Origin: Geosiphon pyriformis uo1
Lineage: Eukaryota > Fungi > Glomeromycota
Length of the DNA stretch: 63,876 nucleotides
Assembly: GCA_016748015.1 (NCBI GenBank)
Contig: JAAOMT010000009.1
Coordinates: 1,241,924 to 1,305,799, forward strand
Direction: 5' to 3'
The translations under genes and the position numbers were made by a program. The notes below the pieces were generated by a model, which was not told the DNA's origin, did no database searches, and saw only the letters and a program-made list of their open reading frames with translations. Positions 1 to 63,876 of this stretch are shown piece by piece; the first letter of the stretch is position 1; each line of letters opens with the position of its first letter.

Positions 1-692
1 TATTTAATTATTTAATTTTATACTTAAAACTATATTAAAATATATATATATATTATAAATTAATAATTATGTATTTGTTATTATTGGTAGTTTTTTTGTT
101 GTATTATTTAAAGATATATTATAATTATTTAATACCATAAAAAGTTCTACTGTAAATTTTGTTTTAAAATTATTTTGTTTGTGTTTTATATTTAATTAAT
201 AATATTTTATTTAAAATAATTATATAAATTATATTTAATTTAAAACACTAAATTGTTGTATTGTATTAAATAATAATTGAACTTTACTTATTTAATAAAA
301 AAGAGTTATTTTATTAATTAAATAATAATTTCTAATAATTTTTTTTTGTTAATAATAATTTCGAATTTATTATTTATATATTGTTGTTAAAATTTTGATA
401 AATATGATATATTTTTCAAATGGTTTAAAAAAAATACTATTATTTAGTTTAAGTTATAAAAAATTTTCAAAGCTTTTTTTAAAGTATAAAACTTAATAAT
501 AAAGTGGTTTAATTCTATTAAGTTTACAAATTAATTTTTTTTTAAACAATAACAATATTATTTATTTTAAATCAAAAAAATTCGTTTTTTATAAATTTAA
601 ATTTTTATTTTAAGTATAAAAATTATTAATATATTAAATATTTTTGACTTAATAGTTTAATTTGTAATTTTGGTAAATTTCAAATAATTTTT
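1..692. repeat. Left arm, segment 1, of a large AT-rich inverted repeat; runs off the window start
   Basis: Reverse complement of about 42392-43085 (gtatttgttattattggtagtttttttgttgtatt vs aatacaacaaaaaaactaccaataataacaaatac). Confidence 0.9.
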
Positions 693-3031
693 TTTTATTT
701 TTTTATTTTTTATTAACGTTTTAACAAAGTGTGTCCAAACACTATTTAATACACTGTACCACTATAGAATTACAAATTAGATGTGTTTCACGCTCTTTCT
801 ACATGTGACCAACCACCCAAGTCAGTTAAAACACCAACTAAGCTGAATTAAAAGAAGCTGAGAGAAAACTCAGCTTACCAAGTCTTTCAATAATACCATT
901 CAAATTTCTAGAATCAAAAATAAACTCACTAAAAAACAATCTAGTTTTTTTACTACTACTTTTAACTTTAGGACCACACATTTGCTACAAAGCAACTGCA
1001 CAGTCAATTGTGTTTTCACTCAATAGAGAAGTTTTGGCAGCACCAATATTATCTTCATCAAGATTATCAAACTTCACCTCAGTCTTAAGACTGGCAAAAT
1101 TTTTAGACACACCAATCAAAAGTTCAGTAAAATCCTTGGAGGCATTACACATAGTCAAAAGATCTTTCTCGACCTTCAGAGTCTTGGCAACATTGTCATT
1201 CAGAAGAGTAGTAACCAAAACAATCAAAGAACCAATTGGCTCAATGACAGACTTAACTAAAGTGGACAGATCTGAAATTTGTTTTTTCATAGAATCTAAC
1301 CTAAGCTTAACAGCAGAGTCAACAACAAAAACAGCAAAAGATGCAGCAAATGGAGAAGCCAGTAAAACAAAAGCCACCAAAGGAGAAAATTCAGAAGCAG
1401 CTGGAGGAGCAGAAGCTTTAGCATAAAAAACACTACCTACAAAATGTGCATTGAATACTTTGGGAGTCTTGAGAGAAGAAGACAAAGACATTTTACAATT
1501 AACAGTCAGATGACCAGCCTTTTGACATCTAAAGCAGCACTGATAACCAGAAGTTTCTCACCAAATATGGCACTTTCTCAGTGTACCAGTTTTGACAACA
1601 ACAAGATTCAAATCTGCTTAAAAGCCAAATATAACCAAAGCAAAGTGGAAACGACAACCAAAATCAGAAAACCAAAGAATGAAACAAGTCCAATCACCAA
1701 CTTAAGAAATCATGTTACTGATTTTAAAGGCAGTGCAGCCAGAAAGAAGATTAACCAACTTGGCCCTGAACTAATCATGAAACAAAATTGTCTCATTTTG
1801 ATTGGTAAGGAGAAGAATATAAACACTATCCTTGCCCACCAAAATTGACCAGTGAGTAAGAGCAGAGGCAGCAGCATTTAATTCCTTAAAATAAACAACC
1901 ACATATTGCCAAACACCAACAGACTTCAACACAACACGAGAAACTTTACCAAAAACCTCAAGAGCTGACTTAATATCAACAGTGAACATACCCAAAAGCA
2001 TATTGCATAGTGCAACAGCAGCAGGAGAAAAACCAGACTCAGAAACCACCAAAGACTTAGCAATTTTAAGAGTGACAAGATGAACAGAGCTTGTAAGCTC
2101 AACCAGAAACACAGCTTTCAAAAACACTTGAGAAGCAAACTCCACACAAAACAGCTTTACATTGTCTTTTGACACTGACTTTGCATCCAAAAAACCATGT
2201 ACTAACTGAAAAACAGTCTTAACATGAGCCAATTTGATCTTAAACATAGCACCAGACACCTAGAGTGGAGGCTACCCATCCAGCAAACCTCTGATAACTA
2301 ACAATAATTTGCTAAGCACCACCAAAAGTAGCACCAGAAACTAGAGAGGGAGATGATTCAGTTTTTATTTGATCAGCCCAATTCTCAAGAACAGGTAACC
2401 CAATAGGATGAGATTGTTTTGCTTCTAAAACTGATGATGATCTATTGGAAAACACCATATTTGACAACACAGCCAGTAGTTAATCTTGGCCCATTTTGGA
2501 TGACGTGCTGAATGATACTATGAAGATCTCATCTAAGATCTCATTGGGAACTGTAAAGAAGTTCGGTGTAACAATAGCAGAGACAAACAACTGCTCCCAC
2601 TTTTCTGAACTTTTGGTCTTTTTGATTATTTTTTTTGAAGAAGTGTTAGCAGTACCAGATGTTGAAGCTATGGAGGGAAATACCAGCTTGTTAACTGGTC
2701 TAAAATTAAAAAATTTTGGGCTCTTTGAAGGGGTAGAGGCAACACTAGAACTAACCCAAGTGTGTTTTTTTGAGAGAACTTTAACTAGTGAAAGACCAGT
2801 CAAAGATAAGAAAGTTGATTCAGCAGCTACCAAAGGCAGCTTTTTATAATTACTGGGTAAAGGGAAGGCTTCTAAAATGTTTTGCCTAGTTGTTTTTACA
2901 ACAGAGAGAACACCTCTGATTGAAATTCTATTAGATATCTCAGGACAGATATCAAATACAGCTTTTTTTACTCTTTGCTCTGGTCATGGTCATAAAATTA
3001 AGAAAACAAAGAGTCAAATTTTTTTTTTTTT
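693..3031 (-). mobile_element. Element A: full-length ORF1-only non-LTR element (HAL1-like), about 2.3 kb
   Basis: A-rich tail at 693-715; LINE-type 3' UTR; one decayed ORF1 from ATG 2993; TSD ATAATTTTT at 684-692 and 3032-3040; empty site in the opposite IR arm near 42392; no APE/RT sequence. Confidence 0.85.
985..2993 (-). pseudogene. LINE ORF1-like protein (RRM-like segments, CCHC knuckle, coiled coil), with stops and frameshifts
   Basis: Starts MTMTRAKSKKA. ORF fragments 2480-2833, 1771-2259 and 985-1491 resemble ORF1 at 35857-37269 (WSILVGKDSV vs WSILIRKDAI). Knuckle CFRCQKAGHLTVNC near 1495-1540. Confidence 0.8.
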
Positions 3032-4432
3032 ATAATTTTTAGTTAATAATATTAATAATTTTGTTTTGGTTTTTATTTGTTATTAATAATAATTATAATT
3101 TAATTTTTGATTCATAATATTATTTATAATTTTAAAGCTTTTTTATTATTTTTAATTATTAATTTTTACAAGTTTTGAAAAATTATTAATTAATTAAAAG
3201 TGTTTTTATTTACAATAAAAACTGATTTATTTTTTATAAATTTATTTTTTAAAGAATTAAAAATAATACTACTTTTAAAGTTGCTTTTAAGATTAATAAA
3301 ATTTTTAAAAAATATATTAACAATTAAATTAATAATATAATTAAATTGCTTTTATAAAATTTTTTTTAATTTTAATAAATATTTTAAATTAACTAAAAAA
3401 AAATTTTATAATTAATAATTAAATAATTTTAATATTTGTATTAATATTAACAATTAAAGTTTTTTATTAAATATAATATTCTATAAAATATTAATTTTAA
3501 ATTATAAAGATTATATAAAACTCTTTTTTTTGTATATTTATAACTATATTTAAAATAAAAAATTTGTAACTTTTTTATTTTTTAAAACAATTTATAATAT
3601 TTTAATTGATAAAATATTTTTTTTTTACAGCTGTTTAAATAATTAAAAAACCCAAAACAGTCAAAAAACAACTTTTTTAAAATATTAAAAAGTTTGTTTT
3701 TGGTATTAATTTTGTTGTTTTAAAATTTGGGTTTTTTTATAGAAAATAAAACATTGAATTTTTCTGTTTTTTTTTGGTTTTATTGTTAATTTTTACTAAT
3801 TTTAAAAATAAAACAAGTTATATCTTTATATACAACTTTTTCTAATTAATTTAAGTTAATTAAATAAAAACCAAAAAAAAAAATTCTTTTTTTGTTTTTT
3901 AATAATACTGCTTTTAATAATACTTAAAAAACAATTGTTAATTATCAAAAAAATTTTAAATAAGTAGCTTTTATTTTTGTATCTAATGTTTTTTTAAACT
4001 TAAATTAACTTATATTAAAACTGTTTTTTAGTTTTTACATGATTTTATTAATATAAAATTTGGTTTTAAAAACAATATTAAGTTTTTTTTATATAAAATT
4101 TGTATTTTAAATTTTTTTAAAGACTATTTTGTTGGTTAAATTTGCTAAAACTTTTTTTTTTTAAAAAATTCTAAAGTGTAATTTTTGTATTTAATTTTGG
4201 TTTTGTTGTTATTATTGTTTTTTATAATATTTTTTTAGATTATTATTTTTAAAAATACTTTTAAGACCAAATTAATTAATTTTTTTTGGTTATATTTTTA
4301 ATAAATTGGGTTTTTAAATTAATAATTATATTTGTTTTATTTTTTATTTTTTTAATTATATTTAATACTTAAAATATATACTATAATTATTTTTAGATTT
4401 TAAAAATTTTAAATAGTATTATTATTAAAATT
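3032..4432. repeat. Left IR arm, segment 2
   Basis: Reverse complement of about 42285-42400 and then 34073-35771, lacking two blocks of about 200 bp. Confidence 0.9.
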
Positions 4433-4563
4433 TTTTTTTATTAAAGTTTAATAAGCAAGGCCTAACTATTATCTAATACAATATGACTACATAAAGTCTT
4501 AAATTAAATATGGTTCACATATTTTCTATATGTAATTAGCTATTTAAGCCAACTCAGACTATA

Positions 4564-6175
4564 CTATATTGATGCATCAAAAGAAAACTTACTCAAAAAT
4601 AACATCTTTTGACTGACAAAAAACAAAGTAGTACTACAAAGAACCAATTCAACTAGCCATTTAGCTGTCTTTAAAGTATTAGTTTTAATATTAATAGATT
4701 CATGTTTCCAAAGAGACATCAAGTTAGAAAACACCTCATTATTCAAACCAACTGAGTGCTCTGAATTACCAGACATATCAATATCCTTTATATAGCACTT
4801 CTTTTTTAAAAAAACCACTTCTTTCTCCAACTTATCAACAATTTTACTAAAAAAACCCATATGCACCATAATTTTATTGACTTTAAGGCCAAACTTACTG
4901 CTTGAAACCAAATCTCCATTAATAAACTGTTCAAACAATTTGATCAAAAAACTAACTAGTTTAACAATAGACTTAATCAAAGCAGAAAGCTTGACCAAAT
5001 CAGACACCAAGAGATTATCAACAAATATAAAAGAAAAAATAGAAGCTGCCAAGGAAAAAAACTCAGAAGAAACCAGAGAAGCAAAAGCCTTTGCATAAAA
5101 AATACTACTCACAAAATATGGTTTAAACATCTTGGGAGTCTTGAGAGATAAAAGCAGAGTAACTTTGCAGTTCACAGCCAAATGGCATACTTCTTGACAC
5201 CTAAAGCAGTGCCAATAACCAGAAGTTTCCCACCAAATACAGTATTTCTTTAAGATACCAGTTTTGACAACTACAGAATTCAAATTAACTTGGGAACCAA
5301 ATATAACCAAAGCAAACCAAAAACAATGACCAGAATCAGGTAAATGAGAAATAAAACAAGTCTGACTACCAATCTGAGATTATATTACTAATCTTAAAGA
5401 CAGTACAGCCAAAAAAGAGATTAACAAACTTGACCTTAAACTGATCACAAAACAAAATTGTCTCATTTTGATTGATAAGGAAAAGAATATGAATACTATT
5501 TTTGTTTACCAAAATTAACCAGTAAGTAAGAACAGAAGCAGCAACATTCAATTTTTTAAAGTAAACAACTACATATTGTCAAACACCAGCAAGCTTCAGC
5601 ATAACACAAGAAACTTTACCAAAAACTCCAAAAGCTGACTTAATATCAACAACAGACATATCCAAAGACACATCACGTAGCATAACAACAGCAGAAAAAG
5701 AACCAGACTCAGAAACCACCAAAGACTTGGCAATTTTAAGAGTGATAAGGTGAACAGAGCTTGTAAGCTCAACCAGAAATACAGTATCCAGAGAACTTTG
5801 GAAGACAAACTCAACACAGAAGAGTTTTATATTGTTCTTAAAAACAGATTTTGCACCTAAAAAACCATGTATAGACTAAAAAACAGCCTTAACATAAGCC
5901 AATTTGATCTTAAAAGTAGCACCAGGCATCAAAGTAAAGGCCATCTATTCAGCAAACTTTTGACAACTAATAATAGTTTCTCAGGCACTACTAGCAGCAG
6001 CACCAGAAACCAAAAAAGAAAATAATTCAGTTTTCATTTAGTTAGTCCAGTTCTTAAGAACAGATAACACCATAGAAGATAGTTGTTTTGCTTCTAAAAC
6101 CAGCAATGATCTGCCAGAAGACATCATATTTGGCAACACAGTCAGTAATTGATCTTAGTCTATTTTGAATGATGT
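4564..6175 (-). pseudogene. ORF1 of element B, 3' part
   Basis: ORF 4564-5310 contains CFRCQEVCHLAVNC (CX2CX4HX4C); its stop lies directly before the conserved 3' UTR. Confidence 0.8.
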
Positions 6176-7013
6176 TGTTACAGGTAAATAATTGGGGTCT
6201 TAAGTCAAATCAAATCCATAACTTGGTGCTTAATGTTTTGCTTGATATCAGTTGTTAAAATGTTATGGATTTGAAGGTATCATTATCTGAAGGTTTTTTG
6301 TGGAGTTTTTTGTATAATAGACAGAGATTTAATAATTGTTTTTAGTAGCCTTCTGGAATCACAATTCCATCAAATTTTTTTCTTAGCATAGTGGCTGGTA
6401 ATCCTCCTAGTAAGCTATTTTCAAATTTATGAGTGTTCTATCCTTGTTTCATGAATCTTTTACTAATCTTTATGATGTGTGTATATTAGTACTTAATCCT
6501 TTAATCAATTAGTAAATAACAACAAAGAAAAGAAAATAAAAATAAAAAAAATAAGAAATAAGAAATAAGCCAAGACAATAATGGTTAGTATTCCATCAAT
6601 AGCCATAATCAAGAGCTATTGTTCTAGTATGGTTAAGTATTAATTACTATCAACATAAAGTGTTGATAGTGAAGAATAAATTTAAGATAGAGAATAATTA
6701 TTTATTGATATTTGTAAGTTGGAAGGTTGCTTAGATCAAATCTAAACTAAGAGATCTGTCTTTTTTTATTTCTAATACTACTGCTATATATACATAATTG
6801 AGATTTCTTAATTCCTCAATTTTTCACACCAAGAATTTTGGAATTCCTGGAATCCTGCAATTTCTTTGAGAGGAATCCTGAAATTTTAGAATTCTGTGAT
6901 TTTTTGTATGAGAATTCTGAAATTCCTGGAATTCTGAAATTCCATATTTACTATGGTTACTTCTAATTGGCTAATTTATGCTAATATATACTTCCTATAT
7001 TCTATGAGTAATA
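6176..7013 (-). repeat. G1 3' LTR
   Basis: Direct repeat of 16553-17395; decayed PPT next to it at 7014-7030. Confidence 0.93.
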
Positions 7014-7116
7014 TTATTTCTTCTTTTTTAATATTAAGTTCTATTGAGATCTTCTAATTTTAATTTTCTATCTTTGAGTATTTCTTGAACTTCTTTTTCA
7101 AAAATTACTTGTGCTA

Positions 7117-8371
7117 TAATGCAAACTATTTATAGTCATCAAACAATTTATATAATTTTAAATTATATATAGTCTTCCAATTTTAATAATATTAAAAAAC
7201 TAAACTGTAAATATGATAGATTAAGTTCTTCTCTTTCACATTTATGGTTTAATTTTTTGAATTATATTATAATTTATAAAGTTATTAAAGTTTAAAATTA
7301 GCCACTTTTATTATTAATCTTTAATTTTTGGATGCTGATCAATCAGATTTTAGCCAATCAGCAATCATTAAAATTATATTACCATGTGATAAATCATCAA
7401 AGTATTATTATTTTCAAAAAAGCTTTCAATTAATATTAATCCAATCTTTAGATGGTCACTTTTTTATAAAGATATAATATCTTTCGGCCTGTATGTCTTT
7501 TGCTGATGACATGGCACCATTAACCATGAATATTTCATTCACACCACCACCATATTTGGTTGTTATTATTGGAACAGAAACCCAGATATCAATATTGTTT
7601 ACATTAGGCATCAAAGAAATCATAAAAGTACTATGAGCAATTGTCGAAGAATTTGGGAATGTCATTTGCACTCTATTTGTAATCTTGCATTATTATAATG
7701 TGAATACTTACTTTGAATTCACAAATAACCTTTCAATAACTATAATATTGCATTTCAAAGAATTGCTTGGATCTAAAAGATATATGAAATCCCCTGTAAT
7801 AAAAATTTCTGGTTAAATTTAATATTTGAATGATGAATTATACCAAAGAGAAATATAATGACTAAAATATCTATCGTGTATTTGACCGAATTATGATCTA
7901 GTTTTAGAATTGGTTTCTTAGGTTGTAAAAAAAATTTTAATTGTTGAATATTTCAACAACTTATTAGAATGTGATATATAATAACTTATCACAATAATCA
8001 AAAAACTTATATCAGTTGGTGTTAATTTAGGGGAATCAGATTGGAATTGAAAAATCTTTGGCTTTACCTTAATTGAGAAAACTGAAGTTGTCTTAAAGCC
8101 CATAACCTTAAATAGCTCTTTTTTGTTAGTGTTGTATATTTTTTAATGAGTTTGTTTTAATGCAAAAAATGTATAAAACATATTAGTTCAAGTAGATAAA
8201 ACTCAGATTTTTTTGTAAAAGGCTAATAAACTTCTTACTTATAAATAATATATTAAAAATACATGTATATTAACCAATAAAATTTAATTATATAAATAAA
8301 AACACATGAAGATCATCATTTAAAATTTCGGACTGATTTACATTTTTGATGATTATAAATGGTTTGCACTA
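7117..8371. mobile_element. Non-autonomous Tc1/mariner/pogo-type TIR element (1255 bp) with non-transposase cargo
   Basis: TIRs TAATGCAAACTATTTATAGTCATCAAA and (rc) TAGTGCAAACCATTTATAATCATCAAA; TA duplication at 7115-16 and 8372-73; G3 shows the empty site (aacaagatagcacaa). Confidence 0.9.
7456..8110 (-). pseudogene. Possible captured, intron-containing host gene fragment
   Basis: Short ORFs 7918-8103 and 7456-7671 separated by AT-rich intron-like segments (GTAAGT...TAG, ...ATTACAG); several CpGs retained; no DDE motif seen. Confidence 0.4.
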
Positions 8372-8974
8372 TATTTTGTTTTGTAAGTTTTCAAATTGGG
8401 TATTGGTTATTTTTTCCATTTGGTTAATAATAATGGAGTTTATTTCTGAATTGAATAAGATTTCTGGTCGATCTTGAAATCTGGTATGTAGCCAATAAAT
8501 TGCTCTTGCTTGTGTGATCAAATTGTTCTTTCCCACAAATTGTTCCAGTTGTTGCAATATTGTTGTGTCAAATAATTATTTTGTTTTATTCGTATATAAG
8601 CTCTGGATGTTCAAGTGTCATTCCAAATAAAAGTAACAAAAGTTTTTTGGAAATTGTTGTATTTACCAATTCCAAGTTTCTATAGTTAACTCTTGGTATT
8701 GAATTACTTTTGGTTGTGTTTCTATTGCCAGTTTCATCTTTGCAATTATTTTATCAATCATGTTTTCTGTTTTTCTCCGTGTTTTATCTCATGTTTTTTT
8801 TCTGGTGTTTATGTATCTGATAGTTTGTTGGTTGATTGTAATTTCCATTTTTTGTTGTTGTATTAATTGAAAAAATTGTTGTGCTAGTAAGTGAATGCTG
8901 TTAATAATTTTTATTTTCTGTTGTCTTTTGTCACATATATTATGTCTTTATATACTCCTTAGTTGTTTGATTTT

Positions 8975-10349
8975 ACATGTTTAGTTCAATAATTATGATT
9001 GGTTTCAGATCTTATGGAATCTTATTTGGTTGGACTAGTATTCTTTGTACTCCTAATTGAAGAATATTACTGGTAGATGATGATGCTATATGGTGATATT
9101 GTTTTAGTTGATCATCATGTGCTGCTTTGGTTAAAATTTTGTTGTTCAACCTTAATTTATAAGCTCCATTTCTGAGAATTTTTTCTATGTGAAATGGTCT
9201 GTCCTATTTGGAGTCAAATTTTCCACTCCATTGTTTTTTCACTTTGATATAATGTAGAAGTACTTTGTCTCCAATCTTGAATTTAACTGGTTTCTCTGAT
9301 AGTTGGTTATCATATCTTTTTTTTTGTTTTTCTTGTGACTTTTGTATATTATCAGCTACTCTTTGCTGTGTGTTTTCTAGTGTCTTCATTAAGTCATATG
9401 TTCTTTTCAACAATGTTTTTTGAAAATTTTCTTCTGTTATTGGTTCTGTTAGATATGTCTTGACTTCTATTTCAACTGGTAATATTGCTATTCTACCATA
9501 TACTAATTCGAATGGTGTTGTTTGTGTAGTGTCTTGCTTTATTGTCTAATAAGCAAATAATACTGATGGTATAATCAAATCTCATTTGTTCTGGTTTTTT
9601 TGGCTGATTTTGGCAATGACTTCTCACAATGTTCTGTTAAATCTTTTAACTAATCCATTTGTTTGTGGATGGTATAGTGATGATAATGGTCTTTTTATCC
9701 CAAATTTTTGACTTAATTCTATCAATGTTCTATTCACAAAGTGAGTTCCTTGATCTAATAATAGTTCTTTTGGACATCTATGTTAGCAGATTAAATCTTG
9801 ATAAATGAATTTGGCAATAAATTCTGCATCTGCTCTTTGAATGGCTTTTGCTTCTGGCCATTTTGTAAGATAATTCATGGCTACTGTAATATATTTGTTG
9901 CCTTTGCTGGTGATTGTTAATGGTCTGACTAAGTCAATTCCAATGCAGTCAAATGATTGGCCCACTTTAATTGGTCTTAATGGTTCACTGGGTTTTGTTC
10001 TTCCTCTTCTCTAACAAGCATTACAATTTTAAACATATTGGATGATGTTTGAATATATTGATAGCCAATAGTATTTTTTTCTGGTTCTTTCTATGATTGC
10101 TTCTTTATGGAAATGTCTTGCTGTTGGATTTAAGTGTATGTTGAACAATATTGTCTCTTTTTCTGGTTCTGTGATTACTCTGATTGGTTGATTTGGATTC
10201 TTTCTGTTTTTCTGGTAAAGTATATTTTGGTGATTAATAAAATATTTTGATTATTGTTTTTTGTTGTTTTGTTTCTTTTGAGATAATTTCTTCTTGAACA
10301 ATTGAGTATTTATATAATGTTGAAGTTGTTGGTATTTTTGTATATTTAT
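8975..10349 (-). pseudogene. G1 integrase (HHCC, DDE core, GPF module, no chromodomain)
   Basis: IGIDLVRPLTITSKGNKYI..YLTKWPEAKA; FKIGDKVLL..WSGKFD. Confidence 0.9.
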
Positions 10350-10379
10350 TTTTTGTTATATTTTTGGGTTGAAATGTTT

Positions 10380-13300
10380 TTAAATTTGTCTTATTTGTGA
10401 CAATCTGTTAGCATTTCCATTTTCTTTTCCTTTTTTGTAATGTATTGTATAATTAAATAGTGAAAGTTCTATTTTTTATTTGGCATAGTAATTGTCTCCA
10501 AATTTTTGCTTTTGAATTGAAGTCAATCCTTTATGATCCATGTACACATTAAACTTTTGACTCAAGTATTCTTTTCATTTAATGACAGTCCAATAGATAG
10601 CTAAGTGTCCCAGTGCTGGAGTTCCATAGTTTTTTTTAGCTAGACTTAAGCTTTTATTGGTGTAAGCTACTGGATGTTCTCATCCATCTGGTTTTTTCTG
10701 AAATAATACTGCTCCCAATATTTGGCCTAATGCATTGGTGATAATGATGAATGATTTGCTATAATCTGAATATATCAACATTAGAGCTTGAATAAGCTTT
10801 CTTCTCAGTGTGTCAAATGCTTCTTGTTGAGCTTCTGTCTATTCATACTTTACATTCTTAGTTTGTAAATAATAGAGTGGCTGGGCCAGTTTAGAAAAAT
10901 CCTTAATAAAATGGCAATAATAGTCTGCAAATCCCAAAAATACTCTCAGTTCTGTCAAGTTGGTTGGTACTGAAAAGTTCTTTACTATTGCAATTTTATC
11001 TGGATTTGTTTTAATGCTGTTTTTGTTTATGACATGTCCCAAAAATTTCAATTCTGTTTTGCCAAAGAAACACTTGGTTGCATTTAATTTCAATCTTGCT
11101 CTTTTCAATCTTTCAAATACTTGTTGAAGATGATGTAGATGGTTATTAAATGTCTTGGAGAACACATTGGTGTTGTCTAAGTAAACAACTACTGATTTTT
11201 ACAATAGTCCAGTATAAACAATTTCCATAAGCCATTGGAATGTTGTTGGAGCATTCATCAAGCCAAATGGCATTACTTTGAACTCAAAATTTCCTTCTTG
11301 TGTTGTAAAAGTTGTCTTCTCTTTATTTTTTGGTTTCATGGCTACTTGCCAGTAATCACTGTTTAAATTTAGAATAGAAAACCATTTCTTTTCTCCAAAA
11401 GTGTCGAACAGTTCTTGAATCTTTGGAGTTGGGTAGCTATCATCTTTGGTTACTGTATTCAATTTCTGGTAATTCACAAAAAAGCAGATTTTTCCATTTT
11501 TTTTATGGACTAGTACCACTGATAATGATCATAGACTTATTGATAGTTGAATTAGCCTATTGTTAAGCATCCAATTGATTTCTTGATGAATGATCTCATG
11601 GCTAGCTGGTGGTACTCTGTATGCTCTCTGTTTAATTGGCATTGTATCTCCAGTCTTAATTTAATGTTGAATGATATCAGTTTTGCCAAATTTGTTTTTA
11701 CTGGCAAAGATGTCATTAAAGTTGTTGAGTAACATCTTGAGTTGCATACATTATAGTGGGTCTAGATTTCCCAAGTTCATCTGTTCCAATTGTTTTGGTT
11801 GGAGCAGATAACATTTTTCTTGTCCATATATGATATGAGATGTGATATCTACATATCCACACAGTTGTGGAAAGTTTAGAATAAGGTTTGGTAGTTGTTC
11901 TTCAATTTTGGTGGTTAAATATCCAATGATGGTCCCTTCTGGTATCTCAATAATGTCTTTTGTGTTGTTGTAAATAAAGATTTTAATGTGATCATGATTC
12001 TTGGCTGGTATGTGTAGATTGACTAATCCAATCTCTTTTGATTCACAAAGTGTTGCTTCTGCTTCAAAAATCTGAATCTGATTCTTTATTTTTTTCTCTA
12101 TAGTTACCATGTACTAGTCATATAGTAGAATTGAAATTAATTAATGGGTGGAGATAATTTCTCTCTTGTCAATAACTTTTTTTTCTGCCATATTGATTAG
12201 TATATCTATTCTATCTATTGATCCGAATTCTTATATCTTTCTTGCTGTTATCTCTAATTCTTCCCTGGTTTCTACTAATACTAATTGAGTTATTTTAATC
12301 AGAGACAGGAATATTGTTTATGCTATCTTTTCATTTAGATCTATAATATATGTCTTTTCTGAGTCATTTTATAGCATAGCAATAATATTTCCTACATATC
12401 CTGTGTTAATTATTTCTCCTCTAATGTTGATTCTTTTTTTTGCTAGGCTACTCTTAAATGCTAGCTAAACTATTGTTGTTGTTGAGATTTCTAATGCTAC
12501 TTTAAGATCAATGCATATGCACAAATGTGGTTCCAATTTGATGACATTTTTTTCTGAATATCTTAGATCAAACCCTATATCTGTATTATGTACATATTCT
12601 GGCATGATGCCTTCATTGTTGTCACTATACTATCTGAATTTTTATTCCTTGAAAAGATCAAAAAACATGATGTATGTTTTGGGGTTTGAATTGGAGTTTG
12701 AATTGCTATTATTTTTCTTGCTATATTAAGCAGAACTGGAACCATTGTTTCATTGTCATCATTGTCAGAGTTTGAATCAGGATTGAAAATTGATTCTGAT
12801 TCTGATGCACAGCTATTGATTGGTTTCTCTTCTTTTGGAATTGTGTAGATCATGCATGGTAGTGAATTGTAAATGAAGTCACACTTATTACAATATTAGA
12901 AGTTACATGAAATTAAGCAGTGTTAACACAGTTGAGTGTTCAGTTGCTCTAAGCATTGCTCTTGCTCTTTTTTTGTGAGTGCTAATCCTTAGTAGTGTTC
13001 ATAGAATTGTTTTGGATTCAGGAGGTTTATGACTGGTTCTGGGTTCCAGTCAAGTTTTATGAGTTCAAGTGGGTTATTTTTAATTGTTCTTATTTTTTCT
13101 AGTGATGCTCCTTTGATTTTGGCAAGTGCTATTCATCAGATTTCATTATCATTGTGTGGACAGCCATCCAGACGTTTGATTGCTTATTTTCAGGCAGCGT
13201 CTATAAGTGTTCTCTTTCTTATCTAGTTGCTTATGAGAATTGTGTATTAACACAATTTGTCACATGTTTCTTCTCTCCCAGAAATGTTATTCCACATTTC

Positions 13301-16300
13301 TTCATCAAGGAGAGTTTTTCCACAAGCCAAGCATGGCTCATTATTCCATTTTCTAATTTGTTTTGGTTTTCCAAAGCATTCAATGAGACATGGACAGCAA
13401 TAAAACTTAGTTGCTGTCTGGTATTTCTTGTCGTCACCACAGCATGTGCCCATTAATGACAATTTCTTGCCACAATCAATGCATACTAGCTTTGGGTGGC
13501 AATAGTTAAATGGTTGTGATGAAGTATATGTGTATGAGATATAAGTGGCAGTGGTGGTTGATATTGGTTCTTCTTCTTTCCTTTTTCCTTTTTCTTTTGT
13601 ATTTTCTTTTTACTCCCAACTTATTAGCTCTTCCTGGTCATTGTTGGTTCTTCAGATTTGATCAGCATTCCAGATAAGTTTTTCTTTTTGTTTTTTCTTT
13701 CTATTGTTATCTCAAAAGGATATTGGTAGTAACTTGTTGTGGTCTTCTTCAGCTTATAAAACTTGATAGACTTCTTGAATAGGGTTTTTTTTTTTCCTCG
13801 AACTCGATGAGTGGTGCTGGCAGGTTGGTGGTCTTGAAATAACCACACATGACAGGTACTTGCATATGTTAGTCATTCTGATTAAGCTGTAGTTTCTGCA
13901 TGTTTTAGTCGAGCATGGCATTTGTTTTGACTAACCAGTTATTACCAACTAATGCTTAGTATTGTGTGACTTCCATCACTAAAACTTTGATAGAGGTAAT
14001 AATACTATTTACTTCAAAGAGAAAATCATCAATCTTGCCAATAGGAGTTTTGGTCATCCCATCAGCCATTATTATTCTGGCATTGGCAGCACAATCAATT
14101 CAGCAACCTAATTGGTTCATGAGTTGTCATGTAATGATACTGTCAGTTAATTCACTGTTTAGGATCAGTTTAATGTGCTGTCCATTAACTTTAGCATCTG
14201 TATATATCACAGTAATGGGTTTTGATTCTAGGGTGGTTCTACTGAATAGTGGCATTTTAATTGGTTCTTTGAATTCAAAAAAGAAGATAGCAGTAAGGGA
14301 TTTGTCTTTAGTAATAGTTGCTGGTAGGATATTGTTGGTAAGTGACTGCTTCTGTTTGGTTTCCAAGTTGTGAAGTGTGGCATCTTCTGGAGTTACCAGA
14401 AGACTTAAATAGTTCTGAGAACTCAGATTTTGGGTGTACTCGGTTCCTAAACTCCACTGGCATAATCCTGATGACTGGTTTGAAGAGCTGAGAATTGGTT
14501 GGTGGACAACCATTGCTGATTGCCAGTTTTGGATGGTCTTTAATCTGGGATTTCCTGATGTTATCTGAGCTGGTGGTGTTAAAATTGGTTGGGATTGATA
14601 TATTGCTTGAGGCTGTGGTTGATAGATAGGTTGGGGTTGCAGTTAATAAATTACTGGTGTTGTCAGCTGATAAATTGGTGTTTGATAAATTGGCTGTTGC
14701 ATTATAAGTAGGTAATTTGGTTGATATAGTTCTGGGTTTGATTGATAATTTGGAGTTTGAAATCTGTAATCAGGGTTTCAATATTGATTTCCCAATTATT
14801 GGTTATTAGTCTTAATCTACAGTCAATTTTCAAATGTTCTTGTTTACTACAGTAGTGGCAAACATGTGTCTCCTGTTGCCACTGTTGATTGGTCAAAGAT
14901 GATAAATGCAATTGATTCTGAAAATGATTTGCATTTTTTTGATTATTGCATTATTGTGGAGATTGATAAACTGCCTAATTGTTAATTAAGTATCCTTCTA
15001 ATTTTTTGTCAATAGAATTACTGAATTGTTTTAGCTTAGAATCTAATTCAGATGATTTGTTTATCACTAAACTGACAGCTTGAGCATGGTTAGCTTCAAG
15101 TTTGGCAAATTCAAAATCCTTTGCATTGGTAACTGCATTTTGGAGAGTTTGTGGGTGCATTAGACATATGCATTGGAGGATGCTACTATGCAGTCCACAG
15201 ATGAACTGGTTTAGAATCTGTGGTGCTGTAAAATAGTTAGCTTGGATTGCTTGAATTTGGCACAAGTTTCTGTAAAAATGTCTCAAGTAAGTAGTAACTG
15301 CTTCAGTTTCTCTTTGTATGATTGTGGTGAAGGTGTTGGCTAGACAATTAATACTGTTATTATTACTGAAATATCTCAAGAATTTAACTTTAAATTCTTA
15401 GAATGTTTGAGGTTTGACAACTAAACTTTGATACTATGAGTTGGTGGTATTTTATAAGAAATAAAAGATGGCTTGAAATGTCCTGACATCATTCTATCTG
15501 TTGGCTGTGATGGCTTTTTCCACATTGTTTAGCCACACTTGTGTGTTGTCCTTTTTGTTCATGAATTTTTTAAGTTTTACTATAAGGATGTAGGCTATTG
15601 GATCTATGTTTGATTGGTGCAATAGTTGAAGGAATAGTGATTGAGGTAGTATTGGTGGTTGTTGAATTTGTTCAGCAATCAAATTAATTGGTTGCTGATT
15701 GATAACGATTTCTAAAGGTAAGTTTTCTTGATTAATTAACTCGGAGTTCGGATTATTCGGAATTTGCTGGGTTTGAATATTTGGGGTTTTAACTTCCAGA
15801 TTTTCTGCGATCAGATTTTGATAATTAAATTCTTAATCTTTTTTTCCTTTTCTTCTAATGCTATTATCTCTCAAGGACTTGCAGTTTCAAAATCTGGTTG
15901 AGGTGGCAGTGATCAGAATCCTGATGGCATTGGAAATCGCAATTTAAATCCTTTAAAATAATTGCCATAAGTTCTTAATAATTCTACTTTTTTTATTTAC
16001 TTTGAAATAGGAGTTATCTAAATGTTGATATTACGTTTGATGTGATGTTAATGATACTACTGAATGTGTAATGGTATGATGAATATAATGAGGATTTAAT
16101 TCTTTGTTTCTTCTATGTTGGTAATTGTATTCTTTTTGGTGTTACTGCTGGTGTTTGTAATTTTTCTTTACTCTTATCTGTGTAGGTAATGAGAAATTGT
16201 TGTTAAGTGTATTTTTCAATTTCTTGATTAATTTCTCTAATAATTGGTGCAAAACTGTAATTCTATAATAAGCTGATATATTGGATTAATTCTGTATAAA

Positions 16301-16533
16301 AATTTTCTCTTGCTGATTTAATGTCAATTGGTCTTCCTAGAAAATCTGTGATTCTCTCATTAACATAAAAGTTGAAGGCTGATTCTGTTGGATAATGGTT
16401 GTTGGTTAAGCCCAATTGTTGACTGTACTGTTGAAATAAGGATTTGGTGAATCCTAAATAGTTTGTTCCTATGATTTCTGATTCTGCTACTTTTGGATGA
16501 TTGTTGATGATGCTGGTTTTCTGTAGGATTATA
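10380..16533 (-). pseudogene. G1 Gag-PR-Cys-rich-dUTPase-RT-RNaseH polyprotein, many stops
   Basis: Knuckle CHYCSKQEHLKIDC (~14820-14862); PR LILNSE (~14150); dUTPase remnant (~12210-12620); RT VMPFGLMNAPTTFQ and FLGH; RH ending NANRLSQIRQI*. Confidence 0.9.
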
Positions 16534-16550
16534 CCTCACAGAGAGCACCA
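16534..16550 (-). promoter_or_regulatory. G1 primer-binding site TGGTGCTCTCTGTGAGG
   Basis: Lies 2 nt inside the 5' LTR; complementary to a tRNA 3' end CCTCAC-AGAGAGC-A-CCA. Confidence 0.85.
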
Positions 16551-16552
16551 AA

Positions 16553-17395
16553 TGTTACAAATGAATAATTGGGGTCTCAAGTCAAATCAAACCCATAACT
16601 TGGTGCTTAATGTCTTGCTTAATATCAGTTGTTAAAGTGTTATGGATCTGAGAGTATTATTATCTAAAAGTTTTTTGTGAAGTTCTTTGTATAATGGACA
16701 AAAATTCAATAATTGTTTTCAGTAGTCTCCTGGAATCACAATTCTGTTGAATTTTTTTCTTAGTATGGTGGCCAGTAATCCTCCTGATAAGCTATTTTCA
16801 AATCTATGAGTGTTCTACTCTTGTTTTATGGGTTTTTACCAGTCCCTATGATATCTGTATGTTAGCGCTTAATCTTTTAATTAATTAGTAAATAACAACA
16901 AAGAAAAAAAAATAAAAATAAAAGAAATAAAAAATAAAAAATAAGCCAAGACAATAATAGTTAGTATCGCGTCAATAGCCATGATCAAGAGCTATTGTTC
17001 CAGTATGATTAAGTATCAATTACTATCAACACTTCATGTTGATAGTAGAAAGTAGATTTGAGATAAAGAATAATTATTTATTAATATTTGTGAGTTGGAA
17101 GATTGCTTAGATCAAATCTAAACTGAGAGGTCTGTTTTTTTCTATTTCTAATACTATGACTATATATACATAATTGAGATTTCTCAATTCCTCAATTTTT
17201 TACACCAGAAATTCTGTAATTCCTTTAAAAGAAATCTTGGAATTCTGGAATCCTGCAATTTCTTGTACAAGAATCCTGAAATTTCTGGAATCCTGTAATT
17301 CTTTTGAAAAAAATTTTGGAATTTTACATTTACTATGGTTACTTCTGATTGGCTAATTTATGCTAATATATACTTCCTATATTCTATAAATAACA
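16553..17395 (-). repeat. G1 5' LTR
   Basis: Direct repeat of 6176-7013; CCAAT box, GAATTC-rich subrepeats and TATA-like tract. Confidence 0.93.
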
Positions 17396-17399
17396 ATGT

Positions 17400-17863
17400 G
17401 TCAGATGATGCTATGAAGATTTCGTCTAAAATCTCATTGGAAACCACAAAGAGATTTGGTGTAACAATAGCAGAAGCAAGTAACTGCTTCCACTTTTCTA
17501 TACTTTTGGTTTTATTGACCATTTTTTTGAAGAGAAAGTACTAATAGCACCAGATGTTGAAGCTATAAAAGGAAATACTAGCTTGTTAACTGGTCTATTA
17601 TTAAATACTTTTGGGCTCTTAATAGGAGTGGAAACAATACTAGAACTAACCCAAGTGTGTCTCTTTGAGGAAACTTTAACTGGTAAAAAACCAGCCAAAA
17701 ATAAAAAAGTTGCTTCAGTAGCTACCAAAGGCAGTTTTTTATGATTACTAGATAAAGAAAAGGCTTTTACCACAGAGAGAGCTTCTCTAATTAAAATTTT
17801 ATTAGATATCTTAGGAAAAATATTAGGTGCAGTTTTTTTACTCTTTGCTTTAGTTGTGGTCAT
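17400..17863 (-). pseudogene. ORF1 of element B, 5' part
   Basis: MTTTKAKSKKTAPNIFP..., homologous to the element A N-terminus. Confidence 0.8.
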
Positions 17864-17984
17864 AAAATTAAGGAGACAAAGAGCTAAATTATTAAAATTA
17901 ATATCTTAAAAAAAAAGCTCTATATAATAAAAAATATTTGATTATTAATATTATTTTAAATGTTAAACTTTAAGATTATTTAAT

Positions 17985-19197
17985 TTTTTTTTTTTTTAAC
18001 AAGTGAGGTCCAAATGTAATCTAGTGCTTTACATTATACAAACAATCTAAACTAGGAGTGAATCATGTACTTTTTACACGTGACCAGCCACTCGGACCAG
18101 TCAGGACTACACTATATACTTATATGCACAGAAACCAAATCTCCAATACCTAAAAAAAATGGGCAAAACTTATAAAACCCGAAACCAACTCCAAAAGCCT
18201 CAGCCACACCTAGCAATCTAACCACACCAGCTGAAAAAACCATAGACAAACCAGAAACCGAAGCAGGAGTGGAGCCGTCATGTGGAATTAAACTGTGTTT
18301 TTCTATAAACACCCGGTGCCTAGTGTGGACCAACCAAATGTCATCCCAAAATGCAAGACAGAACCCACATACAAAATTCACAATTTTACTAGCTCCAACC
18401 TCAGAATCCTTGAAAACCAAGACAGATTCATGATACTAATTGTTGAAAACAAGGCCCTTATACAGAGCAGCACCAACCCCAACCTTAGAAACACAGGAAT
18501 TCAACAGCTGCAAGACACATGAAGAAAACCAAAACAGACCAGAAAGAGCCATCCAAGCTGAAGCATGAACGTCCAATAATTGGACACAACTAGTGATGTC
18601 ATGAGAACAAGAAAAAACATGATCCGAGATCTCAACATCACCACAATACAAACACATTACACTGGGGTACCCCCTATTATACAAATGCTTATGCACAGCA
18701 ACTGGGAGCCGACGATGAAAGGCCTTCATAAAGTAAGTCTGGAAGCCAGCCGTACGCACACTAGTGAAACCAGCAGCCAAGTGAGAATTGGGGTGCCACA
18801 CCAGGGAAGACTTGGACCAATTAATATCAGCACACAAACCATCTGCCACAACCCAAGAGCCAGATTCAACCTCCCAGCGAGCATAATGAACCAAACAGAA
18901 AACATCATAAACAAAGTGTCTAGAATTACCAGAAATCACAGTACCACCTATCTTCAGAAAACGTTTGCTGACCAAATGAAACAGGCGACAAGTAGAAAAA
19001 GCGGTCTCCTTAGCAAGTGCATCAACATGTTCATTGTCCGGGATGCCTAAATGACCCTTAACTTTAATTCAATTTACTTTCAAATTCTTGCAATGAATGA
19101 CATTAGCTATGTGACAGCACTCAATCCAACAATAGTTCCTAAAATCCAGATAAACCAACAAAGACTCTGACTTGCACGCATCCACAGCAGCTTGGCT
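17985..19197 (-). mobile_element. Element D: 5'-truncated LINE (end of RNase H, CCHC domain, 3' UTR, polyA)
   Basis: CLYCGDVEISDHVFSC; homologous to 41050-42260; 9-bp TSD TTATTTAAT at 17976-17984 and 19198-19206. Confidence 0.9.
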
Positions 19198-19518
19198 TTA
19201 TTTAATAATTTATTATAAAATATATTTGTTTTATTTTTTAATACTTTTATTTAAACTTTTAATGATTTATAAAGTTTTTAAAATCCATATAATTAGTTTA
19301 AAATTATTTATATAATAATTATTATTACTCTTCTGATTTTTTGAATTTTTATTGTTTTTAATTTTATTTTAATTTTAATTTAGTTATTTTAGAATTTTAA
19401 ATTGCTAATTTATCTTTGTTAATTAATTTTTAATTTGTTTAATTACATTTTTATTATTAATATTATCAATTATAAATTATAAAATAAAATTTTTTTTTTG
19501 TTTTAAATTATAATATTA
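19198..19518. repeat. Left IR arm, innermost segment (together with 17888-17984)
   Basis: Reverse complement of about 33677-33995; 17888-17984 matches about 33988-34085. Confidence 0.85.
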
Positions 19519-19520
19519 AT

Positions 19521-21005
19521 GTTTTTTTTCTTATTTATTAGATATTTAATAAGTATGATCTAATTACTATTTAGAAATTAAAAACAATCTAAGTATTATA
19601 ATACTAAATAAAATTAATATACTTTCTATATATAACCAGCTATTTGAGTTAGTTTAGGCTGTACTATATTGAAACTTTAAAAGAAAACTTATCTAAAAAA
19701 GACATTTTTTAAACAATTTTAAACAGAATAATACTATTAGAAACTAATTCAACTAATTAATTAGCTGTTTTAAAATATTAATTTTAATATTAGCAGATTT
19801 ATGTTTCCAAAGTAATAACAAATTAGAAAACATATTATTATTAATAGTAAATAAACTTACATAACAATTAAATATATTAATATTATTATAGTCACACTTA
19901 ACTTTTAATGTAATTATTTTTTGCTTTAATCTATCAACAGTCTTGCTAAAAGCTCTTATATATACTAAAATTTTATTAATTTTAAAACTAAGAATACTGC
20001 TTAAAATAAAGTTTTTCTTAATAAATTATTCAAAAACAATAACCAAAAAACCAACAAATCCAATAATAGATCTAATTAATGTAATTAATTTAGCCAAATC
20101 AGTTTTTAAAAAAATCAACCACAAGAAAACCAAAAGATTATTAACAATTACAGAAAAAAAAACAAAAATTATTAAAAATAAAAATTTAAAAGAACTCAAA
20201 AAAGCAGAAGCTTTGGCATAAAACTTAGTACTTACAAATATAGTGTAAATACAGTACTTTGAAAACCTTTAAAAAAAAGATAAAAATATCTTATAATTCA
20301 TAATCAGATGACCTATTTTTTAATACTTAAAATAGCACTAATAACCAGAAGTTTTTACCAAATATGACACTTTTTTAATATACTAATTTTGATTATTACA
20401 GCATCTAAATCAGTTTAAGATCCAAATATAATCAAACCAAATTAGAAACAATAACCAGAATTAAGAAAATAAAAAATAAAACACATCTAACCACTAATCT
20501 GAAAAATTATATTATTAATCTTAAAGACAGTACAACCAAAAAAAAGATTAATTAACTTGACTTTAAACTTATCATAAAACAAAATAGTCTTATTTTGATT
20601 TATCAAAAAAAGAATTTTAATACTATTTTTACTTACTAATACTAATTAGTAATTAAAAACAGATACAGCAGTATTCAGTTTTTTGAAATAAACAATAATA
20701 TATTATTAAACACTAACAGGTTTTAGCATAATATAGATGATCTTATTAAATTTACTAAATATTGTTTTAATATTAGCAGCAAATACACTTAAAAATATAT
20801 TACACAATACAATAACAGCAGAAGAAAAACCAGTTTCAGAAATTACCAAAAACTTGGCAATTTTAAAAATAGTTAGATAAACAAAACTTATAAATTTAAT
20901 CAAAAAAACAGGTTCTAAAAATCTTTGAAAAGCAAATTCTACACAAAAAATTTTTCTATTGTTTTTTAATACTGATTTTAACTTTTTGAAGATAAAACTA
21001 TAACA
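19521..21005 (-). mobile_element. Element C: heavily eroded, 5'-broken ORF1-only element
   Basis: Colinear with element B from 4433 to about 5870 (FCVEFAFQRFLEPVFL vs FCVEFASQVFLKAVFL); same 3' UTR and A tail. Confidence 0.75.
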
Positions 21006-21009
21006 ACAA

Positions 21010-24000
21010 AACAAAATTCTTTTAATAAAAATTATATAATTTTATCAGCTAAAATTGTTAAAAATATTAATTTCTCTAATATCTTTTCTTTTAAATTTAA
21101 AATAAACAAATTATCATTCTTGTTTAGCAATACAGTAATTATAAAATAAAAAGCAATTATTATTATATACACTAAAACTGAAGTAAAAAGAAAACAAATA
21201 TACTTAATTTTAGATAATAAATTAACCAAAAATATTATTATTTACTAATTAATACAATAACTTAATCATAATGTTAACAGACTAGTTCAAACTGTTATTA
21301 TTATAGCAAATAATATAAAAAAAATATCAGTTGAAAAAATTAACAATTTTTTTTTTACAATTATTAAAATTACCACTTCAGTAAAAGTATTAATTATAAA
21401 TGTACTTTAATACTAAGTTTTTGTTAGAAATAATTAGCTTTTTAAAGCCAATACAAATTTAGATTAAAAAAAACCAAGAATTAAAGATTTCATATCAAAA
21501 ATGATACACTAAAGTACTTGTACTTGTAATATTTTTAACAAATAATTTGGAAAAACTCTAGTATTTGAATTTAAAAAAAAAACCAATTACCAAAACTTAT
21601 ATGGCTTTTAGATCAACATTTAATTAGACTAAAAAAACAAAACAACTATTCAAAACATTTACATTACAGCCAATATTATTATAGTCTGAAGAAACCAGTC
21701 AACAACTTACTTTTACAATTAATTAATAATTAATATGTTCTATATTTAAAACTAGAACCAAAAAAACAATTATCTTATATTCTACTTAAATACAAAAACT
21801 ACAACAAAAAACTTTTATCTATAAAAATTTACATATTATCTAAAAAAGAATATAAAACTTGTATCTGCTATTACTGCAAGATCTGTTACCAAGAATAATT
21901 TAACAATCTAAAACAAAGTAGAAAATAAGATAACATATTCTGTTTTATATGCAAAAAATTGTTACCAGAAAAATACAACTGAATTAATGTTGCAATAAGA
22001 AAAAAAATATATAATTATCTGTTAATATATTTTGTTAATTTCCAAAAAAGTCAGAAGAAAAATACTTTTTAACACAGTATACAACAGTATCTTTAACAAA
22101 CTTTACTATTATCTACATAATACTAAAATAATTTATAAACTAGTCATGCTTTTGATTAATAAAAAAACTCAAAAAAATATTAGACAAATAAAAAAATCTA
22201 AATATATTGCATATACTTTCAAAATTACTGGATATAATTATGAAAATAAAATAAAAACATATTATTAAATTATAAATTATGTTTATTTAACCAAAAAAGC
22301 TTAAATTTAATAATTAAAACAAATAAATATTTAAATATATAAAGAATATATTATGTCTTGTAATAACCAATAGTGTTCAAAATGTTATGTATTTAGTATT
22401 TTTTTGTCCAATAAAAATGACAAGTATAAAATCAAATTTAGAGGATTTAAACTTAAAGAAAAAATTGCAATTATACTAATTTATTTAATTAAAAATCACT
22501 CTGCTATATAGCTTAGATACTTTAATAACAATAGTTAAAGAATAAAACCAGAAAAAACTTGCAAAATTGATATAAAATATAACTTATAATATTTTAAAAA
22601 AAATACTTTAATCTTTTAATCAAAGTTTCTAACAAAAATCAATTTAAAAATTGCTTTCAAAATTCTATTAAAAACAATAATACAAATTGTTTTTTAATTA
22701 TTAACAAGCAAAAAAATTAATATTAGAAAAAAAGTTATAGATACAAAATACACCAAAAATATTATAATTATATTATAAAATAAAACAAACAAATTTTTTA
22801 AGATTAAACATGCTGAAAAAATTGTTTAAGCTATTTATCTATTTTTAATCAATATTTTGGGTTTGCAATTAGTAAAAAATAGAGAACAACTAGACAAAAG
22901 TAATAGAAAAATACAAAGTTTTGATTTAATTAAACAATTTACAGTCCCAGTAAATATGACTCTTAATATACAGAATAAATCTTATCAGATTTTTTAACTT
23001 TTTCAACCAATTATTATTTTACTTTTTAAAAAACATTATAAAATCTATTACTATACAATAAATCTTTAAATCAAATAAACAAATTTATACAAAATACGAA
23101 ATTGTAATTCTAAATATTTATATTCTTAAGAGAATAAAAAAGTTTTGAGTTATATTTTATAATCCCAATAATTATCTAATTGTTTTATTAAATAATTTAA
23201 AAATTGAAATTATATATAATAATATTTTCTAAGATAAAATCTCTTAAATTGTTTTTAATTTCATAAAAATTGTAAGACATATATTTTTTTTCAACCTAAT
23301 TATTATTTTTATTACTAAAAACTACTATTTTATCAAAAAAATTATTATAAATTAACATGAATTCACTAAAATTATTACAATAAAAACAACTTAAATAGAT
23401 TATTACTAAATACATTAATATTTTTGCCAAAGACAATAATAATTTAAGAAAAATTAATATTATTTAATATTAAATTTATACAAAAAATGCTTTATAAAAA
23501 CAGCAATAAACATATCAAATTTCACTTGTTAGCCATCAAATTATCAAAAAAAAAGTTCAATAAATGCTTAATAATAGTTTTATCTAATCATCAAAAAGTC
23601 TTTGGGCTTTACTAATAATTTTAATCAAAAAATTTGATTTTGTGTTAATTATTAATAATTGAATAGTATTACAATTAAAGATATATACTTCTTATTTAAA
23701 ATTAATAACGTGCTAAACACTCTAAAAAAAGCCAAGTATTTTTTAACTTTAGACTTAGAAAACAGATATTGACAAATTAAAATAGATTTCAAAAATCAAT
23801 TTAAAACAGTTTTTACCATTCAAAGAGAAAACTATAAGTTTAATGTAATGCTTTTTGGACTTTACAATATATTAACAATATTTTAGCAACTTATAAATAT
23901 TGTATATAAAGAATTTTTATAACAATTAATAGTTATACTTGAATAATATTAATATTTATTTTCTAATTTTTAAAGCTTATTTAATTTACTTATAAAAAGT

Positions 24001-26754
24001 TTTTAATAATTATAAAAACCAAAATTAAAGTTAAATATTGTTAAATATTATTTTAAAAACACAATTTTGGTCTTTTTTGGTTATATTGTTAACAAAAATA
24101 AAATAAAACTCAATTTTGAAAAAATCAATACTATATAAAACTTAAAAGTTCTCCAAAATATTATTAAACTAAAAAGATCTATTAAATTAGTCTTTTACTA
24201 TCAGAAATTTATCAAAAAATTTTCAGAAATTGCCAAACCACTCAACTATTTAACCAACAAAAAAGTTAAATATCATTAAATCTTTATCCAATAAAAGACT
24301 TTTAATATTTTAAAAAAAAACTAACAACAGTCTCAATTTTTGTATATTTTAATTTTAATAAATGATTCCAGTTAGTTACTGATGTTTCATACATAGTATT
24401 TGGTATTATTTTATTACAATTAAATAACAATAACAATAAATAAGTTATTGTTTATGTCAATAGAACTTTTAAATTCACAAAAATAAAATATAAATCTATT
24501 AAATTAGAAGCAGCAGCTATTATTTAGATTTTTAAATACTTTTAACAATATTTATAAGAAAAAAAAAGTTTAATATCATCACTAACAATAATGGTCTTAA
24601 ATGATTTAACAAAAAAAATTCAGAACTTAATACAAAACAATTTCAATAGACTGATTTTCTAACTAATTACAAATATATTGTTTATTACAAACCAAAAAAA
24701 TTACATACCAATATAGATAGTCTTTTAAAAATAAGGCAAGATTAAAATTAATACAACAACTTATCAATTTAACAATAACAATTAACAACCAATAAATTTT
24801 AAAAACTACAATATTAAAAACTATATGGAAACTTTTATTATGTAAAAAAATTGGTTTCTAAGCAAAAAACACCAATTATAACACTAATCAAAACAATATT
24901 TTTGTTATTACAACAAAATTTATTATCAAAATCGTAGAAAATCAACAGACCTATTTAGATTAGTACAAGAAAACAAAAAAAACTATCTTTTACAATATAT
25001 ACATAGACTTATTATCAGCATACTTAGAAAAAATAATACAATTCAAAGAATACTTGAACATTATTTTTGGTCTCATATGTAAAAAAATATTTAATAATAT
25101 ATAAAATTATGTAATAATTGTCAAAAAAGAGGAAAAACTTATTCACAAAATCTTTAAATTTAATTAAAGTTAAACAATTTTTCAATAGAATTGATATTAA
25201 TTTAGTTAAATTACTATTTATTACAACCCAAAAAAACTATTATATTGCAGTTATAGTAAATTATCTTACTAAATGATTTAAAACCAGAGTTATCCAAAAA
25301 ACAGATGCAAAATTAGTAGCAAATTTTATTTATAAAAACATTATCTGCAGATATAAATGTCTAATCAAACTTTTATTTAATCAAAAAACACATTTTGTAA
25401 ACAACTTAATACAAAAAATTTATAAATAATTTAACATTAAAAAACTTTTATTATTATTTTATTATCCATAAACAAATAGACTTGTAGGACAATTTAACTA
25501 AATACTATGTGAATTATTAGCCAAAATCTTAACCAATTTTGAGTAAAAATAAAATATTTTTATTTCATTAATATTACTAGTATATAAAACATTAAAACAA
25601 AATACAACAAAATACACACTATTTAATTTGATCTATAAAAAAACAGCAGTATTACCAATAAATTTTACCATAAAAACATATTTAATACAACTGATTACAG
25701 AAGAAAACTTCTCAAAAACACTCTAATAAAGAGCTTATATATTTTTTAGCATATTGAAAAGAAAATAACAAATTAGAACAACTTATATTAAATACTTTTA
25801 AGTACAACAAAAAAAACAGCATAATAACAAATTGGCATTTATTATTAACAAATTTAAAATTGAAAATAAAGTTTTTTTATACAAAACCAAGATTAAAAAA
25901 CAATAGAGTGAAAAATTTAACCATAAATAGGTAAACTATTCTATATTTATGAAGTTTTAAACAATAAATTATGTAAGTTAAAAAAAAACTACAGTTTTAA
26001 TAGTAAATAATTTTCAGAATTATTACTTTTATAAAAGAAATACAAAAAGTTATTTTAGAATTTAATTACCAGAATTTTTAAAGCAAGCTTTAAAAAAAAC
26101 TTATTGTTTACTCTTATAAATATTTCTTTAAATATTATAATACAACAAAAATTTCAACTGTATTTTAATAAAAACAGTAAATATATTTCTATTTATTAAT
26201 ATTTTTAAATTAAAAAAACACTGTACTAATAGAAACTAGAACTTAATACAACTAATTTTACTTTTGAAGCCATTCAAAAACAAATACACTACAAATACAA
26301 AACAGCAGCTGAATTAATAAATACATGTTATAAACTCTAAGTAGTTTTTAGACTTTATAACTTATTTAATACTTGCAAAAACGTCCTATAAAATCTAATA
26401 CTTTAATTAATAAAAATACAATATATTAACAAGCTTACAAAACTGAAATTTCAACAATTTTTAGACCAAATTACTTTGATAATACTGAATTACTATCTAG
26501 ATATTACAAATAGTACTTGGATTTTAACAGAATTCAGTCTTAAGAAAAAAATTATATTATTAGTAAAAATTTGAAACATAATTTAGCATAAAATTATTCT
26601 TATAATTTCTATTATTAATTAATATATATTATTATTTTAATTTATTACTTATTATTTTAGCTAATAGTTTAAATTACTATCTAATTAATATTTTAATTAA
26701 AATAATACATAAATTGTAATAATTAAATTATACAATACTTCAAACTCTGTAACA
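21010..26754 (+). mobile_element. G2: strongly eroded, 5'-truncated Ty3/gypsy element
   Basis: Remnants of PR (YLILDN), Cys-rich region, dUTPase (VIDTKYTK), RT (FNVMLFGL), RH ending KIRQD* at 24745, IN (IDINLVKLL..YLTK) and ORF3-like QYINKLTKLKFQQFLDQI; possible short 3' LTR ~26554-26754 ending TGTAACA. Confidence 0.8.
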
Positions 26755-26840
26755 TTTAAGAATTTGCTAAAATTTGTAGAATTTTGTAAATTAATTTAAT
26801 AATTTACCAAAATAATTCATAATTTATAGAAACAACTTGT

Positions 26841-27698
26841 TGTTACTCATAGAATATAAAACATATATTAGCATATAAATTAGCCAATCAGAAGTAGCCA
26901 TAGTAAATGTGGAATTCCAGGATTCTTCTCAAAAGAATTGTAGGATTCCAGGAATTTCAGAATTCTCATACAAAGAATTGCAGAATTGCAGAATTCCAGG
27001 ATTTCTCTCAAAGAAATTGCAGAATTCCAAAAATCCCAGAATTCCTGGTGTAAAGAATTAAGAAATTGAGGAATCTCAATTATGTATATATATCAGTAGT
27101 ATTAGAAGTAGAAAAAGATAGACCTTTCAGTTTAGATTTGATCTAAGCAATCTTCTATTCACAAATATCAATAAATAATTATTCACTATCTTAATCCATC
27201 CTCACTATCAACACTTTATGTTGATAGTAATTGATACTTAACACCACTAGAACAATAGCTTTTGATCATGGCTATTGATGGAATACTAATGTGCAAATTG
27301 CCTTGGCTTATTTTTTTTATTTTTTTTATTTTTTTTTATTTTCTTTGTTATTTCTTTGGTTTTACTAAACTTAATTAAAAGAATTCACATGCACAGATAC
27401 TGATGTCAGGATATAGTACTGGTAAAAAACCCAGAAATAAGAGTAAACACTTAGAATTGAGAATATCTTACCAGGAAGATTACCAGCTATCATGCTAAAA
27501 AAGAATTTGACAAAACTGGGATTTCAGGAAGCTACAAATAAAATAATTAATTAAATCTCTGTCTATTATACAGAAAACTCAATCACAAAATCTTCAAACA
27601 AACAACATCTTTAGATATTACTAACAATATTATATCAATTGAACACCAAGTTATGAATTTGTTATTTGCTTTGAGACTTCAAATAATCACCTGTAACA
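26841..27698 (+). repeat. G3 5' LTR
   Basis: TGTTAC...GTAACA; direct repeat of 30312-31153; homologous to the G1 and G4 LTRs. Confidence 0.93.
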
Positions 27699-27700
27699 TT

Positions 27701-27717
27701 TGGTGTTCTCTGTGAAA
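27701..27717 (+). promoter_or_regulatory. G3 PBS (TGGTGTTCTCTGTGAAA, eroded)
   Basis: Same position and near-identical sequence to the G1 PBS. Confidence 0.8.
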
Positions 27718-27718
27718 T

Positions 27719-28592
27719 ATAATCCTACAGAGAACCAGTACTAACAACAATTATCCAAAAGTGGCAGAATCAGAAATAATAGGAACAAATCATTTAAGAT
27801 TCACTAAATTCTTATTTCAACAATACAGCCAACAATTGGGCCTAACCAACAACCATTACCCAACAAAATCAGCTTTTAACTTTTATGTCAACAAAAAAAT
27901 CACATATTTTTTAGGAAGACCAGTTGACATTGAATTAACAAGAGAAAATTTTTATACAAAATTAATTCAACACACTAGCTTATCATGAAATTACAGTTTT
28001 GTGCCAATTATTAGAGAAATTAATCAAGAAATTCAAAAATACACTCAACAACAATTTCCCATTACCTATGCAAATAAGGGTAAAAAAAAGTTACAAACAC
28101 CAGCAGCAATACCAAAAAGAATACAATTACCAACATGGAAGAAACAAAGAATTGAATCTTTATTATATTCATCATACCATTACACACTCAAAAGTACCAT
28201 CAATATTACATTAGCAAACACACTCACATCAAATGTGACATCAATATTTGGACAGCTATCATTCCAAAGTAAACAGAAAAAAGTGAAATTATTAGGAACT
28301 TATGGCAATTACTTTGAAGAATTCAAATTACAATTACCAATGCCATCAAAATTCCAATCACCACTACCTTCACCAGATTTTAAAACTGCAAGTTCTTAGA
28401 AGATAACAGCATCAGAAAAAGAAAAAAAAGAGAATTGGGAATTTAATTATCAAAACCTGATTCCAGAAAACCCAGAAATTGAAAACCTGAACAATCCAAA
28501 CTCCAATAATATTAATCAGCAAAATCAGAACAATCAAAACCCCAATTTAATTAATCAACTAAACTTACTTCCAAAAATCATCATTGATCAGC
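27719..28592 (+). pseudogene. G3 gag N-terminal extension
   Basis: VAESEIIGTNHL...SAFNFYVN...KGKKKLQTPA; homologous to G1 ~15690-16530. Confidence 0.75.
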
Positions 28593-29607
28593 CACTCATT
28601 GAGACCAATTAAAGTGAAACAACCATTCAATTACATTAGAATTAACTTAGTCAAACCATTAACAATAACCAGCAGAAACAACAGATATATTACAATAGCC
28701 ATAGATTATCTTACAAAATGGCCAGAAGCAAAAGCTATTCAAAGAATAGATGCAGAATCCATTGCCAAATTCATTCATCAAGATTTGATCTGTTAACATG
28801 GATGTCCAAAAGAACTATTATCAGATCAAAAAACTCACTTTGTGAATAGAATATTGGCAGAATTAAAGTCAAAGATTTGAGATAAAAAGACCATTATCAT
28901 CACTATATCATCTACAAACAAATGGGTTAGTTAAAAAATTTAACAGAACATTGTGAAAAGCCATTGTCAAAATCAGCCAAAAAAACCAGAACGAATGAGA
29001 TTTGATTATACCATCAGTTCTATTTGCTTATCAGACAATAAAACAAGACACTACACAAACAACATCATTTGAATTAGTATATGGTAGAATAGCAACATTA
29101 CCAGTTAAGATAGAAGTCAAGACATATCCAATAGAACCAATAACAGAAGAGAATTTTCAAAAAACATTGTTAAGAAAAACATATGACTTAATGGAAACAC
29201 TAGAAAACACACAGTGAAGAACAGCTGATAACATCTAAAAATCACAAAAAAAACAAAAAAAAAGACATAATAACTAACTACCAGAGAAACCAGTTGAATT
29301 CAAGATTGAAAACAAAGTACTTTTATATCATACTAAAATGGAAAAACAATAGAGTGGAAAATTTGACCCCAAATGGGACAAACCATTTCACATAGAAAAA
29401 ATTCTTGGAAATGGAGCTTATAAATTAAAGTTGAACAACAAAATCTTAACCAAAGCAGCACATGGTAATCAACTGAAACAATATTACTATATAGTATCAT
29501 TATCTACCAATAATATTTCACAATTAGGAGTACAGAGAATACTAATTAAACCAGATGAGATTCTACGAGATTTAGAACCAATTATAATCATTAAACCAAA
29601 CATGTAA
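28593..29607 (+). pseudogene. G3 integrase core and C-terminus
   Basis: LRPIKVKQPFNYIRINLV..DYLTKWPEAKA; KWDKPFHIEKILGNGAYKLKL. Confidence 0.9.
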
Positions 29608-29667
29608 AATTGAACAACCAAAAAAGTATATAAAGACATGGTATATGTAACAAAAAACAGCAGAAAA

Positions 29668-30291
29668 ATGGAAATTACTGATGGCATTCACTTACTAGCA
29701 CAACAATTTTTTCAACTAATCCAACAACAAGAGATGGAAATTACAATTAACCAACAAACTATCAAATACACAAACACTAGAAAAAAACTATGAGATAAAA
29801 TACAAAGAAAAACAGAAAACACTGTGAACAAAATAATCACAAAAGTGAAATTGACAATAGAAACACAACCAAAAGTTATCCAATATCAAAAGTTGACTAT
29901 AAAAACTTGGAATTGGTGAATACAACAATTTCCAAGAAACTTTTGTTACTTTTATTTGAGACAACACTTGAATATTCAGGGCTTGTATATGGATAAAACA
30001 AAATAATTATTTGATACAACAATACTGCAACAACTGGAACAATTTGTAAGGAAGAACAATTTAACCATACAAGCAAGAGCCATTTATTAGCTACACACCA
30101 GATTTCAAGATCAACCAGAAATCTTATTCAATCCAGAAATGAACTCCATTATCATTAACCAAATGGAAAAAATAATCAATGCTCAATTTGAAAAATTACA
30201 GAACAAGATAGCACAAATAATTTTTAAAAAAAAAGTTCAAGAAATACTCAAAGATAGAGAATTAGAATTAAAAGATCTTAATGGAGCTTAA
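29668..30291 (+). pseudogene. G3 ORF3, about 205 aa accessory protein of unknown function
   Basis: ATG in an AAAAATG context; MEITDGIHLLAQQ...; ends GA* just before the PPT; homologues in G1, G2, G4 and G5. Confidence 0.8.
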
Positions 30292-30295
30292 TATT

Positions 30296-30308
30296 AAAGA
30301 GGAGAGAA
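30296..30308 (+). promoter_or_regulatory. G3 polypurine tract AAAGAGGAGAGAA
   Basis: Purine run 3 nt before the 3' LTR. Confidence 0.85.
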
Positions 30309-30311
30309 TAA

Positions 30312-31153
30312 TATTACTCATAGAATATAGGATGTATATTAGCATATAAATTAGCCAATCAGAAGTAGCCATAGTAAATGTAAAATTCCAGAATTCCTCT
30401 TAAAGAAATTGCAGGATTCCAGAAATTTCAGGATTCTTGTACAAAGAATCACAGGATTCCAGAATTCCAGAATTCTTCTCAAAGAAATTGCAGAATTTCA
30501 GGAATCTCAGAATTTTTAGTGTGAAGAATTAAGAAATTGAAGAATCTCAATTATGTATATATATTAGTAACATTAGAAGTAAAAAAAGATATATCTCTCA
30601 GTTTAGATTTAATCTAAGCAATCTTCCATTTACAAATATCAATAAATAATTATTCACTATCTTAATCTATCCTTACTATCAATACTTTATGTTGATAATA
30701 ATTGATACTTAACACTACTGAAACAATAGCTCTTGATTATAACTATTGATAGGATACTAATATGCAAATTGCCTTGGCTTATTTTTTTTATTTTTTTTTA
30801 TTTTTTTTGTTATTTCTTTGGTTTTACTAAACTTGATTAAAAAGATTAGAGATACTAATGTCAGGATATAGTACTAGTAAAAGACCTAGGAATAAGAGTA
30901 GACACTTAAAATTGAGAATATCTTACCAGGAAGATTACTGGCTATCATGCTAAGAAAGAAATTAACAAAACTGGGGTTTTGGAAAGCTACAGATAAAACA
31001 ATCAATTAAATCTCTATCTATTATACAAAAAACTCAACCACAAAACCTTCAAATAAACAATATCTTTAGATATTACCAATAGCATTATATCAATTAAGTA
31101 TCAAGTTATGGGTTTGTTATTTGCTTTAAAACCCTAAATAATCACCTGTAACA
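30312..31153 (+). repeat. G3 3' LTR
   Basis: Direct repeat of the 5' LTR; terminal TG eroded to TA. Confidence 0.93.
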
Positions 31154-33534
31154 TTGTAGTTTATTAAAATATATCTTTAATTTATTAAAATAATAACAAA
31201 AAAAAATGCAAATTTAAAGACTAATATTACAACAAGTTGTATAAAAAAAGAGCTTCTTTCTTTTTGAAAAAATATATTTCAGCTAGAATTATCTTTATTA
31301 AAAATACTTTTTTTAGTATTTCTACAAATTACTCCAATAAAAACCACATTAAAAACAACAAATTTCATAATTATTTTACTTAAAATACCTCAAATTTCAA
31401 CTAATATTTTGAAATTGATTAGTTACTAATTTCAATAATCTATTAGTAATTCTAAACTTGAACAAAAGATAATTTTTATAACAAAATTTCTTTTTTTTTA
31501 CATTTTTTTTATTTTTTTATTTTATAAATTATTAGAGTAGTCTATAAATAAGATTCCTATAAAAAAGTTAACTTTTATATCAAAATAACTACATATTTAT
31601 AATAAGCTTTCAGCCAAGTATTTTTTGAAAAAAAGTTGACTTTTACTGCAAAATAACTATACAAGTAATTAATATAAAATTGGTCATTCTACTTATAAGT
31701 TTAATAATTTAAATTATATAAGATAATTTAAAAATAAATTCAGTTATTAGAGATTTATTAACTTTCAATAATTAAAAATTAATAGCAAAATAACAACACT
31801 TAAAAAAAAAACCAAAAACTTTTAATAATAATATAAAAAATAAACCAAACACAAACTATTTTAATTTTTATTATAAAAAACAAAAAAGCATTAACACATT
31901 AATTAATAATATTATAGAAAAATTTTAATTCTTAAAAAATATAATATTCAAAAAAAAAACTTAATTGCTTTTTTTTGCTATATGTACTTTATAATAGTCA
32001 CATAATTAAATTTTTAAACAATTTATATCCAAAAAAACAACAAAAAATTTGACAAAACAAAACTCCAAAAGTTTGAAAAATTGATTAAAAAAAGCAACTT
32101 TAAACATTATTTTAAAGCAGTATATCAATTCTATATATTGTTTTAAAAATATTGTTAATAAATAAAATAAATATATTTATTCTTAATAAAATTAGAAAAC
32201 TTACTAATAACAAATTTTAAAACTTACAAAAATAAATAGTTCAAACAAGTATGCAAATTTTTATGTTAAATATTGACATTAAAAAAATACACATTAATTT
32301 TAATAGAGCTTAATCTTAAAAAAAAATTTTTATCCAATAAAAATTAAAAATAATAATATTATAATATATTAATTAATTATTAAATAATAATATAAATAGC
32401 ACAGATTAACAAATAAAATTAAAAAACATAATATATACACAATAGTATGTAAAATATATATAAATATGTTTAATATAATATAATCATAAACAAATAAGCC
32501 AAAAAACACTTATAGTTAAACAAAAAGCCCAATAGTTTAATAATTACTTACTAATTAATTAAAATAGCCATAATTATATATACTCAAAATATATATATAT
32601 ATAATAACTTCTAACTAGAAAAAAAACAGAGAATAATAAAGAATAATAAAAAGTTAATTAGATAAAATAAAATAAAAGTTAAGAAATTAAATTATAATTT
32701 TAAAAAAAGCTAAAAAGTATGTCCTTTAAGCTTTGCATTATAATATCTATTGATACTAAGATTAGTAAAATTAAAAACTTTTTTTTTATAATTTAGACTA
32801 TAAAAAAGACTATTAAATTTCTTGTTACTGCTTTTTATTGCTAAAAACAACAAACAATAATAAATATAAATAAAACTTAAGCTTAACAAAATTAAAAACA
32901 CATCAAAAAAATAACAATTATATATAATTACATAGAATCTGCTTGTAAAAATATTTGGCCAAAATTAACAATTAACTTAAAAATCCAGAATAACTTTTTT
33001 ATGTCTTGAAAAAATAATTTTTGATCAAGATTATTTTTAAATACTAATTTTATTAAATTTTGTTTTTTTTATTTTCTTTAAATTTACTAAGAATAAAATA
33101 TTGCTTTATTACAAATAAAAAAATACAAATATCTGGTATTAGTACAATATAAAAAAAATATATTTGAAGAAATTTTAAAAAAAAACACAATTAGAAATAT
33201 AAAAATATAACAAAAATTTTTTTTAAAAAACTAATATAGCAGTAATTATCAACAGTAATTTTGATGAAAATATTACACAACATATTAAATTAAATAAAAA
33301 AATACTTACCAAAAAAAATTATCTAATACTTGTTAAAAATTAAAAAAAATTTATCCAGATTTTTAAATAAGAAAAATAATAATAATTTATTAAACAGAAA
33401 TTTAGCATAAATCAAAAATGGCTTTTATTAAAACTAATATACTTATTTATATGTCACAAACAGATAAATTTTAATATTATTAGTTGATTTAAAGTTATAT
33501 TAGAAATTAATAATAGTATAATCACTAAAAAAAC

Positions 33535-33650
33535 AATTTTATAATACTAATTATATGTAGAAAATACATAAATCTTATTTAACACTAAAATACTAACTTT
33601 TAAATAGTAATTGAACTATATTTATTAAACATCTAATAAAAAAAAACACT
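33535..33650 (+). mobile_element. Eroded LINE-family 3' end
   Basis: ctaattatatgtagaaaatacataaat...ttattaaacatctaataaaaaaaaa resembles the shared 3' UTR and tail. Confidence 0.45.
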
Positions 33651-33676
33651 TTGATTTAAAAAACTATTAATTCTTA

Positions 33677-35771
33677 TAATATTATAATTTAAAACCAAAA
33701 AAAAATTTCTTTATTTTATAATTTATAATTAATAATATTGATAATAAAAATGTAATTAAACAGATTAAAAATTAATTAAAAAAGATAAATTAGCAATTTA
33801 AAATTCTAAGATAACTAAATTAAAATTAAATTAAAATTAAAAACAATAAAAATTCAAAAAATCAGAAAAGTAACAATTATTATATAAATAATTTTAAACT
33901 AATTATATGGATTTTAAAAACTTTATGAATTATTAAAAGTTTAAATAAAAGTATTAAAAAATAAAACAAATATATTTTATAATAAATTATTAAATAATCT
34001 TAAATTTTAACATTTAAAATAATATTAATAATCAAATATTTTTTATTATATAAAGCTTTTTTTTAAGATATTAATTTTAATAATAATATTATTTAAAATT
34101 TTTAAAATCTAAAAATAATTATAGTATATATTTTAAGTATTAAATATAATTAAAAAATTAAAAAATAAAACAAATATAATTATTAATTTAAAAAACCAAT
34201 TTATTAACAATATAACCAAAAAAATTTATTAATTTGGTCTTAAAAGTATTTTAAAAATAATAAATTTTTTTAATTAACAAAAAAATGAATATACATGTTA
34301 ATTTTTTAAATAAAAACTAATTAATAAACCAAAATAATATTTAAAAATACATATAATTTAAATAAACAATATTATATTATTATTAATTAAAAAATTTTAA
34401 TTTAATATTAAAAATTTTATTAAAATATTTGTTATATTTTAATATTATTTATAATAATCTAAAAAAACATTATAAAAAACAATAATAACAACAAAAACAA
34501 AATTAAATACAAAAATTACAAAAAACTTTAGAATCTTATAAATAAATAAAAAAATTTAACAAATTTAACCAACAAAATAGTCTTTAAAAAAATTTAAAAT
34601 ATAAATTTTATATAAAAAAAACTTAATATTGTTTTTAAAACCAAATTTTATATTAATAAAATTATGTAAAAACTAAAAAACAGTTTTAATATAAGTTAAT
34701 TTAAGTTTAAAAAAACATTAAATACAAAATAAAAGCTGCTTATTTAAAAAATTTTTGACAATTAACAATTGTTTTTTAAGTATTATTAAAAACAGTATTA
34801 TTAAAAAACAAAAAAAGATTTTTTTTTTGGTTTTTATTTAATTAACTGAAAAAGTTGTATATAAAGATGTAACTTGTTTTATTTTTAAAATTAGTAAAAA
34901 TTAACAATAAAACCAAAAAAAACAGAAAAATTCAATGTTTTATTTTTTATAAAAAAACCCAAATTTTAAAACAACAAAATTAATACCAAAAACAAACTTT
35001 TTAATATTTTAAAAAAGTTGTTTTTTAACTGTTTTGGGTTTTTTAATTATTTAAACAGCTGTAAAAAAAAAATTAAAAAAAAGTAATTTAATTATCAATT
35101 TTTTATTAAATATTTTTAAAGTTTAAAAAAAAAACAAAGTTTGTTTTAAGTAAGTTTTTTTAAAAAAATTTTAAAAACTTTTAATTAAAGTTAAAAACAG
35201 TGTTTTAAAATTAGCAAAAAACCAATCTATTATTATTTTATTTAATGAATATATTTTTATAAAGTTTTATTAAATAGTTTTAATAATTAAAAATATTTTA
35301 TCAATTAAAATATTATAAATTGTTTTAAAAAATAAAAAGGTTACAAATTTTTTATTTTAAATATAGTTATAAAAAAACCAAAAAAAGTTTTATATAATAT
35401 TTATAATTTAAAATTAATATTTTATAGAATATTATATTTAATAAAAAACTTTAATTGTTAATATTAATACAAATATTAAATTAAAATTATTTAATTATTA
35501 ATTATAAAGTTGTTGTTTTTTAGTTAATTTAGAATATTTATTAAAATTAAAAAAAATTTTAAAAAAGCAATTTAATTATATTATTAATTTAATTGTTAAT
35601 ATATTTTTTAAAAATTTTCTTAATCTTGAAAGCAACTTTAAAAGTAGTATTATTTTTAATTCTTTAAAAAATAAATTTATAAAGAATAAATTAGTTTTTA
35701 TTGTAAATAAAAACACTTTTAATTAATTAATAATTTTTTAAAACTTGTAAAAATTAATAATTAAAAATAAT
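33677..35771. repeat. Right IR arm, segment 1
   Basis: Inverted copy of 19198-19518, 17888-17984 and about 3143-4432. Confidence 0.88.
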
Positions 35772-37461
35772 TGGCGAACAGATTCCGATTAAGATATCTG
35801 GTGGTTATTTTTGGAGTTCTGAGACTGGTGACACCACCGAATCTGAAAGCATTGATATGGAGGAGGAATATCTGGTGGAAGAAACTAGCTTAGACTATGG
35901 TGAAAAAGGTGTCTTAACTAATAGAGATCATAATAGTACACCTAAAAGACCAAGTATTATAACTACTAAAGCATTGGGCAAGCCATTGGGTAAGATAAAT
36001 TTCTCAGGTCATAATGATAATGATAATGTTCTCTTGGATACTCCTCTGGAACTCCCCTCTCCTTTGAAGAATTTGTTCCCTGTTTCTGTTAGAAGATCTT
36101 TTGCTTTGGATATTGGCTTGGATAAAGTGATTAAGAAATCTTTTCGAGATAAGCTGATAGTGGTTAGGAAATTGTTTTTAAAAGTTAATAGTTTTAGGGG
36201 GGTCTCTACTCTCTTAAAATTTTCAGAGATCATCTGTGCTTTTTTCACTTTCGAATCTAGTTTGGTGCAGGCTACAGAAAAGGCAAGAGCAGCAGATATT
36301 TTGGTGAATACTGATCTTAAGAAATCATTTAATCACTCAGATCAGGCTGTGGTGGTGAAGGAAATTTCAGTTGGAACATCAGCTGAGACTGTGCGTGCTG
36401 TGCTTTCTGAATTTGGTTCTGTTGTGTTGATCAAAATACAATTGATAGGGCTGTGGCAAAAGGCTGTGGTCGAATTTGTCCAATCAGATCAGGCTGATTT
36501 GGTCACAGCTAGATGGTCTATTTTGATCAGAAAAGATGCCATAAGAGTGGCTAAAACTAATTTAGACAAGAAATTATGGAATACAAGGGATTAGCATAGG
36601 GCTTTGCTCTATACACTGCCAGTAGGCACTAATGCACATAATATCTGGGACTTTATTGGTTCTGTGGGTGGAAAAACATGTGTCATCAATCGACACCCTA
36701 TTACATATGCTCGGGCCAGGTGTGCTATTGTTTGTTTTGACTTTGCTGCTTCAATTGATGCTGTTATGGAGACTACATCCATCTTGAAGAGTGTCAATTT
36801 GCGGTGGGCTTACCTGAATTCTGCTAAGTATGCTAAGTGTGGGAATTTGGGTCATACTTCTCTGAATTGTTCTGTAAGTGGGAAAACTTTTCCTGGTGGA
36901 CTGGCTCGCAGAATATTGTCTGAGGATGATAAAAGCAGGCTGGATTCCATTTATGTAAGACACTCTGCTCCAATCTCTCATTCTGTGTTTTTTGGTAGTG
37001 TCTTATGGGCCAATATTATTGGTGAGTCTTTTTTTCCTCCTTTCTTTGTATGCAATGGTTCAGCTTCTTCTGGTTCCTCTTCAGAGATGAAACCTACTCC
37101 ATTGGTGTCTTTGAAATTAAATGATAGGTTTGCCACTCTTGAGCATAGTCTTGCCAGCTTCATGGAATGCATTGATAAGTTGGCTAAAAAGTTGAACTCA
37201 TCTGGACCAACAGTTTCCCAGCCTAGCCCTGAATGTCAGCCATTGATAACCCCTTCATCACAAAATTAAGGAGCAGATATAGTGATGAGTAAGAATTCAG
37301 GTGTGGTCACTGGTAGTGAGGCTATTGTGGAAGTGGCAGTTTTTAACCCTTTGGTTATGTCTAAAATGGAAGAAACTCTGAACAATCTTTCAATAATGGT
37401 TATGAGCCTCTCAGCCAAAATGAACAATGCTGGTTTGGTTCCTACTGCTTCTCTCTCTTAA
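35772..37461 (+). pseudogene. LINE ORF1 (RRM-like, Zn knuckle, coiled coil)
   Basis: In-frame ORFs 35857-36594 and 36604-37269; eroded CCHC knuckle YAKCGNLGHTSLNC. Confidence 0.85.
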
Positions 37462-40400
37462 TGATAGAGTTGGTATGGAGATTTGCTACATGTAATGTCC
37501 AAGGTATTAACATCTCTGCCAAGCAGGCAGACATTGTTTATTGGTATAAGGAGTCTGGAAATGTGATATTTTTTATTATAGAAACAAAGTTGAGGCTTGG
37601 CATCAGGTCTTGGATCATGAACAAGTTTGAGAGAGTATGTGTCTTCTCTTCTGAATTGAATAAAGGATTTTTTGGTGCTGGAGTGGCTATTATCATGAAC
37701 AGTTCTTTGGCTTGTCATGTTTCCAAGATCAAAAACATTTCTGGTCGGGTTATTTCAGTATGGCTTCTGTTTAAAGACAAGCTTTCTGTTACAGTTTTGG
37801 GCTTGTATGCTGATGCTTTTGCTGTGGACAGATTTGATCAGACTTTGGTGATCAACTCTTTTATTGCTAAGGCTGTTAACTCTAGCACATTTGTGGTTTT
37901 TGGTAGAGATTTCAATGAAAATAGCTCTAGAAAAAGTGCAAGCTTCAAGTTTTGTTCAGATTTTGGTTTGGTTAATTCATTTGCTAGGCATCTACTTGTT
38001 AATACTTCTACCTGGAGCAACTCAAGAAATGTTGTAAAAGTTATTGATTTTATTTTTGTAAGTAAAAGTCTGTCTTCTGTGGTGACTGGTCATCAAATTG
38101 AACCTGCTTCCAAATTTTTTGATACTGATCACAATGCTGTTTTGGTTTCGATTGGCTTGGGTGGTCTGCTAGATACTAGCCTTAATAGTGTACGTAAGCA
38201 AGCTAATAGGGATAGGTAGAAATTCAAAATCAAGAAAGTTGGTATTGATAAGTGGTTGCATTTTAAGAAATACTCACTGGCCAGATTTTTGGCTAAATCT
38301 GCTGAGTTTAACAGTACAAAAGTTGATAGGAATTTGGATGCTATGTAAATGATCATTGAGAATGTGGTGGTTGAGGCTGCTGATGAAGTATTCTCTAGAT
38401 GCTGGTTTAGTAAGCTAGATTGCTTGAGGAATAAACATTCATCAAAATTTTTCAAACTGAAATTGTTGGTGGTCAAGTTGGTGAAGTGTCTAAGGTTACC
38501 TGGCAGTTCTGGGACTGATTACTTAATCAAAGCTTGGTCCAGAATTGATGAGAAAAAGGCTTCTAGTTTGTGTAACATGATTGATGATGGCGTGAGTTTG
38601 GACTCTATTTTACATTACTTGCCAAATATTAAAAAAAGGTACTGCAGATCCAAATACATTGAATTCAGAATTGCAAGAGACATACTTATTAGGAAGGTGA
38701 TTGAAAAATACATGGAGAACTTCAGTTCTAATAAAGAGCATATGATTAAAAGTGTTTTGAAGCATCTATTTTGCAAAGTGGTGCTTAACCATTTAGTCAT
38801 AGATAATGATCTAATATTGTTGCCTGATGAAGTTAAGTCCACAGTTAATAATATTATGGAAGGGTGGACAAGGAAGCATGCAATTCCTGACTTCATTCCT
38901 GCTTGATGGTCTAGTCAGTATGCTCCTTTGGATTATGTTGATGACAATGCTTTTTGTGATGTTATGAGTAATATCAGTTCTGATGAGTTTTTTTGGGTAA
39001 TCAAAAGTTTGCCTAATGGGAAAGCTGCTGGTTTTTCTGGCATTCTTAATAAGCTTTAGAAACATGGTAATAAGCTAGTTCTGGGTGGTTTGCTGGATAT
39101 TACTAATGCTTGTTTGGTCTCTGGTGCTGTACCTGTTCAATAGAAATAAGCTTGGGTCTTTATAATACCAAAACCATATGACTGGAAGGAAACTCTTACC
39201 AATACCAGACCAATTGCTTTGGTTGAGACAGCCTGGAAAATACTTTTCAAAATTTTATCTAACAGGATTTCTTTGGCATGTAGTAAGTTCGATGTATTGC
39301 GTGATAATAACTTCTTGGTCTTAAAAGGAACATCCACTCAAACTTCGATTTTTGCTGTTGGTTTAATTGTTGAGGATACACTGGAAAAAGATAGGGAGCT
39401 ATGGTTGGTTCTCCAGGATATGAAAAAAGCATATGACTCTGTTGGATGGTTTCATATGTTGAACAGTTTGACCAGGATTAAGATGTGTCCCACTTTATTA
39501 AGTTTTTTGGTGGCATACACAATGGCCATACCAATCAAGTGATAACAGATTTTGGGCTCACGCAAGACTATGTTGTCTATGATAGTCTTGACCAGGGGGA
39601 AATTTTTTTACCATTGTTGTGGAGAATTTTTTACGACTCTTTGCTCTGCAAAGTCAAGAAACATAAAGAATTGTATAAATACAGATTGGACTCAAAATTT
39701 TTTTCTAGATCTGGCAAGCAGGATCCCAAGGGTGGACAGACTTTATTTCTGGCAGCTGGAGTTTTTGTTGATAACACCATTTGGATTGGTAATAGCAGGA
39801 CTACTACTCAGAATATTCTAAACATAGCTAGTGAGTTTTTTCAAATCAACAACATTTCTATTAACACAGATAAAACAGTTGCCATTCCAATTAACCAAAG
39901 GCTGGGGTGCCCTTAGCTACAGATTAGTGGGTCTAATATCTTGATTGCTAAGGGGAATGATTCTCATAGATATTTGGGAATTTTTTTGTCTACAAGTCTT
40001 TTCAAACCCAGTCTAAGCAAGGCTCATTCGGACATTAGGTTTTTTATGAACATGGTTCTGAGAAAGACTGTTTCAGAAAAACAGTTTTTGTATCTGGTGT
40101 TGGTGGTACTTCAGCTCATAGTTTGCTACAGAATTCAGTTTACTTATGTGCTGCTGGGTGTGTGTGAAAAATGGGACAGATTGTTGAGAAAAGGCTTGAA
40201 ACTCAAAGCTAATTTACCTAGAGATTTTCTCAATGAAGTATTGTACTATTCTGAATTGTATGGTTTGAAGTTGTTTGGTCATTTGTAGGCTGAGTGCTTG
40301 CTAGCTAACTTGGTTAATTTCACCAACTTGAAAAGCATCCTCGGCAGACTGTTCGAACACAGGGCTATAGATCTACAAGCTGTCAGTTAGATGTCCCAAC

Positions 40401-42145
40401 AATCCTTAAGGTTTCCAGTCACATTGTCAATTAATCCCACAAACTGCTTTCTGGCTGGCATGACCAACACATTGTTGTTATGTAGATCTTCCTTGATCAA
40501 TGATGTCTCTAATGTTTTTTGATCTGGCATCGGAGTTTCTGTTGTGGATATATTGGGTGTTAAAACCTACTTGAGTGTAGTTAAGTCACTATGAAGGTTT
40601 GGCATTGTCTTTGTGAACCAGTTTCTGAACTGTCATAGCGTGTGCTTCAAGTAGAGCATGTTTTGCAGATAGAAGAGATTGGATCCCAGGGGCTGTGTTC
40701 CTGATTGGTTTGTTTCTACTGTCAAGTTTATTGAGAATAGTAGTATAGTTAATAGTAATACTATGGTTTGTCATTTCGCTCCAAATGAGTTCTTGTACAA
40801 TTTTAGGTTCACTAATAGTTGTCTTGTGCAGTTTGGATCTGGTATTAGAGATATTTATACTGATGGCTTGGTCAAAAATTTGGGGTCTGTGAGTGCTTGC
40901 AATGGTGCCACTGCTTACTTTCTATGTGTCAACTTAGATGTGAGTATTAGAGTTTATGGTCTGCTGTCTTCAACTCTTGCAGAACTGCAAGCTATTGCTT
41001 TCACTTTGGACTGTGTTCTTGCTTCGAGCTCTGTGGTTTTGTACATGGATAGCCAGACCTCTTTGGGTATATGTGCTTCTCTGAACTGTTCTGTTGACTC
41101 TGATTTTTGCAAAAAGTGCAGGATTGAGAAGGAACACATCTATTCTACTATCATATCTAAGAATCTGTCAGTTGCTTGGGTCAAGATCAAGAGTCACTCT
41201 GTGATTGTTGGTAATAAGCATGCTGACTTTTTTGCAGATGCTGCCACCAATTTGAAGTTTGTGCTGCTTAATGGTATGATGTATTACTTTCTTGCTGTCA
41301 AAGGCAGACCTGTATTAGATAATGCTTGTTGCTTCATGAGGCATCTGTTTGATGCTGTTAATTTTGTTGGATGAAAATCTAGATGCACTGGATATGCTGT
41401 AGATCTTGATCTCAATGTGCATTTTGATATGCACTGAACATTCAAAGTTTGGCATCCAGATGATAGCATTTGCTCAGGCTTTTCTAGTTCTGCCTTTACA
41501 GTGCTTAGATCTTATTTTATAAAGGCTCTACACCATCATCTGCCTACTGTAAAAAGAAAGAGATTATATAAGTTGAGTTATCCTAGCATTTTGTGCATTC
41601 ACTGTGGTTTTACTGATGATTCTGATCATGTATTTTTATGTGAAAAAAATACTGATGCCAAGAAAAAATTGATTTCTAATATGGTCAGCAATTGGGCTAA
41701 CGTACTGGGCACCGGCTATGCTGGGTGCTCTATAGTTTGATTTTTGTGAATGGCTGAATTGTTCAACTGCTTGTATATGGTTTTAGCCAAGAGTTTTGTA
41801 ATAAAGAATTGGGTGGATGAAACCATGAGTGTGTTGGGTCCTGAATTCAATAGAGAACTGTTGATTGTTAACATGATCTGTGACTTTGCTGCAGACCACA
41901 GATCTGCTATCTGGGTGCCGAATGCTAGGCTGAGAGCATATTACGAAAAGCACAGTCTTTTGCTGAGGAATGAATCTCCAGCACCTGCTGTTTCTGGTTT
42001 GGCCTCTTGGTGGTCTCATAGAAAGATTTGTAATTTTGGTGTCAAATTGGGTATTCATATGTGTTTTGGCTTACATCCTGAATTGGCAAATTTGCATTTT
42101 GGTTTTCTGTGTGACTTCTCTGTTGTAGATAATTTAGGTGTGTAG
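37461..42145 (+). pseudogene. LINE ORF2: AP endonuclease, reverse transcriptase, RNase H, C-terminal CCHC
   Basis: APE: TCNVQG, ETKL, RDFNE, IDFIF, TDHNAV. RT: TRPIAL, QDMKKAYDSV, DQGE, FVDN. RH: IYTDG, AELQAI, YMDSQ, GNKHAD. C-terminal CIHC..DHVFLC. Confidence 0.93.
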
Positions 42146-42282
42146 TGTTGTCTTGATTGGCCTGAATGACTGGTCACATATAGAAAGAGCATGAGCCATG
42201 CTTAATTTAGGGTCATGTTTGATCTTATGTATTTAGGTAGTGGTTGGACTGCACTTGTTAAAATAAAAATAATAATAAAAAT

Positions 42283-43085
42283 AATAATAAAAAAGCTTTA
42301 AAATTATAAATAATATTATGAATCAAAAATTAAATTATAATTATTATTAATAACAAATAAAAACCAAAACAAAATTATTAATATTATTAACTAAAAATTA
42401 TTTGAAATTTACCAAAATTACAAATTAAACTATTAAGTCAAAAATATTTAATATATTAATAATTTTTATACTTAAAATAAAAATTTAAATTTATAAAAAA
42501 CGAATTTTTTTGATTTAAAATAAATATTATTGTTATTGTTTAAAAAAAATTAATTTGTAAACTTAATAGAATTAAACCACTTTATTATTAAGTTTTATAC
42601 TTTAAAAAAAGCTTTGAAAATTTTTTATAGCTTAAACTAAATAATAGTATTTTTTTTAAACTATTTGAAAAATATATCATATTTATCAAAATTTTAACAA
42701 CAACATATAAATAATAAATTCGAAATTATTATTTAACAAAAAAAAATTATTAGAAATTATTATTTAATTAATAAAATAACTCTTTTTTATTAAATAAGTA
42801 AAGTTCAATTATTATTTAATACAATACAACAATTTAGTGTTTTAAATTAAATATAATTTATATAATTATTTTAAATAAAATATTATTAATTAAATATAAA
42901 AAACAAACAAAATAATTTTAAAACAAAATTTACAATATAACTTTTTATGGTATTAAATATTTATAATATATCTTTAAATAATACAACAAAAAAACTACCA
43001 ATAATAACAAATACATAATTATTAATTTACTAATATATATATATATTTTAATATAGTTTTAAGTATAAAATTAAATAATTAAATA
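42283..43085. repeat. Right IR arm, segment 2 (probably continues further)
   Basis: Inverted copy of 1-692 plus about 3032-3148. Confidence 0.9.
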
Positions 43086-43981
43086 TGCTTTCTATGACTA
43101 ATTATTAATTTACAAACAAAATTAATCAATTTTATTATTACAGTCTTTAGATTATTAAAAACTAATAAGATTTTATCAATTTAATCTTTAAGCATAAAGT
43201 TTTACATATTATTATATATAAACTATTATTATTAGTACTTAAAAATAAAAATTAGAATATTAAAAAGATATTTAAATTTATATTAATTAAAAACTGGTAA
43301 AACAAATTAAAAATAAAAATCAATATTAAATAATATTGAATTAAATTACAATTCTTTAAAAAAAAAATTATTTTTAAAATACAAATCAAAAAATATTTAA
43401 TAACTGAATAAAAAAATTGTTAATATAATACAAATTTAAAAAATAATTTTAGCAAAATAATAATAATAATAATAATAATAAATATAATTTTGTTAAAACT
43501 TTAAAACAACATATTAAAATATGTTTAATTATCAAATTTACATAAAAAAAAACATATACACATACAAAAATTAATTAGCATATATACAAAAATCAAGAAT
43601 GATTAGTCGCATGTATACAATAAGTAATTTAAATTTACTTTATGTATTTATATGTTTTAATTTAACAAATCGTAATTGAACTATATTCATAAAAGCAATA
43701 TACAAAATTAACTAGCATACATACAAAATTAATAACATATACATAACACAATTAATAAGAGCAGAAATGAGAATTATTTTTTTCCAAAGTAAATAATAAT
43801 TTATTCTATTTTTATATTATATTTATTCATATTCATATTCATATTCGTTTTCATATTCATATTATTATTACTGAAATTTATAAATTAAAATAGATATAAT
43901 TAGGTTAATAAGATTTTTCTTTATTTCAGTTTTTAATTAATTCTTTCAAGAAATTTTATTACTATAACCTAAAATATTTTA

Positions 43982-44130
43982 ATTTATTAAATATTCTCAT
44001 ATCATTAAATATTTTACATTTATCAAATATTTTATCTTATCAAATATTTTACATTTATCAAATATTTTATCTTATTAAATATTTTATATCATCAAAATGA
44101 TTTATATCATCAAAATAATTTACATCATCA
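43982..44130 (+). repeat. Degenerate minisatellite, 17-18 bp unit (ATCAAATATTTTACATTT-like), about 8 copies
   Basis: Tandem units visible directly. Confidence 0.75.
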
Positions 44131-44417
44131 TTAAACAAATTCTTTTTTTTTCAGGTAAACAAACGTGAACCGAGGTTATTCGAAATTTCAAATTTTGTTT
44201 ACCTAAAAACTTATTCATTATCAAATTATATAAAAAAATAAAATATTTAAACTGAAGGATATTTATTTTATTAGCGGCAAGCAATGAACGAATTTTAAAA
44301 CAAAAAAAATACAATTCCATATTCCATATTTCATAATATATAATATAATATAATATAATATGAAGTAAAAAATTATTATTTTATTTTATTTTATTATAAA
44401 TATTTGATCAATCGGTA

Positions 44418-44461
<44 letters not shown>

Positions 44462-45452
44462 AATGGTGAAATATTTATTGAATCATTTTATTTTTTTTTG
44501 CTAAAAAGAAAATCAAATGATGATTATTGATATTTAAAAAATTATAAAAATGATGATAAAAAAGGGTTTATCATTTTTCAAGTTAAAAGAATGATTTATG
44601 ATGATTCATGATTTGATATAGAGAATCAAAATCATGAATCAATGTAACATATCTCGATAATAAATAAAAAGGTATCATCATTTTTTTCATTAGATTTCAT
44701 TTCATTTGGTAACAAAAAAAAATGCTTAAAATCAAAATACCTCGAAAGCCTCAGATATAGTCATAGTCGAAAAGAAATGAAATTCCGAAAAAGTATGGTA
44801 TGTGTATTATGTATATTATGTATATTATGTAGTGTATGTATATTATGTATATTATGTATGTTATGTATATTATATGTTTTTGTATTCTGTATCGTATGAT
44901 ATGTATGTATGAATTTTTTAGAAAAAAATAAAATAAAATAAAATAGACCAAGAAAAAAATATTACAAAAATTACTTAAAAAGATTTGCTTATAAATAAAT
45001 TTAAATAATTTCCCGAGCTTTCATCCCTATTACTCATATGACCCTTTCTTTTCTCCACAAAAAACATCGTTATATCAGTTTATAGGATATATTTGATATT
45101 TTCGAAATTTCATCATAATGATACGGAAATGATCTGTTATTCCGAGACTTGAAAAGATTTATCAGTTTTTTTACCAANNNNNNNNNNNNNNNNNNNNACA
45201 CACAAAAAAAAAAACATTAAATCATAGCGATCGTTATAGACTTAAAGATGAAGACAAAGAGAGAGAGAAAGAGAGAAAGAGAGGGAGGTAAAATTGAAAC
45301 AAAACATTTAATTATATTTATATGGATGAGTTTTTTCCATTAAAGTTTTATTATTATTATTATTATTATTGTATTATTATTTATTATTATTAAAAAAAAC
45401 TCTCAAAATCAATCTTGATATCTAATTATAAATTTTGATTTCTGTGAAATAA

Positions 45453-45488
<36 letters not shown>

Positions 45489-45948
45489 TTTTCCCTCGGA
45501 AATAATGTATCCGTGAAATGAAATTAATCGGAGAAACTTTATAAATTTTTTTATATTGAAAAAAATATATTTTCCCAATGGTGATTAATATGTTTTTAAA
45601 ACCTCAAATTTTCCTTGTTTATCTTTTCACCAAAATGAAAGAATGATTAAAAAAGAAAAAAGAAAAAAGAAAAAAAGAAAAAAAAGAAAAAAAAAAAAGA
45701 AAAAGACGAACGTAAATCGGTCCTATTCACGATCGTAAAATAAAAATAAACATGGGAAATTTTAACCTTTGAATATGATTTTTATTATTTCTTATTCTTT
45801 TTCAATTATTATTGAGTGAACAAAATTATTTATTTATTTGTTTGTTTGTTTATTTGTTTGTTTGTTTGTTTGTCTATTTGTTTAATAAGCAATTTTTATC
45901 AAATTCATGTTGAAAATTCTAAATTTCGTTAAATTGAGTACACATGTA

Positions 45949-47215
45949 TCATTTGGAATGTTTCAAATGGGGNNNNNNNNNNNNNNNNNNNNNNNNNNNN
46001 NNNNNNNNNNNNNNNNNNNNNNNNNNNNNNNNNNNNNNNNNNNNNNNNNNNNNNNNNNNNNNNNNNNNNNNNNNNNNNNNNNNNNNNNNNNNNNNNNNNN
46101 NNNNNNNNNNNNNNNNNNNNNNNNNNNNNNNNNNNNNNNNNNNNNNNNNNNNNNNNNNNNNNNNNNNNNNNNNNNNNNNNNNNNNNNNNNNNNNNNNNNN
46201 NNNNNNNNNNNNNNNNNNNNNNNNNNNNNNNNNNNNNNNNNNNNNNNNNNNNNNNNNNNNNNNNNNNNNNNNNNNNNNNNNNNNNNNNNNNNNNNNNNNN
46301 NNNNNNNNNNNNNNNNNNNNNNNNNNNNNNNNNNNNNNNNNNNNNNNNNNNNNNNNNNNNNNNNNNNNNNNNNNNNNNNNNNNNNNNNNNNNNNNNNNNN
46401 NNNNNNNNNNNNNNNNNNNNNNNNNNNNNNNNNNNNNNNNNNNNNNNNNNNNNNNNNNNNNNNNNNNNNNNNNNNNNNNNNNNNNNNNNNNNNNNNNNNN
46501 NNNNNNNNNNNNNNNNNNNNNNNNNNNNNNNNNNNNNNNNNNNNNNNNNNNNNNNNNNNNNNNNNNNNNNNNNNNNNNNNNNNNNNNNNNNNNNNNNNNN
46601 NNNNNNNNNNNNNNNNNNNNNNNNNNNNNNNNNNNNNNNNNNNNNNNNNNNNNNNNNNNNNNNNNNNNNNNNNNNNNNNNNNNNNNNNNNNNNNNNNNNN
46701 NNNNNNNNNNNNNNNNNNNNNNNNNNNNNNNNNNNNNNNNNNNNNNNNNNNNNTCCTCACGACTATCGAATTCTTTTGGTTCGTGTAAAAGAGAGATTGA
46801 TGGTAAAGTAATATTCTTGCGTGAAAGAGAAGAAGAAGAAGAAGAAGAAGAAATTTGTGATGGTCGTAGTGTGACACTGGATAATTTTGGTGGATCTAAT
46901 TTACTGGGATATGAAAGGAATGAGTTTGTTGATTTTGTGGGCTGATAAGTTGCTATTCTTGTTTTATTGTCATATGAGGTAAAATCGAATGTAAATGTAT
47001 GGTTCAAAGTTCCTATTGAAAAAAATTTAAAAAAAAAAAAGGAAATTTAGTTTTTTCAGTTCAGAATTGAAAAGGTAAAAGGGATCAAAAGTAAAAGGAA
47101 TCAAAAAGTAAAAGGGATCAAAATGAAAATACATACTACTTTGTTCCACCACCACATTAATAACGGAAGTCGCTAAAGAACTCGAGTAAGCAGAGGGTGC
47201 TTTTTCGTGATTCAT
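45949..47215 (-). CDS. Host gene, spliced; Ser-rich protein with an LPSIS motif, possibly a transcription regulator; middle lies in an N gap and the 3' end is uncertain
   Basis: Exon 1 47215-47137 (MNHEKAPS...EQS); intron GTATGT...CAATAG 47136-47013; exon 2 from 47012 restores the frame (RTLNHTFTFDF...ITLPSISLL); CpGs intact. Confidence 0.7.
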
Positions 47216-47242
47216 TTTTTTCTTTTTCCCGAAATTTGTTTT

Positions 47243-47385
47243 TTGAGTTGAGTTGAGTTGAGTTGAGTTGAGTTGAGATGAATTGAGTTGAATTGAGTTG
47301 AGTTGAATTGAGTTGAGTTGAATTGAGTTGAGTTGAATTGAGTTGAGTTGAATTGAATTGAGTTGGGTTGGGTTGGGTTGGGTTG
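47243..47385. repeat. (TGAGT)n/(TGGGT)n pentanucleotide microsatellite just upstream of the host ATG
   Basis: Seen directly. Confidence 0.9.
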
Positions 47386-47635
47386 AATATGGTTTTTATC
47401 AATTAATAAGAAAGTGAAAAAGTTTTTTTTAATTGTTGAAACTTGAAAATGGTTGTTTGATGGTTAAAGAATTATGAAAAAAAAAAAAAAAAATTCGAAA
47501 TTTTGGTGTCGATATTTATATCAATTTTAAAAAGTTTTACTCTCGGGACCACCACCTTTCCCCGAAATTTAAATTTGGTTTCCCACGAAAAAGGATTATT
47601 CCAAAAACAGACTCGATTTTACAAGACTATACTAA

Positions 47636-47671
<36 letters not shown>

Positions 47672-48204
47672 TTACTTGAATCTTTTTTAAAAAAGTATTT
47701 ATATGGTAAAATTATTGATCACCGAAAGAAGAAAAAATAAAAATAAAATAAAAAATTTCAAAATAAAAGGAATAATAAAGTAAACAAGAAAATTCAATTA
47801 GAAACTCTTTAATTATTTCTAAAAAGGTCAAAAAATCATAATCTAGAATCCGTAGTTCATTTTATATAAATTAAAAAATGAAAAAAAAAAAAAGGATTCT
47901 ATAACCCATCGTTTCGGCGATGAAATTCCTTTAATAAATATCATTTTTATTGCTTGTGTTTTTCGATATATATAAAACTTTTTCCTTTTTTAATTAATAT
48001 CAAAATCATCAGATCACCTCCTCATGATACACGAAAAATACCGGTTTTTTTTGTCAGATTATTCTATATATTATTCTTGCATAATTCAAAGATGATCATT
48101 AACCGGTTGAATAAAAAATGTTTTAACCTATTTTTAAGTTTTTGACACGCCTAATCATGTAAATTTATGCCGATATCTCGGAATTTCAAAACCCATGTAA
48201 TACC

Positions 48205-48360
48205 AATTATTACTATTATTATTATTACTATTCTTATTATTATTAATACTACTATTACTATTACTATTACTATTACTATTACTATTACTATTATTATAAC
48301 TATTATCACTATTACTATTATTGTTACTAATTATTATTATCATTGTTATTATTATTATTA
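48205..48360. repeat. (TAT/TAC)n microsatellite
   Basis: Seen directly. Confidence 0.85.
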
Positions 48361-48929
48361 TTTACTATAAATAGTACGTTATTGATAATTGTGATTTGTA
48401 TCACGTGTAACAAAATCTAATCCCATGCATTTTTTATTTGGTAAACTTAAAAGATCATGAATTGCATGTATCGTTAATATTATTAAAAAAAAATGATGAT
48501 AAATTCTTTTTTTATTCTTTCCCTTATGTGTTAATCTTTTGGGCTGATGGTGTTTAAATTCATCATAAAAAGAAAGTAAAAAGAAATTTTTAAATAAATA
48601 AATAAATGGGATAAGTAAGTCAATGAATGAATTTAATTAATTAATTATATAATTATATAATTAATTAATTAATTAAAAAAAGGAATTTTTTAAGATTTCT
48701 TATAACTTTAAAAATTCAAATTTTAACTTAGATTTAGATTTAGCTAAACATACTCTTTTTGAAGATTAGCGGGGGAAGGGGGAAGGGGGGGTTTTATTTT
48801 TATTTTTATTTTTATTTTGATTGACCTGACTAATAATGATCACCCATTATATGAAGTTTTTTTGTTTTTGTTTTTTTGAAATTCGCTGCATAATAATATA
48901 TATATATATATATATAGATAAATCTAGAC

Positions 48930-48998
48930 ATACATGCGTATACGGATTCATACATACATACATATACGGATTCATACATACATACATATACGGATTCA
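48930..48998 (+). repeat. 24-bp tandem repeat (TACGGATTCATACATACATACATA), about 3 copies
   Basis: TACGGATTCAT occurs three times at 24-bp spacing. Confidence 0.8.
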
Positions 48999-50566
48999 TT
49001 ATCCTCATTCATGCAAAACAACCACCTTTACTCGGTTCTAAATAAGTAATTCTTTTGCATGCTCTCAATTGTCTTTAATTATCTTTTCAGGAAATCATAT
49101 TTTGTCGATCGTTGAGATGAGTGCTCTTTTTTTTTTCTTTTTTGTTTAGAATCTAGCTGTTTTTTTGCTGCTGCTGCTGCTGCTGTCATTACGTTAACCG
49201 GTTACATTTTATATATTTAATTGTTTCAAAAGAAAACAAAACAATAAAGAAAAATCTTTGTTAAAAAAATCCTAATTAAATAAATTAATAAAATTTTGGA
49301 ATATTAAAATCTTTAAAAAAAAAAAAAAAGTTTTTTTTGGGGTTGGGTTGGGATGGGGGAAGGGGGGGGTTTTTTTTTTTGACTGATCAGAAAAAAATTC
49401 AAACCTTTTTTAACCTAGTTATTTTATTGAAACTAAAACATGACGTAACAAAATAAGGAACACAAATTATTTTTTTTTATCAATCCCATTTTTGGACCAT
49501 CCCATAAACCTTATATATATATATATAACATAACTAACGATCCCTTCGCTTGTCCATCCAGAGGAAACATATCAATATATTAAGGTATTACACTGCTTGA
49601 AGTGTTTTAGTTTGTTTATGATCCTATCATAACACAACATCCTTGGTTAGACAGATAATCAATTAATAGTTCAAACTAACCTAATTTTTTTTATTTACAC
49701 ACAGCAATTTCCGTTAATATCTTAATTGTATTGTGAAAAAGAAGATTTTACCAAAATGTAACTTTTTTTAAAAAAAAATAAACCAGTTATTCATTGATTG
49801 TAAATAGAAAGAAAATAAAAAAAATTATTATAATTCATCTTATCATACAACGACAGCCTTATGGTTAAAAAAATAATATTGTGACTCATATATTTTCCTA
49901 TTACTCGCAATAATTATTCTAATCGAGTCGTTCCGTTTACTCCAGTCTCATTATGGTCCCCTTTGCCAAAGAAGCAAAAAATCATTAAAAGTATTTTCAC
50001 TGTTTCCTTCATTTTATACTATCAATGAGAACCGCTACTATAAGTCACTCTTATTTGGATTGATGGCTTTTAATGAGATTATGAATCAAGTTCTCACTTT
50101 ACTCGACAAAACTCTCCTTATAACTAAACGTCTCGATCTAATTTCCCTGTCTCTTTCATTGTCTAACTGAGACAAATTTGACTAGACAATAAATTTTACA
50201 AAGATTTTTTGCAATTCCTATCCATTCTGATAAAATTACCAATATAGAGAGAAGGATAAAATTGAACCTTTTTAAACATGACTTTTTCCCAAGTATGTCT
50301 TTCAAGATACAGTGGTTTTCAATTTTATTCATCTACGATTGGCACTTGTTAACCTGTTGAATTATTTGGTTTAATGATCTAGGCTTAATTCTTTACATAC
50401 AAAGAGCAACTTTGACAATCATAAGAAGTTAGAATCATGAAAACCAACGATTAATGCTCTTACCAAAAGACTAAATATAAATAATATTTTGGTATTACAA
50501 TTCTATTTTTATTATAAATAAAAACCAATAATTTATTTTTTATTGATAATAATACAATAATAATAC

Positions 50567-50567
<1 letters not shown>

Positions 50568-50641
<74 letters not shown>
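50568..50641. repeat. (AAT)n microsatellite running into a gap
   Basis: Seen directly; similar runs at 44417-44460 and 45455-45488. Confidence 0.9.
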
Positions 50642-52067
50642 NNNNNNNNNNNNNNNNNNNNNNNNNNNNNNNNNNNNNNNNNNNNNNNNNNNNNNNNNNN
50701 NNNNNNNNNNNNNNNNNNNNNNNNNNNNNNNNNNNNNNNNNNNNNNNNNNNNNNNNNNNNNNNNNNNNNNNNNNNNNNNNNAAATACTAAATTATAAACA
50801 ATAACAAATACTAAATTATTACATAATAACAAATTTTTTTTCTTTATATTAATTTTAATACAATAATTTTTATTATTATTAAATACAAATCTGGTTTTTA
50901 TAAATTAATTTCTAAATACAAAGTTTTTGCATAAAATTATATATAAATTATTATTTTAAATATTAAATATTAATATTTAAAATACCAAAAAAATATTTAA
51001 ATTTATATTATTTACAAAATACCAAAAAAAAATTTATTTAATAAATATTAATAAATAAACAAGTTTTATAATAAAACTTTTTTTTTTCTTAATTTTTATA
51101 ATTATAATTAAAACAAAAAATAAGAAACTATATATTTTTTAAATAATATAGTAATTAAACAGTTTTTTATTGTTTTAAAAACACTTTTTTATCTTTAATT
51201 AAAAGTCTTTTTTTTTCTAAAATTTTTTTAAAATAGTTTACTTAAACAGTTTTAATATAATTTTTATTTTTTTTAAAAATTTAAAATTTTTTGATAAGAA
51301 ACTAATAATCAAATTATTATTATTTTTTCTTTTTTTTTCTTATTACTGCTTAAATAACAAAGCCAAAATAGCCAAAAAACAACTTTTTTAAAGTATTAAA
51401 AAAAAAATTTTTTCTGGTGTTTTTGGTAATTTTAATATTTTAAAGTCTGTATTTTTTTTTATGAAAAATAAAACTTTGGTTTTTTCTGTTTTTTTTTTGG
51501 TTTTCTTATTAGTATTAATATTAATAATAATATCTAGTTTTATTATAATTATAAATAAAAAAAAATTTCTTGTTTTAAACAATAATAATAAAATTTTATT
51601 AGTTTTTTTGGTCTGAATTAATTTTTGGTTGTGTTTTTTAATATATTAATTTTTGATATTATTTGTAAAATAAAACAAAAAAATATTATTAATATAATAT
51701 AATATAATTAATTTAATAATAATATAATCATTAATATATAATATTAGAAATTTTAATAATAATTTATAAAAAAATATAAAAATCTTATATTATAAAAATT
51801 TATATATATATAATAATAACTATAAAAACAAAAAAAAAACATATTTAGTTTAAATTTTATTAAGTAACTTTTGCAATTAAAAATTTAATATTTAAAACAA
51901 AATACTTAAATAAAATTATTATTTAAATTATTTAATATTTAATTTTTATATAACTATATTTATTTTATTAAAATTTATTTATATTTTAAATTAATACCAA
52001 TAGTGTCTATATAATATTATTAATAATATTAAAACAATAATTTTTAATTATAATTATTAACAAGATA

Positions 52068-52687
52068 CAGTAAACTCTCTTTATAATTACATCTTTTGGT
52101 CAACACATTTGTGATGACTATAGAAAAATGGGACTATAAAAAATAATTAATATCTTATCACATGTCTATATATCATATGCATAATATAATAACCAATTAT
52201 ATATATTTTATTTAAAAAAGCTATCTATTTGCAACTGTTTTTTTTCTTTTTGAACTTTGAGAACAGTATTATGAATTAATATTTTCAAAGTTTTAAAAAA
52301 GTTTGAATCAATTTTTTCACTATATTGCTCTTTACAATAGTGCAATGTATCTTCAAGTGCAGTTTTACCTTGATATGTAGATAGCAAAGACAAAAGTTCA
52401 TTTTTATCTTCACTTTCTAAATCTTTATTTGTATTAGAATTTCCACTATATTTGTTGTTAATAAGATCCACAATTTTATTCTCTGAGGCATAAGTAAATA
52501 ATAGTTTAAACTTATTAATATTAATAAAGTCTATTGCCAATAGCTTGTCAATATCAACATGTTCAATAAGAACTTGTACTTCTTATAAGAGTTTTTGTTT
52601 AATATCTAATGAATAGACTGACATTTGACTATTATTTAGAATTTTTATATGACACCAACAGTTTTGGATTGTAGTTGTTGTTACTAT
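52068..52687 (-). mobile_element. 3' end of a pogo/Tigger-type DNA transposon, interrupted by G4
   Basis: Terminus TA|CAGTAAACTCTCTTTATAAT; transposase tail TTIQNCWCHIKIL...KQLQIDSFFK*. Confidence 0.8.
52208..52687 (-). pseudogene. C-terminal fragment of a DDE_1/CENP-B-family transposase
   Basis: TIxNCW motif at the end of the DDE_1 domain; C-terminal PIP-box-like QxxIxxFF. Confidence 0.75.
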
Positions 52688-53515
52688 TATTACGAGTGAT
52701 TTCTTGAAGTCTCAAATCAAATAACAAACCCATAACTTGGTACTAAAAGTTATTTGCGTTGATGTTAATAATCTGAAAGTTTTGTATCTGAAGGTTTCAG
52801 TTTGAGTTCTTTGTATAATGAACAGAGATTCAATAATTGGTTTATCTGTAGCTTCTTAGAATTGCAATTCTGTCAATTCTTCTCTCAGCATGATGGCCAG
52901 CAATCCTCTGATAAGTATTCCATATCTTTTGTACATGTCCTACCCTCTTGCAGAGATCTTTTATCAGGCAATCCTTGACATTAGTAATCTAGCACTTTAT
53001 TCAACCAATTAGTGCACAACAATGAAACCAAAAATAAAAATAAAGAAAAGAAATAAAAAAAATAATAAATAAGCCAAGGCGGTTTTACAAGTTAGTATCC
53101 TGTCAATAGCCATAATCAAGAGCTATTGTTCCAATATGTTTAAGTATCAATTATTATCAATATAAAGTGTTAATAGTAGAATTAGGTTTGAGATACCAAA
53201 TAGTTATTTATTATGTTTGGAAGATTGTCTAGATGAAATCTATACTGGGAGGTCTGTCTTTTCAGCTTTTCATACTACTGTTATATATACATAATTGAGA
53301 TTCCTCAATTTCTCAATTCTTCACAACAGGAATTCTGCAATTCCTTTGAGAGGCATCTTGGAATTCTGGAATCTTGCGATTTCTCATAAGAATTCTGTAA
53401 TTTCTGGAATCCTGCAATTCCTAAAAGGAATCCTAGAATTCCACATTTACTATGTTTATTTCTGATTGGCTAATAACTATGCTAATATATATTCCCTATA
53501 ATTCTATGAGTAACA
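52688..53515 (-). repeat. G4 3' LTR
   Basis: Homologous to the G1 and G3 LTRs; ends TAACA at 53515. Confidence 0.88.
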
Positions 53516-53529
53516 TTATTCTCTCTTTT

Positions 53530-54158
53530 TAATATTGAGCTCTGTCAAAATCCAATCCTGTTAATTTTTCCTCTTGAAGTATTTCCTGAATTTCATTTTC
53601 AAGAATTATTTGTGTTATTTAAGTCTGTAATTCTTCAAATTAAGCATTGGTGATTTTTCTTAATTGATTACTGATAACCGTATTCATTGCTTTGTTGAGT
53701 AAGATTTCTGGTCAATCCTGAAATGCTGTGTGTATTCAGTATATGGCTCAGGCCTATGTGGATAAGTTGTTCTTTCTCACAAAATGTTCTAATTGTTGTA
53801 GTATTCTTGTATCAAATAATTACTTTGTTTTATCCATATATAAATTCTGGATATTTATGTGTTGTTCCAAGTAAAAATAACAATAGTTTCTTGGAAATTG
53901 TTGTATCCACTAATTTCAAGTTTCTTTAGTCAACTCTTGATATAGTGACTTTTTTGTTGACTCTTTTATTGTCAATTTTATTTTTGCAATGATTCTGTTG
54001 ATAGTATTTTCTGTTTTCTTCTGTGTTCTGTGCTGCAATGTCTTTCTGGTATCTTGATATCAAATTGTTTGTTGATTAATTGTAATTTTCATCTCTTAAT
54101 GTTGGATCAATTGAAAGAGTTGTTGTGCTAGTAAGTGAATGTTGTCTGTAATTTCCAT
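53530..54158 (-). pseudogene. G4 ORF3
   Basis: MEITDNIHLLAQQLFQLIQH..., homologous to G3 ORF3. Confidence 0.8.
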
Positions 54159-54208
54159 TTTTCTGATATTTCCTGTCGTGTCTACCATGTCTTTATATAT
54201 TCTTTTGA

Positions 54209-55595
54209 TGAATTAATTTAACATGTTGTTGTTAATAATAATGATTGGTTCTAAATCTCGTGGAATCTCATCTGGTTGAATTAGTATCTTCTGTACTCCC
54301 AATTGTGGAATATTACTGATGGATGGTGGTGTGATGTTGTGGTATGGTTTCAGTTAATCTCTATGTGCTGCTTTGGTTAAGATTTTGTTGTTTAGTTTTA
54401 ATTTGTAAGCTCCATTTCCTAGAATTTCTTCTATGTGAAATGATCCATCCCATTTGGGGTCGAATTTTCCACTCCATTGTTTTTCCGCTTTGGTACGATA
54501 TAAGAGTACTTTGTTTCCAATCTTGAATTCAACTGGTTTGTCTGGTAGTTGATTATTGTGTCTTTTTTTTTGTTTCTCTTGTGACTTTTAAATGTTGTCA
54601 GCTGTTCTTTTTTGTTTGCTTTCCAATGTTTCTATTAAGTCATATGTTCTTTTTAACAATGTTTCCTGAAAATTTTCTTCTGTTATTGGTTCAGTTGGAT
54701 ATGTTTTAACCTCTATCTCCACTGGTAATATTGCTGTTCTACCATATACCAATTCAAATGGTGTTGCTTGTGTGGTGTTTTGCTTCATTGTCTGATAAGC
54801 AAATAATACTGATAATATGAACAAATCTCATTTGTCCTGGTTTTTTTGACTGAGTTTTGCTATTGCTTTACACAATGTTCTATTAAATCTTTCAACTAAT
54901 CCATTGGTTTGTGGATAGTATGGTGATGATAGTGGTCTTTTAATTCCGAATTTTTGGCTTAGTTTTGCTAATGTTCTATTCACAAAATGGGTTTCTTGGT
55001 CTGATAATAGTTCTTTTGGACATTCATGTCAACAAATCAGATCTTGATAAATAAATTCAGCAACAGATTCTGCATCTGCTCTTTGAATTGCTTTTGTTTC
55101 TGGCTATTTAATGAGATAGTCCATGGCTACTGCAATATATCTGTTGTCTCTGCTGGTAATTGTCAATGGTTTAACTAAGTCAATTCCAATGTAGTTGAAT
55201 GGTTGTCCCACTTTGATTGGTCTTAATAGTTCATTGGATCTTGTTCCTCCTCTTCTTTGACATGCATCACAATTTTGAATGTATTGCATGATGTCTGAAT
55301 ACATTGATGGCCAATAATATCTTTTTCTGGTTCTTTCTATGGTAGCTTCTTTGTGAAAATGTCCTGTTGTTAGATCGGAGTGTATGTTAAATAACACTCT
55401 TTCTTTTTCTGGCTCTGTAATTACTCTGATTGGTTTATCTGGATCTTTTCTATTCTTTTAATAAAATATATTTTGGCAAGTGATAAAGTATTTTGATTGT
55501 TGTTTGATATTATTGTATTCTGATTGAGATAATTTCTCCTTGAATTGTTGAGTCTTTATATAATGTTTGAGTTGTTGATATTTTTCTGGATTCAT
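54209..55595 (-). pseudogene. G4 integrase with its own ATG (MNPEKYQQLKHY)
   Basis: HSDLTTGHF..CDACQR, IGIDLV, YHPQTNGLVERFN. Confidence 0.9.
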
Positions 55596-55654
55596 TTTTT
55601 GTTATATTTTCGTTGGATTGGTTTGGTTTTGTTATATTTTTGGGTTGAAATGTT

Positions 55655-56634
55655 CTAGATTTGTTTTCTCCATGACAAACTGTTAGCATTTCCATTGTCT
55701 TTTCCCTTTTTATAGTGTATAGTATAAATATATGGTGAGAGTGCCATTTTCTATCTTGATTGTCTGCCATCTTCAAATTCTTGTTTCTGGAGTGATGTCA
55801 ATCCTTTGTGATCTGTATACACCTCAAACTTCTGGCTCAAGTATTTTTTCTATTTCTTGACTGCCCAATAGATTGCTAAATGTTCTAATTCTGGTGTCCC
55901 ATAGTTCTTTTCAGCTGGGGTTAAACCTCGGCTGGCATATACTACTGGATGTTCTCTTCTATCTGGTCCTCTCTGAGATAGTACTGCTCCCAATGCTTGA
56001 CCTGATGCATTGGTAGTAATGATGAATGGTTTACTATAATATGGATATATTAGTACTGGAGCTTGAATGAGCTTTTTTCTTAGGGTATCAAAAGCTTCTT
56101 GTTGAGTTTCAGTCCATTCATATTTCACATTCTTGGTTTGAAGATGATTGAATGGCTGAGCTATCTTTGAAAAGTTCTTAATAAAGTGTCAATAATAGCT
56201 AGCAAATCCCAAGAATGATTGTAGTTTTATCACATTGGTTGGTACTGAAAAGTTTTTTATTATCTCTATTTTTTCTGGATCTGTTTTAATGCCATCTTTA
56301 CTGACTATATGTCCCAAAAATTTCAGTTTTGTCTTGCTAAAAAAACATTTGGTGGCATTCAACTTTAGTCTTACTTGTTGTAGTCTTTCGAACACTTGTT
56401 GGAGATAATGGAGATGATCATCAAATGTTCTTGAGAACACATTGGTGTCATCTAGATATACTACTACTGATTTCTACAATAAGCTGGTGTAAATAATTTT
56501 TATTAATCACTGAAAAGTGGCTGGTGTATTGGTTAAGCTGAATGACATTACTTCGAATTCGAAATTCTCTTCCCTAGTGGTGAATGCTGTCTTTTTTTTG
56601 TCTGCTGGATTCATAGCTACTTGCCAGTAACCAC
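55655..56634 (-). pseudogene. G4 RT (part) and RNase H
   Basis: YLDD, FLGH, TNASGQALGAVLSQ; ends LSWRKQI* at 55655. Confidence 0.9.
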
Positions 56635-57289
56635 TGTTACAGGATGGTTTTCTTGTTATATTTAATTGCTGATATCCCGCTTTAATTGCAATCAGTCTTT
56701 CGTGAGTTCCTCAATTCTATTTGTGTGATAATGTTACTGTTACACTGAAGGCTTTCTTTTTACTGTTGCGATGTAAGTTATTCTTTAATTCTTGATTGTT
56801 GTGTGTGTTTATGTACTCCTTCTCAGAGGCTGAACTGAAATCTACCCACTGTCTGGGGTCTTCTCTGAGGCNNNNNNNNNNNNNNNNNNNNNNNNNNNNN
56901 NNNNNNNNNNNNNNNNNNNNNNNNNNNNNNNNNNNNNNNNNNNNNNNNNNNNNNNNNNNNNNNNNNNNNNNNNNNNNNNNNNNNNNNNNNNNNNNNNNNN
57001 NNNNNNNNNNNNNNNNNNNNNNNNNNNNNNNNNNNNNNNNNNNNNNNNNNNNNNNNNNNNNNNNNNNNNNNNNNNNNNNNNNNNNNNNNNNNNNNNNNNN
57101 NNNNNNNNNNNNNNNNNNNNNNNNNNNNNNNNNNNNNNNNNNNNNNNNNNNNNNNNNNNNNNNNNNNNNNNNNNNNNNNNNNNNNNNNNNNNNNNNNNNN
57201 NNNNNNNNNNNNNNNNNNNNNNNNNNNNNNNNNNNNNNNNNNNNNNNNNNNNNNNNNNNNNNNNNNNNNNNNNNNNNNNNNNNNNNNNN

Positions 57290-57761
57290 ATCTAATACTG
57301 TGTTATTAATTTGTTGTTGTAATTCTTGAAATTGCGAGTTGGTAAGTCGTCCAATACTGTTGGTTGTTATTATGTTCATGGTTGGGTCCAACAATAANNN
57401 NNNNNNNNNNNNNNNNNNNNNNNNNNNNNNNNNNNNNNNNNNNNNNNNNNNNNNNNNNNNNNNNNNNNNNNNNNNNNNNNNNNNNNNNNNNNNNNNNNNN
57501 NNNNNNNNNNNNNNTTATTAATGTATTGCCCAATGCTATCTCTAATTTTTCAATAACTTTGCTAATAAATTTGTTGTTATATTTGGCAATATTATATGGT
57601 TCGAAATTATGTTCTTTTCTTGTTTTTGGATTTTCTATTGTTCTTTTTATGTATGTTATTTTGGAGCTATTAACTGTGATTTCTAGATCGGATTTTAATT
57701 GTTGTAAGCTTTCAACTAATTGTTGAGTTATATTGTTGATGTTTTCTGGAATAAGTATCAT
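57290..57761 (-). CDS. G5 ORF3 (gapped)
   Basis: AAAACA-ATG; IPENINNITQQLVESLQQ..LEITVN and LLDPTMNIITTNSIGRLTNSQFQELQQQI align with G3 ORF3. Confidence 0.7.
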
Positions 57762-57845
57762 TGTTTTAATTTTGAATGTTATTTTGGAATCTTTTGCATG
57801 CGTTTTTATGGTTGTTAAATCATTTTTGCTGTGATCTAAGATTAA

Positions 57846-59239
57846 TTATCTTTTCGAATAATGTTCAATTAAAACTATTGATTCTAAATCTCGTGGAATT
57901 TGTTCTGGTAGAATTAAAGGTAATTGTGTTCCAATTCTGGGTGTTTTTGCTGTTATTACTGGTTTACTGTAATAGAATTTCAGCCGGTTACCATGTGCTG
58001 CTTTTCTTAATATCTAGTCTTAGCTTGTATGCTCCATTTCCAAGTATTTCGTGAATATAAAATGGTCCATCCCACTTGTGATCAAATTTTCCACTCCACT
58101 GTTTTTCCATTTTTGTATGATACAACAATACTTTATCTCCAATTTTGTAGCTAATTATATTATCTGGTAACTGGTTATCATGTCTCACTTTTTGTTGTTC
58201 TTGTGATTGTTCAATATTTTGTGCTGCTTTTCTTCTTTTGTTTTCTAAAGTTTCCATTAATTCGTATGTTCTTCTAAGTAGTGTTTCCTGGAATGTTGCT
58301 TCCGTGATAGTGTCACTCGGATAAGTTGGAATAGTAAGTTCAACAGGTAATGTGGCTTTTCTTCCATAAACTAGTTCNNNNNNNNNNNNNNNNNNNNNNN
58401 NNNNNNNNNNNNNNNNNNNNNNNNNNNNNNNNNNNNNNNNNNNNNNNNNNNNNNNNNNNNNNNNNNNNNNNNNNNNNNNNNNNNNNNNNNNNNNNNNNNN
58501 NNNNNNNNNNNNNNNNNNNNNNNNNNNNNNNNNNNNNNNNNNNNNNNNNNNNNNNNNNNNNNNNNNNNNNNNNNNNNNNNNNNNNNNNNNNNNNNNNNNN
58601 NNNNNNNNNNNNNNNNNNNNNNNNNNNNNNNNNNNNNNNNNNNNNNNNNNNNNNNNNNNNNNNNNNNCCATGTCGGCAAATTAAGTCTTCATGTACGAAT
58701 TGAGCTACGGAAATAGCATCAGCTGTTTTAATAGCTCTAGCTTCTGGCCATTTGGTGAGATAGTCCATGGCTACTGCAATATAACGGTTGTTTCTTGTTG
58801 TTATTGGTAAGAGTCCAACTAAATCAATTCCGATTCTGTCAAATGGCTGTCCAACTTTTATTGGTCTTAATAATTCCATTGTTTTTGCTCCTCCTCTTTG
58901 TTGGCATGAGTCACAATTTCTTATGTATTGGATTATGTCTGAGCTCATTTTTGGCCAATAGTAACGGCTAGTTGCACGTTGGATGGTTGCTGTTTTTCCA
59001 AAGTGGCCTGAATGAATATCTGAGTGCATGTTAAATAAGATAGTTTCTTTTTCATCCGTGGTTATAACTCTTAATGGATTATCTGGATTTTGTCGATTCC
59101 GGTAATAAAGTATGTGATTTTGGATAAAATAGTGTTTTGCTAATTTTTGGAGCTTAATTAGCTCTTTTACTGGCATTTCTTCATTTATTTGTAGTGTTTC
59201 CAAGTATTGGCCGAGGTTTTTGTAAAGGTGGTTGTTCAT
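57846..59239 (-). pseudogene. G5 stand-alone integrase (small frameshifting deletion near 58010, plus an N gap)
   Basis: MNNHLYK..; HSDIHSGHFG..CDSCQ; IGIDLVG; WDGPFYIHEILGNGAYKL. Confidence 0.9.
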
Positions 59240-59268
59240 TGTTGTTGTGGCAGGTGGGTTGGTGATTT

Positions 59269-62200
59269 TTATGTGTGTCTCATTCTTGACAAACAGTCGG
59301 CATTAGCATTTTTGGTACCTTCTTTGTATTTGATAATATAATCATATGGTGCTAACATTTGTGACCATCTGGCGTATTTTCTTTTTAGCGCTTTCTTGTT
59401 CTTTAACCAGACCAGACCTCTATGATCTGTCGTAATCTCAAAGGGTTGGTACCGTAAATATGTGTCAAAGTGAACACAACTCCAGACTACTGCTAAGCAT
59501 TCAAGTTCATGTGCTGCGTAGTTTTGTTCTGCCGTACTGAGACTTCTGCTGGCATAAGCGATTACACGTTCTCTTCCATTATCATCTTTTTGTGACAGAA
59601 TGGCTCCAAGTCCAGTTCCAGAGGCATCTGTGGCCAAAATGAATTTCTTGTTGAAATTCGGATAGATCATTATTGGTGATTCAATGAGCTTTTGTCTAAG
59701 GTACTCAAAAGCTTTTTGTTGTGTTTTAGTCCATTCAAACTTCACATTTTTAGATAGTAGATAATTAAGGGGTTTGGCGATGTTTGAAAAGTTTTCTACA
59801 AAGCGGCGGTAGTAAGATGCGAGTCCTAAAAAGCTTCTAACTTCTGAGACATTTCGAGGTACTGGAAAATTTTTCACTTTGTCTATTTTTGATGGATCTG
59901 GTTTTATTCCATCTTTTCCAACTACGTGTCCTAAAAATGCTAGCTCATTTTTCCCAAAGAAACATTTTTCTAGATTTAGTTTAAGTCCAGCGTGTCTCAA
60001 TCTCTCAAAAACTTGTTGTAAATGTTGGAGATGATCCATGAATTTTGACGAGAAAACATTTGTATCATCCAAGTAGACAACAACGGATTGCCACAGGATT
60101 CCGGAGTAAATTACATCTATTAGTCTTTGGAATGTCGCGAGAGCGTTTGTTAATCCAAATGGCATTACATTGAACTCATAATTGCCATTTTGTGTTGTGA
60201 ATGCTGTTTTATGCCTGTCCTTTGGGTCCATTTCCACTTGCCAGTACCTACTGGTCAAGTCCAGTGTAGAAAACCATTTTGCTCCTCCAAAAACGTCGAA
60301 GATTTCGTCAATTAATGGTATTGGGTATGAGTCTTTGGTTGTTTTGCTGTTTAGTTTGCGATAGTTGACGCAAAATCTAATTTTTCCGTTCTTTTTCCTT
60401 ACTAAAACAACTGGTGAGGACCATGGGCTCATTGATGGTTGTATTATTCCTTTTTCCAACATGCTTTGGACTTCTTCTCTGATAAAATTATGCTCTATTG
60501 GTGGGACACAGTAAGCGCGTTGTTTTTTAGGTCTGGCATCTCCAGTGGGGATTTGGTGTTGAACCAAGTTGGTTCTTCCAAATTCGCCATTTCTTGAAAA
60601 TATATCAGAGTATTTTAAAATTAATGCTTTTAATTGTTGCTGTTGGTCGGGATCCATTGTTCCAATGTTTAATTTGGCCAATTCTTCTGGCGTAAATTGA
60701 TAGCATTCTACTGGTTGTTGCCAATTTATTGAAGTGAGTTCACAGTAGAGGGCGATTTCTGGGAAATTTAGAATTTCTTGTGGTGTTGACGCGTTTTCTA
60801 GCTCCGTTCCGAGGTATCCAATGATGGTATCTTCCNNNNNNNNNNNNNNNNNNNNATTTCCAGTGTATCCGGAGTCAATTACTCCTCCTTGAACGCTTAT
60901 TCCTTTTTTCGCGAGGCTTGATTGCGACGCCATTTGAACCATTATTCCTGGCGGAATTTCAACCGCTAATTTTAGGTCGATTTTGGTGATGCTCCTGGGT
61001 GGTAACGTTGTGGATTGGTCTTCCGGATAACGTAGATCGAATCCGGCGTTGGTTGGATGGGCTCTTTCGGGTATTATTCCTAAGTGCCCGTTGTCGAAGT
61101 ATCGGATGTCGGTCACCTGTTCTAGGTCAGTATAGGCTACAAATTTTTCTGACTCAGGACTGTCAGGTGAGTCTTGTTGATTTATTGATTGATTTTGAGA
61201 CTGCTGATTCTCAATTTCCATTTTTCTTTCTAAGTCCCTTTCGTCTTGACACTCTTCACAGCACTGACTTTGGCACGGGATGAGACAGTTTTCGCAGAGG
61301 TAAGTGTTGATTTGGGCGAGGTATTGTTCTTGCTCTTGTCGAGTGGGGCATAGTTGTTGGTAGTAGTCCTGGAATTCGTCCACTGGGTCGAACATGTTGT
61401 AGCTGGTGACTTCGTCGGCTACTTCGGCTGACTCTTTCCAATGTCGTATTTCTTCGGCGGTTCCTCCTCTTACTTTGGCTTGTGCAGTGTTGTACAACTC
61501 GTCCTCGTCATGTGGGTAGTGCTGTAGTTTTTTTAACGCTCTGTTGAATGCTGCTTCGAACGGCGTTCCTCCTCTTACCCAGTCACAGATGAGGATCGTG
61601 TATTGGCAAGTTGCGTCACATGTTCCTCCTCTGCCTGGTAAGTCATTCCAGTCGCACCCTTTTGGTAACGGTTCTCCACAAGCGAGGCACGGTTCCTCGT
61701 CCCATTTTCCGTGTCTTTCTGGGTAACCGTATTTTTCTTTGTTACAATGGTTACAATAATAGTGGGTGGGGTTTCTTGGGTCTTCGTCCGGTGCGCTGCA
61801 CGCAGTCATAGACGAGAGTTTCTTCTTGCAAACCGAGCATTCTAGCTTTGGTCTGCGTCGCTGGTGGTTTCTTCGTGAACTTACCTGGTTCCATTCGGAT
61901 CTTTCTTCGCTGGTCCATGTTGGTATGGCTGGTAGTCCTGTTTTTTGGTCATCAGCCCAAGAGAGCTGATAGGTTTTGATGGCTGGTAGTGCTGGATTTT
62001 CCTCAAATTCGAAGGTAGGTCTTTGGTTGGCGCTGGGTTTTTGGAAGTGGCCACAGGTGGCTGGAATTTTGGCCTGGTGGCCATTATAATTGATCAGAAG
62101 CTCTTGGGTGGTCCAGTCTAGGGTGGTGTTGGCTTTTGTTAACCAGTCATTCCCTACTAACGCTTGATATTGTGTAGCGTCCATTACTAATACTTTTGTA

Positions 62201-63876
62201 GGTATTACTATGCTGTTAATTTCGAAAGGGAATGAATCGATTTCGCCATAAGGCAGCTTTGTACTTCCATCGGCTGTTATGATTTGGGACATCACGGCAC
62301 GATCAACTTTGAAACCCAGTTGGTTTACTAGTTGAAGCATTACGATGCTTCCAGCAGATCCGCTGTCTAAGATAAGTTTGATTGGGGTATTGTTTACAGT
62401 GGCTTCCATATACATAGCAGTGATTGGGCGTTTTTCGTTCAATGCTGCTCCACTGAACATAGCCTTGTTTTCCTCTAATTCAAAAGGAAAAATAGCTGCG
62501 AGGCTGCTATCTTCGGTGGCAACTGCTGGTGGTATTGTCTGGCTCAATTTGGAGGAATTCTTGGTTCTGTTTATGTTTCTACCGTCATTGTTTCCGATGA
62601 TCAGGTTTTCCAGTATATTAAGGTAAGTTTGTTGATAATTTTGGTAGTTTGGATTGGTTTGCTGATTGGTTCTGGCGCAGTTTGGATTCCTCTGGACCAA
62701 TGCGTTCTGGTTCCACATGGGCTGATTTTGGGCCTCGGGACGCCAATTCGGGTTGGCTATCATGGGCTGTTGCTGGTAAGCTCCTTGATTTTGATACGTG
62801 GTGGGATATTGGCATGGTATTGGCGTGTACTGGTTTCTGGGCATTTGGGGTGGCGTGTAGTAATTATTTTCGCGTGCTTCCTGCATCATTCGCGTTCGAC
62901 ATTGACTAATCAAATGTCCTACGCGTTTGCAAAAATGGCAGGCGTGTGTTTCTGTTCTGAATTCCTGGTGCGACGAGCGATTATTTCGACTGTCGCTGAC
63001 TTCCTGGCTGCGTCTTTGGGGTGGTTGGTATGTATTTTTTCTCGGATCCAGGATGAGGTAACTTTCTATTTTCTTAGAGAGTTCCTCCCCTAATTGCGTT
63101 ACTCTTTTCTCTAATGTTTCTGTCTTATTTTTCTCCATTACCATGTTAACCATTTGACTATGGTTAGCTTTTTTCTCAGCCGATTCAAGGGCTCTGGCGA
63201 GCGTAACGGCTTCTGGTAAGGAATTAGGGTGGGCAGGGCGTACTCTTCCTAAAATGCTGCTTTTTAATCCTCTAATAAACTGATTTAAAACCTGAGGATC
63301 AGTGTAGTATCCTTGTTCAATCGCTTCAATCTGATGGCGAATTTGATTGAATCGAGCAAGGTATTGGGTGACAGTTTCACCGGTATTTTGCTTGATAGTA
63401 TTGAATTCGTTCTGTAGTTGGATTACGGCGTTTGGGTCGCTAAAATACTCCAGGAGTGCATTTTTAAATTCAGCGAAGCTCGTGGGTTTTGTTTCCAGGC
63501 TTTGATACCACGAGTCGGCTGTGCCTTTCAGGAAGAAAAGTAATGTTTGAATTGCTCTTTGGTCATTCCAGTTATTTGCCTGGATGGCTTTTTGTGCTTC
63601 TCTGAGCCATGTGTGCATGTCCGTTTCTTCTTCCTCTTCTGAGAAATCTGTTAGTCTTGCAATGTATGGTGTGGTCATTTCGTTGCCGTTTTCTGCTGGT
63701 GGGTTTATTGGTCTAAGAGGAGGTGGGATGATATTTCCTTGAGCGTTCCTAAAGGTGGCTTCCCTTATATCCGGTTCTTTCTCTTGATCATGAGTTTCTT
63801 GGTTTCTGGACTGGCTGCTTGTTCCAGTGACTGGTCTTGTGATTGTTTTTTCGCTGGTCTCTTTTTCGGATTCTGA
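59269..63876 (-). CDS. G5 Gag-PR-Cys-rich-dUTPase-RT-RNaseH polyprotein, open to the window edge
   Basis: CA-like domain; CHFCKRVGHLISQC; LILDSGS; AGFDL, SSLA and GVIDSGYTG; YLDD; TDASG..ELECLAV..TDH..NADCLSR. Frame also open for 66 codons upstream of 63678. Continuity across the N gap at 60836-60855 is unproven. Confidence 0.9.
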   Translation of the reverse strand, partial: SESEKETSEKTITRPVTGTSSQSRNQETHDQEKEPDIREATFRNAQGNIIPPPLRPINPPAENGNEMTTPYIARLTDFSEEEEETDMHTWLREAQKAIQANNWNDQRAIQTLLFFLKGTADSWYQSLETKPTSFAEFKNALLEYFSDPNAVIQLQNEFNTIKQNTGETVTQYLARFNQIRHQIEAIEQGYYTDPQVLNQFIRGLKSSILGRVRPAHPNSLPEAVTLARALESAEKKANHSQMVNMVMEKNKTETLEKRVTQLGEELSKKIESYLILDPRKNTYQPPQRRSQEVSDSRNNRSSHQEFRTETHACHFCKRVGHLISQCRTRMMQEARENNYYTPPQMPRNQYTPIPCQYPTTYQNQGAYQQQPMIANPNWRPEAQNQPMWNQNALVQRNPNCARTNQQTNPNYQNYQQTYLNILENLIIGNNDGRNINRTKNSSKLSQTIPPAVATEDSSLAAIFPFELEENKAMFSGAALNEKRPITAMYMEATVNNTPIKLILDSGSAGSIVMLQLVNQLGFKVDRAVMSQIITADGSTKLPYGEIDSFPFEINSIVIPTKVLVMDATQYQALVGNDWLTKANTTLDWTTQELLINYNGHQAKIPATCGHFQKPSANQRPTFEFEENPALPAIKTYQLSWADDQKTGLPAIPTWTSEERSEWNQVSSRRNHQRRRPKLECSVCKKKLSSMTACSAPDEDPRNPTHYYCNHCNKEKYGYPERHGKWDEEPCLACGEPLPKGCDWNDLPGRGGTCDATCQYTILICDWVRGGTPFEAAFNRALKKLQHYPHDEDELYNTAQAKVRGGTAEEIRHWKESAEVADEVTSYNMFDPVDEFQDYYQQLCPTRQEQEQYLAQINTYLCENCLIPCQSQCCEECQDERDLERKMEIENQQSQNQSINQQDSPDSPESEKFVAYTDLEQVTDIRYFDNGHLGIIPERAHPTNAGFDLRYPEDQSTTLPPRSITKIDLKLAVEIPPGIMVQMASQSSLAKKGISVQGGVIDSGYTGNXXXXXXXEDTIIGYLGTELENASTPQEILNFPEIALYCELTSINWQQPVECYQFTPEELAKLNIGTMDPDQQQQLKALILKYSDIFSRNGEFGRTNLVQHQIPTGDARPKKQRAYCVPPIEHNFIREEVQSMLEKGIIQPSMSPWSSPVVLVRKKNGKIRFCVNYRKLNSKTTKDSYPIPLIDEIFDVFGGAKWFSTLDLTSRYWQVEMDPKDRHKTAFTTQNGNYEFNVMPFGLTNALATFQRLIDVIYSGILWQSVVVYLDDTNVFSSKFMDHLQHLQQVFERLRHAGLKLNLEKCFFGKNELAFLGHVVGKDGIKPDPSKIDKVKNFPVPRNVSEVRSFLGLASYYRRFVENFSNIAKPLNYLLSKNVKFEWTKTQQKAFEYLRQKLIESPIMIYPNFNKKFILATDASGTGLGAILSQKDDNGRERVIAYASRSLSTAEQNYAAHELECLAVVWSCVHFDTYLRYQPFEITTDHRGLVWLKNKKALKRKYARWSQMLAPYDYIIKYKEGTKNANADCLSRMRHT

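Follow-up and report, generated by a model that had tools for sequence, protein, structure and literature searches.

An integrase gene separate from Pol is carried by the Ty3/gypsy-type retrotransposons in a 63,876-nt stretch of the Geosiphon pyriformis uo1 genome (the window): the Pol frame stops just after RNase H, and the integrase begins beyond a short spacer. We confirmed that this layout is real, and the elements appear to be members of a broad fungal lineage of Ty3/gypsy-type LTR elements with the integrase as a separate gene and a conserved AUG. In the textbook account, LTR retroelements and retroviruses control integrase dosage, and bring the enzyme into particles, by fusing it to Gag through Pol; a large, diverse lineage whose integrase is not fused to Gag-Pol must have other routes of translation and packaging. 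The best explanation, to which we give slightly less than even odds (roughly 45%), is that ribosomes translating the full-length RNA would complete Gag-Pol and then restart to make integrase.

Results

Stop-spacer-start junctions in the window

The features of the G5 element are:

59269..63876, minus strand: frame for Gag, protease, dUTPase, reverse transcriptase (RT) and RNase H (RH; Pfam); 1535 codons, running open to the window edge and terminating in LSRMRHT-TAA
59240..59268, minus strand: spacer between RNase H and integrase (IN); 29 nt, 90% A+C, lacking AG and ATG, predicted to be unpaired
57846..59239, minus strand: integrase gene, starting at an ATG of its own; H2C2 zinc finger, partly unreadable core, SH3/GPY-F-like end
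57290..57761, minus strand: ORF3, partly unreadable; its C-terminal end is a weak match to the ORF3 profile (E=0.013)
56738..56871, minus strand: readable end of the probable 3' LTR, ending TGTAACA

The TAA at 59271-59269 follows LSRMRHT directly, and the integrase ATG lies at 59239. Pfam matched the Ty3_capsid and RT_RNaseH families in G5. The RT of G4 starts just past the end of the G5 3' LTR, so G5 is likely inserted within G4. The other elements are:

55593..55657, minus strand: G4 junction; TAG 55657-55655, 59-nt spacer, ATG 55595
52690..53515, minus strand: G4 3' LTR, same family as G1 and G3
10347..10382, minus strand: G1 junction; TAA 10382-10380, 30-nt spacer, ATA where G4 has ATG
6176..17395, minus strand: G1, a full-length decayed element; LTRs TGTTA...TAACA, 83% alike
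8548-8372, minus strand: G1 ORF3 remnant
24743..24794, plus strand: G2 junction; TAA 24743-24745, 46-nt spacer, ATA; strongly decayed third family
26143..26559, plus strand: G2 ORF3 remnant (profile E=0.003)
26841..31153, plus strand: G3, a copy of the G1/G4 family with an internal deletion; keeps two LTRs and a portion of integrase and ORF3

Re-reading the sequence matched exactly the four junctions that an earlier note had described in G1, G2, G4 and G5, with integrase starting at ATG in G5 and G4 and at ATA in G1 and G2. The note had assigned them to four families; there are three, given that G1 and G4 form one family (77% identical in RNase H, 81% in integrase; 52-69% for the remaining pairs). 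G1, G3 and G4 have LTRs in common, and the G4 spacer is the G1 spacer with a 29-nt addition. All four spacers are rich in A+C (74-90%) and contain neither AG nor ATG. The reported lack of an AG acceptor in the G5 spacer is thus correct, although a splice acceptor could still lie further upstream, within the RNase H code.

In other respects these elements resemble canonical Ty3/gypsy (Metaviridae) elements. G1 and G3 have TGTTA...TAACA LTRs and 4-bp target duplications (ACAT and TTGT, respectively), within the TG...CA ends and 4-6 bp of that group, and a PBS-like TGG tract stands behind the 5' LTR of G1. The order Gag, protease, (dUTPase), RT, RNase H, integrase is likewise the canonical one (Pfam on G5; tblastn map of the other copies), and among solved structures the integrase profile matches Ty3 Gag-Pol best (E=2e-50). 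The difference is that integrase lies outside Pol, behind a stop after RNase H and with a start of its own, and that a conserved ORF3, apparently not env-like, follows it.

The split is inherited

G1, G2 and G4 are full of stops, ATA replaces ATG in G1 and G2, and the integrase of this G5 copy has a frameshift close to its C-terminus, all of which would suit a split produced by decay or misassembly in dead copies. We consider this scarcely credible. For the G5 junction region, covered by thousands of contigs, run X1 gives neither an indel nor a joint across the spacer; it also gives no sense-strand joint, which says nothing for or against expression. We also compared 80 related metagenome loci; named relatives are from Rhizophagus, Geosiphon and probably Rhizopus. 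RNase H lies upstream of integrase in 46 of them and could be scored: 37 are split, and the nine that are fused are all distant. Of 36 split junctions that we tabulated, 22 have both frames unbroken. All 53 aligned integrases, which are 41-55% identical to that of G5, share the start Met. We conclude that the split is inherited and is not decay.

The arrangement proposed in the earlier note, in which integrase has a frame and an ATG of its own and ORF3, here conserved, comes next, is the clade-wide design in the relatives. The tricistronic layout inferred in the same place holds for G5; however, in many relatives gag and pol are split as well, and in some there are additional ORFs between RNase H and integrase. 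The RT and integrase trees, whose comparison had been suggested, are congruent; they include plant and animal gypsy-type gene models, and are drawn without named reference elements or an outgroup. The fused L062, L074 and P0190 sit within the same integrase clade as the split loci, so the tree does not establish a single origin of the split. Three protein queries found no relatives in viral contigs.

Spacers among the relatives range from -14 to 727 nt. The claim that spacers cover all three frames is borne out by these loci (length modulo 3: 10/13/12 in 35 loci), whereas in the window it depends on the decayed G1, G2 and G4. The AUG lies within -14 to +5 nt of the stop at 13/36 junctions, including TAATG overlaps of stop and start in L003 and L040 and ATGA overlaps in L009 and L055; spacing is 24-93 nt at 16 junctions and exceeds 150 nt at seven. 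Near relatives differ in spacer length by single bases (63/64 nt in L031/L037, 75/76 nt in L011/L023).

Translation of the integrase

How restart would work may differ between branches. In the window families, the post-termination small subunit would reach the first AUG across a short A/C-rich spacer that is unstructured and AUG-free; other branches could rely on overlapping codons (TAATG, ATGA) or on a dedicated RNA hairpin ahead of the AUG. The integrase, untethered from Gag, would then enter particles by binding its own genomic RNA, or RT or Gag, and ORF3 possibly helps to load it. Reinitiation at UAAUG or AUGA is described for caliciviruses, influenza B, two fungal viruses (CHV1 and HvV190S) and the retrotransposon SART1 (PMC10275272). 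The out-of-frame ORF with its AUG on or near the stop, seen at the 13 close junctions, is like these. However, those reinitiators are non-LTR elements or RNA viruses, most junctions here, including all four in the window, are at least 24 nt apart, and we did not identify a shared upstream signal in them. TURBS-type reinitiation needs the codons within about 20 nt of each other and drops off beyond about 30 nt (PMC10275272). The 13 close junctions lie within this range; the window spacers (29-59 nt) and the seven junctions beyond 150 nt exceed it, which counts against restart. Furthermore, Pol itself seems to depend on frameshifting or readthrough in some relatives, in which case restart would yield very little integrase.

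Twelve of the 17 spacers of 24-163 nt lack an ATG, and these spacers contain seven ATGs where dinucleotide shuffles predict 12.4 (p=0.026, a modest result given that the sequences are related). This depletion fits restart, and also the 5' leader of a separate mRNA. Integrase, with ORF3, might instead be translated from a subgenomic mRNA of its own, transcribed from a promoter within the spacer or the RNase H code or produced by a splice out of the 5' leader; retroviral env and foamy-virus pol are models for a spliced mRNA of this kind. We consider this possible but doubtful. Simple scanning cannot cross the long spacers (L044, at 727 nt, L049 and L045), in which up to 12 ATGs intervene; the integrase ATG has a good context, with a purine at -3 in 28/35 loci; ORF3 often begins 30-316 nt, and once 1358 nt, beyond integrase; and a separate mRNA would make stoichiometry independent of the gag/pol frameshift. 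However, the acceptor position is not conserved: at most 8/36 junctions share a YAG acceptor and at most 9/36 a GT donor, and none of the four window spacers has an AG. Separate mRNAs would also have no need of the start/stop overlaps found in several branches, nor of ORFs chained by ATGA, as in L030, where an extra ORF is joined to integrase in this way, and L034, where two are in succession; in L018 and L033, ORF3 itself overlaps integrase. Lastly, at 10/18 short-junction loci, and in G5, the 60 nt ahead of the integrase ATG contain other ATGs. On a capped subgenomic RNA that began further upstream, these decoys would come first, which counts for restart, as do the chained and overlapping ORFs and the lack of shared splice sites.

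Packaging could still proceed through the polyprotein if a minor spliced or frameshifted product joined Pol to integrase, as four NCBI gene models from Cetraspora and Rhizophagus clarus do (P0006, P0074, P0196 and P0199). This we think very improbable. In each of the four, the join omits the ADxLSR end of RNase H together with the start of integrase, and the joins are made at three different places, the pattern expected of predicted introns. The spacers of close relatives differ in length by single bases, and the tabulated junctions show no conserved splice site, intron or frameshift that would fuse RNase H to integrase. By eye, the gag/pol junctions of many relatives have slippery or UGA-CUA readthrough-type sites, whereas we noticed nothing alike at the junctions between RNase H and integrase.

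A hairpin ahead of the integrase AUG in one subclade

In 16 of the 80 loci, a strongly covarying hairpin is present on the sense strand, as a single copy in each; its apical motif lies 13-42 nt ahead of the integrase AUG. In the alignment, 94.4% of cells pair and 9/12 pairs change on both sides, although the structure was derived from the very sequences on which covariation was scored; slid controls gave at most 52% paired and at most five pairs changed on both sides. The carriers form one branch of the integrase tree (SH-aLRT 97). Single-sequence folding z-scores are weak (-0.4 to -2.7), and Rfam gave no match at E<=1 for 14 retrotransposon loci. We suggest that the hairpin is a new structured RNA, found here in this subclade. 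A likeness to T-loops, the iron-responsive element or hepadnaviral epsilon is conceivable, but we do not claim it.

Such an RNA could recruit ribosomes without upstream translation, as could an unstructured A/C-rich leader, possibly after RNA cleavage. The covariation and its confinement to one branch speak for internal initiation of this kind, which nevertheless seems unlikely to us: the hairpin model had no hit in the window or among the 64 remaining retrotransposon loci, the folding scores are weak, and the hairpin might just as well bind a protein, act in packaging or aid reinitiation as in SART1, the last in keeping with restart. The hairpin pattern had no match in viral contigs. It had 45 in prokaryotes, all in Acidobacteria, which we rejected as chance: four scored with the model failed (best E=3), two were without an Rfam hit, and the one inspected looks like coding sequence.

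ORF3

The ORF3 protein is small (mostly about 120-280 aa), conserved, and all-helical in the predicted model. Pfam gave nothing below E=0.01 for 19 members, Foldseek with the model gave no match at E<=0.001 in PDB or BFVD, and the best VIA-align Z in the fold comparison was 4.7, with no usable Atlas hit. Blank searches with a predicted model do not amount to a new fold. In env-bearing gypsy elements (errantivirus-like), ORF3 is a membrane fusion glycoprotein.

Relation to known elements

Foamy viruses and caulimoviruses make replication enzymes apart from Gag and need another packaging route; foamy viruses keep integrase in Pol, caulimoviruses have none, and in the present elements integrase alone is split off. 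CaMV uses a virus-encoded reinitiation factor (PMC10275272). Fungal elements with one or two ORFs and integrase inside Pol are what two surveys describe (PMC3248453, PMC2864245), the latter with a dUTPase-bearing Ty3/gypsy example, PosPlaTy3-5. In the literature searched, we found no LTR retrotransposon described as having integrase in an ORF of its own; Repbase, GyDB, subscription journals and supplements were outside its scope, and the Gypsy-1_RO entry or the supplementary table of PMC2864245 could hold a precedent. Chromoviruses have a chromodomain at the integrase C-terminus; none of the families listed for the stand-alone integrases is a chromodomain.

Several other groups were considered and do not fit. 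Gmr1-like elements have integrase between protease and RT (PMC2582038), and here it follows RNase H. Troyka has 3-bp duplications and CG...CG ends (PMC12440569), as against 4-bp and TG...CA here. DGLT-A is a single ORF, and the animal Kuafuorterviruses do not appear to fit either. Ginger1 is a DNA transposon with terminal inverted repeats, a lone transposase and no RT, and the present integrases are LTR-flanked and RT-linked.

Ginger1 and the YPYY-type gypsy integrases (Gypsy-1-I_RO, DGLT-A; PMC2836005) are nonetheless alike in having a stand-alone gypsy-type integrase of about 400 aa with an H2C2 finger and a GPY/F end, and 4-bp target duplications, and apparently also in an N-terminal aromatic/proline motif before the finger. 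A Y-P-F/Y-Y pattern similar to YPYY is visible by eye in our integrases, rather than from an alignment to Ginger1. Unlike Ginger1, the gene lies inside an LTR element behind RT-RH and co-descends with RT, and terminal inverted repeats and an OTU/Ulp1 tail were not seen; the trees held no Ginger1 sequence.

Tentatively, these elements may represent a major lineage, so far undescribed, of LTR retrotransposons in Mucoromycota that are polycistronic. Their free-standing integrase would be under a new RNA element of its own (the bulged hairpin absent from Rfam) and would reach particles independently of Gag, by binding RNA or by way of an ORF3 adaptor with a new fold, and the slot between RNase H and integrase would be open to cargo genes; the ATG-started YPYY-type integrase might then provide the missing intermediate between gypsy retrotransposons and the DNA transposons of the Ginger1 type. 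The lineage offers many natural variants of a eukaryotic polycistronic junction, a putative new family of small proteins and a putative new structured RNA. Annotation is also affected: gene finders label these integrases 'transposases' or span the gap with invented introns, and this in fungi with up to 41% of the genome in LTR elements (G. pyriformis; PMC11952901).

An integrase gene separate from Pol

The positions and spacer lengths that the earlier note had given for RNase H-integrase junctions in four Ty3/gypsy-type LTR retrotransposon copies matched exactly when we re-read them:

G5: TAA 59271-59269, 29-nt spacer, ATG 59239
G4: TAG, 59-nt spacer, ATG 55595
G1: TAA, 30-nt spacer, ATA
G2: TAA, 46-nt spacer, ATA

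The four spacers are 74-90% A+C and contain neither ATG nor AG; the earlier note had reported the missing AG for G5. In G5, 1535 open codons upstream encompass Gag, protease, dUTPase, RT and RNase H; beyond the spacer, a second frame opens with an H2C2 integrase domain and carries a frameshift late in the integrase. The window holds three families rather than the four claimed, since G1, G3 and G4 are one family. G1 and G3 have LTRs with TG...CA ends and 4-bp target duplications, and G5 seems to be nested inside G4. The G5 polyprotein has a Cys-rich insert between protease and dUTPase (61102-62076, - strand), also present in G1, for which Pfam gave no hit.

The split layout among relatives

We searched proteins of 334-2000 aa with the G5 integrase N-terminus, in a search where long proteins can be crowded out, and found RT in four of 96 matches: two distant proteins (30-31%) and two eukaryotic gene models joining RNase H to integrase. 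Over its first 46%, the query shares 98% identity with the NCBI gene model P0055, from Geosiphon pyriformis. The query and the 52 matches aligned to it (roughly 410-440 aa) all have Met1. A metagenome scan with this alignment yielded at least 130 confirmed loci, of which the best 80 were kept; 46 had an RNase H match upstream on the same strand and were scorable, the other 34 lying outside the count. Integrase was split from Pol in 37 of the 46 and fused in nine (for two of these, L069 and L077, the call was made manually on the basis of a shared frame). Every split locus is at least 38% identical to the G5 integrase, whereas every fused locus is at most 36.5% identical.

We tabulated junctions for 35 of the 37 split loci, leaving out L030, which has an inserted ORF, and L013, which nearly duplicates L010. 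The spacers of these loci occupy all three frames (10/13/12 by length modulo 3), as the earlier note had claimed for those of the window, and close relatives differ in spacer length by one base; the frame of integrase is free of that of Pol. With G5 added, both frames are unbroken in 22 of 36 junctions, and the stop-AUG distance is -14 to +5 (n=13), 24-93 (n=16) or >150 (n=7). The unbroken frames, mixed lengths modulo 3 and one-base differences therefore exclude decay, readthrough and a fixed frameshift as general explanations. We conclude that elements with a stand-alone integrase gene are a genuine variant of the Ty3/gypsy type, one that extends across the lineage.

This layout is apparently undescribed in the literature searched. 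The passages covered of PMC12440569, PMC11673190, PMC2836005, PMC3248453, PMC2864245, PMC5751038, PMC11952901, PMC5911963, PMC5006619, PMC2582038, PMC10275272 and PMC5009743, and of bioRxiv 10.1101/2021.03.30.436303 and 10.64898/2026.05.21.726589, mention no LTR element whose integrase is encoded by an ORF of its own. In five loci (L005, L015, L021, L046, L055), Gag lies downstream of integrase/ORF3 on one contig, reflecting either tandem copies or assembly collapse through the LTR.

Inheritance and host range

The earlier note had put forward congruence of RT and integrase trees as a check; across 31 split elements, RT-RH and integrase distances correlate (Mantel r=0.83, 0/2000 permutations as high), and integrase was thus inherited with the element. 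We built an integrase tree of 85 rows by a quick method with a midpoint root, leaving out 23 near-duplicates, fragments, chimeric models and the decayed G2. One 66-row branch (SH-aLRT 99) unites all 50 split-scored rows with three fused, long-branched rows (L062, L074, P0190), and at least three split/fused changes are required, a pattern in these sequences that makes a single origin plausible. An RT-RH FastTree gave a similar, weakly resolved picture, with L060 placed among fused rows.

The stand-alone integrases assigned to a named species belong to Rhizophagus irregularis and Rhizophagus clarus. A second set, known from proteins alone, comes from Rhizopus delemar, Rhizopus arrhizus and Rhizopus microsporus; in this search, which spanned 246-784 aa, Met starts lie in the same register (64/70 proteins of at least 425 aa). 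Some stand-alone integrases of Mucorales type (P0299-P0306, P0322, P0328-P0337) have C-terminal tails of 190-270 aa, which did not match the profile of ORF3, the small frame downstream of integrase.

A hairpin before the integrase AUG

Shortly 5′ of the integrase AUG, a conserved motif of ~45 nt recurs in 16 of the 80 loci and is confined to one subclade:

L010:4464-4503: example of the hairpin

Its outer stem is short and is followed by a purine-rich bulge of 11 nt on the 5′ side; a 6-bp stem comes next, capped by a CA-NNG-UG apex in which an A is bulged. Across 15 sequences, which are related and from which the structure was itself derived, 94.4% of cells are paired and nine of 12 pairs have changes on both sides; none of 500 shuffles was as good, and slid controls reached at most 52% paired and five both-side-changed pairs. 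The carriers form one branch of the integrase tree (SH-aLRT 97), and their Pol, where visible, extends about 300 residues beyond RNase H. Rfam returned no match to the hairpin, which we regard as a new, predicted RNA element. Its model matched nowhere in the window, where folding predicts single-stranded spacers.

In L010, L029 and L044, Pol continues for about 290-590 residues after RNase H; one part of this extension is acidic, another is rich in Cys/His, and Pfam gave no hit above cut-off. A short motif is repeated in the 727-nt spacer of L044 (L044:6706-7432). Ahead of the AUG, L044, L051 and L064 have a short motif in common, which may be a second structured element.

Possible splicing across the junction

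A minor spliced RNase H-integrase product may exist, as four gene models (P0006, P0074, P0196, P0199) join the two. However, they do so at three different points, all four lack both ADxLSR and the beginning of integrase, and among the 36 junctions no donor is common to more than nine and no acceptor to more than eight; the conserved intron that would have undone the earlier note's proposal was not found. We read the four joins as predicted introns. Thousands of contigs from sequencing run X1 cover the G5 junction region with no indel or joint listed in the spacer. In run X2, which is labelled 'DNA?', two contigs show a total of three joints within 59195-59823, one with its donor inside the G5 spacer:

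59254-59410, + strand: GT...AG joint
59445-59598, + strand: GT...AG joint
59701-59791, + strand: GT...AG joint

These likely represent a spliced antisense RNA of several exons that spans RNase H and the spacer and comes from a related copy; they have no bearing on how integrase is made.

How integrase might be made

We favour, at a probability of roughly 45%, a route in which Pol would terminate and ribosomes would restart at the integrase AUG. Consistent with this are stop/start overlaps, a modest depletion of ATG in spacers (7 observed vs 12.4 expected, p=0.026), the presence of upstream decoy ATGs at 10 of the 18 short junctions, and extra ORFs chained by ATGA. ORFs carried as cargo between RNase H and integrase include:

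L030:181-972: ATGA-chained, weak thymidylate-kinase-like, P-loop kinase-like hit
L034:3-1237: ATGA-chained, restriction-endonuclease-like, Mrr_cat_2 domain above cut-off
L041:2-637: ORF between RNase H and integrase

However, simple restart fits poorly to long spacers with many ATGs. These spacers and the hairpin are better accommodated by a subgenomic mRNA, which we consider rather unlikely overall, or by internal entry, which we think less probable still. Routes may differ between branches, with restart our preferred reading. At gag/pol junctions of relatives we noted by eye slippery TTTAAAC, TTTAAAA or UGA-CUA sites, presumably with their usual meaning.

ORF3 and other repeats

ORF3 proteins are mostly about 120-280 aa. 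A profile built on 19 members matches those 19 loci and three more, 22 in all, and detects remnants in G1 (E=1e-5), G3, G4, G2 and, more weakly, G5; in several short-junction branches no such frame was seen within the contig. Family and fold searches gave no match for ORF3. An AlphaFold2 model is all-helical (mean pLDDT 93), and our guess is an RNA-binding or adaptor role.

Other repeats in the window are:

35761-42145, + strand: decayed LINE-like (non-LTR) element; its domains include endonuclease and RNase H
1-4445, 19198-19635, 33551-35771 and 42388-43085: long inverted repeats, 81-99% identity

The inverted repeats probably represent the termini of nested DNA transposons, or split insertions.
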